From: a virus
IMG/VR virus record: IMGVR_UViG_3300006903_000012
Direction: 5' to 3' (one strand)
DNA: 64,000 nt
In this document: positions 1 to 64,000 of the stretch, piece by piece
How the letters are laid out: every line of letters begins with the position of its first letter
How positions within the stretch are numbered: the first letter of the stretch is position 1
The notes under the pieces: model-generated
Seen by the model: the letters and a program-made list of their open reading frames with translations, nothing else
Databases searched by the model: none
Told to the model about the DNA's origin: nothing
Position numbers and translations under genes: made by a program

Positions 1-196
1 CAGGCCTTGTAACTATTTTGTCCTTATTAGCTACTGACCAAATACAAAAGTTCAACCAAGACTCTCGATCAGGAGAGCCGTTATCAATATAAATCAATTC
101 CAAAACTTTATTTGGTGTTGTTTCTATAAGTGTATTTAGAAACTGCTCCGTGACTGACCACATGCCTTTTGCCACAACAATCACTGACCAAGTCAT
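1..196 (-). CDS. glycosyltransferase family 2, N-terminal fragment (gene runs off the left edge)
   Basis: ATG at 196..194. The reverse translation MTWSVIVVAKGMWSVTEQFLNTLIETTPNKVLELIYIDNGSPDRESW shows a GT2-type start and a DNGS.D motif. Absent from the ORF track because it is truncated. Confidence 0.5.
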   Translation of the reverse strand, partial: MTWSVIVVAKGMWSVTEQFLNTLIETTPNKVLELIYIDNGSPDRESWLNFCIWSVANKDKIVTRP

Positions 197-205
197 TTTT
201 TTCTC

Positions 206-535
206 TCACCTTATAACAGTAATATTCAGACGATTAGCTAATCTAACAAACAATAAAGAAACGGCCGCAACTGAAAAAATCGAAATAACAGAATCAAACA
301 CTATCGAAGCAGTTAAAGCCAAAGGCAAAGGAAATACAAGATGATAAATCAAAAGTAGAAAGGTCGAGACCCAATACGACATACATAAATCACAATTAAA
401 TGGTCTTCCGGCCAATTCAGGAAATGTATCTAACCACTTATTTTTAAATCTCTGCCAAAGCATTGGATGACTAGCATCATCTAAGAAGTAAACGATAAAT
501 CCAGCTGCTAAACCTATCCATAATAGTTTATCCAC
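206..535 (-). CDS. small integral membrane protein
   Basis: 109-aa ORF whose GTG start overlaps the stop of the upstream GT2 gene. Hydrophobic helices include WIGLAAGFIVYFL, VSTFLLLIYHLVFPLPLALTA and ISIFSVAAVSLLF. Confidence 0.5.
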   Translation of the reverse strand: MDKLLWIGLAAGFIVYFLDDASHPMLWQRFKNKWLDTFPELAGRPFNCDLCMSYWVSTFLLLIYHLVFPLPLALTASIVFDSVISIFSVAAVSLLFVRLANRLNITVIR

Positions 536-1949
536 GATTTATTTCTCCTGTATAAATCTGATTCACGTCTGGTGTCTGCCCAACTTCAAAGAACTTCTTT
601 AGATACCCATCCGCCACTACTGTTATTTGATCGGGTGTAAATTGCAACCAAATAATCCACTCAGGATGATTGATACCCATTCGATAATCATTCCGAACTG
701 CAAAAACTGTTTCAGAATGTTCTTCACGGAGTAATATCGAACCAGCATTTGATTTCTTATAATAACTTGGATGTTTTGCTTTGTCATCAATTACGGGTAC
801 ATCGCCCACCACTGGTTCCAATTTTACTTCGGGCTCACTAACGACCTGTTGAACAACGATCGGTCCCAATGGTTGCGTGTCGCCGCTATAAATCTTATCA
901 GCAAAAAATTCTGGCTCCACTAACTCAACATCATCCCACTTAAAGCCTAATTCGATTAACCATTTAGGATCACTCAACTTGATGTAGTGATTTTCACGAT
1001 ACGCATAGACTTGTGGATCAAAACCAATTTTCAGTAAACTAGCCGATAGATGCTTGTGATAATGAATAGGGTCCGACCAGTCTTGTGAATCGGTCCACTT
1101 TTTTGCATTAGCATATTTACCGACACCATGCTTCGCATCAATAAAAGTAATATTCGCTTGAACCTCGCGACTGTTGGCTTTTTGATCGCGCGGATGCCAC
1201 ACATGAAAACCAAAAATCGACTTGTAAAATAACCAGTCTGTGCCAGCCTCATCCGCTGTCAATCCAAGATCAGCATCTTCACCACCATGACCGACGATTC
1301 GCTCATCAAAACCACCCAGTTGCCAAAATAGATTTTTAGGATAAGAAATATTACCAGATAAGGCACCCAACCCCGAACCTTTACGAATGGCAGTTAGATC
1401 ATCTGTAAAATCAGCAGACCGAATATCTGGCCCAAAGGGACTATCGTTTGGAATACTTAACAACAATTGTCGAGACATAACTGTCTGCATTAGACTATCA
1501 AAACTCGGTGCCTTCCATAATAGTTCAGGCTCAAACCAATCAACTGGTGGCAACCAATGATACTGACCAACGATAATACAATCCGGTTGAGCTTCAGATG
1601 CCTTTGCATATGCCGCTAAAGCGTTTTCATTTAGAACAACGTCACTATCGACAAAAATGTAACGGTCACCGTTGGCATTGAAGGCGCCGATATTTCTAGC
1701 ACGTCCACCACGGAATCCTTTATTCGGACCTCCAGATAGATACCCTAACCAATTCCAAGCAGTAGATTTTCCTCCAGACATCCCATCAAAATTTAAATCA
1801 GCGACCCAATCCCCAGTTAAACCATCTGTTGAACCATCATCAACTACAATTACTTCAAAATCTGGTGGATTAATCTGCTGTGCTAATGATGCTAAACACA
1901 ACTTCAAATTTTCTAATCGATTATACACCGGGATAATAACTGACAGCAT
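528..1949 (-). CDS. glycosyltransferase family 2 with long C-terminal extension
   Basis: ATG preceded by AAGGAG. N-terminus is MLSVIIPVYNRLENL...EVIVVDDGSTDG, with a DxD-like FVDSDV, both typical of GT-A/GT2. Confidence 0.8.
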   Translation of the reverse strand: MLSVIIPVYNRLENLKLCLASLAQQINPPDFEVIVVDDGSTDGLTGDWVADLNFDGMSGGKSTAWNWLGYLSGGPNKGFRGGRARNIGAFNANGDRYIFVDSDVVLNENALAAYAKASEAQPDCIIVGQYHWLPPVDWFEPELLWKAPSFDSLMQTVMSRQLLLSIPNDSPFGPDIRSADFTDDLTAIRKGSGLGALSGNISYPKNLFWQLGGFDERIVGHGGEDADLGLTADEAGTDWLFYKSIFGFHVWHPRDQKANSREVQANITFIDAKHGVGKYANAKKWTDSQDWSDPIHYHKHLSASLLKIGFDPQVYAYRENHYIKLSDPKWLIELGFKWDDVELVEPEFFADKIYSGDTQPLGPIVVQQVVSEPEVKLEPVVGDVPVIDDKAKHPSYYKKSNAGSILLREEHSETVFAVRNDYRMGINHPEWIIWLQFTPDQITVVADGYLKKFFEVGQTPDVNQIYTGEINRG

Positions 1950-1972
1950 TTCCGCTTTCTCCTTATAACTAA

Positions 1973-2512
1973 TTATTTATTGCTAAATTGAGTTTTGAGA
2001 ACTTCTGCAATTACATCTGCCGCCGTCGCCTTCTGAAACTGCGGCGGAACCTTTTTCTTAGCTGGTACTTGCTGCTGTGTATCTTCAGGAGCTTGCTCTT
2101 TTTGCTGTGCAGGAACTGCTGATTGTTCTTTTGGAGCTGGTTTCTCGTTTGTTGGTGCTTCCTCAGGCGCTTGCTCTTCAGTTTCTTCAACTGGCTCTTC
2201 GTTTTGCAGCCCTTGGCGCGCTTGCATTGATGCCAATCCACCTTGACTAGAAACACTATTTGGATCATCAGTCGGTTCAGGCGCTTCTGCTTTAGCCGCA
2301 CCCGCTTTTGTATACTTCATCGGATTAGCCGTCGCACCCGGATCATCATAAGTACACTCAACCCCAAAACCACCATTCAACCCAGTCCAAAAAGGACAAG
2401 TCCAACAAACTTTTGAAACGTGAACACCATCGAAATTAACAACATCACCCTGATAATGGCAATAGACCTGCCCATTCGGGTCGGTTGCATTTACATGTAT
2501 AACGTCTTCCAT
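1973..2512 (-). CDS. hypothetical protein, Cys-rich N-terminus and Pro/Glu/Gln-rich tail
   Basis: 179-aa ORF with ATG start, tightly packed with its neighbours. The C-terminal half is low-complexity (EEPVEETEEQAPEEAPTNEKPAPKEQ). Confidence 0.6.
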   Translation of the reverse strand: MEDVIHVNATDPNGQVYCHYQGDVVNFDGVHVSKVCWTCPFWTGLNGGFGVECTYDDPGATANPMKYTKAGAAKAEAPEPTDDPNSVSSQGGLASMQARQGLQNEEPVEETEEQAPEEAPTNEKPAPKEQSAVPAQQKEQAPEDTQQQVPAKKKVPPQFQKATAADVIAEVLKTQFSNK

Positions 2513-2808
2513 TAATTATTTCCTTCGGGAGTTTCAAAAATAACACACACTGTGCCAGATGCACCTACTACATAAAGATCCGACGGATCATCCATCCACA
2601 ACGGCAAGTAGCTAGTTGTCGGAATCTCAGCACCAGATGAAGTTGTCACATTTTTATTACCCCCAACATAAATTCCAGCAGTACTGGCTTTCAATAAAAT
2701 TCTATTTGTTGGGCCGACATTACCATCGGCATCGATTGGTTGCGGTGTTGAACCAGCCGAAATTTGTGCTGTCTCAACTCCTGCGGCAGCTTGGTTAAAT
2801 CTTGCCAT
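2512..2808 (-). CDS. hypothetical protein
   Basis: 98-aa ORF with ATG start. Its stop overlaps the next start (ATGA-type coupling). Confidence 0.55.
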   Translation of the reverse strand: MARFNQAAAGVETAQISAGSTPQPIDADGNVGPTNRILLKASTAGIYVGGNKNVTTSSGAEIPTTSYLPLWMDDPSDLYVVGASGTVCVIFETPEGNN

Positions 2809-2811
2809 AAA

Positions 2812-3078
2812 TTATCCTGATTTCTTTACCGGTGAGCCAAATTGACCAGCCCACACGGGAACTATTTTACCCGACAAGATGTCTTCTTCTTTCGCAAATA
2901 ATGGAATCTCTACTTGGGTTCCGTTACAGCCACAACCCTGCTTAGTCATAATTTTCAACATCGCATCGACATCCCGTTCTTCAACTAAACACCACGGATT
3001 AAAATTATAAATTGTAAACGATGGTCCTTGTACCGATCGTTGCTGAACCGGAACAACTCCTAATTTGACCACACTCAA
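2812..3078 (-). CDS. hypothetical protein
   Basis: 88-aa ORF. The track start is TTG. A GTG at 3072 lies 6 nt after AGGAG and is the more likely start. Confidence 0.5.
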   Translation of the reverse strand: MSVVKLGVVPVQQRSVQGPSFTIYNFNPWCLVEERDVDAMLKIMTKQGCGCNGTQVEIPLFAKEEDILSGKIVPVWAGQFGSPVKKSG

Positions 3079-3081
3079 CTC

Positions 3082-3426
3082 CTACTCACCTAATTTCTCT
3101 TTTGTTTCTTCCACCAGTTCACGGACTGTCATCCAACGATTATTTCTGCCAGCAATTGCAAGTTCGATATTCTCAACACGACAAATTGCATCCATCAATA
3201 CCGGAGATATAGAATCAATTGGACCTGAAACAAAGGCTCCAGTACAAGTAATTTTTTTATCATGCAATCGCTTACAGATACAACTTGGACACAGTAATCC
3301 GCTATCATCACCATTTGTAGAAATTTGTTTCCAAGCCCAATATGGAATTATAAGATCAGGAAATCCATGTTCGGCTCCATATTGCCGATTACAATCTTCA
3401 CAACTCGCAGTTTTAATTTCGTCCAT
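3082..3426 (-). CDS. hypothetical Cys-rich (probable zinc-binding) protein
   Basis: 114-aa ORF with ATG start. Contains CEDC...CPSCIC...C motifs. Confidence 0.55.
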   Translation of the reverse strand: MDEIKTASCEDCNRQYGAEHGFPDLIIPYWAWKQISTNGDDSGLLCPSCICKRLHDKKITCTGAFVSGPIDSISPVLMDAICRVENIELAIAGRNNRWMTVRELVEETKEKLGE

Positions 3427-3642
3427 ATACTTTCTCCAGAAGTTTTGTCTTGGTGATTTTGGCTGGTTAAACGAACACCCATTCTCCTGAGGTCTACCAC
3501 ATCACGGGATATTTTATATCTAAAACTGGATGTATCCGATCACCATCCATCGGACATTTCTCAAAGTGAAAGGATAAAAGTCTTTGAGCGTCTTTTCGAC
3601 TTATTAGTCACATTTAGCAGAACAATAAGTAAAGATAGTTAA

Positions 3643-3909
3643 CTAGTTACCGCTACTAACTTCACCTGCTGGCTTTGGATACATATGATAATCCGCCACC
3701 GTCTTACCCTGTTCATTCATTACATACACATGCCCAGAATCAATGATTCTAAAATGGTGTTCTTTACCTTCATAGAAGAAATAATGAACAGCACCAGGCA
3801 TTTTACTATCACTAATTGAAACATTATCTGAAGCATAAGTCTCAACCAATGTCACATCAGGAATAACATATTCTGAATTATCGTGCCGAATAACTTTTAC
3901 TGAAAACAT
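3643..3909 (-). CDS. hypothetical protein
   Basis: 88-aa ORF with ATG preceded by AAAGGAG (plus strand ctcctttat at 3919-3927). It is the first RBS-preceded gene after the capsid locus. Confidence 0.6.
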   Translation of the reverse strand: MFSVKVIRHDNSEYVIPDVTLVETYASDNVSISDSKMPGAVHYFFYEGKEHHFRIIDSGHVYVMNEQGKTVADYHMYPKPAGEVSSGN

Positions 3910-4663
3910 ATTTTCTGCTCCTTTATCTGAATAAAAATATTTCTGTTAAATGCTTCTAATATCACCGGCGGTCCGCAATAGAAAGAAACCCCAATCTCGT
4001 AAGGTTAAGAAGAACTATCGCGTAGCCTTACCCTTCCAGTTTATTTTCGTAACCCATAGTTCCTAGCATCCTACCCGGATAGATCACAGTTACCTGTGCC
4101 CCTATCAATGGCAGTTATAGGATCGAGTTTTTCAACCAGAACAGATTGGCAGCTGACCAGACTGATCTAGCTCATGCTATTGGGTCCTGTCCATGAGCTA
4201 CGGCTGAATTGTTTATCTAAATACTATCTGGGTGTCTTACACCTTGCGGAATATTTATTCGGTATATTGTTCCCTCGATCTTAATCGAGTTTTGCTAGAG
4301 AACCATCGTCCCAGTTACATTCACAATGTTTATCGGCTCTCACCAGGAAGGCTTGTCTTATTGGCTTGCTGTCCAGATGCTTCTTGCATCGCCATCGCAG
4401 GCGACATCTGGGACTTGTCAATTCAAGTTCTGACTCTGGGCCGGCCATTATTCCGCTCACCTTGCTAGTCTGTCTTCGTTATTAATCTCGTTTCAAGATT
4501 TCATAACTTACTCGGTTGCGCGCCGAGACCAGACCGCAGATAGTAATGTTATTTAGTTGTTATTACTTAATTCCCAATTATCGAACATCCCGTTCCCAGG
4601 CGACCAGTGAAGCGGGAGGTATATGCGGCTTGCGCACACATATGCTTCACAACCAACGCAGTT
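3910..4663 (-). ncRNA. unresolved structured non-coding region, probably further group I intron material plus the last capsid exon(s)
   Basis: No ORF on the minus strand. Minus-strand RNA has an R-like CAGACUAGCA (plus 4466-4478) and a complementary S-like AUCAGUCUGG (plus 4155-4170). There is a long hairpin GUGAAGCAUAUGUG..GCAA..CGCAUAU..GCUUCAC (plus about 4600-4650). There is also a P1/P2-like block CCUAU..AUAGGGGCACAGGUAACUGUG (plus 4085-4125) resembling the 5' end of the intron at 10533-11021. Confidence 0.4.
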
Positions 4664-5795
4664 CATTTCTTGTTATCACAAAGGCTCTTTATCCTTTGTT
4701 TCTATATGTCACCATATAGTTCAGACTATATCTTCACCCAAAAACAAGGATGGCCCGCTCTCGTGGAAGAATTATTGTCCAAAATAAGGACTCACTTCTA
4801 GTCGTTACACCTTCAAGCAGTTTTCACTGCGAGCTTGGCTCGGTATTGCCTTATAAAGGTTTTCACCGACTTCACGGGCTTTATACGCGGCAGCTGCGAT
4901 GATCTTTTAAACCCTCTGTATCTCGGATCAAATTTTGCATGAATTTTTGAATGACAGCTCATGCAGACAGTAACAAGATTTTCTTTTGAATGATTATCTT
5001 TACCAAAATCAATATGATGAACCCTAAGAAGCTTCTTGGATGAACAAAGAACGCACTTATAACCATCTCGTTCTTTAATTCGTTTCTGAACCTTACCATT
5101 CCAACCAGGAGCATAGCCAACCAAAGAACCGTGCCCGTGTCGAAACCAGTGGTGTTTCTTTCCTCGATGAACATTCGGACTAGCTCGTAAAAGTTCCGAA
5201 TGTGCCTCCCTTTCTTTTGGATCATCAAACCTATTTGGTCTATACTTACAGACACACGACTTACAAAATTTAGCAGTTCTAGATTTTATCTGTTTTCCGC
5301 AATCTTTACAGAACCTTGGTTTTACAAGTTTCTTTTGCCTGCCAAATGATCTAGCATATTTAGCAAATTCAGAACCGTGAGGGAGTTGGTCTCCTGCTAA
5401 ATATTTTCTATAACAAGGCCGGCAATAACCAGTTTTTGATTTTCCGTAAGGCGGATTACTTTTATTCAGCTTAGTTTTACAAACCTTACACCTAGGACGA
5501 ATCTTTTCTTTACAGACAGGACAAAGATAAGCCCGTGGGTTTATCTTTCGATGCTTGCATCTAGGACATACTTTTTTGTAATTGTGCGCCATTCCGGCAT
5601 CCTTTGTTACTATCAAAACAGAGATAAAAACATCTACTGTATTATATCATATTCTACCGCGTAAACTTCAAAAGATATTGCCGTACACCCGGGCATCAAG
5701 TCCTTGAAACTGAGCGGGGTCTGTGTTGATTTGTAAACCAGCGGTTCACCGTTGTGGAACACACGCAACGGATAAACCGTCGAACTAAACGTCTT
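4664..5795 (-). mobile_element. composite group I intron region: decayed intron copy, HNH endonuclease ORF and an intact ribozyme core
   Basis: The intact core has R tagtcgttacac at 4799-4810 and S gttcagactatatc at 4719-4739. P4-P5-P4' (gcttggctcggtattgcc..ttcaccgacttcacgggc, 4832-4878) lies inside the 3' end of the HNH ORF. The 3' end is GAUAACAAGAAAUG at 4664. Upstream, 5598-5790 is homologous to the P2-P8 region of the sibling introns (gcggttcaccg at about 5740, and a 3'-end motif GAUAGUAACAAAGGAUG at 5598), but its P7 strands no longer pair. The 5' boundary is uncertain. Confidence 0.5.
4813..5592 (-). CDS. intron-encoded HNH homing endonuclease with multiple CxxC zinc knuckles
   Basis: ATG at 5592 after AAAGGA (the track start 5616 is TTG). 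The C-terminus LRVHHIDFGKDNHSKENLVTVCMSCHSKIH is an HNH motif. The stop codon abuts the R element. Confidence 0.75.
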   Translation of the reverse strand: MAHNYKKVCPRCKHRKINPRAYLCPVCKEKIRPRCKVCKTKLNKSNPPYGKSKTGYCRPCYRKYLAGDQLPHGSEFAKYARSFGRQKKLVKPRFCKDCGKQIKSRTAKFCKSCVCKYRPNRFDDPKEREAHSELLRASPNVHRGKKHHWFRHGHGSLVGYAPGWNGKVQKRIKERDGYKCVLCSSKKLLRVHHIDFGKDNHSKENLVTVCMSCHSKIHAKFDPRYRGFKRSSQLPRIKPVKSVKTFIRQYRAKLAVKTA

Positions 5796-5870
5796 ATCAC
5801 CCACCGCCGTCGCCGGGTACCGGAAGTCAGGCACCAGGATCAAGCGACCGATAGACGTGTCTATCGCATC
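5796..5870 (-). CDS. major capsid protein, exon 8 (3' boundary unresolved)
   Basis: A start-less in-frame segment DAIDTSIGRLILVPDFRYPATAVGD follows the 3' end of the intron at 5871. The track ORF 5634..5843 continues to a stop at 5634, but its last 45 or so codons are homologous to intron core sequence. Confidence 0.4.
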
Positions 5871-6287
5871 CTTTATTTGTTATCACTCAAAAAATAATGA
5901 GTGAGCGCAAGCATTTCTGTTGCACTCTGCAACTTATCATTTGTTGCAGAACAGACTATATCATATTCCGGAACAACCCGGAACTCGCCCTCTTAGTCGT
6001 TACACATTTAGGATAGTCGAGATTTATTTAGGACCGAACCACAAAATGGACAATAAGTTACTGGAACTCCATAGCAGAATTCTTTATCTGATAAAGTTAA
6101 GAACCAAACATCAGATAATTTTTCAATAGCCGCATCTGGAACCTTATCTTTACAAACATGTGTCTCAGTAATCTCATCTTCCCACATTCTCTAACTATCT
6201 CCTTTAGCTCGGTGTTATCATTTCAGACTTCCACCGAATTCGAGCGATTTGCACACAACCATTACTGATTGTGGGGCCTAAAAATTA
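5871..6287 (-). mobile_element. group I intron (type 1) in the capsid gene, with a small ORF in P6
   Basis: P1 is GGCU|U..AGGCC with a U.G pair. P2 is CACAAUCAGUAAUGGUUGUG. The P4/P5 block is ttccaccgaattcgagcg (6226-6246). R is tagtcgttacac (5994-6006) and S is cagactatatcatattcc (5952-5968). The 3' tail is GAUAACAAAUAAAG. Confidence 0.65.
6008..6187 (-). CDS. intron-encoded small protein (59 aa, CxxC pair), function unknown
   Basis: ATG at 6187 after AAGGAG. Sequence is MWEDEITETHVCKDKVPDAAIEKLSDVWFLTLSDKEFCYGVPVTYCPFCGSVLNKSRLS. It falls below the 60-aa cutoff of the track, and its stop overlaps the R element. Confidence 0.45.
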   Translation of the reverse strand: MWEDEITETHVCKDKVPDAAIEKLSDVWFLTLSDKEFCYGVPVTYCPFCGSVLNKSRLS

Positions 6288-6396
6288 AGCCAAAACAAAG
6301 CCGGGAACAATCTGCCCGTCTTTCTGTTGGATGATTTGCATGATGGGATGAGTTGAGCCGAGCTGAGTTGCGCCCAAACTTAAATATCCCTTCTTT
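6288..6396 (-). CDS. major capsid protein, exon 7
   Basis: Start-less segment (I)KKGYLSLGATQLGSTHPIMQIIQQKDGQIVPGFVLA bounded by two intron ends. It joins exon 6 in frame. Confidence 0.55.
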
Positions 6397-7447
6397 CAAT
6401 CGCTCTAGCATCACTGCTAGGATTAGACTATACCTTCATCCACAAACATTATGGATGTCTGCGTGTTGCAGGTATTTTATATTTGGCTTCGAATTTTTTA
6501 ATTTTTTCAATAAGTTTAGATTCATTTTTCAAATCATCTGTTCGAAGAATAAGAAGTTTGTATCCTCTAAGTCGATAATCCTTGTTTCTTTTCTTGTCAC
6601 GTTCAAAACTTTCTTCTCGACTATGCCAATAGTTACCATCATATTCAATAATCAGGTTATGCGTTCGGTGAACAAAATCAGGTACATGTCCCGCTACCCA
6701 GACCTTGCCCGAACCAACGAAACGATAATTGAATTTATGTTCTTTAAGGATACCTAACAACTTCTTTTCGTGTGAGTTCGCATGCCGTCGACTGCTACCC
6801 ACAATCTTCTTAGCAAACTCGATAATCTCCTCAGGCGATTTCCGAGACCAAGTTTTACTAAAACTGGCCGCTCGTTTTCTGGAAATGTCATCGTTACCCC
6901 AATTAGCTGCGTACATTTTTACCCAATTTTCAGGATCCGATAACCATTCAGTAGTTTGTATTGATTTTAGTTGACTGAAAGCTTCCAACTCACTAGGAGA
7001 TTTTGAATACCAAGATTTTAGAAAAGCTGCAACCCTTCTTTCTCTCACATCTGGATTATCATAGTTATTTTTCCTAAGTTTTTCTTGAAACTCAGGATCG
7101 GTATGATTTTCCGACATGATTTTGGATCGCAACTTCCTAAATTTTGGAGTTTGCTTAGATTCTCGCATCTTCTTTCTATAAACAGGGTCTTTAAACTTTT
7201 CTGACATTACCTTTCGCATTTTCTTCCGAAATGCTTCTTTCTCGGCTTCAGTCATTCGATCCCATTTAGACAGCTTTTCGCCATTCTTATTTTTCTTAGC
7301 CATAAAAATACCTGCCTCGGATTTCTCCTCAGTCGTTACGGGGCTAAATGTTTGATTACATCAGCTTCCCTCGGTGTTGTCTACTTGAGATTTCACCGAT
7401 ATAGCAGAATTTTACATACCCATTACTGGATAAGGCGACAAAAATTT
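6397..7447 (-). mobile_element. group I intron (type 2) in the capsid gene, carrying an endonuclease ORF in P8
   Basis: P1 is GCGAU|AAAUUUUUGUCGC and P2 is UAUCCAGUAAUGGGUA. The P4/P5 block is cttccctcggtgttg..ttcaccgatatagcag (7366-7410). R is cagtcgttacgggg (7330-7343) and S is agactataccttcatcc (6425-6441). A P9 hairpin CUAGCAGUGAUGCUAG is followed by ..UUG at 6397. Confidence 0.7.
6449..7303 (-). CDS. intron-encoded homing endonuclease, Vsr/PD-(D/E)XK-like (EDxHD-type) catalytic domain
   Basis: 284 aa. The N-terminus has basic repeats (K..DP.YRKKMRESK, HTDPEFQEKLRKN, NPDVRERR). The C-terminus YRFVGSGKVWVAGHVPDFVHRTHNLIIEYDGNYWHSREE..RDKKRNKDYRLRGYKLLILR fits the Vsr/DUF559-like pattern. 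Confidence 0.7.
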   Translation of the reverse strand: MAKKNKNGEKLSKWDRMTEAEKEAFRKKMRKVMSEKFKDPVYRKKMRESKQTPKFRKLRSKIMSENHTDPEFQEKLRKNNYDNPDVRERRVAAFLKSWYSKSPSELEAFSQLKSIQTTEWLSDPENWVKMYAANWGNDDISRKRAASFSKTWSRKSPEEIIEFAKKIVGSSRRHANSHEKKLLGILKEHKFNYRFVGSGKVWVAGHVPDFVHRTHNLIIEYDGNYWHSREESFERDKKRNKDYRLRGYKLLILRTDDLKNESKLIEKIKKFEAKYKIPATRRHP

Positions 7448-7693
7448 ATCGCTTCTAGCGCTTTCGGATGACCAAAGATGTGCGTTGGTTTCGCACACCC
7501 CGCCACCAAAAAGTTGTCGAACTCTTCAATGTCAAAGCTGCCAGTCGGATTTGCATTCACACGCGCGCCGTTAGCGGCCGTGACTTGGGTCGTAATACCA
7601 TCAAAGGCTTTCGAGTTAGTATTGCGATTACCCTTAACGATAGCCCTGTCCCAATATTGAAGCGTTAAAATTTCTTGCAGCTTGATCTCTTTT
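7448..7693 (-). CDS. major capsid protein, exon 6
   Basis: Start-less reverse translation (V)KEIKLQEILTLQYWDRAIVKGNRNTNSKAFDGITTQVTAANGARVNANPTGSFDIEEFDNFLVAGCAKPTHIFGHPKALEA. It resembles the G.G...l.Gl and ivmnP blocks of HK97-fold capsid proteins. Confidence 0.65.
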
Positions 7694-8023
7694 CATGGTT
7701 ATCCACTATTACTAGTGGCATGGACTATTCCTTCATCCGCGATTTGCGGAGCCTGCGTATTGCAAGTTACTTATTACTTGCCTCGCCTTTCGGCTCAGTC
7801 TCTACGGGGTCACGAAGACTTCCCTCGGAATTATCCATCTTATGATAATGGATTTTATCTTTCTCAATAGTAAGATAATCAAAAACAATCTCATTCTCAG
7901 AAAGATATTTTTCAATGTCTAAAAGTTGATTAGTTGTTAGCATAAGTTTGGACTTATCCGATATGAGCAGGTTATTATTGCAAGCAATTACTCGCTTGCC
8001 AGGCTATCATTGAGATTTCCTTA
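7694..8023 (-). mobile_element. group I intron (type 2) in the capsid gene, no intact endonuclease ORF
   Basis: P1 is GGGU|U..AGCCU and P2 is GCAAGCGAGUAAUUGCUUGC. R is cagtctctacgggg (7796-7809) and S is ggactattccttcatcc (7722-7738). P9 is CCACUAGUAAUAGUGG followed by ..AUG at 7694. A 150-nt insertion in P5 holds only a short ORF remnant starting at 7943. Confidence 0.65.
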
Positions 8024-8041
8024 ACCCCCATTACTTGAACG
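8024..8041 (-). CDS. major capsid protein, exon 5 (18-nt microexon)
   Basis: CGUUCAAGUAAUGGGGGU lies between the 3' end of one intron and the P1 of the next. It keeps the reading frame (..G-V-VQVMG-V-K..) and resembles the end of exon 4 (CAACUUGAUGGGGU). Confidence 0.45.
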
Positions 8042-8955
8042 CAAGTTCCCATCTATTACTAGATGGCTTAGACTATACCTTCAAAGGCCGCGTATTATCA
8101 AGACAAAATAAAAGTCTCGATCTCGGATTTCTCCTCAGTCGTTACGGGGTCAAACTTTTACAAGTCGACTTCCCTCGGTATTACCCTCGTCTTCAGCGGT
8201 CGGGTTTCACCGATATGAGCGGCGTGCCGGGCCATTTCTTATTTTCCGATAAAGGCCGGAAAGCTAATTTTCTGCTTCCTGCTTCCGATCAATTTCTGCA
8301 TCACTTTCTCATCGAAGCTTTTTATCTTATCAGCTACCTGCCCAATATTTTTTAACTCTTCAGCCCAAAGAATCAGAACCGAAAATCCTTGCTTTTTGAT
8401 ATACTCAATACGCTTCACATCATAGCACCGCATTTTTCCATCTTTCCTATGATGGGTATACCCAAAAACATCGATAACAGCTTTAGCGTCCACTCGACAA
8501 AAATCAGGGCAGAATCTGCCAATCATTAGTCGACCATTCCCAACATACTCATACGGCAGATCCATCAATTTTAGAATATCCCGCACTTGCTGTTCGGGTA
8601 ATGATAACGGACGATTCCACAACGAGCTAGAAAGTCTTTCAGCACCATAAGTCGGATCTGTCTTATACAAAATTCTAGACTTCTTCCTTGCCTTCTTGGC
8701 GGCCTTACTTCTAACATCAGTTGTTAAGTGAGCTAGCCCGGTTTTCTCAAAAAGACCCTGCTTCATTCTTATTGAGTGTTCCTTACCCTGTTTAGCTGTT
8801 TTCTTTTTTCCTTCGGGTGTAGCATGATACAACTTCTTTGACTTTGAAATCTTCTTTGCGACTGCTTCACGTTCCTTTGCTGAACGGTTCTTCCAAAGTC
8901 TTTTTGCAGCTATTGAACATTTAATGCCTTTACTGGTCTTTTGCATATAGAATTA
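8042..8955 (-). mobile_element. group I intron (type 2) in the capsid gene, endonuclease ORF in the P1 loop
   Basis: The 5' splice site is GGGGU|UAAUUC at 8956/8955. The ORF starts 11 nt into the intron. The IGS-like GGCCC follows the ORF stop. The P4/P5 block is cttccctcggtatta..ttcaccgatatgagcgg (8169-8222). R is at 8136-8149 and S at 8069-8086. P9 is CCAUCUAGUAAUAGAUGG. Confidence 0.65.
8239..8946 (-). CDS. intron-encoded homing endonuclease, Vsr/PD-(D/E)XK-like (EDxHD-type)
   Basis: 235 aa. The C-terminus LPYEYVGNGRLMIGRFCPDFCRVDAKAVIDVFGYTHHRKDG..KRIEYIKKQGFSVLILW is paralogous to ORFs 6449, 9290 and 21560. Confidence 0.7.
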   Translation of the reverse strand: MQKTSKGIKCSIAAKRLWKNRSAKEREAVAKKISKSKKLYHATPEGKKKTAKQGKEHSIRMKQGLFEKTGLAHLTTDVRSKAAKKARKKSRILYKTDPTYGAERLSSSLWNRPLSLPEQQVRDILKLMDLPYEYVGNGRLMIGRFCPDFCRVDAKAVIDVFGYTHHRKDGKMRCYDVKRIEYIKKQGFSVLILWAEELKNIGQVADKIKSFDEKVMQKLIGSRKQKISFPAFIGK

Positions 8956-9261
8956 ACCCCATCAAGTTGCGTACTGAGCTGCGAAATACCAAGCCCTTGA
9001 ATCCGGGCCACCGCAATCGAATGGCGGATTTCTTCGTTCGTCAAACTTTTCTTCCCGCCAATATACCGGCGGGTCTGACTCTTATTCGACCCATCGTGAG
9101 TATATTCCTCAGGACAAGAACCAGGGTCGAAGAAACCTTGATAAGTTGCGCCGTCACCACTGAAGTCTAGCGTAGTCATTTCACGCCAAAGATCAGCTTG
9201 GTAATCAGTCACAACTTCTGGAAGAACTCTCCAGTTCGTGATTTCTTCGCACAACGTTAAG
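8956..9261 (-). CDS. major capsid protein, exon 4
   Basis: Most of track ORF 8910..9254, whose TTG start is an artefact: (I)LTLCEEITNWRVLPEVVTDYQADLWREMTTLDFSGDGATYQGFFDPGSCPEEYTHDGSNKSQTRRYIGGKKSLTNEEIRHSIAVARIQGLGISQLSTQLDG. Confidence 0.6.
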
Positions 9262-10270
9262 CATCATTTTCAGTTACCTGAAAGATAGACTATACCTTCA
9301 TCCTCTTTCGAGGAGCTCTGCGTATTACCGTATTGGTTTCTTTTAGTCGTTCCGACTTTTGTATCCTCTTATCAAAAATCAATAATTTAACCGCTAAGGA
9401 TTCCAAATCTTGTAATTCATCTTCATCGATAACTAAAGTCTGATATCCTTGAGATTTTATGTACTCAGTTCTTTTCTCAACTCGATCTCTCAGCTTTTTG
9501 GTCTTCTGATATGCCTTATGCCGAAAGCCACCTAGCTCAATCAAGGCGCGATAATCGTCTCTCTTAAAATCAGGACAATACCGTCCAATCATCAGTTTAC
9601 CATTACCAACAAATTCATAAGGTAATCCCAGTAGCTGTAAAAACGATTCAAGTTGGATCTCAATTCTGGACATCGAGCGCTTATTTAGAATTTTAGAAAC
9701 AGTATCAGCATGAACATCGCAAGATTTGTAATGCTCGTTTATTGATTTCTTAAACTTCTTCCTTCGAACAAGTCCGCCAATTTTCCAAATTTTCTTCTGT
9801 ATCTCAGATAGATACTTCCGATGAGATGCTGTTCTGACAGTTTTTCGTAGCGCTGTAGTTCTTCGTTTTCGTATTTTGGGGTCTGTCCATTCCAATTTTC
9901 TCATCTCACTGCGTCGTTTCTGCTTATCTGGATCAGAGTAATAGATATCTTGTTGTCGCTTTGCTCTTTCTTTTATTTTGCTAGGAGTCAGAATCCGCTT
10001 CTGAGCGACACTCTTCGCTTTATTTACCCTCTTAAGTTCTGACTTAGATATCTTATACTTGTATGCTCGTACTGGCTTTCCTGTTCTTGGACTTGTTCTA
10101 ATTTTATTTTTCCGGCTCAAGGCCAATCCTCCTACTTTACAATACGGTCTCGCCTTTCGGCTCAGTCGTTACGGGGTCACGAAGACTTCCCTCGGTGTTG
10201 TCCCTGTGGGAGTTCACCGATATGAGCAGAGTTGTTTCATGTGTATTACTACACAAGGAGACCTTAGTTG
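9262..10270 (-). mobile_element. group I intron (type 2) in the capsid gene, endonuclease ORF in P8
   Basis: P1 is GAGAU|CAACUAAGGUCUC and P2 is UGUGUAGUAAUACACA. The P4/P5 block spans 10187-10230. R is cagtcgttacgggg (10163-10176) and S is agactataccttcatcc (9287-9303), which contains the ORF stop. P9 is UUUCAGGUAACUGAAA followed by AUGAUG at 9262. Confidence 0.7.
9290..10126 (-). CDS. intron-encoded homing endonuclease, Vsr/PD-(D/E)XK-like (EDxHD-type)
   Basis: 278 aa with a basic repeat-rich N-terminus. The C-terminus is LPYEFVGNGKLMIGRYCPDFKRDDYRALIELGGFRHKAYQ..KRTEYIKSQGYQTLVI. Confidence 0.7.
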   Translation of the reverse strand: MALSRKNKIRTSPRTGKPVRAYKYKISKSELKRVNKAKSVAQKRILTPSKIKERAKRQQDIYYSDPDKQKRRSEMRKLEWTDPKIRKRRTTALRKTVRTASHRKYLSEIQKKIWKIGGLVRRKKFKKSINEHYKSCDVHADTVSKILNKRSMSRIEIQLESFLQLLGLPYEFVGNGKLMIGRYCPDFKRDDYRALIELGGFRHKAYQKTKKLRDRVEKRTEYIKSQGYQTLVIDEDELQDLESLAVKLLIFDKRIQKSERLKETNTVIRRAPRKRMKV

Positions 10271-10283
10271 ATCTCAGTTGGAT
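10271..10283 (-). CDS. major capsid protein, exon 3 (13-nt microexon; alternative solution 10271..10293)
   Basis: AUCCAACUGAGAU lies between the 3' end of the intron above (..CCGAUUG) and the P1 of the intron below. Two splice-site pairings keep the frame: ..TAQ-Y-PTE-I-LTL.. or ..TAQYP-QPIDPTE-I-LTL.. Confidence 0.35.
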
Positions 10284-10491
10284 CAATCGGTTGCTTTGTT
10301 ATCTATATCTTCACATTCGATATAGGTCAGACTATCTCATCACCCACGTTTGTGGGGCTTCCCTCTTAGTCGTTACACATTGCCCGACTGCAGTTAGCAA
10401 TCTGCTTAGCTCGGTGTTGGCATCACAGCGTTCACCGAATTCGAGAAGTTTTATATCAGTTAATTACTTAACTGTACCCCCAACCGAGGGT
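10284..10491 (-). mobile_element. compact ORF-less group I intron (type 1) in the capsid gene
   Basis: About 200 nt. P1 is CCCAAU|..GUUGGG (alternatively ACCCU|..GGGGU). P2 is CAGUUAAGUAAUUAACUG. The P4/P5 block is gctcggtgttggcatcacagcgttcaccgaattcgag (10409-10445). R is tagtcgttacac (10367-10378), P8 is CCCACAAACGUGGG and S is gtcagactatctc (10326-10345). The 3' tail is GAUAACAAAG. Confidence 0.65.
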
Positions 10492-10532
10492 ATTGGGCCG
10501 TAAAATCGGTTGGCGTCACATACGGTTGTGGA
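10492..10532 (-). CDS. major capsid protein, exon 2 (41-46 nt)
   Basis: (L)PQPYVTPTDFTAQ(Y) begins right after the ..UAACAAAAUG 3' end of the upstream intron. The 3' boundary is 10492 or 10487, depending on which P1 is used. Confidence 0.4.
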
Positions 10533-11021
10533 CATTTTGTTACTTAGGAAGTGATTCTATAAATTCATCTATTGTTGCGAACTCTGTGTAGCGTCCATTG
10601 ATTATATCTTCGTCTACTTTGGCTTCTTTCTGTTGCCATTCCTTTGTCCAAAACCATTGCTGATCTAACAAAGAACTTGCTAACAACAGACTAGTCCAGA
10701 TACTGACAAGTCGTCCGTTTGATTTCCTCAAAGCTATATAATCAAACAAGAAGACCCTTGGAACCTGAAGCAATCGACCAAACCAAGAACGTCGCTTCAA
10801 TGGATAAACCATAACTTATCTCCTAAGGATCAATCATTTCTGTTGATCTCTTACACTTCTAATTTGTGCAAGTTCAGACTATCTCTTCGTCTTGAAAGAC
10901 GCTATCCGTATAGTCGTTACACATTTAGTTAATTGATTAACTTTTAGCTCGGGATTAGCGTCGCAGCCTTCCCCGAATTAGGATAGATCGCATAAATAAA
11001 TCTTATGCCCCTCACTATTGA
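10533..11021 (-). mobile_element. group I intron (type 1) in the capsid gene, with a 90-aa ORF near its 3' end
   Basis: P1 is CCU|UCA-AUAG-UGAGGG with a U.G pair at 11022. P2 is GCAUAAGAUUUAUUUAUGC. The P4/P5 block is agctcgggattagcgtcgcagccttccccgaatta (10944-10980). R is tagtcgttacac (10911-10922) and S is gttcagactatctc (10872-10885). The ORF runs 10812 -> 10540, and the 3' end is GUAACAAAAUG at 10533. Confidence 0.65.
10540..10812 (-). CDS. intron-encoded protein of unknown function (no nuclease motif seen)
   Basis: ATG preceded by AGGAGAUAAGUU. 90 aa, MVYPLKRRSWFGRLL...WTKEWQQKEAKVDEDIINGRYTEFATIDEFIESLPK. It lies between the S element and the predicted 3' splice site. Confidence 0.5.
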   Translation of the reverse strand: MVYPLKRRSWFGRLLQVPRVFLFDYIALRKSNGRLVSIWTSLLLASSLLDQQWFWTKEWQQKEAKVDEDIINGRYTEFATIDEFIESLPK

Positions 11022-11296
11022 AGGATCACCGGATCCGTCGCCTTTGTCACCAACCCGCCATCCAACCCTTTGGATTTCAAAATATGCTCTGTCATAGACT
11101 TCACGAGCAACGGATCAGCTTCGAAACCCTGGGCATTCAAATTCTTCAAAACTTGTTTCGTAATTTCGTCAGCGCCGTATGGATCATTCAGATTCACACC
11201 AGCGCTTTTTGCAAACAGACGAGCCGCATCATTGGCCGACATACCAGCCACCGGCAACACTTGCGGCACCGTCAACATATTATCAAAAGCATCCAT
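11022..11296 (-). CDS. major capsid protein, exon 1
   Basis: ATG at 11296, 20 nt after the scaffold gene stop. MDAFDNMLTVPQVLPVAGMS...GLVTKATDPVI. The track ORF stop at 11015 falls inside the P1 loop of the first intron. Confidence 0.6.
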
Positions 11297-11316
11297 GTTA
11301 CAAAAATTCCCTAAAC

Positions 11317-12888
11317 TTAATATCTGGGACCCGACACTGTCGATTGCGCTAATTCAGAAGCGCGAAATTTCTTGATCGGCACCTGATCGCCACTTAACGC
11401 TGGAAATGATAAATCACCAGCTTGTGGAGCTGATTGAGTCGGAGTATCTGGCCGAAGCATTCCCAACGACTTACGCTGGGGACCTTTTCGACTAGATACT
11501 GACTCAACTTCTTTTTCGGTCAAGGCTTTGATTAGCGTTTCTACTTTTGCTTCCAAACCAGCTGTCTGCGACTTGTATCGAGCTTCTACCTGCTCAACCG
11601 CATGTGTTACCGCGGCCTGCACCGTCGCAGTTAAATCTACCTGACTCGGTTCTGTCGTTTGGTTAATAAAATCAACTACTGCTGGCACGAACTCATTCAG
11701 AGACTTCTGCATAAGTTCGCGTTTTTCCAGCCGACTGTAATTACCACTATCTAATGTCTGCAAAAATGAGTCGGACCATTTTTGCAGAAATGCCTCAGCC
11801 GGAGATATGGTTGCGGACTTAACATCGGCATTTGCTTGCGTCCGAACCTTGACATCTGTATCGACTGGCGTTGTTGATTTCTTTTTTGCAGCCTTGACTG
11901 GAGTCGGTGGCTGCATCGCTTGCTTTTTCGCATCATCGGTCGGTTGTTTAGAAAACATTAGCCGACCTTCTTCTGCTTCATCTTCGGGTGTTTCAGCGGC
12001 GTCCACTTCCGGATCTTCCATTGCCTCTTCTTGCTGTTGGTCAATTTGCGGATGTTGATTGATCTGTTCTTCCGGAATAGGGGCTGGATTGCCACCTACT
12101 TTTTGCATCGGTTGGGGCGCTGGATTCATATCAGTTGCCGCTGCTTGACCTTCAGCGGTAATTCCACCGTCTGGAGTTGCAGCTAATGAATGAGCATAAT
12201 CCCGCACAGCACTAACCAAATTAGCAGCATGTGCCAAAAGTTCACCTTTATTTCCCATTCCCGGCGACGCTAGTGCTTTCTGCACTGATTCCAAGGCAAC
12301 TATCGCATCGGCCACTAATTCATCTTCAACATCTGATTTTCTATAAGAAACTTCAGGCGAGGCTTCAACTGACATATCATCCGAATTAGTTTCATCTTCA
12401 GACATCTCAACGTCTTCAGTCCCATCAACTTCAGAATGAGTATGTTGTTTCTTAGCCTTATGTTTCTCAACTTCATCATCTGGTGCTGACTCATGTCCTT
12501 CATCTACATCTTGCTCAGTTTCATCAGTCAACTCATCCGTCGGCTCGTCTTCAGCATCAATGACATCCGGATTCGGCTGCAATTCATCTAAATCTTCACC
12601 ACTATAGTTCTGAGTATCGGCCTGCATCTCTTCTGGCAACACACTCATTGTACCATTAGCTGTTGCTTTACCAACCATCTTGCCACATTCCGGACAATCA
12701 ACATCTTCACTGGAAAACGAAGTCTTGCAGTTCGGGCATTCTCGCATGTGCGACTTTATAACTAATTCTGTTTCCGTATTCGATTTTCCAACTCTCTTTG
12801 ATAAATCTTTCTGAACTAATTTCTGTGCCAGCACCGGATTATTCAAAACGGCCCTAGCGTCGTCTTGCTTTGTTTTAATTTGTCCCAT
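11317..12888 (-). CDS. scaffolding-like protein (very acidic, with a zinc ribbon)
   Basis: 523 aa, located between the protease and capsid genes. It has long D/E-rich tracts, a CPNCKTSF..CPECG ribbon and a coiled C-terminal part. Confidence 0.5.
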   Translation of the reverse strand: MGQIKTKQDDARAVLNNPVLAQKLVQKDLSKRVGKSNTETELVIKSHMRECPNCKTSFSSEDVDCPECGKMVGKATANGTMSVLPEEMQADTQNYSGEDLDELQPNPDVIDAEDEPTDELTDETEQDVDEGHESAPDDEVEKHKAKKQHTHSEVDGTEDVEMSEDETNSDDMSVEASPEVSYRKSDVEDELVADAIVALESVQKALASPGMGNKGELLAHAANLVSAVRDYAHSLAATPDGGITAEGQAAATDMNPAPQPMQKVGGNPAPIPEEQINQHPQIDQQQEEAMEDPEVDAAETPEDEAEEGRLMFSKQPTDDAKKQAMQPPTPVKAAKKKSTTPVDTDVKVRTQANADVKSATISPAEAFLQKWSDSFLQTLDSGNYSRLEKRELMQKSLNEFVPAVVDFINQTTEPSQVDLTATVQAAVTHAVEQVEARYKSQTAGLEAKVETLIKALTEKEVESVSSRKGPQRKSLGMLRPDTPTQSAPQAGDLSFPALSGDQVPIKKFRASELAQSTVSGPRY

Positions 12889-12895
12889 CTAACAC

Positions 12896-15800
12896 CTAAG
12901 AAACTGACACTAGTGTTTCGGCCACAACCGGCACTCTGGTAAACGCAAAATGTTCGATCCAGCCCCTCAGAAAATCACGCTGATTACTGGACTTCTTAAT
13001 TACACCATCTGAATCGGGATAAAATCCCATTGAAATTCTAATACAATCTTCATGCGGAATTTTATTTTGAATGTCTGATTTGACTTCTTGATACAACTGC
13101 CGACCTAATGCTGTCGGAAAAAAGATACCCCGTGCTTTTGGTTGCCGACCGTCTATCCAAATGTCAGTTGCGATCCCAGCGCTCAATCGTTCAGTTCCAC
13201 ATTTAGGACATAGATAATCAGTTAACGATTTGAACTCATAACCGCAGTCACAATCATAGAGAGAATAATGCGCGACACTGGCAAACGGCGGCGGAACTGT
13301 TTTTGATTTGAACCGTCGAATGGCTTCTTCATAAAATGCTTTAGTAACTTTATCGCCTTCAATATCTCTATCGAATTTGGTGGTAGTGGCTTCCCACTCC
13401 ATCATCCCATCATCTTTTATGCGAGCTTTTGTAATTCGCCACTCAGTTCGGAAAACATCAGAACTAAAAGAGATGGGAACTAAAGTTTGTGACTTTTTAA
13501 CTTGTGCGTCTGAAAAATCATCTAAGATTTTATCTGCCAGTTTAGAGTTAAGGGCATAATAATTTTTCAAATGTTTTTTAGCTTCCGAAATACTATCTTT
13601 ATCTGAGCTATCTCGAGATAGATGTGACCAAACATCACCAACAATTGCAGTCCCATAACGATCAACAAGTTTCGAAAGCATCTTATTAGAAGCTACATCT
13701 GAGTTATATCTACGTCTGGCATTATTATTTGTTGATCCTGAAAGAGTTGGCGCAACCTTTTGAAAAGCATTCTGATTTCCGGTGCCCTCTCCAACTCCAA
13801 TAACATGCTCACCAGGCAAAGAATTACTATGACCATGTGTACTTTGGTCATGCTTGCCTGGGAGATGTTTCTGTTCACCACCACTCTTCTCTTCTGCATC
13901 TGCTCGCCAAGCATCTAAACATTCATACTCTTTTGGATTCTTATTCGGTTGGAATCCATCTCGTGCCTTCTCAAACGCATCGGCCGCTTGTGAATATTTA
14001 CCAGCGTGATAAGCATTCCACCCTTGCGCAATCCATTTACCTGAATAGTATTTGTAATATTCTGACCAGATAGCTTTCAAGCAGCTTTGATCGGCCTTGG
14101 AAATAAGCGACTTACCTACCTTATCCAAAAGAACATCTTGATAATCGGCAATTTGTTCGCCCAAATTCTCAATGCCTTGCGACAACCTAGTTCTGGCTGT
14201 GGGATCTTTTGTTGAAGACAGATCTTCTTTTGCTCGAGCACGCTGTTGTTGAGCTAAATCGATTCTAGAATGTAACTCGGAAGTAGATAACTTGTTAAGT
14301 ATCTTTTGGTCTCGCTGTCTTTCATCGGCAGTACGGTTTGATAGAACTTTTCTTGTTGTCGGAACCTTCGCCCCGCCTCCTACCTTCTTCTTCGCCGCTG
14401 CAATGCTAGTATCATTATCTTTGGCATATTGTCGAGCCGCCGCATCGCGCAGTTGAGCAGATGTATGCGCAACTTTCCCACTGGCGCCTTTGATGCCAGC
14501 ATGACTCGACTGGTCGTGTTGTCCAGGGAGATGTTTTTCTTCCAATATATGTCGACTTGCCGCTAAATATGCTTTTAGCGACTTAAAATCTGAACCTTTG
14601 CCACGACCATAAATATCAAGTCCTTTTGAACTATGATGCTCCCACTTGCCAGAATCAGCAATATATATAGAATGTTCCAACTGATTACGTCCGTTACCCG
14701 TAGTGGACTCATATAGATCTACACCTCGTATAGGCAACGGATTATATTTAAATCCGTGTTCACTTAGCATCTTAGTAAATTCAGGTGACCGCGGAGTTCT
14801 GGTTCGACCATGACTGCTTTGGTCATGTTTACCCGGCAAATGCTTCTGCTTACTCTCATGTATCTCATTATACTTCTTGTGAACCTCAGGAATTTTATGA
14901 TCTTCTGAACCATCGTCTGCCAGTTGACCGATCTCCCGCAACTCATCTTGATAAAGAAATCGGTGGTAACCTTTTGGAAGTAGTGACTTTGTTTCTTCAT
15001 CAGTCTCGAATTCAATATCATCCAATGCAGAAGTAGCTAATTCGATTACATTCCGCCAAGCATCCCGTTCAGCTGACGTATAGTTATAAATCTTCCTAGG
15101 TTTATCAAGCTCTCTCGACAAGGCAGAAACCGCGGAATTAATGTCATGCTGTGTCTCTGGAGTAAGGTCTTCGATCTCACTGGACTGTCGTAACTGTCTC
15201 AACAAGTCTCGACCAGCACCTCGTCCGGCCCTGGTTCCCGGTCCGAACTTTTTCAGATCAGACAGATGTGACTGACCATAACCAGCATGACTTTGTTGGT
15301 CATGTTTACCCGGCAAGTGTTTCTCAACTGCCGCCACAAACAAACTCTTCTGTAACAAATAATTCTGTCGCGCTTTTTCGACTTCATTATGCGGTTGATA
15401 CTCATGCCCGCATTTTGAGCATTTATGAGTTCCGCGTCCAATATGTGGATCTTCAACTGTACTACCGCATTTAGGACAAGCGGCAGTTGGGAAATGTTTC
15501 TCAGTCATTGATTTCTTGTATTGCTGATTCGAGAAGATATTATCACTTATAAATCGATCCACTTGTAAATTAGCATCATCAAAATCACCACGATCATAAT
15601 CTACACTTTTCCAATCGAAATTATCTCTGTCTCCATTAGAAACAAAAAACTCTGCTAATACAGTTCTGCCAGAATCGGGCAAAGCCGGTATAGTATCAGC
15701 AACATAATTCAACTTAACATCATTTGACATCTGATTTATCCAAACATCAGCTGCTTGTTTTTTTGATTTCGCACGTCCACTGCGTACTAAGTCTGATGTT

Positions 15801-16216
15801 ATTTGTGACTCAAAACTTTTAACAAGTTCCTTTGCTGCACTTGTCACATCGGCATCAGATGCTTTATATGGATCAGGTCTCTTTTGTCTCATCTTCCCGG
15901 CATGTGTTCCTTGATCGTGCTTGCCGGGAAAGTGCTTTTCCGATAACGATTTCTGATTCTGCTTAGCAACAAATGCTAACAATTCATCAGGATCAATTTC
16001 TATTTCTCCGCCACCGAAATTATGTGCGCCAAGATGCGCTTCTGGAATCGATTTCTCGTGCTTGAAATACTCGACTTCAGCCAGACGCTTTGTGGCCCAG
16101 TCTTTACTAGGTCCGCAACCTAGATTTCTTTTTCCGTCTTCACTAACCACACACCACTGATTGCCTTTTTTCTTAATCCGCTTTTCAACCAACTCGCTGA
16201 TTACAAAGTCGGCCAT
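12896..16216 (-). CDS. large virion polyprotein with C-terminal HK97-type prohead protease domain
   Basis: 1106 aa with five copies of KH(L/F)PG(K/Q)HDQ..H(A)G. The C-terminal 200 or so aa (about 12896-13500) read FDRDIEGDKVTKAFYEEAI..ASVAHYS..RISMGFYP..HFAFTRVPVVAETLV, which resembles S78/U35 prohead proteases, with an inserted CDCG..CPKCG ribbon. Confidence 0.65.
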   Translation of the reverse strand: MADFVISELVEKRIKKKGNQWCVVSEDGKRNLGCGPSKDWATKRLAEVEYFKHEKSIPEAHLGAHNFGGGEIEIDPDELLAFVAKQNQKSLSEKHFPGKHDQGTHAGKMRQKRPDPYKASDADVTSAAKELVKSFESQITSDLVRSGRAKSKKQAADVWINQMSNDVKLNYVADTIPALPDSGRTVLAEFFVSNGDRDNFDWKSVDYDRGDFDDANLQVDRFISDNIFSNQQYKKSMTEKHFPTAACPKCGSTVEDPHIGRGTHKCSKCGHEYQPHNEVEKARQNYLLQKSLFVAAVEKHLPGKHDQQSHAGYGQSHLSDLKKFGPGTRAGRGAGRDLLRQLRQSSEIEDLTPETQHDINSAVSALSRELDKPRKIYNYTSAERDAWRNVIELATSALDDIEFETDEETKSLLPKGYHRFLYQDELREIGQLADDGSEDHKIPEVHKKYNEIHESKQKHLPGKHDQSSHGRTRTPRSPEFTKMLSEHGFKYNPLPIRGVDLYESTTGNGRNQLEHSIYIADSGKWEHHSSKGLDIYGRGKGSDFKSLKAYLAASRHILEEKHLPGQHDQSSHAGIKGASGKVAHTSAQLRDAAARQYAKDNDTSIAAAKKKVGGGAKVPTTRKVLSNRTADERQRDQKILNKLSTSELHSRIDLAQQQRARAKEDLSSTKDPTARTRLSQGIENLGEQIADYQDVLLDKVGKSLISKADQSCLKAIWSEYYKYYSGKWIAQGWNAYHAGKYSQAADAFEKARDGFQPNKNPKEYECLDAWRADAEEKSGGEQKHLPGKHDQSTHGHSNSLPGEHVIGVGEGTGNQNAFQKVAPTLSGSTNNNARRRYNSDVASNKMLSKLVDRYGTAIVGDVWSHLSRDSSDKDSISEAKKHLKNYYALNSKLADKILDDFSDAQVKKSQTLVPISFSSDVFRTEWRITKARIKDDGMMEWEATTTKFDRDIEGDKVTKAFYEEAIRRFKSKTVPPPFASVAHYSLYDCDCGYEFKSLTDYLCPKCGTERLSAGIATDIWIDGRQPKARGIFFPTALGRQLYQEVKSDIQNKIPHEDCIRISMGFYPDSDGVIKKSSNQRDFLRGWIEHFAFTRVPVVAETLVSVS

Positions 16217-19200
16217 GTTTTGTCATCCTCAATTCGTCCTAAAATTTCATAATGTTGCCGACCTACTGGCCGAGCTTGAATTTTTTGCAGCCAATTTTCT
16301 AAGGCTTGATTTGAATTGAACGCCATCACATCTGTTATTTTTGTAACCGGATCGCCAGCGTTATCAACTTCTTCTTTGACACGCACCGTTCGTCCGTCTA
16401 TTTGTAAATTCTTCAGTCGCTTTAATTTCTCAAAATTTCCACGATTGAAGAAATTCAAATCCGGCGGGCGTCCATCATCTGGATCATGTACACCAGAATA
16501 ACCAGTGCCAGTATAGAACGCTTTCTGCTCTAGCTCAGAATATTTAGAATCATATTCATCCATCCACATTCTCAAAGACAGATGATTAATACTATTAACA
16601 TGAACACTTTGATCTGGTAAATCTACATCATCAAAATAAAAATAACCTTTGCCTTTAACAAGTTCTGTTTTCGTCCTGCCCGTAACCTTCAGTGCTCGAT
16701 TAACTTGAGCAACTGTTTTAGGAGTTTTACTGAAATCCATTCCTGATTCTTTTTCCAAATTTCCTGCATGAGTCTTCTGATCGTGTTTGCCAGCTTGGTG
16801 TTTAACTAAAATCTCATACCCATCTTTTTGTAACTGTCGCGCCGCTTGTTTCAACTCACCTTCAACAATAAGACTCTTAACAACTATTGGCAACTCATCA
16901 TCGAAATCATATTTCCCATTATTACTCTTTACGACTGATCGAACTAATGCCGGCATCTCAGGTTTGTAATATTCAAACCCATAATGCAGCACCATGTCTA
17001 AAAAGTCTTCATAGTAACGCTTCAAGTTCTCGTCATTGACCGATTGTAGATCTTCTGTCTTAGCCCGGTCTTTGATAAACTGCTCAAATTCTTTTCGATA
17101 TTGTCCGGGGATTTTTTCAGCATAGCTATCAAATCCCAAAAGTGATTTTTCAGTCTTGGAATTACCAAAAAGATAAAACTCTTTTTCATTTCCCAGATAC
17201 AACCACACCCCAAACACATCCCATGTTACTGCTAATTCTTTCTCAGCCCCCATTGAAGTTAACTGGTTATCTGAAACTGTTACATGGGGTTTATATCCGC
17301 CCGCTTCCCACGTTCGATCTGGTGCCTGCCCATTCGACAACAAACCCGCCACCAAATCATCATGTAGATGTTTTAGGGCGGGTGTGATTTTGACTTCTGC
17401 CACAGACACTTCTTGCAGGGTTATTATAGTGCCGGTCAGGTTGAGTGTCAAGGATTTTTGATCGTATTCAGAACACACTTTTTCGATAGTTTTTCTTATC
17501 GCCAGTGAGTCAAAATACCGATCCATTTTTCCTAAGTAAACTAGTGTGATATGTGGCTCAGACTTTTTGAAATCTAACAGGTTAACTATCTCATTCGGGA
17601 CCGATAGAGCAATCATACAGGTATCATCATGCTCAGCTTTTTCTTCAACTATCTTCGACCCTTTGATTCCCTTAGCTCCAAAAATCTTGGCTCGGCCCGC
17701 TCGGATATCATCTATCGGCAAATCACCTACATCCACCAAAGCCGCTTCAACATACTCATCGGCATCGGTGCCCCATACAATTCCTGCATAAGCATAATTG
17801 CCGCCGAGCACATCTATCTCACTGTCACTAATTACCGGCACCAGACTATATTGTTGTAGATAATGCTGCGCATCGGCTACACTATCAAACCGAGACCGCT
17901 TACCAATTTGATCGGGCTGACCCCATGAATTCATGGGAAGAGATTTTTCTTTAATGGTTGTGCGATATGTTTTGTCGCCTTCTGGATCCTTCCAATCTGA
18001 AACAACCTTAACCTTTGTATTGCCTGGAACACCGAAATACTCAAGTCCACTCAAAGCTGATTTTAGATTCTGATAGGCCCGATCTTCATTATTTCCAGCT
18101 CCCATCTGACCAAAGGCTGAACCGATCCACGGATCACCTCCCTCGGTATCTACTAGAACAAGCCGAACTGCTCGATTAAATGCCGCCTGTGATAACTCGG
18201 CACTATATGCAAGCTCATGGTGACTTGTATCATTCTCAATCTGGCGACCCGCATACCACTTTCCATCTACTTTAATTAATAAAAGATTGAGATGTTTCTT
18301 AATTTCAGACTTTGTCGGGTGCCAGAACTTGTCTCGTTGATAGCTCCCGGGACCAAGCTCTGAGTAATATGACACACTGGGTTTACTAAATTTGTGCTCA
18401 ACCGCAGGTTTACCAATATCTTCTGGCACAGGAGTAGAAGAAAGAGCGCCGGCATGCTTTTTCTGATTATGCTTTCCCGGTTGGTGTTTCTCAACTGCTT
18501 TCTTATTTTCAGCAATAATTCGTTGCGTCTCTTGTTCCAGAATTTCTTTCAGCTTCGCATTCGACTCATCACCGTTCCAATAATGTCCGCCATCTTTCAA
18601 AAAGTCTTCGAATTCTTTTGGGTTCGACTGCAAGTTGCAATGGCAAGTCATGGGATGCGCCGGTGGATGTTGTGTTGTCTCACCGTCGAACACCGTTTCA
18701 TACTCAAAGTCTAAAGGCACAAATCCTTGCTCTTCATTTTGAGTACAAATATCACACACATCGTACCCACGCGTGATCCAACCTTTAGTCTTCAATCCCA
18801 CTGCTGTCATTTGATCTAGAGTCGCCCGAGAATCAGCCCAATTCAATTCCGTATTTACAATTGAACGAATGCGCGACTCACTTAACTTACCAGCATCTTT
18901 CTTAAATTTCAAACCAAAAAGATTCGCCTGGATATAATCGACAATTTCTTCGCTGCTCAAACCATTATCATAACCAGTCAAAATATTTTGCCGAAGGAAA
19001 TATTTTGTTCCACTATCGACATGCTGAACTAATGTGGCTGCTCGTGCATCTAACAGATCAATCACCGACGGATTAGTCAGAATGAACTGAAATTCTTTTG
19101 GTAACGTCAGTCGATCAGCCAAACCCGCTTCAAACATTTGCTGCTGAATATCTTGAACAGCCGTCAGAGAGCCTTCAGAATATGCTTGCCGCAAAATATC

Positions 19201-21270
19201 TAACAACTGATCTTGAATATCAGGCAGACAATACCAATCTTGCTCATTTAGAATATCGTCGAGTTTTTCAGATGCGGTAATTTCCGCTTTTTCTATTAAA
19301 TCAATTTTAGATTTTTCTTCATGGTTAATATTCCATTCCCAGATCTTTCCAGTTTTTGTTTCAGATATGATCTTACCCCCAAGAGCTTCGTTCATTGAAT
19401 TTGGCCGAATATTACCATGCTCAACATAAGCTCTAACAGAGTTAATACCCGACGATGCAAGTAACTTAAATATAGCATTTGCTGTTTCTTTTCCAAATCC
19501 AGAACCAGAACGTGACGAATCTATTCGATTGAAGTAGGCATAATCACGATCATTATTGGGTAACTCTACTGTTGCAGTTACTACTATATCATCTTTAGGA
19601 AGTGCATTTTCTAACCAATTTTCTTTTCTTAACCTATCGTTTATTTTAGCATCAAAGAAGAGCCTGTCGCCGGATTGAGTAACAGTTATGTCTAACCTAT
19701 CTGTGTGAATTTTACTGGGAATATTATCTTTTTTACCATACTCACCAGCATGTGATTCTTGATCGTGCTTGCCGGGGAGGTGTTTTTGTATTTCGTTATC
19801 TAACTCAACCAAACTTTTATACTCTTCAAGCGGCGCAACTAATTCTTCCAAATGCTCAATAGTTAACTGATTACCGACTTGCTTAAAAGACTCTTGCAGT
19901 AATTTGCTAAACTTCTTAACTGTCTCACTTGAGTTTCTTAATTGCTTGCCGTCCGCTAACAAATCTTCCGCCAGCGATTTAGCATATTGTTGCATCTCGC
20001 TGTAAGCACTGTCTATTTGATCGAGAGCTTCAGGTTTGTTAGCATCTTCTTGCAGGCCACCGATCGCTTCAGTATCTTGATCGATAGAATCCAGACTATC
20101 ACTAGGGAAACTATCCATACCTTCAAGCCCCGGAGCCGCTGGTAACCCGCTTGTTTTCACGTCAATAATTTTCCACGCCTCAGCTTGTTTCTGAGCATCA
20201 ATCGGTTTCAAGATCGGTTGATTACCAGTCAAAGTCATTAGCATCGTTGCACGTTTACCAGCCAGATCTGCTTGCACACTCGTCTCGCCGGTCATATCAA
20301 TTTTGAACTTGAACTTGAACCCAGATGCAGTCGACATCAGAATCTTTGTATTAATGAGATCCTCGACTAATTGAGCATAGAAACCAGTGCCCGCTCGCGA
20401 CGATACTTTTGAAGACGCTTCCACACCCGCCAATGTACGATCATGCTCAAAGATTCGCAAATCGCCAATTGACAATCCAAACGCAGCACACACCATTTCA
20501 GCAAAACGTTTGAAATTCTCAATCATATTCACATCAGCCGGCGAAAGAGTTAATGGAATAAATCTCGCCGGCTTTGTGTGATCGTACAACAGTGGCATTT
20601 TCATGGGATCAATGTCATTCCACATTTCGCGGAAACCTGTTGCCCATGCGATTGCTTCTGCTTCAGACATATCCATAACATCCAAAATCCCAGCCATCGG
20701 TGTGTTACCCAATTGCTTGAGATAATAAAGATAGATGCGCGAGAGAGCTTCAATCGATAAAAATGCACTTTCAACTGGCGCTTCTTGAAATACTTTGCGA
20801 GTCAAATCAGTTCGTGGTTGAGTAATCAAACGAATCACATCGCCACGACCAAAATAAACTCGATCTAATCCATTATAGGGATTGATCTGTACAAACGGAA
20901 TGTCGCGATCATAGGTGGGGTATAATGTTTCACCATCAATATGATAGAGACCACCAATGATTCCGTCCATTTCAGGATTCGCCACAACTTCAGCATTTCC
21001 CGCAATGGGGAGAATTAGAGCATCTTGCAGCATGCGCGACAACCATACGTCCCAACCATCACCATCATCTGCATCCGCCAGAACTTTCTCGAGATACATT
21101 TTCATCTCGCCTTGTTCTTCTGGCTTATCACTAACTATTTCCCATTCCAAAGATACAAGTTCGCGCAAGATATGCCGAATACAAAGCTTTGTAATCGGCT
21201 CCGTCGCAACTTGATACTTCCACTGAGCTACCGACAAGCGAGTTGGGTTAGCTAAATAAAGCGGTTGCAA
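16201..21270 (-). CDS. portal protein fused to GNAT-like, MuF/SPP1 gp7-like and 2H phosphoesterase-like domains (main exon)
   Basis: 1689 codons. The N-terminus has a portal-like LSVAQWKYQVATEPITKLCIRHILRELVSLEWEIV. A GNAT-like RSGSGFG..N..MNEALGG lies at about 19330-19700. A MuF-like NTELNW..CDIC..HPMTCHCNL lies at about 18630-19200. 2H motifs PHITLVY (17521-17553) and KPHVTVS (about 17270) are present. There are three His-rich motifs. The track start is TTG with no RBS, consistent with a 3' exon. Confidence 0.75.
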   Translation of the reverse strand: MQPLYLANPTRLSVAQWKYQVATEPITKLCIRHILRELVSLEWEIVSDKPEEQGEMKMYLEKVLADADDGDGWDVWLSRMLQDALILPIAGNAEVVANPEMDGIIGGLYHIDGETLYPTYDRDIPFVQINPYNGLDRVYFGRGDVIRLITQPRTDLTRKVFQEAPVESAFLSIEALSRIYLYYLKQLGNTPMAGILDVMDMSEAEAIAWATGFREMWNDIDPMKMPLLYDHTKPARFIPLTLSPADVNMIENFKRFAEMVCAAFGLSIGDLRIFEHDRTLAGVEASSKVSSRAGTGFYAQLVEDLINTKILMSTASGFKFKFKIDMTGETSVQADLAGKRATMLMTLTGNQPILKPIDAQKQAEAWKIIDVKTSGLPAAPGLEGMDSFPSDSLDSIDQDTEAIGGLQEDANKPEALDQIDSAYSEMQQYAKSLAEDLLADGKQLRNSSETVKKFSKLLQESFKQVGNQLTIEHLEELVAPLEEYKSLVELDNEIQKHLPGKHDQESHAGEYGKKDNIPSKIHTDRLDITVTQSGDRLFFDAKINDRLRKENWLENALPKDDIVVTATVELPNNDRDYAYFNRIDSSRSGSGFGKETANAIFKLLASSGINSVRAYVEHGNIRPNSMNEALGGKIISETKTGKIWEWNINHEEKSKIDLIEKAEITASEKLDDILNEQDWYCLPDIQDQLLDILRQAYSEGSLTAVQDIQQQMFEAGLADRLTLPKEFQFILTNPSVIDLLDARAATLVQHVDSGTKYFLRQNILTGYDNGLSSEEIVDYIQANLFGLKFKKDAGKLSESRIRSIVNTELNWADSRATLDQMTAVGLKTKGWITRGYDVCDICTQNEEQGFVPLDFEYETVFDGETTQHPPAHPMTCHCNLQSNPKEFEDFLKDGGHYWNGDESNAKLKEILEQETQRIIAENKKAVEKHQPGKHNQKKHAGALSSTPVPEDIGKPAVEHKFSKPSVSYYSELGPGSYQRDKFWHPTKSEIKKHLNLLLIKVDGKWYAGRQIENDTSHHELAYSAELSQAAFNRAVRLVLVDTEGGDPWIGSAFGQMGAGNNEDRAYQNLKSALSGLEYFGVPGNTKVKVVSDWKDPEGDKTYRTTIKEKSLPMNSWGQPDQIGKRSRFDSVADAQHYLQQYSLVPVISDSEIDVLGGNYAYAGIVWGTDADEYVEAALVDVGDLPIDDIRAGRAKIFGAKGIKGSKIVEEKAEHDDTCMIALSVPNEIVNLLDFKKSEPHITLVYLGKMDRYFDSLAIRKTIEKVCSEYDQKSLTLNLTGTIITLQEVSVAEVKITPALKHLHDDLVAGLLSNGQAPDRTWEAGGYKPHVTVSDNQLTSMGAEKELAVTWDVFGVWLYLGNEKEFYLFGNSKTEKSLLGFDSYAEKIPGQYRKEFEQFIKDRAKTEDLQSVNDENLKRYYEDFLDMVLHYGFEYYKPEMPALVRSVVKSNNGKYDFDDELPIVVKSLIVEGELKQAARQLQKDGYEILVKHQAGKHDQKTHAGNLEKESGMDFSKTPKTVAQVNRALKVTGRTKTELVKGKGYFYFDDVDLPDQSVHVNSINHLSLRMWMDEYDSKYSELEQKAFYTGTGYSGVHDPDDGRPPDLNFFNRGNFEKLKRLKNLQIDGRTVRVKEEVDNAGDPVTKITDVMAFNSNQALENWLQKIQARPVGRQHYEILGRIEDDKTWPTL

Positions 21271-21542
21271 TTTGTTACAAAGTCTTACAGACCTTTGAGT
21301 AAGTCATTTCTGCTCACTTCTTGCAATTCCTATTTCTTGCAAGTTCAGACTATATCATTATCTTTCTTCAAGATAGTTCCCACATAGTCGTTACACACTT
21401 CCGCAGATGCGGGTTGGCTCGGTATTTGGACTCTCACCATTCACCGAATTCGAGAACTGTTACAACATCCATTACTGGATGAAGCCGCCAAGTTGACGGG
21501 TTAAGTAGGGGGGCGGTTGCTGTATACTCGTCGGCGCAACCG
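21271..21542 (-). mobile_element. ORF-less group I intron (type 1) near the 5' end of the portal gene
   Basis: P1 is AAGU|CG..CGGCUU with a U.G pair. P2 is CAUCCAGUAAUGGAUG. The P4/P5 block is ggctcggtatttggactctcaccattcaccgaattcgag (21417-21455). R is tagtcgttacac (21385-21396) and S is gttcagactatatc (21343-21356). The 3' end is GUAACAAAUUG at 21271. Confidence 0.65.
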
Positions 21543-21563
21543 ACTTCTGTACAATAAGTTCAT
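21543..21563 (-). CDS. portal protein, proposed 21-nt exon 1 (MNLLYRS)
   Basis: The ATG at 21563 overlaps the TGA of the upstream endonuclease gene (AUGA). The exon ends at the U of the P1 U.G pair and joins in phase 0 to CAA CCG CUU (QPLYLANP..). This is an inference only. Confidence 0.35.
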
Positions 21564-22432
21564 CTGCCATCAATATTTCTCCTGAGAAATAATTTCTCAA
21601 CCCGAGCAACTTGCTCTTTTGTGTTCTTCAAAAGTTTTGTATCCCAAATCACAATAACCTTATACCCTGCATCTTTATATGCTTGAATTCTTTTCTTATC
21701 TCTTGGATTATCTTTCGCATGCCAGTAGACACCAAAAAGCTCAACAATTATTTTCTTATTGGTATTTACAAAATCTGGGTTAAACCTATTTACCCAAAAT
21801 GCACCGTTACCCACATATCTAAAACCAAATCGCTTTAGATATCTCATCAGAAGTTTTTCTGGTTTATTTGGACTTCTAGGTTCTAATCGTTTCTCAATAA
21901 CTGCATCTTTCTCACTATCTGACAAACCATCCCAATATTTTCTGAGTGATTTAGAAAGTTTATCTGACCTGAGTTGCTTAGCTTTCCTTGGTGTACGCAA
22001 CCAAGTTTCGGTAACAGATTGCGAAATCTTTTTAGCTATTTCTTGTTCTTCCTCGGCAGTTCGTCTTTTGTGTACTCGCTTAATCGCTTTCGACAAACTT
22101 TTACGAAATTCAGCATCACGCTCAGGAGTAAAGTTTCTTCTGGCTTCCGCTGATTTCCTACCAATTCGTTGTCTTTCTTCTATCGGTACCTTAGCATGTC
22201 TTTTCTTTTGAATCCTTGAAATTCGAGCACAAACTTCGGCAGAGTATTTATTGCCCTTGTTGGGCGATGGTCGACCCAAATTCTGGACAGACAGCAGAAA
22301 CTTAGTCTCATCACTCATCACTCGACCGTTGTGATGATTGATAAATCGTCTTCCAAAATTCGCTCGTTCACCACATCCACATAGACACAACGGTCCTTTT
22401 TTAGATTTAGACTTTTGTTTTCGGCCTGCCAT
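21560..22432 (-). CDS. homing endonuclease, Vsr/PD-(D/E)XK-like (EDxHD-type), apparently free-standing next to the portal intron
   Basis: 290 aa. The N-terminus has CLCGCG..HH and basic repeats. The C-terminus FRYVGNGAFWVNRFNPDFVNTNKKIIVELFGVYWHAKDNPRDKKRIQAYKDAGYKVIVIW is paralogous to the three capsid-intron ORFs. Confidence 0.7.
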   Translation of the reverse strand: MAGRKQKSKSKKGPLCLCGCGERANFGRRFINHHNGRVMSDETKFLLSVQNLGRPSPNKGNKYSAEVCARISRIQKKRHAKVPIEERQRIGRKSAEARRNFTPERDAEFRKSLSKAIKRVHKRRTAEEEQEIAKKISQSVTETWLRTPRKAKQLRSDKLSKSLRKYWDGLSDSEKDAVIEKRLEPRSPNKPEKLLMRYLKRFGFRYVGNGAFWVNRFNPDFVNTNKKIIVELFGVYWHAKDNPRDKKRIQAYKDAGYKVIVIWDTKLLKNTKEQVARVEKLFLRRNIDGR

Positions 22433-22461
22433 AATAGACTAATCTCTTTTCACCAATAAAT

Positions 22462-22914
22462 TTATACCGGCAGAATCGCCACAATTTTTACTCTAAATGT
22501 ATCTTCACTAATTGTCTGAGTCACGGTAAATCTAGTCCGTCGACTAGCACCCCGAAGTGTCAAGGTCGCTGAAGAAGCAAACATCGCAACCCCAGCCACA
22601 TCCCATCGCAATAAAAATTCATCATCAACCTGTGATCGGTGCACTAATTCTTTCGACCAATCTGTATAACTATATGTAATTTCTTCAGGTTCAGAGTCTT
22701 CGACAGAAACACTATGTGATCGAAATAATTTTGTAGTTGAATCGACTAACGCAGAATTTGCAGATCCAGATAAAGCTGCAAATAAGTTAGGATAATTCTT
22801 TCTAACCTGGGCCGCATGTTGACCTAAATCCATCAGCGCTTCATCATAAGCCACTTCACCCGAAAAGACTTTCTCTAAAGCTGCTAACACCGCATCTAAT
22901 TCTTTATTTGCCAT
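22462..22914 (-). CDS. hypothetical protein
   Basis: 150-aa ORF with ATG start, located between the zincin protein and the endonuclease gene. Confidence 0.5.
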   Translation of the reverse strand: MANKELDAVLAALEKVFSGEVAYDEALMDLGQHAAQVRKNYPNLFAALSGSANSALVDSTTKLFRSHSVSVEDSEPEEITYSYTDWSKELVHRSQVDDEFLLRWDVAGVAMFASSATLTLRGASRRTRFTVTQTISEDTFRVKIVAILPV

Positions 22915-22943
22915 ATAATATTTTCTCGATTCAATCTATCGTC

Positions 22944-23927
22944 TTATAAATTAGATTTCTCTTTAATAAAAAATGCCGATGCAGGAGGTGTCGGTTCGTC
23001 CGAATATCCTTCCCAATCATCGGGAGTTTTATCACTTAAAAAATTAGTTAGGAATTCTGCACGTTTTGGATATCGTTCAGAAAAATAATCAGGAAGAGTG
23101 TAAAACAATTCAACTGACGTTGCAAAATCTTCTGACAAATTAGTCTTACTTAGATGTGCAGAATGGATTTGTCTAGCGTTTTTCTTCTCACTATTGATTA
23201 CATTTTTCCAAAGCTTAGATCTGCTAAAACTTAAAGAACCCTTACTGGCACCCATTGCAGCGTCCAAATTATGTGCCAACTCGTGAATCGCTGACCGTTC
23301 ATCGGTATAATTCAAAACTGGTGGATGAGAGTCTTGTTCTTCAAGTGGACGACTCACTACGGAAAATGTCCCAGCAATTCCAGTAACAAACCCTTTCTTT
23401 CTAGAAAAAACTCTCTTCCTATATTTAGAAATTTCATTCTTTGCCCAAGACGGAAATCTTCCTAAAGCCTGCTCATAAACCGCTGCATCGTTCTCGTAAG
23501 TCGCAAAATTTCTAACCATCGAACCAGCATGCGTTTTCTGGTCATGCTGGCCGGGCAAATGCTTTCCAATACTTCCACTTGTCTCTTTCCGGCCCACTAA
23601 CATCTTCAATCGCCCCTTCGGCGTCAATAGCAACGTCCGAGTTGTACCACCTGCACTACCATTACTTGTTTCTAACTGCTCAACTAAACCTTGTCGCACT
23701 AATTCGTGAATCTCATTTTTGTGCTGCATCCAATAAACATCTGAAAGTGCGTGACCTTCAGTTTCTATTTTGTAGAGAATTTCAGATTCGAAATTAGATT
23801 GGCCGAGTTGAGATTCGTCGATATTAGACTTTTCAACAGATGCTCGTCTCTTCGGATCATGCAAAGAATGTATCTCAGTAACTAAATCAAGAACATAGTT
23901 CCCATCGCTATCAGTATAAATTTTCAT
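22944..23927 (-). CDS. virion-associated zincin-like metallopeptidase domain protein
   Basis: 327 aa. Contains the HExxH motif AIHELAHNLD (about 23268-23300) and one His-rich motif, KHLPGQHDQKTHAG (about 23545). Confidence 0.6.
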   Translation of the reverse strand: MKIYTDSDGNYVLDLVTEIHSLHDPKRRASVEKSNIDESQLGQSNFESEILYKIETEGHALSDVYWMQHKNEIHELVRQGLVEQLETSNGSAGGTTRTLLLTPKGRLKMLVGRKETSGSIGKHLPGQHDQKTHAGSMVRNFATYENDAAVYEQALGRFPSWAKNEISKYRKRVFSRKKGFVTGIAGTFSVVSRPLEEQDSHPPVLNYTDERSAIHELAHNLDAAMGASKGSLSFSRSKLWKNVINSEKKNARQIHSAHLSKTNLSEDFATSVELFYTLPDYFSERYPKRAEFLTNFLSDKTPDDWEGYSDEPTPPASAFFIKEKSNL

Positions 23928-26674
23928 TGATTAATAACCAAGTCAGCTACAAGTAACGGAGCCTTAAAACTATCTGTCCGAATAGTTGTACTTCTAACTT
24001 CTACTTTACCATTAATAATCGGTACAATCTCATGCTCATCATTGTATCCAAAATTATTAATTTTATAAGAATATAAAATAGATTCTCTAGGGACATTAAC
24101 TATAAACATTAACTTTCCTTCAGAAAAATCATGTGCTACCTCATAAGTATCTGACCAATGACCGACAGTATCTACATCAGCTAATTTTATACTTCCATTA
24201 GCAATTCTTGTAATTAATTCATCAGGAACATCTAAACCTCTATGAAGCACAACAGAGTTCTCTGGTAATGTCAGTTGTGCTGCAGCCCACATCATATCGA
24301 GACCTGGATCATTTTTTCCGGCTGTCCAAGATTTTACTCTAGATGCTAGCTCGTCGGCACTCCCCTTTTTACCATCATAAAATCTTTCTATACTGACAAA
24401 TGCAGATAGTACTGATCTATTATAGGGAGTGTTTAAAATACGATCTTTATCTGAAAAAGTAATTCCCAAATCCTCAAACCTTTTTCTGTCATCATATACA
24501 TAGTTACCCACTTTATATCCCTGCCCCACAGTATTTCTTACTGCTTTAACTCCGCCAGCCTTTTTCACAATACCAATCATTTTTCTGGCACGTTCCAACG
24601 ATTTGTTTTTAGCAATTCCACTTGGTCGCCCATGTGTTAACTGATTGTGTCTACCGGGTAAATGCTTCTTAATCTCTTCTCGCAACTTCTCTTTAGCAAG
24701 ATAATGCTTAACGACTTCATCAAGTCTAGAATCTTGCTCCAATATCTGATCTGTAGTAAAAGATTCTAACTTGCCATATCCATCATCTAATAATAGCTTT
24801 CCCTTATAACCAGCAGACTGTAAACTGGTAGCTAAACTTAAGACATCGCCTTTAGGCGGCAAATCAGATCGAATATCAAAAAGAGACATTCCGGGCTTAA
24901 ATTTCTCAGTTGAATAAATATAAATACCAGCAGATGATAATGCTATCCGCATGGCTATCATTCGACTACTGTCAGTCTGCCGCAACAAGTTTTTAGCCAG
25001 AACAATATGCTCAACTGAAGACCTGCCGGACGGAGCAAAGACCAACCGATCTTCAGTTGGCAAGTATAAACCGACGACACTGGACGAGTCGTCTTCTTCA
25101 GAATTCTCAACCTCTGACAGAACTTTATATGCCTTTGCTAATTCGTTTTTATTGGACGCTACAATATCATCCCCAGCATGAGATTGTTGATCGTGTAACC
25201 CTGCTAAATGTTTTATTTCCTGCACTTCACGGTACACTCGATCACCCGCATCAATTTGATTACGCAGTTTCGCAATTGTGAAAGCATCACGCGATTGGAG
25301 AGCCATCTTTAGTTTATCTTCCAATGAGCGTCGGCGAGATATCCAAGCCTTATGAGCACCAGAAGATGTGCCATATTTTTCAATTAGAGATTTTTCTCCA
25401 ATTGTCGTAGAATAATCGTCTTCTTCATTATTAATATCTTGAATATATACCTTCATTGATTTTGGTAAACCAAAATACTCAAGACCAGATAAAGCCGATT
25501 TTAAATTACGATACGCATCATCACTTCTAGTACTACCTAAATGATCTGAGAGCGAACTGACTACCAACTTTTCATCTGAACCTTTTACAAGCCTAAGACG
25601 AACAGATTTATCGAACTCATCAGAAGAGAGACCAATATCTGCAGCAAGATCGGCATGCATTGAAATTTTATTTTTAGTTCCTTGTATTGCTGGTTTTGCA
25701 TACCATTTCTTACCAACTTTCAGTAACAATAAGTTTGATCTCCAGAAACTATCATTTTGATAACTATCTTTCAACAAATTAGAGTAATAAATTGTCCCAT
25801 CTTTAGATTTATGTTTCTCAGCCAATGATGTAGCAATACTACTACCATCATTACCACCATGAGTTTTCTGATTATGTTTCCCCGGTTGATGCTTCTCAAA
25901 CACTATCGGATTCTCATTCTCATCAAATCCCAGCGCGATTCTAATTTGCTCAGCTAATTCGGCGGCAGCATCTTTCTTTTTCTTATCTTGGTCGGCACTG
26001 ATTATTTCGACAGGGCTAATAGGTTGGGGATATTCAGCAGCAAAATCGGGCAGATACTTGATACTCAATATCGCATCTTGTAATCTTTTGACTGCCAAAG
26101 ATTTGACCGTCGTCGTAACGACTCGGCCTGAATGCAAATCAATTTTAACAGGAGTCTCGGCAGGTATTCCAATTTGATAAAGTTTATCTAGCGCCCAATA
26201 AACTTTCTTAACTCTCGGCTCATCATCAGCTGGACCAACTATTCCTGTGCCTGAGCGATCTATAGTTATTTGACCTTTCTGATATCTAAACCGAATGCTT
26301 GTATCAAACAAATGCCTAATATCCGCATTAGCAGTTATATCAGCGTGAACAGCATCAGAATCCAGTGTTGCATAAACATTGCCGTTAGGAGTAACAATAG
26401 CTGTTACCTTTTCGTTGTCTATTTCATCATCTTGAAGATCTTTTGTAAAATCTGACCAATCATCTACTCGATAGATATTAAATCGTTTAGATCTACCATA
26501 TTTAGTTGCATCATAAATAAGTTCATTAGAACTCGAAATAATATCTTTGCTACTTCCACCCACTTCACCCTTACGACCACTATGTCCAAAGTTTCCAGAA
26601 CCGACGCCACCTTTAACAACAAGATGCCCAACATCTTGGATAATCATTTGTAATCTTTGTCTAGTGTCAAGCAT
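23924..26674 (-). CDS. polyvalent virion protein with C-terminal ADP-ribosyltransferase domain
   Basis: ATG at 26674 after AGGAG (the track start 26737 is an upstream alternative). The N-terminus has GGVGSGNFGHSGRKGEVGGS. There are three His-rich motifs. The C-terminal R-S-E triad is VVLHRG (about 24250), GHWSDT and NDEHEIVP (24020-24049). Confidence 0.65.
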   Translation of the reverse strand: MLDTRQRLQMIIQDVGHLVVKGGVGSGNFGHSGRKGEVGGSSKDIISSSNELIYDATKYGRSKRFNIYRVDDWSDFTKDLQDDEIDNEKVTAIVTPNGNVYATLDSDAVHADITANADIRHLFDTSIRFRYQKGQITIDRSGTGIVGPADDEPRVKKVYWALDKLYQIGIPAETPVKIDLHSGRVVTTTVKSLAVKRLQDAILSIKYLPDFAAEYPQPISPVEIISADQDKKKKDAAAELAEQIRIALGFDENENPIVFEKHQPGKHNQKTHGGNDGSSIATSLAEKHKSKDGTIYYSNLLKDSYQNDSFWRSNLLLLKVGKKWYAKPAIQGTKNKISMHADLAADIGLSSDEFDKSVRLRLVKGSDEKLVVSSLSDHLGSTRSDDAYRNLKSALSGLEYFGLPKSMKVYIQDINNEEDDYSTTIGEKSLIEKYGTSSGAHKAWISRRRSLEDKLKMALQSRDAFTIAKLRNQIDAGDRVYREVQEIKHLAGLHDQQSHAGDDIVASNKNELAKAYKVLSEVENSEEDDSSSVVGLYLPTEDRLVFAPSGRSSVEHIVLAKNLLRQTDSSRMIAMRIALSSAGIYIYSTEKFKPGMSLFDIRSDLPPKGDVLSLATSLQSAGYKGKLLLDDGYGKLESFTTDQILEQDSRLDEVVKHYLAKEKLREEIKKHLPGRHNQLTHGRPSGIAKNKSLERARKMIGIVKKAGGVKAVRNTVGQGYKVGNYVYDDRKRFEDLGITFSDKDRILNTPYNRSVLSAFVSIERFYDGKKGSADELASRVKSWTAGKNDPGLDMMWAAAQLTLPENSVVLHRGLDVPDELITRIANGSIKLADVDTVGHWSDTYEVAHDFSEGKLMFIVNVPRESILYSYKINNFGYNDEHEIVPIINGKVEVRSTTIRTDSFKAPLLVADLVINQ

Positions 26675-26684
26675 CTTGAAACTC

Positions 26685-26894
26685 CTAATCGTGCACTGCA
26701 CTTTCCAAAAGAATATCCGAACCGGACTCAGTAACATTAAGTGACGAAAAAGACTTGACCGGATTAGTTAACCCATTACCATCACCAATCCACACTACAA
26801 ATGGCTCGCCCGTTTCAGAATTAACTTCAGGCAGATCTTTTACTAACTCTTTCAGTCTTGCAACTGTTAATGGACTATCAAAATTTAAGATCAT
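26685..26894 (-). CDS. hypothetical protein
   Basis: 69-aa ORF with ATG start, coupled to its upstream neighbour. Confidence 0.45.
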   Translation of the reverse strand: MILNFDSPLTVARLKELVKDLPEVNSETGEPFVVWIGDGNGLTNPVKSFSSLNVTESGSDILLESAVHD

Positions 26895-27352
26895 TCTGTA
26901 TGTGCCCGCTTTCTAAAATAAAAGACTGTTCCAGTTGTAGTCTCTTCTTGTACCAACTCGCATTCATCCGGCTGCAAATCGGTTTTCTTCATAAATGCCG
27001 CTGCCATCATTTCAAGATGCGCATACTTTAAAAACATCAGACTATCCCAATGTTTTTGTAAGGGGCTGAGTCCCAAAGTTTGCCGATCAAGATTATCTAT
27101 AAGTCCTTCACCAACTTCATCTAGTACGCTTGGAAGATTATTTGACACAATATCAAATGGAATATCCAAAACTATTCTCTCAGGTATTTTAGCTGTTTGA
27201 ATTAGCTCCGAAAGATCACCAGCTTTACCCGGGTCGGCCTTCAAACCAAAATAACAATTTATTAGATCTTCATTAAGCTTAGTTGTTCGCTCAATAAGAT
27301 CATCTACAACTCTATTGGCTTCTAAACGAATATCATCATTTGATTTCGACAC
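26891..27352 (-). CDS. hypothetical protein
   Basis: 153-aa ORF with a 4-nt start/stop overlap with its neighbours. Confidence 0.5.
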   Translation of the reverse strand: MSKSNDDIRLEANRVVDDLIERTTKLNEDLINCYFGLKADPGKAGDLSELIQTAKIPERIVLDIPFDIVSNNLPSVLDEVGEGLIDNLDRQTLGLSPLQKHWDSLMFLKYAHLEMMAAAFMKKTDLQPDECELVQEETTTGTVFYFRKRAHTE

Positions 27353-27725
27353 TGTCTATCACTCCCAATAGCAAAAGAATATTACTAATGCTAGATCGAA
27401 GACGCGACGCTTGAGTCGCAAACGCTTGATATTCTAATTCCATTTGCTGATCCGAGACTTGCGGAACTTTCTCGGCCGCTACTTTCAAAATATAATTCAG
27501 CATCTTCAAAAGCATTACATCTTCACTGTTCGTTCGACCGTACAACAAATTGACTAATGTTTGTCGAATTCTAAAATCGAAATGTGGCGAAGCAAATGTT
27601 GCTACAAAAGTCTTCCAATTTTCTGTCTCAATTATATGCGATTGAAATGTAATTAAATCATCATTATTCCAACTAACAATAATATTTTCAGAGTCTTGAG
27701 CTTTAACGATTTGGAAGTCTTTCAT
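27336..27725 (-). CDS. hypothetical protein
   Basis: 129-aa ORF with ATG start. Confidence 0.5.
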   Translation of the reverse strand: MKDFQIVKAQDSENIIVSWNNDDLITFQSHIIETENWKTFVATFASPHFDFRIRQTLVNLLYGRTNSEDVMLLKMLNYILKVAAEKVPQVSDQQMELEYQAFATQASRLRSSISNILLLLGVIDSVEIK

Positions 27726-27976
27726 TCACTACCACCTTCTTGCTCAATAACTGCATCGGCATTCCCATAAGAATTAAACCATACTTCACGACTATCAGAA
27801 AGTTGTGATTGATACCAGCCGTTCCATCCGGGCCATCTAATTTTCTCATAATCTTTAATGATTGAAACCATAGTTTGCAACTGATAAGACTGTATCGTTT
27901 CCAACGGCGGATCAAGATCAATAATCTTCTCAACCAGATCTAAAACCATCCCATAATCAGCATCAGTTTTAATCAT
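27722..27976 (-). CDS. hypothetical protein
   Basis: 84-aa ORF with ATG start and a 4-nt overlap with the next gene. Confidence 0.45.
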   Translation of the reverse strand: MIKTDADYGMVLDLVEKIIDLDPPLETIQSYQLQTMVSIIKDYEKIRWPGWNGWYQSQLSDSREVWFNSYGNADAVIEQEGGSE

Positions 27977-27977
27977 A

Positions 27978-28280
27978 TTATTTATTGTCTTTCTTTTCTT
28001 CTTCTACTTGTGCAGCATACAGCGTCGGATTCCATTCATGATCGCTCATCTGGTGCATGAGCCGATCCTGGGCAGCCTCTGTTTCAACACGAGCAATAGC
28101 CAAGATCTCAGCACAGACAGCCACCATCAATTTACCATTCGGTGTGGACGGATCAAATGTTTTAGTTTCAGCACGAGTTTCGTAACCAAAAGATGGTGCG
28201 AGCCGTTCATAGGTTTCGTGAAAAAGAATAGCGAGTTTCAAAGCCGCATCATCTACCAACTCAGAGAATGGGTTAGTCAT
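27978..28280 (-). CDS. hypothetical protein
   Basis: The ATG at 28280 (MTNPFSELVDD..) removes the 85-nt overlap implied by the track start 28358. Confidence 0.45.
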   Translation of the reverse strand: MTNPFSELVDDAALKLAILFHETYERLAPSFGYETRAETKTFDPSTPNGKLMVAVCAEILAIARVETEAAQDRLMHQMSDHEWNPTLYAAQVEEEKKDNK

Positions 28281-28884
28281 AAGTGTTATCTTTCTTCTTA
28301 TTCGTCTCATCAAGTAATTCACTTGCGTCCGAAAGTTTTGCTTTAATAAAACTTTCATACCTAACTGCAGATTCTTTATCTAATCTAAGAAATTCTATAT
28401 CCTTCTCACTTAACCTTAATGGCTCAAAAACCGTTTTATCTTGACTCTTGTCTTCTTTAGCCCAATCCACACCAAAAACAAGTGGTGATGGATTACTCAA
28501 AGTTTTCTCGAAAGCAACTTTGCACATATCTTGAAAAGCAATGTCTAATACCTTTATACACTGAAACATCGTTTCTTCAAATGACCAATGCCCAGACAAA
28601 AATATTCTATAACAATTGCGAATAACTGAGTTACTCTGAGATAGAACTCTTAAATAAAGATGATACTGTTGATAATCTTTTCGAAGACCTTTGTAAAGAT
28701 TTGTCTTTTCGAACTCTCTTCGCTGACGATCTAAGGTTCTCCATTCTTTAATCAGTTCTGCGATTCGATTATCGTCCGGCACGTTATCGTAAAAGAACAA
28801 AACTTGTCTGATCTTATCAATCCTATGCTCAATGGCAGTTAACTGATAAGCAATATCTAAAGTAGTTACAGGTTCATTATTCAT
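28273..28884 (-). CDS. hypothetical protein
   Basis: 203-aa ORF with ATG start. Confidence 0.5.
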   Translation of the reverse strand: MNNEPVTTLDIAYQLTAIEHRIDKIRQVLFFYDNVPDDNRIAELIKEWRTLDRQRREFEKTNLYKGLRKDYQQYHLYLRVLSQSNSVIRNCYRIFLSGHWSFEETMFQCIKVLDIAFQDMCKVAFEKTLSNPSPLVFGVDWAKEDKSQDKTVFEPLRLSEKDIEFLRLDKESAVRYESFIKAKLSDASELLDETNKKKDNTYD

Positions 28885-28983
28885 TTCTTTTCCTCACAAA
28901 CCACTCAACCATCAAGTCACTTATATATCTGATTGCAGCAGATACGATTCCAGACAACGTCACGAATTGAATAGTAATCAGAT

Positions 28984-29220
28984 TTACTCGCCATATTTCT
29001 CAAATAAACATTGTCGAATATAAACTACAGCATCTAGTAGTTCTTGGTAAAGATCAATTAGCGGATCGCGACCGTTATTTGCGTAATGCTCAGTCCCATA
29101 CTTCTTTGCACCAAACTGCTTCCGCTTCGACATATCTTCTAAAACTAACGACCAAAGTTCAACTTTGTGCGCCTGTGATGGATCAACTGGATCTGGTTGT
29201 GGTAAAACAAATCTAGACAT
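28984..29220 (-). CDS. hypothetical protein, possibly a small MazG-like pyrophosphohydrolase
   Basis: 78 aa. KYGTEHYANNGRDPLIDLYQELLDAVVYIRQ resembles the helical core of small phage MazG-like proteins. The assignment is weak. Confidence 0.35.
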   Translation of the reverse strand: MSRFVLPQPDPVDPSQAHKVELWSLVLEDMSKRKQFGAKKYGTEHYANNGRDPLIDLYQELLDAVVYIRQCLFEKYGE

Positions 29221-29222
29221 GA

Positions 29223-29831
29223 TTATTTTCTTTCATTAGACTGACGCAATTTCTCAATTTCTTTTTCTAATTCAGAATTGCGACTAACCATCACCTTCAA
29301 TTGCTGATCGGTCTGCGCATTCTTCTCAGTTAATTGCTGAATCAATCGTTCATTCTGATCGTTCTTTATACTCAAATCTGCGATCACTAACGCGTTGCGG
29401 TGATTACCATCTTCACGTGCCACTTGTTCTTGTTGCAATTTGAGTTCTAGATTAGCGACTTTCTCTTCATACTCAGCTCGTAACCCTTCAATCTTCTTAC
29501 TGTGATCCATTTTGATTGAAGTTACGTCTTTAGCATGTTGGGAAATTAGCATATCCATTTGAGCCATGCAACCAATTGTTTGCTCGCGATATCGACTCAC
29601 TTCGATGCGAAGATTTGCTACTAACTCATTTGATGCCTCAACATTCTTATTCGCTGCGTCAACGTTCTTAGCAGCTGCAGTTAATTCAGCACTAACAGGA
29701 ATTTGATCGATTTGTTTCTGTAGTTTTCGGGCTCGTAAATAAGCTGCCCATAAACCAATAGTAACAGTTGCCAGTGTAATCACATCCCCTAAGCTAAAGC
29801 TAAGAGTCATCTCGTTCGCCTCCGCCACCAT
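29223..29831 (-). CDS. membrane-anchored coiled-coil protein
   Basis: 202 aa. An N-terminal hydrophobic helix (VITLATVTIGLWAAYL) is followed by heptad-rich sequence. Confidence 0.5.
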   Translation of the reverse strand: MVAEANEMTLSFSLGDVITLATVTIGLWAAYLRARKLQKQIDQIPVSAELTAAAKNVDAANKNVEASNELVANLRIEVSRYREQTIGCMAQMDMLISQHAKDVTSIKMDHSKKIEGLRAEYEEKVANLELKLQQEQVAREDGNHRNALVIADLSIKNDQNERLIQQLTEKNAQTDQQLKVMVSRNSELEKEIEKLRQSNERK

Positions 29832-30079
29832 AACTGAAACAGAATTGAGATGACTTCGATCACTAGAATAGAGACAATCGCTGACCTGACTAAATCCGTT
29901 CGATCAATTAGTGGTGGATTGAAGAGAAAGATCCACGTATATACAGCACATAAGAATAGACGCACGAGTGCCGATAAGACATCAAACAGATCACGCCCTA
30001 GATATTGGAACTTTAGAAACCACAACACGCAAGAAACTGCTGCTAAGACCATAGGAGTCCATGAAGGAATAACGCCCAT
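29807..30079 (-). CDS. small membrane protein
   Basis: 90 aa with three hydrophobic segments. Confidence 0.45.
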   Translation of the reverse strand: MGVIPSWTPMVLAAVSCVLWFLKFQYLGRDLFDVLSALVRLFLCAVYTWIFLFNPPLIDRTDLVRSAIVSILVIEVISILFQLWWRRRTR

Positions 30080-30080
30080 C

Positions 30081-30650
30081 TTAATCGGGCATCAATTCTG
30101 AAAGTGGATAAGTTTGAATCTTGCCATCACTCATCTGCACAAAAGCTAGCTCTTCATCACTTTGTAAAGTCGATTTAGCTACTATCGGATCAACATCACT
30201 AAGAAATACACATGACTTTTTCTCACCTGGAATTGAAACTTTATCGCCGCCCTTTAGTTTCTTCTTAGGAATAGTCGGCTCTTCCTCACCTGTCTCAGCT
30301 TTGGGATCCGTCAGCTCATCAATACCTTCGCGCATCTCAGTATCATTGACTTCAGAAGCATCAGTTTCTTTAAGTTCATCGTGCGAATGACCGGTCAATA
30401 GCTCATGCTTCTCTTGAATAGCTTTTTGAATAGCTTCAGCTGTCGCCACCATTGTCTTTTGATCCATTTGCACAACTTGTCGAGCCATTCCAGATGTCTG
30501 AGTTTGGTTCTGCTTATCATCAGGCAGTTGAGATGCTTTTTCAGCTAGCGTTCGCTTATCACTCTTCACTTCAGTCTTTTCAATGGGATCCTGAATCGTC
30601 ACCGTCCCCAACCCAGGCACAAAACTTGTTTTACTCATTACCGTCTCCAA
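30081..30650 (-). CDS. hypothetical acidic protein
   Basis: 189-aa ORF with ATG start. Confidence 0.5.
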   Translation of the reverse strand: METVMSKTSFVPGLGTVTIQDPIEKTEVKSDKRTLAEKASQLPDDKQNQTQTSGMARQVVQMDQKTMVATAEAIQKAIQEKHELLTGHSHDELKETDASEVNDTEMREGIDELTDPKAETGEEEPTIPKKKLKGGDKVSIPGEKKSCVFLSDVDPIVAKSTLQSDEELAFVQMSDGKIQTYPLSELMPD

Positions 30651-30921
30651 CTAAAATTTGTTCCTGCATTCCGCTCTGCAATTCAAATTTAGCTTTTTCT
30701 AAAGCATCAATTACAACCTGCACAGATTCTGGATTTGAAAATTCAAAACACACATTCGGCTCGATCTCATTCAAATCTTTACCGACTACACTCGAATCTT
30801 GCTCACCAACATCATGCGATTCCTTTACAATCTGAAAAGCTATTCCAGTTTTCTTACTCGAAGCACCAAACATTTTGTAGTTCATAACACCAATCTTACC
30901 ATTACCAAATTCTAGAATCAT
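30631..30921 (-). CDS. hypothetical protein
   Basis: 96 aa. ATG preceded by AAAAGGAG. Confidence 0.5.
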   Translation of the reverse strand: MILEFGNGKIGVMNYKMFGASSKKTGIAFQIVKESHDVGEQDSSVVGKDLNEIEPNVCFEFSNPESVQVVIDALEKAKFELQSGMQEQILVGDGNE

Positions 30922-31020
30922 TCTAAGTCTCCTTTTACCTGCTTACACGTACAGGTCGCCGCTTGCTCATTTGAAATAAAGGAGTTCCACCTCCGGCGAT
31001 GCGACTAGTTAGTAATTTAA

Positions 31021-31129
31021 ATATGCAGACAGGCCTTGAGTACCTGCTACGAACGCCAAGCGGCATCTGTTATTGCCGCAGTTAAATCCGCATTATCTGG
31101 GCTGCGTGTCCTTCCACGCCGCTGCATAT
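31021..31129 (-). ncRNA. candidate structured RNA in the 290-nt gap upstream of gene 30921
   Basis: An 8-bp closing helix AUAUGCAG/CUGCAUAU (31021-31028 with 31122-31129) encloses the hairpins GCGUG-GAAGGA-CACGC, GCGGCA-AUAACAGA-UGCCGC and CAGG-UACUCAAGG-CCUG. No ORF is present. Strand and function are unknown. Confidence 0.3.
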
Positions 31130-31210
31130 CTAATTAGATAATATTTACAATTTCCAGTAGACCAAAAATAATTACAACTCCAACAAGTGAAACAACTGCA
31201 TAAGTTATAA

Positions 31211-31402
31211 TCATTTCAAAGCATCCAACATTTTCTGCTGAATCTCTGATTTAGCTTGCTCAAGAGCTGCATCATATTCTTTATCTTGCGGAATAGTAAT
31301 GACTGAACTAACACCTTTGAGCATCGAGATAGCGTCATAAATTCTTTGTGTAGTTTCTGGATCGGCAATAGCCTCTTCAGATAAAGTTACAAGAATTTTC
31401 AT
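31211..31402 (-). CDS. hypothetical protein
   Basis: 63-aa ORF. Its ATG overlaps the TGA of the small ORF upstream. Confidence 0.45.
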   Translation of the reverse strand: MKILVTLSEEAIADPETTQRIYDAISMLKGVSSVITIPQDKEYDAALEQAKSEIQQKMLDALK

Positions 31403-31515
31403 CTATTCTTTCTCCGATGTCGTTCTTCATAAACTGCAACGCCAATAACAATTACACCAAATAGAATCACACCCAAGATACCAACAATCAAAGCAATTTG
31501 CACGATTTGTTCCAT
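31399..31515 (-). CDS. small single-pass membrane peptide (38 aa)
   Basis: MEQIVQIALIVGILGVILFGVIVIGVAVYEERHRRKNR. Below the track cutoff, with an ATGA overlap with the next gene. Confidence 0.4.
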   Translation of the reverse strand: MEQIVQIALIVGILGVILFGVIVIGVAVYEERHRRKNR

Positions 31516-31596
31516 AGCTATTCTTTCGAATCTTCTGATTTTCCAGAGTCAACTGCTGATTCTGTCTCTTGCACCTTTTGCAGCTCTTTAATGAGT

Positions 31597-31815
31597 TTAC
31601 TTATTTCCATATTTATATTTCTCAAGTCCTAAACGTTCTACAATATTATTTGCCCACTTTAATTGAGATGCAGTCGGCGGTGAATTATCCCAATGAATCA
31701 AATTATTAGCTAAAAGAATAAATGAAAAATCACTCATTTGTCCAGATTGGACTTTGTCTAATGCTGAGTCTAACATACTAATAATTTGACTATCACTGAA
31801 CTTTCTTTTAGACAC
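31597..31815 (-). CDS. hypothetical protein
   Basis: 72-aa ORF. Confidence 0.45.
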   Translation of the reverse strand: MSKRKFSDSQIISMLDSALDKVQSGQMSDFSFILLANNLIHWDNSPPTASQLKWANNIVERLGLEKYKYGNK

Positions 31816-31818
31816 TCC

Positions 31819-32118
31819 TCAAGAGCGAACACCTTCAATTGCCTTTTGAATCTCGCGGCTCATATCTGAGATACCCCAACCCGCAATATAGGCCATCGCC
31901 CATGACTCTGTACCAACTAAATTCTGAGCAACGAAAGGCATAATAAATAGATTGATAATGACAGACGCTACAGGACCGACAATATAATACCAATTCCAAG
32001 ACGGCACATAATTATGATCTCGCAATTGCTCAACCACTAATTGCAAATACGGCAGCAGCGTTCGACACACAATCCCCAGTGCGCAAAATACATAAACCCA
32101 CAGCAAAGTGTTACTCAT
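31819..32118 (-). CDS. membrane protein (holin-like size and topology)
   Basis: 99 aa with three hydrophobic helices. No sequence family recognised. Confidence 0.4.
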   Translation of the reverse strand: MSNTLLWVYVFCALGIVCRTLLPYLQLVVEQLRDHNYVPSWNWYYIVGPVASVIINLFIMPFVAQNLVGTESWAMAYIAGWGISDMSREIQKAIEGVRS

Positions 32119-32288
32119 TTCGTCTCCTTAGACTTTAGAATTTCGCGAATGTCAATCAATAAATATGCAATCTCAACTAATAACTTAATAGCATGCCAAT
32201 AAAAACCAGAGTAACTGCTACCGAGTACTACTGATTTGATCTCTTGAATATAACTGTCTCTGCTTCTAACTTCTGCTAGAGTAGACAT
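32115..32288 (-). CDS. hypothetical small protein (57 aa)
   Basis: ATG at 32288 after AAGGAG. MSTLAEVRSRDSYIQEIKSVV.., with an ATGA overlap with the next gene. Below the track cutoff. Confidence 0.45.
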   Translation of the reverse strand: MSTLAEVRSRDSYIQEIKSVVLGSSYSGFYWHAIKLLVEIAYLLIDIREILKSKETK

Positions 32289-32717
32289 TTATCTCCTTCT
32301 TTGCTTTTTAGTTGGTTGTTGATATAGTCGGACGCCTGTAATAACACATACACAACCAATAAACAACATGCCAAATGATTCCAAATATAAAATCGTCGGC
32401 ACATAAAATTGCATCGTATGAGCCATCCAATAATTTAGAATCAAAGTTAGCCCACAACCTAGAATTAAACTGCCACCAGTTGTTAACAACCAAGCCGCTT
32501 CACCTTTGGAGTGTACTGACAATCCTAAATAACCAAAGACACCGCAGACGAATACAAGTCCTAAGATAATTAGCATCCATGATTGAATATTAGGAACCGA
32601 TTTAGCAAATGCTGCTGATAGAATTAGATGATAATTTAGCAATCCCATCGCTGACCAAAATAAAACAACTTGAATGGCTGTTAATCCAGCACCAAAAATT
32701 AGTCTGATTAATTTCAC
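32289..32717 (-). CDS. polytopic membrane protein
   Basis: 142 aa with four or five hydrophobic helices and a basic C-terminal tail (TKKQRRR). Confidence 0.5.
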   Translation of the reverse strand: MKLIRLIFGAGLTAIQVVLFWSAMGLLNYHLILSAAFAKSVPNIQSWMLIILGLVFVCGVFGYLGLSVHSKGEAAWLLTTGGSLILGCGLTLILNYWMAHTMQFYVPTILYLESFGMLFIGCVCVITGVRLYQQPTKKQRRR

Positions 32718-32812
32718 TTCTTCTGCTCTCGTACCCCAACTAAAAAGTTATCTATGTTTAGATTTATGCTATCCCTATAGATTTATCTGATCTGACCAAT
32801 TAAGATAACCAG

Positions 32813-33229
32813 TTAACTATCAGTCTCCAATGTACAGTTTATTGAAAATCCACCATAACATCCATTGTGCTCATTATGGTTTGCCATTGTAAATTCGCCC
32901 TTGCTAGTTTTAATAACTAAAAATTGAACTTCATGCTCGCCATCTTCATCTTGTATATTAGGTGCATCTTTAACTTCTCCGTCCATCAATTCGGCACCAA
33001 CAAAATAACTTAACTCATCGTCCGTTCGCATGTAGCGATATTCACAGCAAGATTGTCCATCATCATAGATCTTAAGTCTAGTCCCATCAACGAACTTGAA
33101 ATGAAGAGCATCATCTTCTCCCAAAGAAAGCTCACTCAACACTTTCCCGATACAAGATTTAAAAACCTCGACACTTTCTGAATTATCAGAAAGACGATTC
33201 AAAATAACTCCTATTCCTAATGATGACAT
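32813..33229 (-). CDS. hypothetical protein
   Basis: 138-aa ORF with ATG start. Confidence 0.5.
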   Translation of the reverse strand: MSSLGIGVILNRLSDNSESVEVFKSCIGKVLSELSLGEDDALHFKFVDGTRLKIYDDGQSCCEYRYMRTDDELSYFVGAELMDGEVKDAPNIQDEDGEHEVQFLVIKTSKGEFTMANHNEHNGCYGGFSINCTLETDS

Positions 33230-33241
33230 TTTAGATTCTCC

Positions 33242-33979
33242 TTAGTTATATATTCTAATATCATCCTTTATTTTCTCTTCCATTCTGGCCCATTCAGCAA
33301 TAGCTTGTGATACTTGAGCCACAGCATAAACTGTCTCTTCGCGACTCACTTCAATTGGCGAGTCTCCAAAGACTTTCGTTAAATGAACAACCAAATACCA
33401 GTGATAACCGTCCCCATCCACATCATCTAGGACCTTTGAGAATTGAACAAAGAATCTCTCAAAAAGTTCTTTCGTTTGGAGCATTACGAATCGGGCCATA
33501 TTTTCGATTCGCTCATCATCACTATGCTCGAACCAGACACTCGGCCAACTACTACTGTGGTGACCGACACCAGAGCAAGATGCGATTGTCGCAAACCCAA
33601 CTGTATTCAACGCATCACACAAAGGAATAATCTCGGGATCTAACTTCTCAGAATAATCTGGATTATCTCGAACTTTGTAATAGCTTGTTAATGCCTTCAA
33701 GTTCTCTCCTTGTATATTCTTAGTATCACTTTCTTGCCATACTAACGCAGGTGGTATATTGTCTTCAATGCACTTTGCAATGGCCACTGAAAGTCCACGA
33801 ATAATTCCGATAGCATCTTGTTGATTCATCAACCAACCACGAGGTTCACCATTAGATTGAGTAATAATTAAATGAATACGATCACTTAGATCTTCATTCA
33901 CAATAGGATTGACATGATACAGAACTTCAATCGTAGCACCATTTCCCCATGTCTCAATATAGAGTTGCTTAAATTCCAT
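33242..33979 (-). CDS. hypothetical protein
   Basis: 245-aa ORF with ATG start. Confidence 0.5.
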   Translation of the reverse strand: MEFKQLYIETWGNGATIEVLYHVNPIVNEDLSDRIHLIITQSNGEPRGWLMNQQDAIGIIRGLSVAIAKCIEDNIPPALVWQESDTKNIQGENLKALTSYYKVRDNPDYSEKLDPEIIPLCDALNTVGFATIASCSGVGHHSSSWPSVWFEHSDDERIENMARFVMLQTKELFERFFVQFSKVLDDVDGDGYHWYLVVHLTKVFGDSPIEVSREETVYAVAQVSQAIAEWARMEEKIKDDIRIYN

Positions 33980-34400
33980 GTTTTCCTTAGTTAAATTCTC
34001 TCATCATATATTTTCAATGTCTCTTTCCCAGCCAATTCAACTACTCTTTGTTTCTCCTTTATCTATCAAAAGTTTTTCTATTTCTTATGGGAAAGTTGTA
34101 TCTAAAATTACATGCCCGTAGTCTTCATCTCGATATAGATAATGACCATCTGTAATATAGTCAGCGCCGTAAGACATTTTTAATGAATCTGCCTTTCTTA
34201 TCTCGGCGTCCTTTTGATCTAACTTGTCCGCCCAGAGACTGAAGATGTATACCTTGTTCTTGTAATCCTATATAAGAAAATACTTTTCGATTTTCTGCAT
34301 CGATTGAACATATCCAATCCTTACCTCATAGTTCGACACCTAAAGATTTAAATAAATGCGGATACTTTGTAGTCATTTTTCAATCCACAACACAATATTA

Positions 34401-34760
34401 TCATTTGTTAATCTTCGTCTGTCTAAGCTCTTCGAATATTTGTTCAGGTGTCATCTGTAATCCGCGCTGCACTTCTTTGTCGAAGCCAGCCATAATACTT
34501 GAAATATCATCTTCCGGTAACTGATCCTTGATACCACCTAATAATTGCTGAACCAAATCCCGTTGATGATGTAATTCCCACTGAGTCAGTGCCCAGACTT
34601 TTGGATCAGTGTCGAATCCCTTTAGCAGTAAAACTAGATCATGTTCCAAATGGCCTAGAAAGCCGACATTCTTATATTTTTGTTCAAGCCATGGTTCAAT
34701 AACTTTACAGCACCAACTGGCTATTCGTGCTTCATTGCTTTTCATTTTGAATTTTCTCAA
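34401..34760 (-). CDS. hypothetical protein
   Basis: 119-aa ORF. Confidence 0.45.
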   Translation of the reverse strand: MRKFKMKSNEARIASWCCKVIEPWLEQKYKNVGFLGHLEHDLVLLLKGFDTDPKVWALTQWELHHQRDLVQQLLGGIKDQLPEDDISSIMAGFDKEVQRGLQMTPEQIFEELRQTKINK

Positions 34761-35187
34761 TCACTCGCAACCCTCTCGAAACTTTAGGATCCCGAATTAG
34801 ATAACCATACTCGACTAATTTATTTAGATTGTAATTAACGACTGATGTTGATGAGATACCCGCCTTCTTTCCAATCTCACGGATGGTCGGCGGATACCCA
34901 ACTGCTTGAACTTGATCTGTAATGAAAGACAGAATAGTTTGCTGCCGCTGAGACAACTTAATATAAACTGGCAACTTATCTACAACTTCAAAGACTCTAA
35001 CTTGACATTGAAAGTATAATTTGCGGCCGCAGCGGCATGTAGTCGGATCATTTCTATCAGAATGTAAAACAAAAACCCAACCCATATACTCTTGGCCGCA
35101 AACGCACTTTGTAAGTGGCAATGAATCACCATCATTTAGATCACAACGAATAGATTTTGTTACATCTTTATCCACTATTACTTCCAT
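34732..35187 (-). CDS. DNA-binding protein with LexA-type winged-helix domain
   Basis: 151 aa. A Cys-rich N-terminal half is followed by LSQRQQTILSFITDQVQAVGYPPTIREIGKKAGISSTSVVNYNLNKLVEYGYLIRD, which matches the LexA N-terminal DNA-binding domain pattern. No peptidase S24 domain is present. Confidence 0.6.
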   Translation of the reverse strand: MEVIVDKDVTKSIRCDLNDGDSLPLTKCVCGQEYMGWVFVLHSDRNDPTTCRCGRKLYFQCQVRVFEVVDKLPVYIKLSQRQQTILSFITDQVQAVGYPPTIREIGKKAGISSTSVVNYNLNKLVEYGYLIRDPKVSRGLRVIEKIQNEKQ

Positions 35188-35381
35188 GGATTTGTCCTTT
35201 GAATAACTGCTACTCGGATTCCAAAAACATAGACAAATGTATAACCAATCGCATGACTTTCGATACCTAAAATAGGATTAGCTGACCTAACATTTATTGC
35301 TGCTAACGGCGTCAGAATAAATCTAAAGTCAATATGCGTCTTGAGCCAATTCGTAAGCATACTTTTACTCCTAGGACTCAT
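35178..35381 (-). CDS. hypothetical protein
   Basis: 67-aa ORF with ATG start. Confidence 0.4.
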   Translation of the reverse strand: MSPRSKSMLTNWLKTHIDFRFILTPLAAINVRSANPILGIESHAIGYTFVYVFGIRVAVIQRTNPWK

Positions 35382-35571
35382 CTATATTAGTTGGGCGATA
35401 TTCAATTTTAGGTCCCGGCGTATAATCCTCAACTTCTGCGCCACACCAAGGACATTTAGAATCATCCAGCCAATTTTCTGGACCCGACCAATCACATGAA
35501 CTACAGATTTTCAACTCATCTTTCACTTTGCTGCTCCTTGTTGAATAATCTTCCAACCACATCGAGTACAA
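35371..35571 (-). CDS. small zinc-ribbon protein
   Basis: CSSC..CPWC pairs. The track start is TTG, and an ATG at 35562 is an alternative. Confidence 0.4.
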   Translation of the reverse strand: MYSMWLEDYSTRSSKVKDELKICSSCDWSGPENWLDDSKCPWCGAEVEDYTPGPKIEYRPTNIDES

Positions 35572-35652
35572 ATTATTTTCAAGTTCGGATTAATTTTGAA
35601 GACATAAGCTAAAGATTCTGCTGACCAGTCCCACACAAAATAAAAGACTCGA

Positions 35653-36066
35653 TTACAGTCCGGACATTGACGGTACATACGGATTATACTTCTCTGAGTT
35701 TTTGAAAATATTTGAGATTACCAATTGATCTAATCCAGTTTCTTTACAAAGTTTATCCAGCATAAATTTCTCCGGATCAGTTGTCATTCTCAACTCATAT
35801 TCACAAATGAAAACTTTTCTAGCTGTTCTGTCTTTGAAGTAAAATGACCACTCATAAGTTCGGGATACATGATTATAAGAATTTATTACATAATCGTAAC
35901 TATTCAGTGTAGATTCAGGTTGATTTTCTGTAACTACTTTATTAGAACCTAGTTTATTTAGTGGTCCGCCACAGTAAATACACGGACCTACATACGCATA
36001 AGGTAGTCGCTGACCACAAAAACTACAAACCTCAAAATAAGTGTAATCATCCTTTAGTAAATACAT
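35653..36066 (-). CDS. hypothetical protein with N-terminal zinc ribbon
   Basis: 137 aa with CSFC..CIYC. Confidence 0.45.
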   Translation of the reverse strand: MYLLKDDYTYFEVCSFCGQRLPYAYVGPCIYCGGPLNKLGSNKVVTENQPESTLNSYDYVINSYNHVSRTYEWSFYFKDRTARKVFICEYELRMTTDPEKFMLDKLCKETGLDQLVISNIFKNSEKYNPYVPSMSGL

Positions 36067-36442
36067 ATCTCAATTGTTCTGATAGATATTTGCTCATCCA
36101 CTTTTCACCATTCTCCTGTTCTAACCATCGCACTTTTCTTTTATATCTTGTCGCATGCTCAATCTCACTTCTAGTACTCGAGCCAATATAACCGTCAACA
36201 TTTAGAACTAAAATTTCATCAGCCAATTCAATTTTCTTTTTGTGTAACTCATCTAATTTAGATTTAATACCATCGAGTTCAGACTCTGAAAGATGATTAA
36301 ATAATTCAACATCAGATTTTAGATCACAACCAATTGACAAAACTATTCTGCCCGCTAAAGTCTCATCAAAGTTTGCCTTGCGAAAGGCATCGAAAAATCT
36401 TGTCGATCCACAAAGACACACAATTATCGGTCTATCACTCAT
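36047..36442 (-). CDS. nucleoside 2-deoxyribosyltransferase-like / SLOG-fold protein
   Basis: ATG at 36442 after AGGAGGAGGG. IIVCLCGSTRF...ILVLNVDGYIGSSTRSEIEHA fits the Rossmann-like CGS.RF family seen in phages. Confidence 0.45.
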   Translation of the reverse strand: MSDRPIIVCLCGSTRFFDAFRKANFDETLAGRIVLSIGCDLKSDVELFNHLSESELDGIKSKLDELHKKKIELADEILVLNVDGYIGSSTRSEIEHATRYKRKVRWLEQENGEKWMSKYLSEQLRYVFTKG

Positions 36443-36741
36443 TCCGGCCACCCTCCTCCTGCATGTGTAATTTTTCTATCTGTCTTAATCTTTGTCCAAT
36501 ATCGAAGCCCGATCTGACCAATCTTACCAACCGGCCAGCAAATTAAAACAAGTCCAACAAATACGGGCCACATTGTACTAACAATCAGACTAAATAAACC
36601 TGATGAGATGATACTTATAAAATTAGATGAACCGAATTGTCGAGTAAACCAAACTGAAAAGAAAATAACTGAGACAATATAACCGCCTAGATAAAAGAAA
36701 CTCCAACTAATCATTTCTTCTCCTTCTTTATTCTCACACAC
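36439..36741 (-). CDS. membrane protein
   Basis: 100 aa with three hydrophobic helices. Confidence 0.45.
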   Translation of the reverse strand: MCENKEGEEMISWSFFYLGGYIVSVIFFSVWFTRQFGSSNFISIISSGLFSLIVSTMWPVFVGLVLICWPVGKIGQIGLRYWTKIKTDRKITHAGGGWPE

Positions 36742-37094
36742 TTAACTGGCACATTTTGCTTCTTAGCTCGTCGACACATATCTGCTGTTCCCTTCCCACC
36801 AGGAAACGCAATAACAAAATCTGGTTGGCCTTCATCTAACATTCGCTGATTACGAATTGCTCCGGCAGCTAATTTATATTTATTCCAATCGGCCGGATAC
36901 AGTTGTCGATCAATCCCCAATCTTTTAGCTTCTTGATCGTACAAAGTATCAGCCCCGCGAGCGGCCCCGTGAATGATTAATAAATTTGAATATCGTTTCT
37001 TCAGAACTAGCATTACTCGCCGAACTAATTTCGTATCATCAAAATCACGACCGCCACAACAAAGAACAATTACTTGTTTAGTCTGTTTTCCCAT
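36711..37094 (-). CDS. DUF2493-like SLOG-family protein
   Basis: VIVLCCGGRDFDD...IIHGAARGADTLYDQEAKRLGI..YPADWNKYKLAAGAIRNQRML..VIAFPGGKGT matches the GAARGAD..ADW..AG..RN signature. Confidence 0.6.
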   Translation of the reverse strand: MGKQTKQVIVLCCGGRDFDDTKLVRRVMLVLKKRYSNLLIIHGAARGADTLYDQEAKRLGIDRQLYPADWNKYKLAAGAIRNQRMLDEGQPDFVIAFPGGKGTADMCRRAKKQNVPVKCVRIKKEKK

Positions 37095-37099
37095 AAAGA

Positions 37100-37327
37100 C
37101 TACTTGCTGTTCTTTTTAATAAAAGTTTCTAGCTTCCTCTGCATTAACTTCGAACACTTAAGAAGTTTCTTAGCAATTCTCAAAAGCTCCTTCTTATCAT
37201 CACCGAAACCACCAAAACTTTTAATTCTGTCTTTTGGTGTACCTTTACCTAAAGCATCAGCTGGACTTTTTGGTCCGTAGGCAATCTCCCACAACTCTTC
37301 TCCTGGAGTCTGCTTTATTGTTGCCAT
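37100..37327 (-). CDS. hypothetical protein
   Basis: 75-aa ORF. Confidence 0.45.
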   Translation of the reverse strand: MATIKQTPGEELWEIAYGPKSPADALGKGTPKDRIKSFGGFGDDKKELLRIAKKLLKCSKLMQRKLETFIKKNSK

Positions 37328-37328
37328 T

Positions 37329-37529
37329 TTATTTAGTCTCCTTCATATAATTATTAGGGTCGATACGCCTTTCTATCTCGGACACCAAATCCAAGTATTG
37401 TTTTCTATAATACTGCGACATATTTAAAACTCCAAAAGATTCAACAATAATAAGTACAGTCAACATAAGAACTTTCCACATGCGAAATTGTAATTGAAAC
37501 TTAAAATCGAATCTTGGATCCCATAGCAT
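37329..37529 (-). CDS. small membrane protein
   Basis: 66 aa with one hydrophobic helix (VLMLTVLIIVESFGVL). Confidence 0.4.
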   Translation of the reverse strand: MLWDPRFDFKFQLQFRMWKVLMLTVLIIVESFGVLNMSQYYRKQYLDLVSEIERRIDPNNYMKETK

Positions 37530-37762
37530 TAAAATAACTCCAAATCTTCAGCCGAACGCTGACACATGGCTGCCACATCGACTAACTCTGCCAACAATTT
37601 CTTTAGATTCCGCTTCTTAGTTTTCTTCCACACTTCTAATTTAACTTCGTCTAGCTCTTCAAGAATATTTGCATAGGCATCATGTGGTGAACTAATTTGT
37701 CGGGCATGTTTCTTTCTGGCTGATTTCAGTTTCTTTGAAACGAGTTCTTGAAAATTAGACAT
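37529..37762 (-). CDS. hypothetical helical protein (possibly MazG-like)
   Basis: 77 aa. HDAYANILEELDEVKLEV..LLAELVDVAAM. The assignment is weak. Confidence 0.35.
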   Translation of the reverse strand: MSNFQELVSKKLKSARKKHARQISSPHDAYANILEELDEVKLEVWKKTKKRNLKKLLAELVDVAAMCQRSAEDLELF

Positions 37763-37906
37763 AGTTGATTCTCCTATTTTCTAATAAATAAAATCGAATC
37801 TCTTCTACTGATTAACAATTCCCGCGAGTTGTTTACACATTTCCCTTATGCCAAGATGTTGATATTCAGTTGTAGCAGTAGCCGTTAATGTTCGAAGAGA
37901 TTCGAA

Positions 37907-37980
37907 AGCACCAAGCGGGACTCGAACCCACAATCTACAAATTAGAAGTTTGTCGATCTATCCAGTTGATCTATTGGTGC
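37907..37980 (-). tRNA. tRNA-Arg (anticodon UCU)
   Basis: The reverse complement folds as a canonical cloverleaf. Acceptor is GCACCAA/UUGGUGC, D arm is GAUC-AACUGGAUA-GAUC, anticodon arm is ACAAA-CUUCUAA-UUUGU and T arm is GUGGG-UUCGAGU-CCCGC. Confidence 0.9.
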
Positions 37981-37986
37981 GACAAA

Positions 37987-38062
37987 TAGGCTCGGTGAGA
38001 TTCGAACTCACATGTAACCATTACCATTTCTGCACGTTATAAGCATGAGTGGATACGAGCCT
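37987..38062 (-). ncRNA. tRNA-like cloverleaf, non-canonical (pseudo-tRNA or intron-associated domain)
   Basis: It has a perfect 7-bp acceptor-like stem AGGCUCG/CGAGCCU and a canonical T arm GUGAG-UUCGAAU-CUCAC. It lacks a GG-containing D arm. The only anticodon-like hairpin is CAUG-CUUAUAA-CGUG (UAU), and it sits too close to the 5' end. Confidence 0.3.
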
Positions 38063-38071
38063 ATGACTAAT

Positions 38072-38296
38072 TTACGGATTCTTCACTTCACCACTAATAA
38101 ATTTCTTGTAAGTTTCACGGAAATGCTCAACTTGTCCTTTTAATGATGAGTTGTAAAACATTCCTGAACCATGCCAATAATGAGACACCCACCAATCGTT
38201 TTCTTTCTCAATAAATCCAATACAGACATTATCTACATAAACAAGATAGAAATCGTTCTTAATTTTACGCTTCCAAAGTCCTTTTCTGCGTTTCAT
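38072..38296 (-). CDS. hypothetical basic protein inside intron-like sequence
   Basis: ATG at 38296 after GGAG (MKRRKGLWKRKIKNDFYLVYVDNVCIGFIEKENDWWVSHYW..). It is flanked by an R-like GUGUAACUGGCA (38333-38345) and an S-like AAAUUAGUCAU (about 38060-38072). Confidence 0.45.
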   Translation of the reverse strand: MKRRKGLWKRKIKNDFYLVYVDNVCIGFIEKENDWWVSHYWHGSGMFYNSSLKGQVEHFRETYKKFISGEVKNP

Positions 38297-38308
38297 TTTT
38301 TTCTCCAA

Positions 38309-38526
38309 AACTTTACAATTAATTCTATTATGCCAGTTACACTGTCCGGCTCGGCTTCCCTTTTTACAGATCGTGAGGGTTGAACTCGCAAGTTAGTAAA
38401 CAAATCAAACTAACAAGGACACCAATTGACACTGTCTGATCTGCCCAATGACACGTATCTCAGCCTATCTCCTACAGTCGCAGAGTAGACAATTGATACT
38501 CTTCAAAGATGTGTCACTTGTTGACT
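38309..38526 (-). other. group-I-intron-like sequence in the tRNA island (integrity unknown)
   Basis: The plus strand ccagttacactgtccggctcggcttccc..gaactcgcaag (38333-38392) parallels the R/P4'/P4 order of the type 1 introns (tagtcgttacac..ggctcgg..gaattcgag). A P2-like hairpin UUAGU..ACUAA lies at about 38395-38415. Confidence 0.3.
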
Positions 38527-38533
38527 GGCTGAC

Positions 38534-38607
38534 AGGTCATAAACTGACTCGAACAGTTCTGCTCTCCGCATGAGGACGGCGCATTCTACCCGATATGCTA
38601 TCTACCT
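38534..38607 (-). tRNA. possible tRNA(CAU) or tRNA pseudogene
   Basis: It has a canonical D arm GCAU-AUCGGGUAGA-AUGC, T arm AACUG-UUCGAGU-CAGUU and anticodon loop CUCAUGC. The anticodon stem has two mismatches, and the acceptor pairs at only 4-5 of 7 positions. Confidence 0.3.
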
Positions 38608-38637
38608 GTGCCAATTTCTCAGCCGATGCTTTCTTAC

Positions 38638-38901
38638 TTAATTCTCAAACTTGAATGGCTCCCGATAATATCGCCATTCAATAAACCCTTCCGAACGGCA
38701 ATGAGCTGCAAAACTAGAAGAGTAGAGTTTCTGTTGAATCTCTACAAATGTCTCACCAGCCCACAAAACAATCGGTGCTGGTCTGTTTGGCCGATAACCT
38801 AGAATTTGATGCCTAGTTTTTGAACAAGGATAAACAGGCTTTTCAGACATTCGGGCACCAGGCCGATCACGTCCTTCAACAATAATATCTGTTGTCTTCA
38901 T
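38638..38901 (-). CDS. hypothetical protein
   Basis: ATG at 38901 (MKTTDIIVEGRDRPG..) after GGUGAU. The track start 38934 lies upstream. Confidence 0.45.
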   Translation of the reverse strand: MKTTDIIVEGRDRPGARMSEKPVYPCSKTRHQILGYRPNRPAPIVLWAGETFVEIQQKLYSSSFAAHCRSEGFIEWRYYREPFKFEN

Positions 38902-39022
38902 TCTAATCACCGACAACAATGACACTGACCACAATGGCTCGAATTCTTAATATGCAGTTGAGCTAACCAGCAGGGATTACACATCTTACTAAATAATAGT
39001 CTGAGATATTTCATTGTCTCTC

Positions 39023-40141
39023 CTAGAGTTGCCGCAAATATTTTTGACTAACCCACTCATTGCCGTCGGGACTGATACATGCCCAACCATTACAAGTACA
39101 AGTTACAAAAACTTTAGCACCTAAAACCAATTGCCGGACTTTTGGTGGCTCAACTTTACCTGACCAAGGATGTGCTCGAACATTTAGAATTCCTGCATTA
39201 GTAACTTGTGCGTTATAAAATAACGCCGGGGCAGGTGTTGGGGAAACAACTTGTAACTGTTTATCATACTCAATAATCAAATCCGTTAAACCTGTTCCTT
39301 CGACATTATGTTCAAACCATCCATTTCCAAAAGTGAAGATAGCCGCCCCTAACACATAAGAATCTTGCCGAAGTCCAGCATCATAATGCTTCAACATCTC
39401 ATCTAAATAACGTCTGGGATTACCACCAAATTGAGTGCGCCAGGGTCGACCGTTAACAATCGAATCTGCCCCACATTCAGTTACTGCAAATTTAAGTTCT
39501 TGCAGTCCAGCCGAAATACAATATTCTCGCGCCCAACGATATCTAAAAAATAACCACGAGTCCCATTTAGAAAAATCAAGATTACTGTACTCATGTAATC
39601 CTAAACAACCACCAGTAATTTTTGCTTCAAACAATGCTGGCCCAAATGCTCGCCAATATGCCAACCGATCTTCAGTCGGCAGATCAGGCGCTCCTGCTGA
39701 AAAATTACCGACAACTGATTTTCGATTATAAGTTGTCGAAAGAATCCTGATTCGCTCAGCTTCAAATCGAGCGTACCACCGCATCGCTTCTAAATTTTCA
39801 GGATGCGGTTCGTTGGGACCTTCCCATGCATCAATATCTGGATTATTTCGGACCTGATTAGCAAGATACCTATCAAAATAAATCCGAGCATATTCTATTG
39901 GATCTGTATTTCGATATAATGGATTTGGATCAAAGTCAGATTCAAACGCGCGGCCGATTCGAAATGGTCGCCTGGGCATAGAATCAAACTCTGAGGCTAA
40001 TTGAAAATCATCAAGAAACTTAACGATTGGTGAATTAGTAATAGTCACCAGTTTTTTAGCATCATTACTACTTCTAATCACATGCGCACATAATTTAGTC
40101 GTCAAATTCTGCTGCCTCCTCACACTCGGTACATACTTCAT
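39023..40141 (-). CDS. TIM-barrel glycoside hydrolase (GH5-like NEP / TECG residues) with C-terminal SH3b-like domain; candidate lysin or depolymerase
   Basis: 372 aa. WEGPNEPHPE and FAVTECGADS fit the clan GH-A acid/base and nucleophile glutamates. The tail ILNVRAHPWSGK..VFVTCTCNGWACISPDGNEWVSQKYL looks like an SH3b cell-wall-binding domain. Confidence 0.55.
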   Translation of the reverse strand: MKYVPSVRRQQNLTTKLCAHVIRSSNDAKKLVTITNSPIVKFLDDFQLASEFDSMPRRPFRIGRAFESDFDPNPLYRNTDPIEYARIYFDRYLANQVRNNPDIDAWEGPNEPHPENLEAMRWYARFEAERIRILSTTYNRKSVVGNFSAGAPDLPTEDRLAYWRAFGPALFEAKITGGCLGLHEYSNLDFSKWDSWLFFRYRWAREYCISAGLQELKFAVTECGADSIVNGRPWRTQFGGNPRRYLDEMLKHYDAGLRQDSYVLGAAIFTFGNGWFEHNVEGTGLTDLIIEYDKQLQVVSPTPAPALFYNAQVTNAGILNVRAHPWSGKVEPPKVRQLVLGAKVFVTCTCNGWACISPDGNEWVSQKYLRQL

Positions 40142-40339
40142 CTAAACTAACTATATGAATACAATAGCCATCGTCTTTAGCCACAACTCGTGGACGATCA
40201 GAATCGTCCAATATCCATTTCTTTTTAGTTGCTTGCTTCTTCTGTGACAATCCCAACTACTTCTCCTTCAGAAAGTATATAAGTCGTGCCATCGATAGCA
40301 ACTGAATCTGTTTCGTCTCCAAAAACTTCTTCACTTATC

Positions 40340-40753
40340 TCATCTGGACCTAGCATGTTTCTTTGGGCCTCTCGCAAAGTTTAGAATTTTTACTTTCCGA
40401 CCAAATTCTTTAGCATGTCCGCAAGTAATCAGTGCCATTGTCGACTCAGTGTCAATAATTGCAATACACAGATCACAATTTCTAGCCATAATCATATCTC
40501 GCATCGGTGGGGCCGCACCAGTTAACTTGTTAATTCCACAATAGGTCCCATAAGCCAATCGCCCATTGGCACCCCAGACTGTAATCTTTTCATACTCTCT
40601 CAGATTTGCATATCTAACAACCTCTTGCTCAATCCCGACTAAATCTCCACAAAGAATTTCGTGATTTCGCTTCAGGCACATCAAAACAATTTCACGAGTT
40701 TTCTTTATCATAGGTTCAGTCGGGCTTTCTGAACCGGTAATTAGAACTACCAT
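40340..40753 (-). CDS. SLOG/DprA-like Rossmann-fold protein
   Basis: 137 aa. VVLITGSESP..ILCGDLVGIEQEVVRYA..LCIAIID..TMALITCGHAKEFGRKVKIL resembles the DprA/Smf-YpsA type of nucleotide-binding fold. Confidence 0.4.
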   Translation of the reverse strand: MVVLITGSESPTEPMIKKTREIVLMCLKRNHEILCGDLVGIEQEVVRYANLREYEKITVWGANGRLAYGTYCGINKLTGAAPPMRDMIMARNCDLCIAIIDTESTMALITCGHAKEFGRKVKILNFARGPKKHARSR

Positions 40754-41202
40754 AGACGTCGAGACTTAGCTAAACCAAAATCTTCAGCCATTCCCGGTGG
40801 ACCATCAAACGTTATTTTCTCAGGTGGCACCATACGTTCAAGATGCCGAATATAATCAAGCATCTCACTAACACTCTTGAAATGAACATCAATGATTCTA
40901 ACTGTTCCACCATTACTTCGACCAAGTCGTGAAATAAAAATAATTTGTGTCTGAGCATGCCGATTTTCTAATGCATTAGAAAACGGTTGAGAGTCAATTC
41001 CCACCATCGATATTTGGTCGTTAAAGTCTTTACGAAGCTGAATTAAGTTCTGAGAAAGAATATGATGTTGTTTTTCAACATCCTGAATTTGATTATTTAA
41101 ACTACATAATTCAATATCTAATTTTAATAGCTTCAAAATAAATTGCCGAATATCAGACAGCAAGAAATTGATCCAAGTACGAAACCAGAATTTCATATGC
41201 AT
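40747..41202 (-). CDS. hypothetical protein
   Basis: 151-aa ORF with ATG start. Confidence 0.5.
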   Translation of the reverse strand: MHMKFWFRTWINFLLSDIRQFILKLLKLDIELCSLNNQIQDVEKQHHILSQNLIQLRKDFNDQISMVGIDSQPFSNALENRHAQTQIIFISRLGRSNGGTVRIIDVHFKSVSEMLDYIRHLERMVPPEKITFDGPPGMAEDFGLAKSRRLW

Positions 41203-41210
41203 CTCCTTCT

Positions 41211-41681
41211 CTAACTATTACCGCCAAAAGTCTCATAGAAGTCTGGAGCGATTTGCTTGACCTGCTCTAGATATGAGTCCCAAGTCTCAACTAATGGTTC
41301 GTCTTTGTCATAAGTACTTGGAATATTGGGATCAAATGATTTTCGCATTTGTTTACTGTAAAAGATAAGCCAACTCAAAGCTGACGATAAATTTCGTCCC
41401 ATTGATCTTGATTCCGCACACGGCAAAATCCATTTAACTTCATTAGGAGACATTCTCAACATTTCGATATCGCTCAATAATTTCCACGGTGTAGTTGAAT
41501 CATCATATTGAAGAATATGATACCATCGTTCGCAACCCTCGATATTCGAGCATGGAGCGATATTGGGTCCTTGTCCATATGGAATTCTAGAAATTTTTAT
41601 AAGTTCTTCAAGAGCCCGATCAAACGTTTCGTATTTCTCAGGTAAAGATTCTGCATGAAAATTATCTTCAATAATAAACAT
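41211..41681 (-). CDS. hypothetical protein
   Basis: 156-aa ORF with ATG start. Confidence 0.5.
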   Translation of the reverse strand: MFIIEDNFHAESLPEKYETFDRALEELIKISRIPYGQGPNIAPCSNIEGCERWYHILQYDDSTTPWKLLSDIEMLRMSPNEVKWILPCAESRSMGRNLSSALSWLIFYSKQMRKSFDPNIPSTYDKDEPLVETWDSYLEQVKQIAPDFYETFGGNS

Positions 41682-41704
41682 TCCAAAACTCCTTCTCTAG
41701 ACTT

Positions 41705-41911
41705 TCACAAATTTCCGAGTGGCCAACAAAACTCAACTCGCTTACAGTCATTTGGTTGACGTTCGTTCTCTCTAGGAGCATGCTTAATACAAAAATCCGC
41801 AGCTTGCATATTGTTGTCAATGTTATCAATAAGAACTCTACCAGTCATTCCGGAAACTGTTACCGTAGCTGGTTCTCCACACTCATCACACAATCTACTA
41901 AAAACATACAT
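41705..41911 (-). CDS. hypothetical small Cys-containing protein
   Basis: 68-aa ORF directly after the terminase gene. Confidence 0.45.
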   Translation of the reverse strand: MYVFSRLCDECGEPATVTVSGMTGRVLIDNIDNNMQAADFCIKHAPRENERQPNDCKRVEFCWPLGNL

Positions 41912-41913
41912 AT

Positions 41914-43476
41914 CTACACCCTCACAAATTTACGTGCAGCTCGTGGACGAATACTGGCTCCATAGCAAGACATTGAACTAGCTACTGCCAAGTCAATTTT
42001 AGCTTTTGTTTTTTCTTTATCTAATCGAAAGCCGCGTTCAGATTCTTCAGCCACTGCGTTCAAAACATGCGTTCGAAGTGCTGGACTTAAAATTCGATGC
42101 AACTTCTTCGTAACTATCCATTGATAAAGTGCATTATCCGATTCGATGCGTCCAGAGTTCTGTGGAAAATCCACAAAGAGTTTCTTAGAATTATGTGGAT
42201 CATATTTCTTCCGCAAGTTAGTCATAATGGTATGCAATTGATAATTATCATAATAGACTGCTTCGACTTTGAAAGTATCTAACAGCCAAATCAGTTTAGC
42301 ACCGAGAGTTTGCTCCAAATCAATTTCTTTGACATCTGACCCTTCGACAACTTGTGGCTTCCATTCCCAGGCCGCAATAATATCTGGTCCTTGTCGATCT
42401 AAATCCCAATGTGAGATAACTAATGCCGCACTGTCATTATGAACACCAGCATCAGCACCCACAAATAGAAAACGTAGATCACCTTCTTCATTGAGTGATT
42501 CGCATTCTTCTAAAACATCCCATTGAGCGGGTTCGATAAAGACTGATGTACTACTAACCCATTCGTTTTGATGAAGACGTTTATAAGCATTAGGTCGAAG
42601 ATCGGCACGCTGTTGAATATAATATTCCTCAGTCTGCCACGGCATCCGATGTTCATGGCTCCAATAGACTAACATCTTTGACTGTGGAACATAATAAACT
42701 GGTAAATCATCAAGTTCAGGAATTTTTTGACCAAGTAATTGATTTTCATTGCCGTCTTTAAAAACTTGACAGTATAGATTCCACAAAATATCTGATTCGT
42801 TCAAAAATCCGGCGTATGTCTCAACCCAACGAACCGAAAATCGCCGAGTCGGGACGGGGGTCATCTCCTCCCACAGTCTCTTTCTGCGCTCTGATGTGTA
42901 CGCCCACAACTCACTCCACAGTGTTAGTCCAGGATTTCCTCCGGCTTCGCCTTCATAAGCTGTACCGATAGCTTTGACCTTGGTACCTGTATGCTCATTT
43001 GACATTGATGGTTTCTGGTCGGGCACATTCCAACCCAATCGCTTGAGAGTCGGGACCATAGCCGCATAGATGCGGCCTTGCGCTTGTTCCTTGTCATTAG
43101 CAATTGAAATTATTTCATTGGGTGCTTCAACATAATTTCCCCAATAAGACCCAGCTAAACCAGCAGATGCTGTCTTACCACTTTTCTTCGGTTCAGACCA
43201 AAGAACTGTAGTAATTAATTTTGCCCAGATGCCTTTAAAAATATATCTAAAAATTCTTTGCTGATGGTCTTCTAGTCTAACAAGTTTTTCAGTTGTTGGG
43301 TCAATAAAATTACCGTGCGCCCAGTCAACTATATCTGGTGGCTCAACCCAAACAGATTCAACAATTGCATTCGATGCTGACTCAGGTGGATCCAATCGAT
43401 CCGCCAAATCTAAAATTAACTGAGTTGCGAACGGGGCCCCGTTCGCAACTTGTTTAGGTTTGCTTTTTCGGGGCAT
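41914..43476 (-). CDS. terL: terminase large subunit
   Basis: 520 aa. It has a Walker A-like SEPKKSGKTASAG, an ATPase N-terminal half and an acidic nuclease-type C-terminal half (LFVGADAGVHNDSAALVI). Position and size fit terminase large subunits. Confidence 0.8.
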   Translation of the reverse strand: MPRKSKPKQVANGAPFATQLILDLADRLDPPESASNAIVESVWVEPPDIVDWAHGNFIDPTTEKLVRLEDHQQRIFRYIFKGIWAKLITTVLWSEPKKSGKTASAGLAGSYWGNYVEAPNEIISIANDKEQAQGRIYAAMVPTLKRLGWNVPDQKPSMSNEHTGTKVKAIGTAYEGEAGGNPGLTLWSELWAYTSERRKRLWEEMTPVPTRRFSVRWVETYAGFLNESDILWNLYCQVFKDGNENQLLGQKIPELDDLPVYYVPQSKMLVYWSHEHRMPWQTEEYYIQQRADLRPNAYKRLHQNEWVSSTSVFIEPAQWDVLEECESLNEEGDLRFLFVGADAGVHNDSAALVISHWDLDRQGPDIIAAWEWKPQVVEGSDVKEIDLEQTLGAKLIWLLDTFKVEAVYYDNYQLHTIMTNLRKKYDPHNSKKLFVDFPQNSGRIESDNALYQWIVTKKLHRILSPALRTHVLNAVAEESERGFRLDKEKTKAKIDLAVASSMSCYGASIRPRAARKFVRV

Positions 43477-43509
43477 CGTCTACACTTAAATACCTTCTCA
43501 AAGAATTTT

Positions 43510-44124
43510 TTATTGACCATCACTAACAGTAGTTATATTTCCAGCTGGTAATCCAATCAACCCCGCGCCAATTACTTTCCGAAGATCAGCGCCAATGTCA
43601 CGGCGCACCAACGGGTCTGGTATTCGTTTCTGAATCACATCATAGATATAACCAATGATCTGCATTACTTGCTGAACATCAAGCATCGAACCCATCGCGA
43701 TTCGGCGTTCGGTCTCTTGTGCAACTAACTTACGATGCTGACCAATTAAGATTATTAGTTTTTTCATTTGAATTGGATCAAAGCTATCTTGCTCTTGTGC
43801 TTCTTCGCCAATTTCCCAGATTTGAGAATCAAGCAATGCAATCTTTTTAGTTAAGTTTAGAATTTCAGGATCAACAACGGCGGCTTCAAATCTAGCACGC
43901 AAGTTTTTCGGAAGTGGTGTGTACTTAGAATGCTCCCCGGTTGTTGGAGGACGACCAGCTTTTCCACCATGATACTTACACCTCCAACAACCGGGCCGAG
44001 TTTTTTCTTCTCGGTTAATACATTGCTCGCCAATGGCTTTGACAAACTGGCAACGATGTGTCTTATCATCCTTCATGTACTTAATAAGTTTTAAACCCGG
44101 TTTCAGTATGCCCTTTTTAGCCAT
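43510..44124 (-). CDS. terS: probable terminase small subunit
   Basis: 204 aa, immediately upstream of terL. The Cys-rich N-terminus with CKYHGGKAGRPPTTGEHSKY is a motif often seen in small terminases. Confidence 0.4.
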   Translation of the reverse strand: MAKKGILKPGLKLIKYMKDDKTHRCQFVKAIGEQCINREEKTRPGCWRCKYHGGKAGRPPTTGEHSKYTPLPKNLRARFEAAVVDPEILNLTKKIALLDSQIWEIGEEAQEQDSFDPIQMKKLIILIGQHRKLVAQETERRIAMGSMLDVQQVMQIIGYIYDVIQKRIPDPLVRRDIGADLRKVIGAGLIGLPAGNITTVSDGQ

Positions 44125-44142
44125 TTAGCGTTTCCTTAGAAA

Positions 44143-44682
44143 TTATTCAAGTTTCTTTTCAAGTTTAGCAATCTCAGTTACGGCCTTGGCACGTTTCTCT
44201 TCGGCTGTCAAAAGAGTTTCGTATTTCTCTTTAGCTTCCTTGAGCTTCTTCTCAAGATCCTGACGAACCAAATTCTTTGTATGCTCAGTCAGAACCTTAA
44301 GTTTTTCATCAATCCAAGCGGGAACATCAGTATCGAGTTCTTGCAACTCTTCTTTTAGATCACGCAAGAAAATCTTTACAGCCAGCGCATGTTCCAACCC
44401 ACATGCCTTAACATCGAGTTGTTTGATTTGTTCGATATTCATAATGACTTGCCCTCCTGTAGGCATTGAAGAAAATAATTGCTTATAAATTTTATCTTCG
44501 ACTTCTTTAACTAGCACATTTTCTAATTGTTTTCGTTTGTCAAAAATACTTTTGATGTATTCCTCACTGAACTCATCATGAACTATTGGTCTATATTCAT
44601 AACGAAGTTTGTTATCCCAACTCTCATACCTCCCATACCTATTATCCGAATTATACGAATATCTATTACTATCTTCACTCAT
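44143..44682 (-). CDS. hypothetical coiled-coil protein
   Basis: 179-aa ORF. Confidence 0.5.
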   Translation of the reverse strand: MSEDSNRYSYNSDNRYGRYESWDNKLRYEYRPIVHDEFSEEYIKSIFDKRKQLENVLVKEVEDKIYKQLFSSMPTGGQVIMNIEQIKQLDVKACGLEHALAVKIFLRDLKEELQELDTDVPAWIDEKLKVLTEHTKNLVRQDLEKKLKEAKEKYETLLTAEEKRAKAVTEIAKLEKKLE

Positions 44683-44917
44683 TCACACTTTCCTCCCAAT
44701 CTACTTCTTTATACACTCGTCTTTCGCCGCTCTTTGATGAAAACTTCTTCTCGACTAGCTTGTTTGCTTCGACTATAAACCGTTTCTTGTCTCGTTTGAA
44801 AACAATGCCTTGTGGGATATCCTTTCGTTTAGCTGCTGAGATTATTTGAGATTTAGTAAGTCTCGCACCTTCAATACCAAGTGATCTTGGATCATGTGTG
44901 CAGATATATTCTTCCAT
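44675..44917 (-). CDS. hypothetical protein
   Basis: 80-aa ORF, the first gene after a terminator-like hairpin. Confidence 0.45.
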   Translation of the reverse strand: MEEYICTHDPRSLGIEGARLTKSQIISAAKRKDIPQGIVFKRDKKRFIVEANKLVEKKFSSKSGERRVYKEVDWEESVNE

Positions 44918-44960
44918 AAATAAGTTAACCAGTTATCTTTCTTTCCAAAACATCAGGATG

Positions 44961-44993
44961 GAAAAAGACTTTGTCTCGAATTCCGGAGACAAA
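44961..44993 (-). terminator. rho-independent terminator candidate after the modification cluster
   Basis: The minus RNA forms UUUGUCUC-CGGAAUUC-GAGACAAA followed by GUCUUUUUCC. It lies 70 nt downstream of the aminotransferase stop. Confidence 0.5.
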
Positions 44994-45062
44994 ATCTGCA
45001 GCGATATTATAGGTGTGCTCCTTGTCAGTGTCAAGGATTTTGATGGCTTTCAAAATGTATTT

Positions 45063-46094
45063 TTATCCTAATAAATCAACCAACAAAACAGCCGTTTCCA
45101 TAAACTTTTCCAGGTCAGCATCGCTCCCAACAGTAATCCGTATCAGATCACTTAAAGGTAATCCGTGACTGCCCAATGTCCGAATTAGAATTCCTTTCGA
45201 TTCCAAAAACCTAGCGATGGAGAGCGCAGATCGGGGTTTGGTATCATACACCATAAAATTTCCAGCATGTGAAACGAATCTCAAGAAGGGCAGCTTTTCT
45301 TCAATCTGCGCTTCCCATTTGTCCCGCATCTCTAATGTTTCGGAAACAACAACTCTAGAGTGATTCTCCTTGACCGCTTCCTCAGCAAGCAATAGACTCG
45401 GCTCTGAAATCCCCCATGGCAGCCGGAGCTTCTTAAAGATTATAGCTAAAGCCGGATGGCTGATTGTGTAGCCCACACGAATACCCGGAAGCCCATAGGC
45501 TTTAGAAAAAGAATAAATGTAAACCAAGTTTGGATACTTCATCGGATCCAAAAGCGGCCCCGGATTATCTGAAAATTCATAGTAAGCCCGATCTACTGCT
45601 ATCACCCGATCACCATCTAAAAGTTTTTCCAGATCATAGGTATAAGGTAAGGGGTTATTAGGATCACAAAGAAATAACAGTTGATCACCAGCATAGATCT
45701 CATAGGGTAAATCAGATGATTGGTATTCATTTACGGTATAACCATTAAGATCCGCTCGCAGCTTATACATCGAAAACGTAGGAACTACCACGCCCACACT
45801 ATGATATTCTTGAACACAGATCGAGCGAATCAGGACATCTATACATTCGGTCGCGCCCACCATCGCTGTACACATCTCAGGAGCCGATGGGTAAAGTAAA
45901 GACTCCAGATGCTTTGGCGAGCGAGGGTACTCATTATAAGACTGATATAGAACGTCGGCCAGAGAATTATTTTCAACAAATGACTCATTCGCCATCAGAC
46001 GAAGTCCATCAACCTGCTGATGAGATGTATCATAGCTGGTACCTGACACTACCCACTCAGGTAACTCCGATATAATGTCATCAATTCCAGGCAT
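45063..46094 (-). CDS. class I/II PLP-dependent aminotransferase (HisC-like)
   Basis: 343 aa. YSFSKAYGLPGIRVGY contains the PLP-lysine motif SxSK..G..G.R.GY. Overall length fits histidinol-phosphate aminotransferase-like enzymes. Confidence 0.7.
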   Translation of the reverse strand: MPGIDDIISELPEWVVSGTSYDTSHQQVDGLRLMANESFVENNSLADVLYQSYNEYPRSPKHLESLLYPSAPEMCTAMVGATECIDVLIRSICVQEYHSVGVVVPTFSMYKLRADLNGYTVNEYQSSDLPYEIYAGDQLLFLCDPNNPLPYTYDLEKLLDGDRVIAVDRAYYEFSDNPGPLLDPMKYPNLVYIYSFSKAYGLPGIRVGYTISHPALAIIFKKLRLPWGISEPSLLLAEEAVKENHSRVVVSETLEMRDKWEAQIEEKLPFLRFVSHAGNFMVYDTKPRSALSIARFLESKGILIRTLGSHGLPLSDLIRITVGSDADLEKFMETAVLLVDLLG

Positions 46095-46758
46095 CGATGA
46101 TTACTCCTCGCTGAATTAGCTGTTGCTTCCATTCTTGCCGCTTAACACAATGAACACAATGTCCGCATGGTTTATCAGTCAAACTTTCATAGCAGTCATG
46201 CGCATTCCAAATTTCAGGATCCTCAACTAAGCTCCTAGAAAGAATATCGATTCTGTCCCATTCCCACTCCTGAAATGGCGCACTAAATGTAATATCCTCA
46301 CGGGTGGCTTCTTTAGCGGCCAGCATAAATCGTTCATAAAAAGATTCAGTTGCATCAGGAAAGGGGGCATCATCTGGTTCCTTGTGAAACCCGGTCATAA
46401 TCTTAGCGTATCCCAAAGCTAAACCAAAAACCACCGCATGACTCAGTAGAAGTAAATTTCTGGCTTCTAATCTGTTACCTTCTAGAAAAGGCTTCCAACT
46501 TTCACCACTCACTTGGTTTGGATAACTACCCTTTAAAATGGGACTTGTAAGTCGCTTAGATAAATCTGTAATTGGAACGGCATGAAAAGGAATATTATAC
46601 TTTTGGCAAAAATACTTGTTTGATTCGAACTCACCTACAGCTGCCTTCTGTCCATAATCAAACCAGATCACACCGTCTGGTTTCGGGCAGAGAACTAATA
46701 AAGAAATACTATCCATGCCACCGCCGCTCATCAATAAGCTTCTAGTATTCATAGGCAT
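46081..46758 (-). CDS. queC: QueC-family 7-cyano-7-deazaguanine synthase (PP-loop ATPase)
   Basis: Contains LLMSGGGMDSISLL (SGGxDS PP-loop), FDYGQK and a C-terminal CGHCVHCVKR zinc motif, as in QueC. Confidence 0.75.
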   Translation of the reverse strand: MPMNTRSLLMSGGGMDSISLLVLCPKPDGVIWFDYGQKAAVGEFESNKYFCQKYNIPFHAVPITDLSKRLTSPILKGSYPNQVSGESWKPFLEGNRLEARNLLLLSHAVVFGLALGYAKIMTGFHKEPDDAPFPDATESFYERFMLAAKEATREDITFSAPFQEWEWDRIDILSRSLVEDPEIWNAHDCYESLTDKPCGHCVHCVKRQEWKQQLIQRGVIIDAWN

Positions 46759-47032
46759 ACCTTTCCTTTAAAATCTTCAGTAACAAATCGTTGATTTGCT
46801 TCTTCTTGCTTCGATGATGAATATCAAAATGACAATCTCGACAAACACAGGCCATATATTTAGGATCAAAAATTTTTTCAGATCGGACGCGGCCACCACT
46901 CTTTTGTAAAATCTCATGCACCTCCGCACCTGCTGTTCCATGAATCAAGCAGCGTCCATGATCCCGATACCGGACCATTTTGATAATTGTCAGTTTCTCG
47001 GCTTTTGTCAGCTTCTTAACTCGTCTGTCCAT
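46742..47032 (-). CDS. small HNH-type nuclease
   Basis: 96 aa. CLIHG..AEVHEIL..ACVCRDCHFDIHH resembles the HNH beta-beta-alpha-metal finger. Confidence 0.5.
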   Translation of the reverse strand: MDRRVKKLTKAEKLTIIKMVRYRDHGRCLIHGTAGAEVHEILQKSGGRVRSEKIFDPKYMACVCRDCHFDIHHRSKKKQINDLLLKILKERYAYEY

Positions 47033-47639
47033 TTTGATAATAGGCTAAGAACTCTTTCCGAATATCTGAATGCTCAAGAAACAATCCGCTGAGCTTGGCA
47101 GTAACAACCTTACTGTGCCGCATCTTCACACCACGGCAGTTCATACATCCATGCTGACCGACAATAATTACTCCGGCACCGTTAGGCTTCAAATGTTCAT
47201 TAATTGCCTTTGAAATATCCACTGCTAACTGCTCTTGCAAAACTGGTCGTGCCGATAATAACTCAGCCAAACGCGGGATCTTTGATAGCCCAATCACATA
47301 ACCGTCCTTAGATGGGAGATAACCAATTACCATTTGGTAAGTGATAGGCAATAGGTGATGGGGACACAGGCTGGTCGTCTCAATATTCTTGAAGACAACC
47401 ATTTCATCGTAATCACTAGGGAACTTTTTCGACATTAGTTTCTTTATTTGCTTCTCAGTACCCCACATGCCCGAGCACATTTCTATAAGGGACTTAATGA
47501 CTCGCTCCGGTGTCTCTTCAAAGTTAGGATCAGCGTCAACTGTAATTCCCATATCCTGAAGAATTGTCTTCAGATGCAAAGCCATAGCTCCTTGAACTTG
47601 CTTGCTCGGTGGATTGTCAGGAATTGAATCTAATAACAT
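47016..47639 (-). CDS. folE: GTP cyclohydrolase I
   Basis: 207 aa. TSLCPHHLLP and GQHGCMNCRGV match the FolE zinc and catalytic motifs. Confidence 0.8.
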   Translation of the reverse strand: MLLDSIPDNPPSKQVQGAMALHLKTILQDMGITVDADPNFEETPERVIKSLIEMCSGMWGTEKQIKKLMSKKFPSDYDEMVVFKNIETTSLCPHHLLPITYQMVIGYLPSKDGYVIGLSKIPRLAELLSARPVLQEQLAVDISKAINEHLKPNGAGVIIVGQHGCMNCRGVKMRHSKVVTAKLSGLFLEHSDIRKEFLAYYQNGQTS

Positions 47640-48418
47640 CAGCCTAAACCTAACCTTTCTTTTTCCTTAAATAAGAGTTTATCAAGATGTACATTAGAAT
47701 GCTTTCTCAATAATTCAGGAGTAGTCAGAATCTCGAGGAGCAGTGCCATTGCATAAGAATCATATTTGTTATGATCCTTGCCTAGATCTGGCACACCGAA
47801 CTCAGATGTCAAACAATTCCTAACCTGTGTTTTGCTATCTAATCCATCTTTCTTTCTTGTTGATCCTGGACAGATACAAGACTTCCAAGTTGGAATCGGA
47901 ATAACAAGTGTTTGATTAAACTTTGTGTGGTTGTAAATAACATCAAGTACCGCTTGCTTGATTTCCGCCATAGTCTGAACTGCGGAACCATGAGATGCGT
48001 GAGAATAATCCTCGACACAGACAAATAATTGTTTACCAATAATATCTAACGGCAGCTCATCAATTATAAGCCGAAGATGAAGTAACAGGAAATTCAAGTT
48101 TACTGATAACCACTTAACTCGCTCGAATCTGGGTCTCCATCCTTTCTTGCTCTTATCTGGTTTTGATCCAAAGGAAAACCAAGAAACTTTTCGTTCACTG
48201 CCCTTCTTCGAGATTAGGCAGACCGTCAATGGGTTGATCCCCGGATCGATCCCGATGAACACTGTAGAGTTTTTGCCAACCAGGGCTTCGGTAACACATT
48301 TCTCGAAAGTCGCAGTAGTTACAGTGGTCCCCCTCAACCCGGATGAAGAGACCTGCGCGAATACTGTCCGAAACTTTTCGGATTTGATTGATTTGCGTTT
48401 TGATTTCTTGGCGGTCAT
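47639..48418 (-). CDS. RuvC-like Holliday junction resolvase (start uncertain)
   Basis: VFIGIDPGINPLTVCLI is the RuvC/RNase H-like first-strand motif, and later acidic residues are present (VCVEDYS). The track start overlaps the upstream gene by 224 nt, so an internal GTG/TTG start near 48250 is likely. Confidence 0.55.
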   Translation of the reverse strand: MTAKKSKRKSIKSEKFRTVFAQVSSSGLRGTTVTTATFEKCVTEALVGKNSTVFIGIDPGINPLTVCLISKKGSERKVSWFSFGSKPDKSKKGWRPRFERVKWLSVNLNFLLLHLRLIIDELPLDIIGKQLFVCVEDYSHASHGSAVQTMAEIKQAVLDVIYNHTKFNQTLVIPIPTWKSCICPGSTRKKDGLDSKTQVRNCLTSEFGVPDLGKDHNKYDSYAMALLLEILTTPELLRKHSNVHLDKLLFKEKERLGLG

Positions 48419-49100
48419 ATTTTCTTCCTAGAATCTGCACAGTCGGTTCTTTAGTTTTAGTCACCACTACATAAGCTGACAGATCAGCAGCGGTTTTCTT
48501 ACCAATTGATAAAATATCATAAATCTTCAACTGTAAGGCTTTGCTCGGAGTATCCTCAGCATATTTACCTGATGATGTTTTCAGATCAATTCGCAGCAGC
48601 CCACTAAACTGATCTACTTTCTCTCCGATCAGAATCGGTAGTTTCTTAACATCTAAAACCGCATCAATCCGACCCCGAAGTGTAACAAATCCTAAGTCAA
48701 CTTTTTCCTGAATCTCCACTAAACTTTTAGGGAAGTTTATTTTCGACTCAAAAGCCTTGACCAGATTTGCAGACATCTTGCCGCCTTTTTGATACAAAGA
48801 TAACCAGCTATCTCGCTTACCATATTCAATATTTTGGCTATCTTTATATGGTGTCCAAAATTTCTTGAAATTTGGAATAGCCCCAGTCTTCCACAAGTCT
48901 TCCGCAGAGCGATGGATGACCGTCCCAAAAATAAGCGCCGAAGATGTTTTCTTTCTACGAACACCATCAATATGTGATAACCGCCACTGTAACCCACAGG
49001 TCATCCAAGACTTCATTCCACTGGCGGAGATATGCTCTAACTTATAAGTTCCTTTATATTCTCTCTCACTCGGATTTGTCTTGAGTTGTGTCATCATCAC
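48195..49100 (-). CDS. PD-(D/E)XK exonuclease, Cas4/RecB-like
   Basis: 301 aa. A nuclease core (GRIDAVLD, RIDLKTS) and a C-terminal Cys cluster CNYCDFREMC match Cas4/AddB-type nucleases. Confidence 0.65.
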   Translation of the reverse strand: MMMTQLKTNPSEREYKGTYKLEHISASGMKSWMTCGLQWRLSHIDGVRRKKTSSALIFGTVIHRSAEDLWKTGAIPNFKKFWTPYKDSQNIEYGKRDSWLSLYQKGGKMSANLVKAFESKINFPKSLVEIQEKVDLGFVTLRGRIDAVLDVKKLPILIGEKVDQFSGLLRIDLKTSSGKYAEDTPSKALQLKIYDILSIGKKTAADLSAYVVVTKTKEPTVQILGRKYDRQEIKTQINQIRKVSDSIRAGLFIRVEGDHCNYCDFREMCYRSPGWQKLYSVHRDRSGDQPIDGLPNLEEGQ

Positions 49101-50130
49101 TTCCTAAGTCTGATTTTTTGTCTAACATCTCTTGAATTCTGCTCAAGACTAAATCATATACTTTTTTCTTTTTAGTAATAGTTTTATGCGCCTCGCGCCA
49201 GCCATTTCCCAGAGCTGAGTTCTTAATATAAAAAATTGAAGCTCGCTTCTTAATGATTTTTGCTTCAAGAGCTAGGTTGATCAGATCAAGCCGACTGTCT
49301 AAACCGAAACTATATAAGATGGGCACAAATACCTCTCTAAAGGGTGGCCCCACTTTGTTCTTGATTACTTTGATCTTTGATAAGAACCCAACTTGCTTTG
49401 AGCCACCTTTCAAAGTCTGCGCTCGTTTCAGTTCAATCCTGACTGACGCTGTATGCCGCAACATGCGGCCGCCCGGAGTACTGATCTGTGGACCCCAACC
49501 AAAACCACCAATTTTATCTCGAACTTGATTGATAACCAGAACAGCAGTCTTTGTACCTTTTAGATCGGTGTTCAACATTTTACAAAACTTTGTAACGATT
49601 CTGGCTTGCAGCCCAATCTGCATATCAGAAACATCAGCTTCCAACTCTGCCTTAGGAATTAGTGCTGCAATACTATCTAGAACAATCAAATCAACTTTCT
49701 CGCTCAGGATCAATTCTCGAACAATCTCTAATGCCTGCTCAGCCCAGTCAGGTTGTGCAAAAATAAAGCCGGGTTGCTTTTCGTCAATACCACACTGATG
49801 TAAATAATCAGTGTCGAATGAGTTCTCCACATCAACTAAAGCAACGGTTCCACCCGCTCGTTGAACCTCTCGAATAAAATCATAGCTTAGAGTTGTCTTA
49901 CCAGATGATTCAGGACCGAATACTTCTGTTAGACGTCCGCGAGGCAAGCCTCCACGACCCAACGCCCAATTAATAGAAACAGACGAAGATGGGATCACCT
50001 GAATCTCAGGATACGATGATTTATTATTCTCAAATGACCAAACCTGATCGCCAAACTTCTTAATAAGGTCGTTTAGTAAATTCTTGCCTTTAGGCTTCTT
50101 TTCTGCTTTGTTCTTTTTGGACTTCTTCAC
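49066..50130 (-). CDS. RecA-family recombinase
   Basis: 354 aa. Contains the Walker A FGPESSGKTT and Walker B LIVLDSIAAL, and is collinear with RecA. Confidence 0.8.
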   Translation of the reverse strand: MKKSKKNKAEKKPKGKNLLNDLIKKFGDQVWSFENNKSSYPEIQVIPSSSVSINWALGRGGLPRGRLTEVFGPESSGKTTLSYDFIREVQRAGGTVALVDVENSFDTDYLHQCGIDEKQPGFIFAQPDWAEQALEIVRELILSEKVDLIVLDSIAALIPKAELEADVSDMQIGLQARIVTKFCKMLNTDLKGTKTAVLVINQVRDKIGGFGWGPQISTPGGRMLRHTASVRIELKRAQTLKGGSKQVGFLSKIKVIKNKVGPPFREVFVPILYSFGLDSRLDLINLALEAKIIKKRASIFYIKNSALGNGWREAHKTITKKKKVYDLVLSRIQEMLDKKSDLGSDDDTTQDKSE

Positions 50131-50861
50131 TATTTAACCGTCCTTATCTTGGCGGCTGCCAAAATCTCACTGATAGATGCCAAAACTTCAGGATTGGCAG
50201 AATTGATATTCAAAAAGCCAACTTGCTCACGAGTACCATTTACAGTTTGAAATAGATCACCAGTCTCCTGCATAAAAAATACACCACTATTCTTCTGTGC
50301 CTTCGTTGGTGTCATTTTAGAACTTATCTTTTTATCCTTCAATCCTTGCCGTAGTTCAGCAGCAGATAAATTGGTATTGGCTAATATCTTCCACCGGTCT
50401 TTAGTCATCTCCCCTCGCCGGATGTAGCGAGCGGCGGTAGCTAACTTAGGAACTGATGTCTTAAAAATATCTACATCCTTAGGAATATCCTTGACATCTA
50501 GATACTTGCCCGACAAAAAGACTTCCCAATCTAACATATACATATCGGCCATCTGACTGCCCAGATTATAAATTTCTCGAGCATAATCGTAAAATCCAGC
50601 TGAATAGGCTTGAGTAAAAGACTTAGGCAATCCATCCCAGTTTTCTTTGAAATATAAAAGAATCTGACCTAAAGCAAATTTACTAATCTCTTTATTCTTT
50701 GCCCAAGTTGTTCCGATTTTCTGTAGATTCTGCAAACCAGCTAATGATGGTTTCGATCCTAGGTCTTTGATAAGGCTCTGCTGATCAGATGCTAACTTCT
50801 TTATTTCCTGAAGAAAATTCTGTGCAGACACTGGCTTAGTAACTACCTGTTTTGTTGACAT
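50130..50861 (-). CDS. hypothetical protein
   Basis: ATG at 50861 after AAAGGUG, giving 243 aa. Confidence 0.5.
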   Translation of the reverse strand: MSTKQVVTKPVSAQNFLQEIKKLASDQQSLIKDLGSKPSLAGLQNLQKIGTTWAKNKEISKFALGQILLYFKENWDGLPKSFTQAYSAGFYDYAREIYNLGSQMADMYMLDWEVFLSGKYLDVKDIPKDVDIFKTSVPKLATAARYIRRGEMTKDRWKILANTNLSAAELRQGLKDKKISSKMTPTKAQKNSGVFFMQETGDLFQTVNGTREQVGFLNINSANPEVLASISEILAAAKIRTVK

Positions 50862-50869
50862 GCGCACCT

Positions 50870-51493
50870 TTACTCAATAATTCTAGGACCGACAACCGCA
50901 TCCCTAAAATCTAAATCGATTGTCAGAAGATTTTTCAAGTCTTTCAGAATAATTGGCTTCCAATCCGGATTTCTAAATATAGCTGCCGGATGAATGATCG
51001 GATATATCTTCAAACCAAATCTACCCATAAGAACTTTTCCCCGAACGGCAGAAATCTTTTTCTCGGATGGACAAAAGTAAGCCAGTGAAGTGGCTCCGAC
51101 GACAACGACTATTTTGGGTCGTAATGTTTTTAACTGTAACTGTAGGTGGGCACTGCATTGTGCAACCTCACGACCAGTCGGTGGTCGGTTGGCCGGCGGG
51201 CGACACTTAACAATATTAGTAATATAAGTTATATCTTCTGGAAACTTAACCTTCTCTAACAACTCCTGTAGCACTTCACCAGCCCGACCAACAAAGGGTA
51301 GCCCTTGCTCATCTTCATTCTCTCCGGGTGCCTCGCCCACAAACATATAGGTAACATGCGATGTAACTCCCCGACCGACCACCACATTCTGTCGTGTTTT
51401 GTGTAAAGAACATTTCTCGCAAAGCTGCATATACTTAAATGATTTAGGAATAGTACCAATTATCACAATACCCTGGCTCCGTCCTTTGACCAA
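50870..51493 (-). CDS. uracil-DNA glycosylase family 4
   Basis: CEKCSLHK...GEAPGENEDEQGLPFVGRAG and HPAA are family 4 UDG motifs. The track start is TTG and overlaps polA. An ATG at 51430 is an alternative. Confidence 0.75.
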   Translation of the reverse strand: MVKGRSQGIVIIGTIPKSFKYMQLCEKCSLHKTRQNVVVGRGVTSHVTYMFVGEAPGENEDEQGLPFVGRAGEVLQELLEKVKFPEDITYITNIVKCRPPANRPPTGREVAQCSAHLQLQLKTLRPKIVVVVGATSLAYFCPSEKKISAVRGKVLMGRFGLKIYPIIHPAAIFRNPDWKPIILKDLKNLLTIDLDFRDAVVGPRIIE

Positions 51494-53238
51494 TATCTGG
51501 ATGTGTATCCATCAGTTGCAAATGGAACTTTCTTAACTAACATTTGCGCGCTATCCAGCATAGCTTTTTCTAACATAGCATTACAAGCATCCACTCTGTC
51601 TCTTGTCGTCTGCATAATAATCTCATCATGCACAATATTAACTATCTGCCCCAAGTCCGGATGTTTATTGATTCGAATCGTGGCAATTTTAGTCATTTCA
51701 GCCGCACTCCCTTGGATCGGAGTATTACCCGCTTGCCGACTAGATTCTTCTAGCTGCATATCTAAATAGCGGCGACGGCCGATAAGTGTTTCGACATAAC
51801 CATGTTGGGTTGCAAACTCAGCAATGTCATTCATATACTCAGTAACGCGCGGAAAGGTTCTAGCATGTTCAGTCGACAACTCTTTAGCTTCTCTCACTGA
51901 TATTTTCAAACTCTTAGCTAACTTTTTGACACCCATTCGGTAGATCAATCCGAAATTGATATTCTTGGCTGGTTTTCTTCGCGGATCGTCTTTATCAATT
52001 GTATCGTCTTTATATAACTTTCTGGCGACGTGGACATGAATATCTATACCTCTTTCAAAGGCTTCGATCATACCTGGATCACCACTTAATTCCGCTAAAA
52101 TCCGTAATTCTTGCTGCGAATAGTCACGGGCTAATAAAACCAAATCATCATCGGCGCCTGACCAGAAGCAGGCTCGATATTCCTGATACTCTTTAGACTT
52201 GTTTGGAATATTCATCAAGTTTGGTTTATCACCAGCAAAGCGACCCGTACGTGTTTCCACTTGTCGAATCCGCTGATGAACCCTACCTGTAATTGGATTC
52301 ACATGTTCCTTTAGAAAAGCGCGACCATAGGTAGTTGTTAATTTTTGCAGCACCTTATATCTAGCAAACCTTCTCAATAGTGGGTGATCATACTTTTCTA
52401 ATGAGTCGGCCACTGTTTCCTGCTTCAGATCAGGAAGGTCAATACCTAATTTATGCAGCCCATCCAAAATAATGGTTTGGCTGTTCGGATTCTCATCCGA
52501 CAGGCTATCACCGAAAATAGTAATTCTTTTAGTCGTCGTCGGCAGGTCTCGCAATATTTCTTTTCGGACCTGAGCTAATTCCTCTTCTTTTTTCTCAGCT
52601 AAGGCCAACCATCTCTCTGTGTTCAGACTAAATCCGAGAGATTCAATATTAGCTAAGGCCGGAACTAACCGGTGCTCCAAATCTAAAACTCGCGGGAAGT
52701 TTTGGTAACCATTATCTGGTAACTCCTGCATCTTTTGATAAATCTTAGGCAGCACCCAAGCATCCAATGCACCATAACGAACCATTTCATCCGTAACAGC
52801 ATCTCCATTGATAAATCTATCTCGTACATCTTTTTTTAGTTTCAGATTAAGATGCTTTTGTGTCAAACCATCTAATGATAAATCTGGCCGATGGCCACTG
52901 TCATAAACTCCCTCGAATAGAAGTGTGTCAAAAATATTCTTTATTCTAACATCAAATGAGACTAAAAAATGCTTATACTCAAATGATGAATTATGAATAA
53001 CTTTTATAACTCGATCATTTTCTAAAAGTTTGGCTAGCGACCGAAAGTTGTCACGAAGTACAAAAACATCATCATCCACACACACTTGAGCCAAAACTAC
53101 TCGATGAAGTCGGGGATCTGGTGGTACATTTTTGCGACCATCCTTTAGAAATCTCCTTTTGGGGCTAGTCTCAATGTCTAAACCGATCAAACCCGATTTT
53201 GGTATTTTGGCAGCATCATCTATTAAATGAATTTGCAT
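51463..53238 (-). CDS. polA: family A DNA polymerase with 3'-5' exonuclease domain
   Basis: 591 aa. Contains motif A DYSQQELRILA, motif B KNINFGLIYRMG and motif C VHDEII, plus an N-terminal exo motif (GLDIETS). Confidence 0.9.
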   Translation of the reverse strand: MQIHLIDDAAKIPKSGLIGLDIETSPKRRFLKDGRKNVPPDPRLHRVVLAQVCVDDDVFVLRDNFRSLAKLLENDRVIKVIHNSSFEYKHFLVSFDVRIKNIFDTLLFEGVYDSGHRPDLSLDGLTQKHLNLKLKKDVRDRFINGDAVTDEMVRYGALDAWVLPKIYQKMQELPDNGYQNFPRVLDLEHRLVPALANIESLGFSLNTERWLALAEKKEEELAQVRKEILRDLPTTTKRITIFGDSLSDENPNSQTIILDGLHKLGIDLPDLKQETVADSLEKYDHPLLRRFARYKVLQKLTTTYGRAFLKEHVNPITGRVHQRIRQVETRTGRFAGDKPNLMNIPNKSKEYQEYRACFWSGADDDLVLLARDYSQQELRILAELSGDPGMIEAFERGIDIHVHVARKLYKDDTIDKDDPRRKPAKNINFGLIYRMGVKKLAKSLKISVREAKELSTEHARTFPRVTEYMNDIAEFATQHGYVETLIGRRRYLDMQLEESSRQAGNTPIQGSAAEMTKIATIRINKHPDLGQIVNIVHDEIIMQTTRDRVDACNAMLEKAMLDSAQMLVKKVPFATDGYTSRYWSKDGARVL

Positions 53239-53241
53239 CTT

Positions 53242-54219
53242 TTATCCATCCAGAAATGAACGATGCCGAATAGCATTTGATTCTCTATCAACCGGCTCAT
53301 ATCCCATATTATGCAGGTAGCGAACCGACACTCTATTTCTAGCCTGCCAATCCTTTTTCAGGGTATCGGTATTCGGCAGTTTCTGTTCTTTTAGCCATTT
53401 CGCTAGGTTTTCTTGAATAGTTGGATTCTGCTTTTCCCAATGGTTGCCAGCCATACCCGTCCCAAAATCTATCTGCCCGAAAGGTGTATCACAATAACCG
53501 AAACGGCCACCCGAAACCCATGTAGTCGCATCTGCGGAATCGCAGTCAACATGTTTTAGAAACTCAGGACTGGTTGTTGCCAGAACGTGCACCTTGATAT
53601 TTCTTTGGTGGGCATAATCTATAAACCGCCGATAAAAACTAATGTTGTGCTTGTGGGACTTTGGATTCTCTAAGGCTAAATATTTATATAACCCAGAATC
53701 GCACCATTCCTTCCACTCATCAAAACTACGAGTCCAATGCCAAATCCGAATGATCTTCTTGGGCGATTTCAGATTCTCTAGCATATACTGACACAACTTA
53801 TCGGCTGCCTTCCGACTGGAAAAGATGTCAATGTCCATATCGAATGCCCAATCGACCCAATCATCATAGTAGTTCAAAAACTTTACATATTTTCTAGTGT
53901 ATTCCAGCATTTCCGGAAACCGCTTCAGAACAGAGATACGTGTCTGTTTCATTTCCGGACTGTTACTACTCAAGCCTTTGCCAGGAACTTTGAAGATTCG
54001 ATAAAAGGAAAAGACGCCGCTATCAATAAATAGCTGTTGGGTCGTTTTCTTTAAACTAGCAAACTGCAACTTCAATTTCTCTTTGGGGTTGTCTTTCAAA
54101 TACCAATAGCTGATCAGAATATTCTCGACTCGCTCAGGCAAAAGTATGTCATCTACAAATTTCTTTGTCAGCGATGTCGAAAACACCATTCGATTTTTAC
54201 GTCTCACCTTTTTCGGCAT
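53242..54219 (-). CDS. DpdA-like (TGT-fold) DNA 7-deazaguanine transglycosylase candidate
   Basis: 325 aa. LFIDSGVFSF resembles the catalytic DSG.F strand of the TGT/DpdA family. It lies in the same strand block as folE and queC. The assignment rests on motif and context only. Confidence 0.45.
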   Translation of the reverse strand: MPKKVRRKNRMVFSTSLTKKFVDDILLPERVENILISYWYLKDNPKEKLKLQFASLKKTTQQLFIDSGVFSFYRIFKVPGKGLSSNSPEMKQTRISVLKRFPEMLEYTRKYVKFLNYYDDWVDWAFDMDIDIFSSRKAADKLCQYMLENLKSPKKIIRIWHWTRSFDEWKEWCDSGLYKYLALENPKSHKHNISFYRRFIDYAHQRNIKVHVLATTSPEFLKHVDCDSADATTWVSGGRFGYCDTPFGQIDFGTGMAGNHWEKQNPTIQENLAKWLKEQKLPNTDTLKKDWQARNRVSVRYLHNMGYEPVDRESNAIRHRSFLDG

Positions 54220-55318
54220 CTTCCACTCCCGGACCGCTCACCAATGGAAAGGTCACATAAGTAATATCTTTTCTCTTATTGCTTTTAAGTACAGTAGGAC
54301 CCTGCGAGTCGGTAAAATGAATAAGCGGATTGTCATCTATCAGATTCACAAAATCTAGAATGTGATTGGCATCCAACATAATTGCTAATTCTTTTCCTTT
54401 ACCACTAGTCACTGAAATCTTTCCAGCATATTTGCCCCGATCATCACTTTCAGCCGTAACAGCAATACTCTTACTATCACAAACTAACGATGTCTTCCGA
54501 TACTTAACATCAGAAAAACCGACTGCTCTAGAAAAGACTGTTAGAAGTTTCTCTCGCTCAACTTCTAAAACCAAAGAAAACTTTTGGGGCACTTGTGATT
54601 CTAACGTCGGATAATTGCCAGAATTTAGATTGAAGTAAAAGGTTCCGGCATCGGATTTAATTCCAAACATTGAGTCCTTAATACCCAACTTTTTGATTCC
54701 GCTAATTCCTTCACATTTCGATGCGGCATTATATGGAATCAAGAAATTCAAATCCTGCTCGCTGTTCACCTTACCGATGTCTAACAAAATATAGCGATAA
54801 CCGTCGGCTGCCTTCACAACCAATCTGCCTTTTTTGGAACTAACTGACACATTATAAAGAACAGGAGAAACTAAAGCAGTTGATACAAATTTATTAGCTC
54901 GACTGATAGCAGCTATCAGCGCATCACCGTCACACTCAAACTCGCTCAATGAATCCCAGCGGGGCCAGTCCATAAAGTCTTGAGCTGAACGTAACTTCGG
55001 TGAGGCACTGTCTGTCTTTGATTTTATTCGAACATCTGACTTATTAAAATCAAGCGATAACCTGCCTTGACTTTCTTGAGCATAATGGAAGAGACTTTCA
55101 AAGACGATTAGATAGCTTCCATTATCTCCTTTATCGTTTTCTATCTCTAACTGCCGTTCCACAAAGACAGTAATATCGGTCCCCCGAAGCAGCATCCTAC
55201 CATCTTTCACCTTAATCAGAACGCATTTATAAATCGGAGAATTAGATGTAACAGTTACCACTTTATTCAAAGAGTAAAGCGCATCGGATAAACTGCCGGC
55301 ATCAACTCGAACAGTCAT
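54197..55318 (-). CDS. dnaN: DNA polymerase III beta sliding clamp-like protein
   Basis: 373 aa. The N-terminus LSDALYSLNKVVTVTSNSPIYKCVLIKVKDGRMLLRGTDITVFVE follows the DnaN domain I pattern, and the size fits three clamp domains. Confidence 0.7.
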   Translation of the reverse strand: MTVRVDAGSLSDALYSLNKVVTVTSNSPIYKCVLIKVKDGRMLLRGTDITVFVERQLEIENDKGDNGSYLIVFESLFHYAQESQGRLSLDFNKSDVRIKSKTDSASPKLRSAQDFMDWPRWDSLSEFECDGDALIAAISRANKFVSTALVSPVLYNVSVSSKKGRLVVKAADGYRYILLDIGKVNSEQDLNFLIPYNAASKCEGISGIKKLGIKDSMFGIKSDAGTFYFNLNSGNYPTLESQVPQKFSLVLEVEREKLLTVFSRAVGFSDVKYRKTSLVCDSKSIAVTAESDDRGKYAGKISVTSGKGKELAIMLDANHILDFVNLIDDNPLIHFTDSQGPTVLKSNKRKDITYVTFPLVSGPGVEDAEKGET

Positions 55319-56544
55319 ACGACCCCCGAAACAATTCTGAGTGTGACCGAGATTCCCAGATAATGTTTAATTATCTTTTGTAGCTTATCTTCGTCTATCT
55401 CAGTATTTTTTATTTTCTTCAAAACCACTGTATCACTTCCTTTCACTCTCACAAATCGTAAACTTTTGACCTGCAAAAGATATTTAGAATGATTAGTTCT
55501 AACAAAATAAAGAAAAGCATCCCAATCATTCAGCATGATAGCTGGCGGCGGAACTAAATTTAACCGATAAAAGCCATCGACTAAAGCCAACTCCAAACTT
55601 ATAGCAGGCTGATACATACCCCTGACTATTTCTTCTTTGGCCTTTTTAAAAACGTCTAACCATTGAAGATAGGTATTAACTGGAAGTTTGCTGTCAACAG
55701 CCGTAACAACTGATTTTGCTAATCCCGCTAAAATTGATTCGCAAACCATTCTTGGTTCATGATAAACACATAAGGACATTAGAGAATCTAATGATTCTTT
55801 GATCCTTCCCGAAAGAAAAAGCCGAACTAACTCATCGGTATCAACTCGATGTCCGACAACCGACTCAACCACAGCACTATTAATTTTCTCATAGGGAGCC
55901 ACCACTTCCAACAAGGAAAGAGCATCACGAGCACTTCCATTGGCATATTCAGATATTTTGAATAAGGCTTCGCGACTAATTTCTAATCCTTGTGACTGGG
56001 TCACTCGAAGAATGACCTTAGCTGTTTCCATCCGGGTCAAATTCTTCAACTGTAACCACATGCACCGCGATCGAAGCGCCCGATCTAACTTCTCAGGCTC
56101 GGTTGTTAAAAGCATAATAAGTGTATTTGGTGGTGGCTCTTCAATCACTTTCAAAAGAATTGCCATCCCTTTTTGGGTAATTGTGTGTGCCTCATCCAGA
56201 ATAAAGACTTTGTAATTATATTCGGGCAGCAGATACATTCGCTGCTGTAACTGTTGAATAGCCCCCGGATTACCATGAACTGTAGAATCAATTTCATAAA
56301 TGTCCGGATGATTATTCTGCCGACACGACTCACATTTATAGCAGGGTCGTTTCTTTTGTGATTTGCAATTTACAGCTCTAGCCAAAATTCTAGCCATTGA
56401 CGTTTTACCAACACCACGAGTTCCGGACATCAAAATACTTCTTGTAGTAATTTCGTCTTGCCACGATAAGTTTTCTAAAACCATAGCGGCAGGTTGACCG
56501 ATTACATCTGAAAAAGATTTAGGACGAAATTCGTTATATAGCAT
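55315..56544 (-). CDS. dnaX: clamp loader ATPase, DnaX (gamma/tau)-like
   Basis: Contains FSDVIGQ, GTRGVGKTS (Walker A), a zinc module CYKCESC, ILDEAH (Walker B) and a sensor SRC. Confidence 0.8.
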   Translation of the reverse strand: MLYNEFRPKSFSDVIGQPAAMVLENLSWQDEITTRSILMSGTRGVGKTSMARILARAVNCKSQKKRPCYKCESCRQNNHPDIYEIDSTVHGNPGAIQQLQQRMYLLPEYNYKVFILDEAHTITQKGMAILLKVIEEPPPNTLIMLLTTEPEKLDRALRSRCMWLQLKNLTRMETAKVILRVTQSQGLEISREALFKISEYANGSARDALSLLEVVAPYEKINSAVVESVVGHRVDTDELVRLFLSGRIKESLDSLMSLCVYHEPRMVCESILAGLAKSVVTAVDSKLPVNTYLQWLDVFKKAKEEIVRGMYQPAISLELALVDGFYRLNLVPPPAIMLNDWDAFLYFVRTNHSKYLLQVKSLRFVRVKGSDTVVLKKIKNTEIDEDKLQKIIKHYLGISVTLRIVSGVV

Positions 56545-56563
56545 AACATCCTTTCAAAAGAAC

Positions 56564-57412
56564 TTACCAGCCGACACAAGCTGGTCGCACACTTCGACAA
56601 TTCAGGTTTTGTTTGGCTGAGAAAACAACTGCATTCCAGCGTGAATTAACAGCCGTAAAAGCTGGTTGGCATTCCATCCATTCGGCACAACCTCCTTGAG
56701 AGATTAAAACACCCATAGCTGAGTCAGGAGTGTAATTACCAAACGTGACCGAATCAGCTACCACATGTACATAACCGTCTAAAGCCATCTGTGCTGCCGG
56801 ATGAGCAGACGACAAATCTTTTAGAGCGGCATTAATTAGAGTTTGGGAATCCATCTGCCGAAACGACTGCATATCAATTAGCAAGGTTATCTGATCTTTA
56901 ATTGTTTGACAGTTACCCTGGCAAGAACGAATATATCGATCACTGCGATACTCAAATGAAACAGCTTCTAATGCTTCTAGATAAAATAGATCATCTCGAT
57001 TAATAACTGTTCCAAATTCTCCTTGGACAATAAGAGCTAGCAAAAATAGATCAGAAATTTTTGAACCTTCTAGGTATAAATCGCCTTCTGGCATTCTAGA
57101 TAATTGACAGCGAATGTCTGAATATTTTTTGGCTGTATCTTGAACAAGAGTCGTATTAGAATAATCAGGTAAGTCAGATGATTGAAGAGAATAGCAAATA
57201 TCAACTGGCCTGACAACGGCTAACTCTGCTCTAACATCAGTACTCGGATTCTTCTCACTAACAGTATACTTTATCTTATTTAAATCTTTATTACGCCCAA
57301 CCACAATGGTGTTGGGAGTTTCTGAAGAAACTAAATTAGTCACAATTGGTATCGGTCTAAAACTTGTTGAAAAGATTGCTGATACCAAAAGAAAACTTTG
57401 CAAAAGTCTCAT
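56564..57412 (-). CDS. secreted hypothetical protein
   Basis: ATG at 57412 after AAGGAG. The signal-like N-terminus is MRLLQSFLLVSAIFSTSF. Several Cys residues are present. Confidence 0.5.
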   Translation of the reverse strand: MRLLQSFLLVSAIFSTSFRPIPIVTNLVSSETPNTIVVGRNKDLNKIKYTVSEKNPSTDVRAELAVVRPVDICYSLQSSDLPDYSNTTLVQDTAKKYSDIRCQLSRMPEGDLYLEGSKISDLFLLALIVQGEFGTVINRDDLFYLEALEAVSFEYRSDRYIRSCQGNCQTIKDQITLLIDMQSFRQMDSQTLINAALKDLSSAHPAAQMALDGYVHVVADSVTFGNYTPDSAMGVLISQGGCAEWMECQPAFTAVNSRWNAVVFSAKQNLNCRSVRPACVGW

Positions 57413-57476
57413 TAGCAACTCCTTAACGATGTTGGGCGTAACAACTCCGCCTCAACTAAAACTTTATTTGCCACCA

Positions 57477-57695
57477 TCAAGCGTCTAAATTAATTAATGC
57501 GCTTTTAGCCTCGTTTCGTAAATGTTTAGGAATTTGTTTTCTCCATTTTGACCACCATTGTCGCATCGATAGTTCATCAAGGTCATCTGATGCTTCTAAC
57601 CGCAATTTAGATCCTTCACCTAAATTACCCAACCCAATATATTGGATCCATTTATTTGTAAACATCTCTCTATCGTCTGAATCTAAATCAGTCAT
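57477..57695 (-). CDS. hypothetical protein
   Basis: 72-aa ORF. Confidence 0.45.
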   Translation of the reverse strand: MTDLDSDDREMFTNKWIQYIGLGNLGEGSKLRLEASDDLDELSMRQWWSKWRKQIPKHLRNEAKSALINLDA

Positions 57696-57704
57696 AGTTT
57701 CTCC

Positions 57705-59072
57705 TCATCCCCATTTGGCATAAGCTGATTGCCATGGTAACGCAAAAAAGCCAGTTGGTCCATTTCGATGCTTACCTAGAATGTGATACCCAATTCCTTC
57801 TTTGGGTGGCATGTTTGGATGTGGTGTGATCTTGATTCCATTATTCACATACTCCATCGGCAGATATAACAGGTCAATCAAATCCGCAATTTGCTCGGCC
57901 ATGCCAGAATACCTGATCTGCCGCACACTGGGCACTCGTGTGCCAGATAATTCAACCTGCCGACCGATATGTGCAATTCCAATTACAGCACAGCTCAATC
58001 GTTTTGATAACGCTTTATGAGTAATCATAGCTTTGGCTACCTGACGTTCGGGATTTTCATCATCACCCCCACCACTCGAAACTAGTTCAAGAAAGTCTGT
58101 CACCAACAGAACAACTGAACCATACTGAGCTTTGAGTCCTGAAGCACGACTGGAAATAGTACTCGCAACTAACAGATCTGAATCATCAATAAAAATCGGC
58201 AAATTCCGATGCTCTCGTAACGCCTTAACTACTCGCCTGATTGATGTCTTATCATTTTTATAACCACCGGTACGCAATAAGACCGAGTTTATTTCGGCCT
58301 CAGCCAAAATAGCTCGCGAGACTAAATCAACACCCAACATCTCACCACTATTGATAGCCACAACACCGGGCAAATGATTATCTCGCAATCGCATAGCAAC
58401 TCGAACAGCAACTTGTAGCGCGAATTGCGTTTTTCCAGCAGCGGGCGGGGCTGCTAAGATAGTAAATCCGGGGTATGGTAACCCACCGCCCGTTGCTCGA
58501 TCAAACTGATCGAAACCTGTCATCAACCGATCTTCAGGTGGACCACCTTTTAGAATTCGCTGTAATCGTTGAGTGTACTCATCTAAAAAAGTGTTGTAAT
58601 GCTTGAAGCCCCGACTCGATTTTCGATTGTACTGGTGGTCGACTACATCGCGGATAACACTTGCCATGAACTGTTCATCATTTAGTTTCAACAGTGCATT
58701 CTTAGCTTCTTTATCTTCTAGAGTCTGATACGCTGCCCTAAATAATGTTTTTAACTGATGCAGACGGCCCAACTTCTCCACGGCTTTAGCATACCGCAGA
58801 GTTTCTTTGAAAGAGAACTCTTTTGAAACACCATAACGGACATGGCAGTTCCGAATGTCACGCAATAATGCTAAGCCACCATAACCCTGCACTTTCTCGG
58901 CCAACTCCGGAACGGTAAACTGTTCGCCTAGTTCTAACATATTGGCATAGACAGCTTGCAGATCATTTTCGGTAATGACATCCTGATTTAGTTCCGGAGC
59001 CAATCGCACAAAGTTTTCACGATTCCTGATAAAGCCACACAACACCAGCATCTGAAAGTCTCTTGACTTCAT
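57705..59072 (-). CDS. dnaB: replicative DNA helicase, DnaB family
   Basis: 455 aa. GFDQFDRATGGGL..ILAAPPAAGKTQFALQ (Walker A), VLLVTDFLELV (Walker B) and a RecA-like C-terminal domain. Confidence 0.85.
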   Translation of the reverse strand: MKSRDFQMLVLCGFIRNRENFVRLAPELNQDVITENDLQAVYANMLELGEQFTVPELAEKVQGYGGLALLRDIRNCHVRYGVSKEFSFKETLRYAKAVEKLGRLHQLKTLFRAAYQTLEDKEAKNALLKLNDEQFMASVIRDVVDHQYNRKSSRGFKHYNTFLDEYTQRLQRILKGGPPEDRLMTGFDQFDRATGGGLPYPGFTILAAPPAAGKTQFALQVAVRVAMRLRDNHLPGVVAINSGEMLGVDLVSRAILAEAEINSVLLRTGGYKNDKTSIRRVVKALREHRNLPIFIDDSDLLVASTISSRASGLKAQYGSVVLLVTDFLELVSSGGGDDENPERQVAKAMITHKALSKRLSCAVIGIAHIGRQVELSGTRVPSVRQIRYSGMAEQIADLIDLLYLPMEYVNNGIKITPHPNMPPKEGIGYHILGKHRNGPTGFFALPWQSAYAKWG

Positions 59073-59082
59073 ATCTCACTTT

Positions 59083-59814
59083 CTAATGCGAACGAATAAA
59101 CTCTGATGGTGACAACCAGCCTTCAGTCACTGGTAAATCTTGATACTTATCTAATTGACACACCGGCCAATAACCGGGGCCAGGTGGGAAGTTTTTATGT
59201 CGGCGCCCACAAGCCGCTTGCTCACCATTGATATAATCCTTTAGATAAAAAGACCGGATCTCAAAATGCAAATGCGAATTATACATATCACCCGGCCACA
59301 TACAAACTTGACCCAATGGTTGTCCTAACTCAACTATCTGACCAGCTGCAACAACTAGTCGATCCAAATGACTATACACTGAAAAGACATTCTTGTGGCC
59401 GACAATAAGCACACCGCAGGGATAATTGACCATTTCAGCATACATCACTTGCCCATCAGCCACTGATAGAATTAACTGGTTAACTGTAACCAACCAATAA
59501 CCGAAATCCGCATCCCATGTGTTTGGCTTAATCATCCAATCTTCACCGGCATGAAACCCGCCATCCGATCGACTATAGATTTGAAAGTTTTGATATATAA
59601 ACCACTGCCCAGGATGCTTGAATGGATAAGAAAAATGTTCTTCTATTGGCGATAAGACAAACTCTTTAGGAGTCACAACAGTCGATATGATTTCTTCCGA
59701 TTTGCCAAATCCTAACCCTTTTTCACTGACACTGTTATCCATTGTATGATGAGTTACTGGTGAGCCAAAAAGAAGACCATAACAAAAGAGACAAAATAAA
59801 TGTCTGAGTTTCAT
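59083..59814 (-). CDS. M23 (LytM-type) metallopeptidase with signal peptide
   Basis: Contains GFHAGEDW (HxxxD) and SHLHFEIRS (HxH). The N-terminal hydrophobic leader is LFCLFCYGLLFG. Confidence 0.75.
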   Translation of the reverse strand: MKLRHLFCLFCYGLLFGSPVTHHTMDNSVSEKGLGFGKSEEIISTVVTPKEFVLSPIEEHFSYPFKHPGQWFIYQNFQIYSRSDGGFHAGEDWMIKPNTWDADFGYWLVTVNQLILSVADGQVMYAEMVNYPCGVLIVGHKNVFSVYSHLDRLVVAAGQIVELGQPLGQVCMWPGDMYNSHLHFEIRSFYLKDYINGEQAACGRRHKNFPPGPGYWPVCQLDKYQDLPVTEGWLSPSEFIRSH

Positions 59815-60077
59815 TTGAAACTAATCTCATCACTATAACCGCTGTCAAGAATGCTTGGAATTTGATTCAAGGGAATTTGATTTGTTTCGGCTAGATAATT
59901 GATTAACCGACTAAGTGCTCGTTCAACATTTAATTGTCGTTGCTGTAAATCTTCTATTTGTGTTCCTTCGTAATTATCGGCTAACGATGCAGCAATATAA
60001 TCATCTAAATCGACCAACTCATCAAGATTATTCCCAACTAGACTGTGCCAGCTACGCATTACTTGGATTTTTGTCAT
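59811..60077 (-). CDS. hypothetical protein
   Basis: 88-aa ORF with a 4-nt overlap with the next gene. Confidence 0.45.
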   Translation of the reverse strand: MTKIQVMRSWHSLVGNNLDELVDLDDYIAASLADNYEGTQIEDLQQRQLNVERALSRLINYLAETNQIPLNQIPSILDSGYSDEISFK

Positions 60078-60083
60078 GTTAGC

Positions 60084-60518
60084 TCACTTGGAATAATAAC
60101 CATATAACAAACCGATTGATTTTTTTGTCAGACGGTATTGCTTCTCACCGATTTCTTCCAAAAGATCATCAGCTACCATTGTTGAATGATTGTACTTCGA
60201 ATTATAAATCGCTGAAAGATCACCGGTCTCAATACAATTTTTTAGCATCAATGCTAATAGCTGCTCTTTCTGACTTAGATCGTATTGAATTCCTTCAAGC
60301 ATACCGAACGGATGAAAGTGTGGTATCAGAAAATCTGTCGCGCTCAGTCCTGAAGTCAAGGTTGTTTGAATCAGCAACCAAATAAGAAACCCGCCCAGAA
60401 TAGTTAACAGCAAGGAACTAGAAAAACTTAACCCACTGGCACCCATCGCAATCCCAATACCTAAAACTGAGCTAATAATCAGAGATGGCAATTTATTTTT
60501 CATTTTTATCCTTAGCAT
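60084..60518 (-). CDS. membrane protein
   Basis: 144 aa with two N-terminal hydrophobic helices. Confidence 0.45.
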   Translation of the reverse strand: MLRIKMKNKLPSLIISSVLGIGIAMGASGLSFSSSLLLTILGGFLIWLLIQTTLTSGLSATDFLIPHFHPFGMLEGIQYDLSQKEQLLALMLKNCIETGDLSAIYNSKYNHSTMVADDLLEEIGEKQYRLTKKSIGLLYGYYSK

Positions 60519-60702
60519 ATGAGATCCCGACTAGATACCCAAGGCCAGATAGAACAATGGAAGAAATCAATCTAGCGTAGGCATCCCAGTCTGTAAATGG
60601 TGTACAGTCGGGCAGTTGACCTTGCTTTCCTACAAGAATACCAAAGGGAACTAAGATCATAACCAAAAGAAGGCAGATACGAAGAACTGTTGTTTTTGAC
60701 AT
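60493..60702 (-). CDS. small membrane protein
   Basis: 69 aa with two hydrophobic helices. Confidence 0.45.
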   Translation of the reverse strand: MSKTTVLRICLLLVMILVPFGILVGKQGQLPDCTPFTDWDAYARLISSIVLSGLGYLVGISYAKDKNEK

Positions 60703-60980
60703 TTTTTTATTTTCCTACTTTTTGATTTGCGGCTCTTTGATATTCTGCATCCGAGACATAAGATAAATAAATCACTAAAGCCGCCAAGTGAATATCCAAT
60801 CAATTGTGCCAGCTGTACTCGATCAGCATTGGCGAATGGCAAAGTTGCAAGTTTATTTAAATCGATGCTGCCATTGTCTATAAGATATCTAATTATTTCA
60901 TTTTGCTTGAATCGAATTACACCGTGAGAGTCTCTAATAAGCGGCTGACATGGGTGCTCTTGTTTCTTCTGGTGGCCCAT
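60657..60980 (-). CDS. hypothetical protein
   Basis: ATG at 60980 (MGHQKKQEHPCQPLIRD..) after AAAGGA. The track start 61016 would sit inside the terminator hairpin. Confidence 0.45.
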   Translation of the reverse strand: MGHQKKQEHPCQPLIRDSHGVIRFKQNEIIRYLIDNGSIDLNKLATLPFANADRVQLAQLIGYSLGGFSDLFILCLGCRISKSRKSKSRKIKKCQKQQFFVSAFFWL

Positions 60981-61004
60981 AAAGTCTATCCTTTCTTCTA
61001 AACT

Positions 61005-61045
61005 AAGAGAAAACAAAAACAGTTATAAGATAAATATAACTGTTT
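61005..61045 (-). terminator. rho-independent terminator candidate downstream of the primase gene
   Basis: A perfect 11-bp inverted repeat aaacagttata/tataactgttt (61017-61027 with 61035-61045) is followed on the minus RNA by UUUUGUUUUCUC. Confidence 0.5.
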
Positions 61046-61145
61046 ATAAGAATATAATATTTAATTAATGTAATACATCTTCATCCTGCCGGCCTTCTGT
61101 GATTTTAATTAGTTTTTAGAATCTGACTAGGGCAGTTTGAAAATT

Positions 61146-62168
61146 TTAAGGTTGATACCGCTTTTTGATTTTCATTGAGTTTAGTGATAGTTTTCTTAAC
61201 CTTTTTGAACTAAGTGAGTTTATCAAATCCTCCGCTGTATGACCTAACTGGTTATATTCAGTAAAGTCTTTGAAGTTTCCCGGTGGCAAGTGTTCTACCC
61301 ACGCTCGGGGCCCAATCAACCCCGCATCGGATATCGCTGCCTTTTCTTCACCCTTATCTGGAATTAGAATGATTTCATTATTACATTTTGAGAACCAGGT
61401 CGGATCAACCGCTAAAGCTCCATTCGTGGGTGAGACTGAAAACAAACCATTTTGATCGGCCAGTTTAGCATCTAGCTCACCATAGAACATAAAGAGTACC
61501 GGTGAACCTAACGCACAAGCTGCAAACATCGATTCGCGGTTATACAACACCTTATGATTATAACCAGTGACACCACTGTATCGCCGCTTAGCCGACTTCG
61601 CTGCCGCCCGAAACCGTAGACACAGTAATTCGCTCTCTTGCGGTTTATTTTCCCAAACAGTAATTACATAATTCTGACCATCCCAACCCCATAGCTCTCG
61701 ATTAATTGTCTTATAGGTAAACCCGCGAGATAAGAAATAGGCAATCCGGTTCGGATAAGTCTTTAGAATCTTATGGTATGAGTTGGCTAATTGCAATAAG
61801 TCAACTGGCTCTGGTTCCGGCTCTGGTTTTCGTTCGACCGGCTTGGGTAATGGTGTTCCTAAAATGGTTTCGACCAACTGTAAAAATTGTCGACCTTTTG
61901 GGACGTCTTGTGCACCCAAAGTCTTATAGGCAAACCAGTTGAAGATATTGCCATGTGACTCACATACGGTTGCCAAGCAATAGTAATGATCGGCATAGAC
62001 CAAAAGCGACGGGGAATCATCTGCATGAATACCAAAAGGACACCGACCACTTTTATAGCTTCCATACGTCCGCTCCTCCTCCAGTTGGATGACTCCCCGT
62101 AGATCAATCGATTTTGCTTGCTCAATCATTCTAGAAACACTATCATTCCTCGTCTTCATCCTCATCAC
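61146..62168 (-). CDS. dnaG: DNA primase (DnaG-type zinc finger plus TOPRIM-like domain)
   Basis: 340 aa. CPFGIHADDSPSLLVYADHYYCLATVCESHGNIFNW fits the CHC2 zinc-finger pattern. The later IILIPDKGEE resembles the TOPRIM acidic motif. Confidence 0.65.
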   Translation of the reverse strand: MMRMKTRNDSVSRMIEQAKSIDLRGVIQLEEERTYGSYKSGRCPFGIHADDSPSLLVYADHYYCLATVCESHGNIFNWFAYKTLGAQDVPKGRQFLQLVETILGTPLPKPVERKPEPEPEPVDLLQLANSYHKILKTYPNRIAYFLSRGFTYKTINRELWGWDGQNYVITVWENKPQESELLCLRFRAAAKSAKRRYSGVTGYNHKVLYNRESMFAACALGSPVLFMFYGELDAKLADQNGLFSVSPTNGALAVDPTWFSKCNNEIILIPDKGEEKAAISDAGLIGPRAWVEHLPPGNFKDFTEYNQLGHTAEDLINSLSSKRLRKLSLNSMKIKKRYQP

Positions 62169-63222
62169 CGAGTTTCTTCAACAAAAAGGCCACTTGCTTG
62201 TCATTTAGTTGCTTGAAACTCTTAGGCATGTCTTTCTTCTTCATCAGTGGCAGCAAATTGTCTTTGGCCCACATCTTGCCATTTTCTGACAATTTGCCAG
62301 TGCTGTCCCAAGCTGATTTCTTGGTTGCATCTCGACACAGTTCATCAATTCGAGCAAAAAGTTTAGCAATGTTCTGTGCAGCATATTCTTCGCCTTCATC
62401 AACCTTGCCAGTCACCGGAACACCGGATGACTTTTCCAACTTCATAATGCGACCATCACTAACAGTAACCCGCATTACAATCAGACTCTTAGCATTCCGT
62501 TTTTGCAGCATCTGCTCAATTTCTGGCAATCCATTTTCTGGATCTTCAAAATCGGAATCTGGCTCCATCTTCTCGGTCGAGATTGAATGCAAATCAAGCA
62601 ATGTTTTGAAGCCGGCCCCTTGTCCAGCTCCATCAAACATCCACTCATCCTCCTCGTCTTTGACAATGCAGTAATGCTCGGTTCTAGTAAAGGTAGCATT
62701 TTCATTGTCGCCGCCAACTACACGATATTCGATTTTGAATTCATTCTTGTCGTACTCGTAATCCTTACCTTCGCGACCTTTTCGTGTCTCGTGCTTGTTT
62801 TCCCAAACGGGCTTGCCAGTATTCTTGTCTCGATTCACAAAACGAGAAAAGACAACATCAAATTCACCTTCCCATGGTCGCATGCCGGAACCGAAATCAT
62901 TGAACATATATACGGCTGTTTTGCATTGCTTGGCTTTAGCAATCTTTTCAAACTTTTCTAGAGCCACCTCGATTCCACTCTCATCATAGACACGCTTGAT
63001 CTTCTCAATCGGCACACCCAAAGCGCCACACACCGCCTTAAACTTTACATCTTTAAACTTCCAGACAACTGAATATGGAATCTCTTGCTCAACTCCTTCG
63101 CCAGTCATCCGAAACATCAAGCGGTCGCCGTCTTTGCCAATCAAGCCCAGCTTATTGCCCTTCCGAACCAGCTCCTTGAAAGTTGCTTCGATTGCCCCGA
63201 AATGTTTCTCTTTCGTTTTCAT
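62143..63222 (-). CDS. possible single-stranded DNA-binding protein (acidic C-terminal tail)
   Basis: 359 aa ending in LLKKLGDEDEDEE. Its position next to primase and helicase supports the call. No family motif was recognised, so this rests on context. Confidence 0.3.
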   Translation of the reverse strand: MKTKEKHFGAIEATFKELVRKGNKLGLIGKDGDRLMFRMTGEGVEQEIPYSVVWKFKDVKFKAVCGALGVPIEKIKRVYDESGIEVALEKFEKIAKAKQCKTAVYMFNDFGSGMRPWEGEFDVVFSRFVNRDKNTGKPVWENKHETRKGREGKDYEYDKNEFKIEYRVVGGDNENATFTRTEHYCIVKDEEDEWMFDGAGQGAGFKTLLDLHSISTEKMEPDSDFEDPENGLPEIEQMLQKRNAKSLIVMRVTVSDGRIMKLEKSSGVPVTGKVDEGEEYAAQNIAKLFARIDELCRDATKKSAWDSTGKLSENGKMWAKDNLLPLMKKKDMPKSFKQLNDKQVAFLLKKLGDEDEDEE

Positions 63223-63684
63223 TTATTTCCTTTCCTTAGACAAGTCTTTCAAATTTAGCGGACCTAGAAATCCGGTATAGACACGTTGTTCACCGGATTG
63301 CATTTCTTCCAATGCCTTTTCAATAATAGTTGACTTCAATGTACATGGAAACTGATAAAACTTACTACGCGGCGATGATACCCACGCAATGACTCGCATC
63401 ACGTCTAGAAACTCAAACTTGGCTAGAATCAAAGGTATCTGCTGTTTGACATACCAGCGAGTAAGTACTGGATGCTGTCGCCCAATCATTTCAACCCAAT
63501 AAGAAAAAACTGATTGCTCAGTCGGTTCTTTGAATCGGACGGGCGGTTGCCACTCACTGTCTAATATGTCAATTGCTTGTCCGGCCTGGTTTGGGGGCTG
63601 CCAATCTACTAATTCCTCGATATTTACAGGGGCGGGCTTGGATGTTAGATACATGAGTGTCTGAACCCCCAAAACTGGTTCCAA
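63223..63684 (-). CDS. hypothetical protein (start uncertain)
   Basis: 153-aa track ORF with a TTG start. The first ATG is at 63654. It is the first gene after a 300-nt non-coding stretch at the right end. Confidence 0.4.
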   Translation of the reverse strand: MEPVLGVQTLMYLTSKPAPVNIEELVDWQPPNQAGQAIDILDSEWQPPVRFKEPTEQSVFSYWVEMIGRQHPVLTRWYVKQQIPLILAKFEFLDVMRVIAWVSSPRSKFYQFPCTLKSTIIEKALEEMQSGEQRVYTGFLGPLNLKDLSKERK

Positions 63685-64000
63685 AACAGCTCATTTTCCA
63701 CCCCAAAATCGAGAAATTTGACACCTTTTACGGTGATCATACCGAAACTAAGGAATATGTACATAAGGGCACCAAAACTCTTCAAAATCGGTGATTTTAG
63801 GTTGTTTGATTATTAGGATTAGTCTAAGTCCTTTTTATACTGCTGGGAGCCTCTTTAGGTCTGCTCACACAAAACTTCACAGGCAGGGCGGCGCGCGATG
63901 TTGTGTGATTCGGGTCTTGTACCTAACCAGCAATATTTAACTAGATTTTTTCAATAACCGGATAACCTTTAGTATCAATTTTCAGACCTAAATCGCTAGA

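What the first reader, a model, noticed from the sequence alone, without database searches (positions are those of the whole stretch)
45063..54219. 7-Deazaguanine DNA-modification genes combined with a PLP aminotransferase but no QueD/QueE/QueF in the window
FolE (47016..47639) and QueC (46081..46758) are clear. A TGT-fold DpdA-like candidate (53242..54219, LFIDSGVFSF) sits just downstream of polA. This combination is the hallmark of phages that replace dG by preQ0-derived bases to evade restriction. Immediately downstream of queC, and overlapping it by 14 nt, is a HisC-like PLP aminotransferase (45063..46094). A small HNH protein is wedged between folE and queC. I recognise no QueD, QueE, QueF, Gat-QueC amidotransferase, methyltransferase or formyltransferase here. 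An aminotransferase is not part of the described routes to dPreQ0, dPreQ1, dG+, dADG or their methyl/formyl derivatives. It might therefore install or build a different side chain, such as an aminated or amino-acid-derived 7-substituent, or give an alternative route to an aminomethyl group. This is speculative, and the missing genes may lie outside the window or be host-supplied.
Basis: partly seen in the sequence, partly recalled or inferred. Interest (0 to 1): 0.65.

Follow-up and report, generated by a model that had tools for sequence, protein, structure and literature searches.

The report
Phage deazaguanine genes with aminotransferase partner
An uncultured phage carries a complete gene set for swapping guanine in its DNA for a 7-deazaguanine base, plus a vitamin-B6 aminotransferase coupled to one pathway gene; four other phage lineages show a similar pairing, which no published pathway explains and which may mean an undescribed DNA base.

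Summary
FolE, QueC, a HisC/CobD-like PLP enzyme, a small HNH protein and a TGT-fold DpdA lie at the stated coordinates, all on the minus strand. QueD and QueE are not missing from the phage. They sit 2.6-4 kb beyond the window's right edge on the same 111.5-kb contig. No QueF was found in the 82.7 kb I could read.

The new result concerns the aminotransferase, which is probably not a stray gene. The two closest QueC relatives (42-48% identity) are each followed by an overlapping aminotransferase gene and then DpdA. A syntenic relative and an IMG/VR contig have an aminotransferase directly upstream of QueC. Those four enzymes are class III (PF00202). The window has an unrelated class I/II HisC-like fold at the same position. 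That is replacement by a non-homologous enzyme at a conserved position. Eleven more distant phage QueC clusters have no aminotransferase. None of 79 viral HisC-like loci has a deazaguanine gene nearby.

Four papers checked on these pathways and on the QueC family mention no such enzyme. The chemistry is unresolved. My best guess is that the enzyme makes or processes an amine for the C7 substituent. I rate this a new variant of a known system.

The parts
53242..54219 (-). DpdA-family DNA guanine transglycosylase (TGT fold). It lies between the sliding-clamp gene and polA.
   Evidence: phrog_887 at 1e-21. AF2 model with pLDDT 80.5. The top PDB matches are TGT 7ovo_C and 2z1w at E about 1.5e-4. 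BFVD phage DpdA matches reach E 7e-14 with TM 0.6-0.7. D66 of the DSGVF motif, D227 and D230 are invariant among 6 relatives.
47016..47639 (-). FolE, GTP cyclohydrolase I. This is the first step from GTP.
   Evidence: PF01227 at 7e-49. NF006826 scores 169.5 bits against a 162 cutoff. phrog_2197 at 1e-52.
46742..47032 (-). Small HNH protein overlapping folE and queC by 17 nt each. It is conserved directly after folE in related phages. It is probably a packaging-associated HNH and not part of the base pathway.
   Evidence: phrog_119 and phrog_740. Homologs at 42-53% identity follow FolE in L003/4, L005 and L008. In L005 and L008 the HNH gene lies a few genes upstream of the terminase genes.
46081..46758 (-). 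QueC, a phage-type 7-cyano-7-deazaguanine synthase-like PP-loop ATPase.
   Evidence: PF06508 at 3e-24. TIGR00364 scores 71 bits, below the 150.3 cutoff. Positions Y35, R100, F133 and Y190 and the Zn motif C(x)8CxxCxxC are retained. The His of YxQxHxxE and the Cys of YPDC are absent, as in other phage QueCs.
45063..46094 (-). HisC/CobD-like fold-type I PLP enzyme, translationally coupled to queC.
   Evidence: PF00155 at 4e-22. TIGR01141 scores 160 bits, below its cutoff. The best matches among solved structures are all HisC. K198, D168, Y171, N147, R206, R305 and R319 are conserved, but the GSDE aspartate is replaced by Thr. It is an orphan: the best non-self homolog is 34% identical.
46081..46109 (-). 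The queC/aminotransferase junction. A GAGGAG ribosome-binding site (46104-46109) lies inside the 3' end of queC. The aminotransferase ATG is at 46094, and the two genes overlap by 14 nt up to the queC stop at 46081-46083.
   Evidence: Read directly from the sequence.

Best explanation
The window holds the core of a complete phage system that replaces guanine in phage DNA with a 7-deazaguanine base after replication.

The pathway:
- FolE (in the window), QueD and QueE (2.6-4 kb beyond the right edge) convert GTP to 7-carboxy-7-deazaguanine (CDG).
- The phage-type QueC activates the C7 carboxylate with ATP.
- The TGT-fold DpdA exchanges G in DNA for the finished base.

The HisC-like PLP enzyme is a dedicated partner of QueC and not a housekeeping HisC. 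It is co-translated with QueC, and it occupies the position that class III aminotransferases hold in four other phage lineages.

Most likely mechanism (inferred, not shown): a glutamate-dependent transamination makes or processes the amine that ends up on the C7 substituent. One version is that the enzyme supplies an amine nucleophile, which QueC joins to CDG or to the nitrile. This would parallel the QueC-family ligases Cap9 and QatC, and the glutaminase module of Gat-QueC. The other version is that it interconverts a 7-formyl and a 7-aminomethyl group. In either case the base in virion DNA would differ from plain dPreQ0.

What is shown: gene identities, pathway completeness, translational coupling, and the recurrent QueC-aminotransferase linkage. 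What is inferred: that the linkage is functional, and the chemistry.
For: Pathway identity and completeness.

Coupling in the window: the genes overlap by 14 nt, with a ribosome-binding site inside queC.

Recurrence of the pairing:
- L009: FolE, QueC, class III AT (8-nt overlap), DpdA (1-nt overlap).
- L010: QueC, class III AT (20-nt overlap), DUF7220, DpdA.
- L003/L004: a syntenic relative of the window phage, with FolE, HNH, two small ORFs, class III AT, QueC.
- L025: class III AT, a 12-nt gap, then QueC-like.

Presence and absence together: related phages L005-7 and L008 lack both QueC and an aminotransferase at this position.

Specificity controls:
- 11 distinct, more distant phage QueC clusters have no aminotransferase.
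- 0 of 79 viral HisC-like loci has a deazaguanine gene within 5 kb.
- Aminotransferase-like matches are rare in deposited phages: 62 and 17 of 50,697 records, mostly housekeeping genes in large or unannotated records.

The enzyme looks catalytically competent, but the Asp that is invariant in the seven bacterial HisC sequences aligned is changed to Thr, and it scores far below the HisC and CobD cutoffs.

Precedent for QueC-family enzymes using amine nucleophiles: PMC13329287.
Against: - No experiment supports it, and the phage is uncultured.
- An aminotransferase cannot act on CDG, ADG or preQ0 directly, and no reductase or other enzyme that would provide a carbonyl substrate was found.
- The QueC motif deviations are shared with phage QueCs that have no aminotransferase, so they do not indicate a changed QueC reaction.
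- The closest metagenomic homologs of the class III enzymes (45-60% identity) are not next to QueC. They sit in sugar-type clusters with an FGGY kinase, SIS proteins and an M20 peptidase, so that subfamily is not dedicated to deazaguanine chemistry.
- The DpdA proteins of the window lineage and of L009/L010 show no BLAST-level similarity, although both match phrog_887. This argues against a specially adapted transglycosylase.
- About 29 kb of the contig is unread.
- The HisC-like and QueC pairing itself has been seen only once.
Confidence: 0.6

Rival explanations
1. The aminotransferase is a passenger auxiliary metabolic gene, for example one that boosts histidine, aromatic amino acid or general nitrogen metabolism. 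It happens to sit in a variable region between the HNH gene and the terminase genes. The DNA carries plain dPreQ0, or dADG.
For: The gene lies in a region that varies among relatives. It is an orphan whose nearest homologs are bacterial HisC at no more than 34% identity. All HisC catalytic residues are retained. Homologs of the class III enzymes occur without QueC in bacteria. FolE, QueD, QueE, QueC and DpdA are enough to make dPreQ0, as in the published phage systems (PMC6884629).
Against: An aminotransferase is adjacent to or overlapping QueC in five lineages, with two unrelated folds, and twice lies between QueC and DpdA. Aminotransferases are rare in phages. 0 of 79 viral HisC-like genes and 0 of 11 distant QueC clusters show the pairing. 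QueC and the aminotransferase are present together or absent together.
Confidence: 0.22
2. The aminotransferase replaces QueF. It converts a 7-formyl-7-deazaguanine intermediate into preQ1 (7-aminomethyl), so the DNA carries dPreQ1 without a nitrile reductase.
For: No QueF motif occurs in the 82.7 kb read. HisC-type and class III enzymes both aminate carbonyls that lack an alpha-carboxylate, and class III enzymes aminate aryl aldehydes (my own knowledge). preQ1 is the only pathway compound with a primary amine.
Against: No enzyme able to make the aldehyde from CDG or preQ0 was found. The QueF motif was also absent from all control loci, so its absence tells us nothing. 29 kb of the contig is unread, and a host QueF could exist.
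Confidence: 0.1
3. The aminotransferase belongs to the phage's large sugar and glycan gene set and aminates a keto-sugar. Its position next to queC is incidental.
For: The phage carries many glycosyltransferase, epimerase/dehydratase and methyltransferase genes. L025 has glycosyltransferases beside QueC. Bacterial homologs of the class III enzyme sit with sugar kinase and SIS genes.
Against: The gene is about 43 kb from the sugar cluster and overlaps queC. L009 and L010 show no sugar genes around the QueC, AT, DpdA block. Sugar aminotransferases are normally of the DegT type and not HisC-like (my own knowledge).
Confidence: 0.05

Closest known systems
Phage dPreQ0 systems (DpdA plus FolE/QueD/QueE/QueC, e.g. 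Escherichia phage CAjan; PMC6884629)
   Same: It has the same five enzyme families, the same logic (GTP to CDG to a preQ0-type base, inserted after replication by a TGT-fold DpdA), and the same presumed anti-restriction role.
   Different: An extra PLP aminotransferase is translationally coupled to QueC. DpdA matches no Pfam or NCBIfam model and only phrog_887. The genes are split into three places among the replisome genes.
Gat-QueC / dG+ system of Enterobacteria phage 9g (PMC6884629)
   Same: A QueC-type module is paired with a second, nitrogen-handling module. The best PHROG match of the window QueC is a 418-position profile (phrog_1550) of which QueC matches only positions 143-345, so that family may include longer or fused proteins (my reading).
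   Different: The partner here is a separate PLP aminotransferase and not a fused class II glutaminase. An aminotransferase does not release ammonia, so the chemistry cannot be the same.
Cap9 / QatC deazaguanylation ligases (PMC13329287, PMC13279940)
   Same: They are QueC-family enzymes that adenylate CDG and join it to an amine other than ammonia. Like Cap9, the window QueC has the Y-x-Q-(x)5-E spacing and keeps only the RN of VPxRN.
   Different: Those are bacterial defence proteins that modify a protein N-terminus. Here the context is phage DNA modification with DpdA. The same motif variants occur in phage QueCs that have no aminotransferase.
dPreQ1-derived modifications (mdPreQ1, fdPreQ1) with DpdM / DpdN, and dDG with DpdL (PMC10516641)
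   Same: These are accessory enzymes added to the core pathway that diversify the C7 substituent in phage DNA.
   Different: None of them is a PLP enzyme. No QueF, DpdL, DpdM or DpdN was recognised here.
Streptomyces 7-deazapurine gene clusters with a PF00202 aminotransferase (bioRxiv 10.64898/2026.04.15.718813)
   Same: A preQ0 core is combined with a class III aminotransferase, and the product is uncharacterised.
   Different: Those are bacterial secondary-metabolite clusters with dioxygenase, FAA hydrolase and methyltransferase genes. They have no DpdA and do not target DNA.

Membership tests
Phage 7-deazaguanine DNA modification system | A DpdA transglycosylase with a TGT-type fold | tested here: met
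   phrog_887 at 1e-21. The AF2 model's top PDB matches are TGT. Phage DpdA models match in BFVD at E 7e-14.
Phage 7-deazaguanine DNA modification system | A complete preQ0 pathway: FolE, QueD, QueE and QueC | tested here: met
   FolE and QueC are in the window. QueD (PF01242 at 6e-31) and QueE (phrog_2076 at 5e-33; TIGR03365 at 172 bits) are on the same contig, 2.6-4 kb outside the window.
Phage 7-deazaguanine DNA modification system | A 7-deazaguanine base present in virion DNA | not testable with these tools
   The phage is uncultured. This needs LC-MS/MS.
DpdA subfamilies DpdA1-4 and bDpdA | Clusters with a named subfamily | not tested
   No reference sequences of the subfamilies were compared. 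The closest cultured-phage hit is a hypothetical protein of Bacteroides phage BS162P1, 28% identical.
Canonical QueC (Cluster 1 of PF06508, PMC13329287) | The curated equivalog score (TIGR00364) | tested here: not met
   71 bits against a 150.3 cutoff. The Pfam gathering score is met (86 against 22).
Canonical QueC (Cluster 1 of PF06508, PMC13329287) | The motifs SGGxDS, YxQxHxxE, VPxRN, YPDC and C(x)8CxxCxxC | tested here: not met
   The window has GGGMDS, YGQKAAVGE (no His), LEARN (RN only) and FPDA (no Cys). The Zn motif is intact. The same variants occur in other phage QueCs.
Canonical QueC (Cluster 1 of PF06508, PMC13329287) | The experimentally essential residues Y35, R99, Y131 and Y189 | tested here: met
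   The window has Y35, R100, F133 (the Y131F mutant keeps partial activity) and Y190.
HisC, histidinol-phosphate aminotransferase | The curated equivalog score (TIGR01141) | tested here: not met
   160 bits against a 276.55 cutoff.
HisC, histidinol-phosphate aminotransferase | The PLP lysine and the cofactor- and substrate-binding residues | tested here: met
   K198, D168, Y171, N147, R206, R305, R319, Y56 and Y110 are conserved.
HisC, histidinol-phosphate aminotransferase | The conserved Asp of the G(S/A)DE motif. From memory, this residue contacts the imidazole of the substrate. | tested here: not met
   The window has GATE where all 7 aligned bacterial HisC sequences have Asp.
CobD, threonine-phosphate decarboxylase | The curated equivalog score (TIGR01140) | tested here: not met
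   125.6 bits against a 290.55 cutoff.
Gat-QueC | A glutamine amidotransferase domain fused to QueC | tested here: not met
   QueC is 225 aa and matches only the QueC part of the profiles.
QueF-dependent dPreQ1 system | QueF is encoded by the phage | tested here: inconclusive
   No QueF motif occurs in 82.7 of 111.5 kb. The motif also found nothing in the control loci.
QueC-aminotransferase module (proposed here) | An aminotransferase gene adjacent to or overlapping a phage queC within a FolE/DpdA context | tested here: met
   Found in the window, L009, L010, L003/4 and L025. Absent from 11 distinct, more distant phage QueC loci.

The most novel reading that the evidence does not exclude
A set of uncultured phages makes a 7-deazaguanine DNA base that is not among the eight described. 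Its C7 side chain needs a PLP-dependent transamination coupled to QueC. Candidates are an N-substituted carboxamide or amidine, or an aminomethyl group made without QueF. The step has been filled at least twice by unrelated aminotransferase folds.
Probability: 0.4. Interest if true: 0.8.

Novelty: new variant of a known kind. Interest (0 to 1): 0.62.

Why it matters
Phage 7-deazaguanine modifications block restriction enzymes, and in vitro Cas9. They are also targets of newly found defence systems. Eight derivatives are known, and each accessory enzyme discovered so far (Gat-QueC, QueF, DpdL, DpdM, DpdN) has revealed new chemistry.

A conserved aminotransferase partner of QueC predicts either a further base or a previously unrecognised requirement of the QueC step. 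The prediction can be tested directly by expressing six genes in E. coli.

The work also gives a rule for mining. A PF00202 or PF00155 gene next to a phage PF06508 gene should flag candidate genomes.

Tried and rejected
- Close DNA relatives among 50,697 deposited phages: none.
- Single-sequence searches of IMG/VR for the aminotransferase, DpdA and QueC: none. The DpdA-alignment scan also found nothing.
- I considered whether the QueC motif changes (no His in YxQxHxxE, no Cys in YPDC, Cap9-like spacing) mark a changed reaction. I rejected this because phage QueCs without an aminotransferase share them.
- I considered three independent recruitments of aminotransferases. I reduced this to at least two folds, because the placement of the L004 enzyme is unresolved, at 48 of 100 bootstraps.
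- I expected the class III subfamily to be dedicated to QueC. This was refuted: the closest metagenomic homologs lie in sugar-type bacterial clusters.
- Using a QueF motif to contrast loci with and without an aminotransferase was uninformative, because there were no hits anywhere.
- The annotation of the closest cultured-phage DpdA relative (Bacteroides phage BS162P1) consists almost entirely of hypothetical proteins.
- The literature searches found no paper linking a PLP enzyme to phage deazaguanine pathways.
- I could not read contig positions 1-6370 and 89066-111505.
Full report
**What is there.** The window is phage DNA with essentially all genes on the minus strand. Reading in the direction of transcription, the region contains:
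- clamp loader, sliding clamp, DpdA-like (53242-54219), PolA, a family-4-type UDG, a 245-aa protein, RecA and a PD-(D/E)XK exonuclease
- RuvC-like, FolE (47016-47639), HNH (46742-47032), QueC (46081-46758) and the HisC-like PLP enzyme (45063-46094)
- two small unknown ORFs, a 204-aa protein that precedes TerL in relatives, and TerL

From RuvC to the PLP enzyme, each gene overlaps the next: by 1 nt, then 17, 17 and 14 nt. At the queC/aminotransferase junction, a GAGGAG lies 9 nt upstream of the aminotransferase ATG, inside the end of queC.

**Identity of the parts.**
- FolE is unambiguous (PF01227 at 7e-49, and it passes an NCBIfam FolE cutoff).
- QueC matches PF06508 (3e-24) but scores only 71 bits against the 150.3-bit equivalog cutoff.
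- DpdA has no Pfam, NCBIfam or PDB sequence match. It matches phrog_887 at 1e-21.
- An AlphaFold2 model of DpdA, built on six homologs, has pLDDT 80.5 and pTM 0.82. Its two best PDB matches are tRNA-guanine transglycosylases, aligned over about 350 columns. Many phage 'queuine tRNA-ribosyltransferase' models in BFVD match at E down to 7e-14 with TM 0.6-0.7.
- The PLP enzyme belongs to the HisC/CobD subfamily of fold-type I. It scores 160 bits on TIGR01141 and 125.6 on TIGR01140, both far below their cutoffs. All its best solved-structure matches are HisC.

**The 'missing' genes.** The window comes from a 111,505-bp contig, Logan SRR5585387_261051. DNA fetched beyond the right edge holds two adjacent genes:
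- QueD (L001:5225-5734; PF01242 at 6e-31; phrog_2389)
- QueE (L001:5739-6632; phrog_2076 at 5e-33; TIGR03365 at 172 bits)

These correspond to window-equivalent positions of about 66.6-68.0 kb. The phage therefore encodes the standard route from GTP to CDG and QueC. In the 82.7 kb I could stitch together, each of these genes is single-copy. No QueF signature motif is present. About 29 kb of the contig remained out of reach.

**Is the aminotransferase linked to the pathway?**

The enzyme is an orphan.
- In 5.8 billion proteins, the only close hit is itself. The next best are bacterial HisC at no more than 34% identity.
- No deposited phage has an ortholog.
- IMG/VR holds no relative by single-sequence search.

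Relatives of its neighbours are informative.
- The two closest QueC relatives (48% and 42% identity) lie on phage contigs. There, queC is followed by an overlapping class III aminotransferase gene (PF00202) and then a DpdA-family gene.
  - L009: FolE, QueC, AT (8-nt overlap), DpdA (1-nt overlap), clamp, PolA.
  - L010: exonuclease, QueC, AT (20-nt overlap), DUF7220, DpdA.
- A phage syntenic with the window phage across the whole replication module (L003/L004) has RuvC, FolE, HNH, two small ORFs, class III AT, QueC.
- A 128-kb IMG/VR contig (L025) has a class III AT followed 12 nt later by a QueC-type gene (phrog_1550 at 8e-21). A QueD-like gene lies 5 kb away.
- Two other syntenic lineages (L005-7 and L008) go from FolE and HNH to the terminase genes. 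They lack both QueC and an aminotransferase at that position.

QueC and an aminotransferase therefore come and go together. The window phage has an unrelated aminotransferase fold at the position held by class III enzymes elsewhere.

**Controls.**
- Eleven distinct, more distant phage QueC loci from IMG/VR (14 retrieved, 21-35% identity) carry various combinations of QueE, QueD, FolE and DpdA around QueC. None has an aminotransferase.
- Of 79 IMG/VR loci with HisC-like genes, none has QueC, DpdA, FolE, QueD or QueE within 5 kb.
- Aminotransferase-like matches are rare in deposited phage records. There are 62 and 17 of 50,697. Those listed are at most 32% identical and are mostly housekeeping genes in large or unannotated records.

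Chance adjacency in five lineages is therefore very unlikely.

**Cautions.**
- The three class III enzymes of L009, L010 and L025 form a well-supported clade (98 of 100 NJ bootstraps). The placement of the L004 enzyme is unresolved (48 of 100). I therefore claim only that two unrelated folds were recruited.
- The closest metagenomic homologs of the class III enzymes (45-60% identity) are not next to QueC. Several sit in bacterial clusters with an ECF/ABC transporter, an FGGY kinase, SIS-domain proteins and an M20 peptidase. The subfamily was probably captured from sugar or amino-sugar metabolism and is not in itself a deazaguanine enzyme.
- The window QueC deviates from the canonical signature defined in PMC13329287. 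It has no His in YxQxHxxE, only RN of VPxRN, and FPDA in place of YPDC. Phage QueCs without an aminotransferase share these deviations. All four experimentally essential positions are kept (Y35, R100, F133, Y190). The motifs therefore do not reveal a changed QueC reaction.
- The AT-linked QueCs of the window, L009, L010 and L004 share an insertion of about 7 residues just before the RN loop. A 2-residue insertion after the PF motif is seen in the three that are complete. L025 lacks both. Their meaning is unknown.

**The enzyme itself.** Against E. coli HisC and six bacterial homologs, the phage protein keeps the following:
- the PLP lysine (K198)
- D168, Y171, N147, R206, Y56 and Y110
- both C-terminal arginines (R305, R319)

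It should therefore be an active transaminase-type PLP enzyme. It replaces the Asp that is invariant among these seven sequences in the G(S/A)DE motif with Thr. From memory, that residue contacts the imidazole ring in HisC. Together with the sub-threshold family scores and the non-his context, this argues against a housekeeping histidinol-phosphate aminotransferase.

**Mechanism.**

The following parts are shown or rest on well-established family functions:
- FolE, QueD and QueE make CDG from GTP.
- QueC activates the C7 carboxylate.
- DpdA exchanges G in DNA for the base.

The role of the PLP enzyme is inferred. An aminotransferase cannot act on CDG, ADG or preQ0. The link to QueC is most simply through the nitrogen-bearing group. 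There are three possibilities:
- (a) The enzyme makes an amine that QueC joins to CDG or adds to the nitrile. QueC-family enzymes Cap9 and QatC already use non-ammonia amines (PMC13329287). Gat-QueC shows that a QueC module can work with a separate nitrogen-donor module (PMC6884629).
- (b) The enzyme interconverts 7-formyl-7-deazaguanine and preQ1. HisC-type and class III enzymes both act on carbonyls and amines that lack an alpha-carboxylate, which fits either option.
- (c) The enzyme merely supports QueC metabolically, and the DNA carries dPreQ0.

I put about 0.6 on a functional coupling to QueC and about 0.4 on a base outside the eight described. None of the chemistry is tested.

**Literature.** The two key surveys of phage 7-deazaguanine pathways (PMC6884629 and PMC10516641) and the 2026 QueC-family survey (PMC13329287) mention no PLP enzyme or transaminase. 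In PMC6884629 the word 'aminotransferase' appears once, in a figure legend, for the enzymes that make G+ from preQ0. No paper in the library combines deazaguanine, transaminase, phage and DNA modification. A 2026 preprint notes uncharacterised Streptomyces deazapurine clusters that contain PF00202.

**Verdict.** The 'missing' genes are simply outside the window, but comparative data support the aminotransferase as a real partner of the pathway. I rate this a new variant of a known kind of system. It is worth an experiment.

Noticed in passing
window 206-1949 and beyond the left edge (L002:10001-21422): There is a large sugar and glycan gene set, continuing for at least 10 kb past the window. 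It has at least five glycosyltransferases, three NAD-dependent epimerase/dehydratase genes and two methyltransferases. Its target (virion, host surface or DNA) is unknown.
   Followed up: partly
window 46742-47032; L004:13007-13405; L005:17022-17330; L008:~17042-17320: The small HNH protein is conserved directly after folE in all four related lineages (42-53% identity). In relatives that lack QueC and the aminotransferase, it sits a few genes upstream of the terminase genes. This suggests a packaging-associated HNH, with QueC and the aminotransferase as an insert between it and the terminase.
   Followed up: partly
L003:6378-7385 and 10001-11062: The syntenic relative carries two DpdA paralogs (42% and 37% identical to the window DpdA, both phrog_887). 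The window phage has one.
   Followed up: partly
L003:12771-14402; L008:18672-21041: There are inteins in relatives. The UDG of L003/L004 is interrupted by intein and LAGLIDADG domains. The TerL of L008 is split into three matching segments, with a faint HINT-domain hit. The window's UDG and TerL are uninterrupted.
   Followed up: no
window 6449-7303 and 8239-8946: Two DUF559 (PF04480) endonuclease-like genes lie among small ORFs near the left end of the window. They may be mobile nuclease genes.
   Followed up: no
L001:4697-5203 (outside the window, just upstream of queD): A 168-aa protein matches phrog_335 ('phosphatase'). By eye its sequence looks macro-domain-like. It lies adjacent to queD and queE.
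   Followed up: no
L037:1845-10261; also L030, L033, L035, L036: Bacterial homologs of the phage class III aminotransferase (45-55% identity) sit in a recurring cluster. In L037 it comprises an ABC/ECF transporter, an FGGY kinase, the aminotransferase, a double-SIS protein, an M20 peptidase and another SIS protein. This looks like an uncharacterised amino-sugar or Amadori-type catabolic pathway.
   Followed up: partly
window 37907-37980 (-): A single tRNA-Arg(TCT) gene.
   Followed up: no
window 59083-59814: An M23 peptidase gene lies inside the replication module, between the DnaB helicase gene and the primase region.
   Followed up: no
QueC alignment: window residues ~86-94 and ~164-165: The AT-linked QueCs of the window, L009, L010 and L004 share an insertion of about 7 residues before the RN loop. 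A 2-residue insertion after the PF motif is seen in the three complete sequences. Both are absent from E. coli QueC, from phage QueCs without an aminotransferase, and from L025.
   Followed up: no
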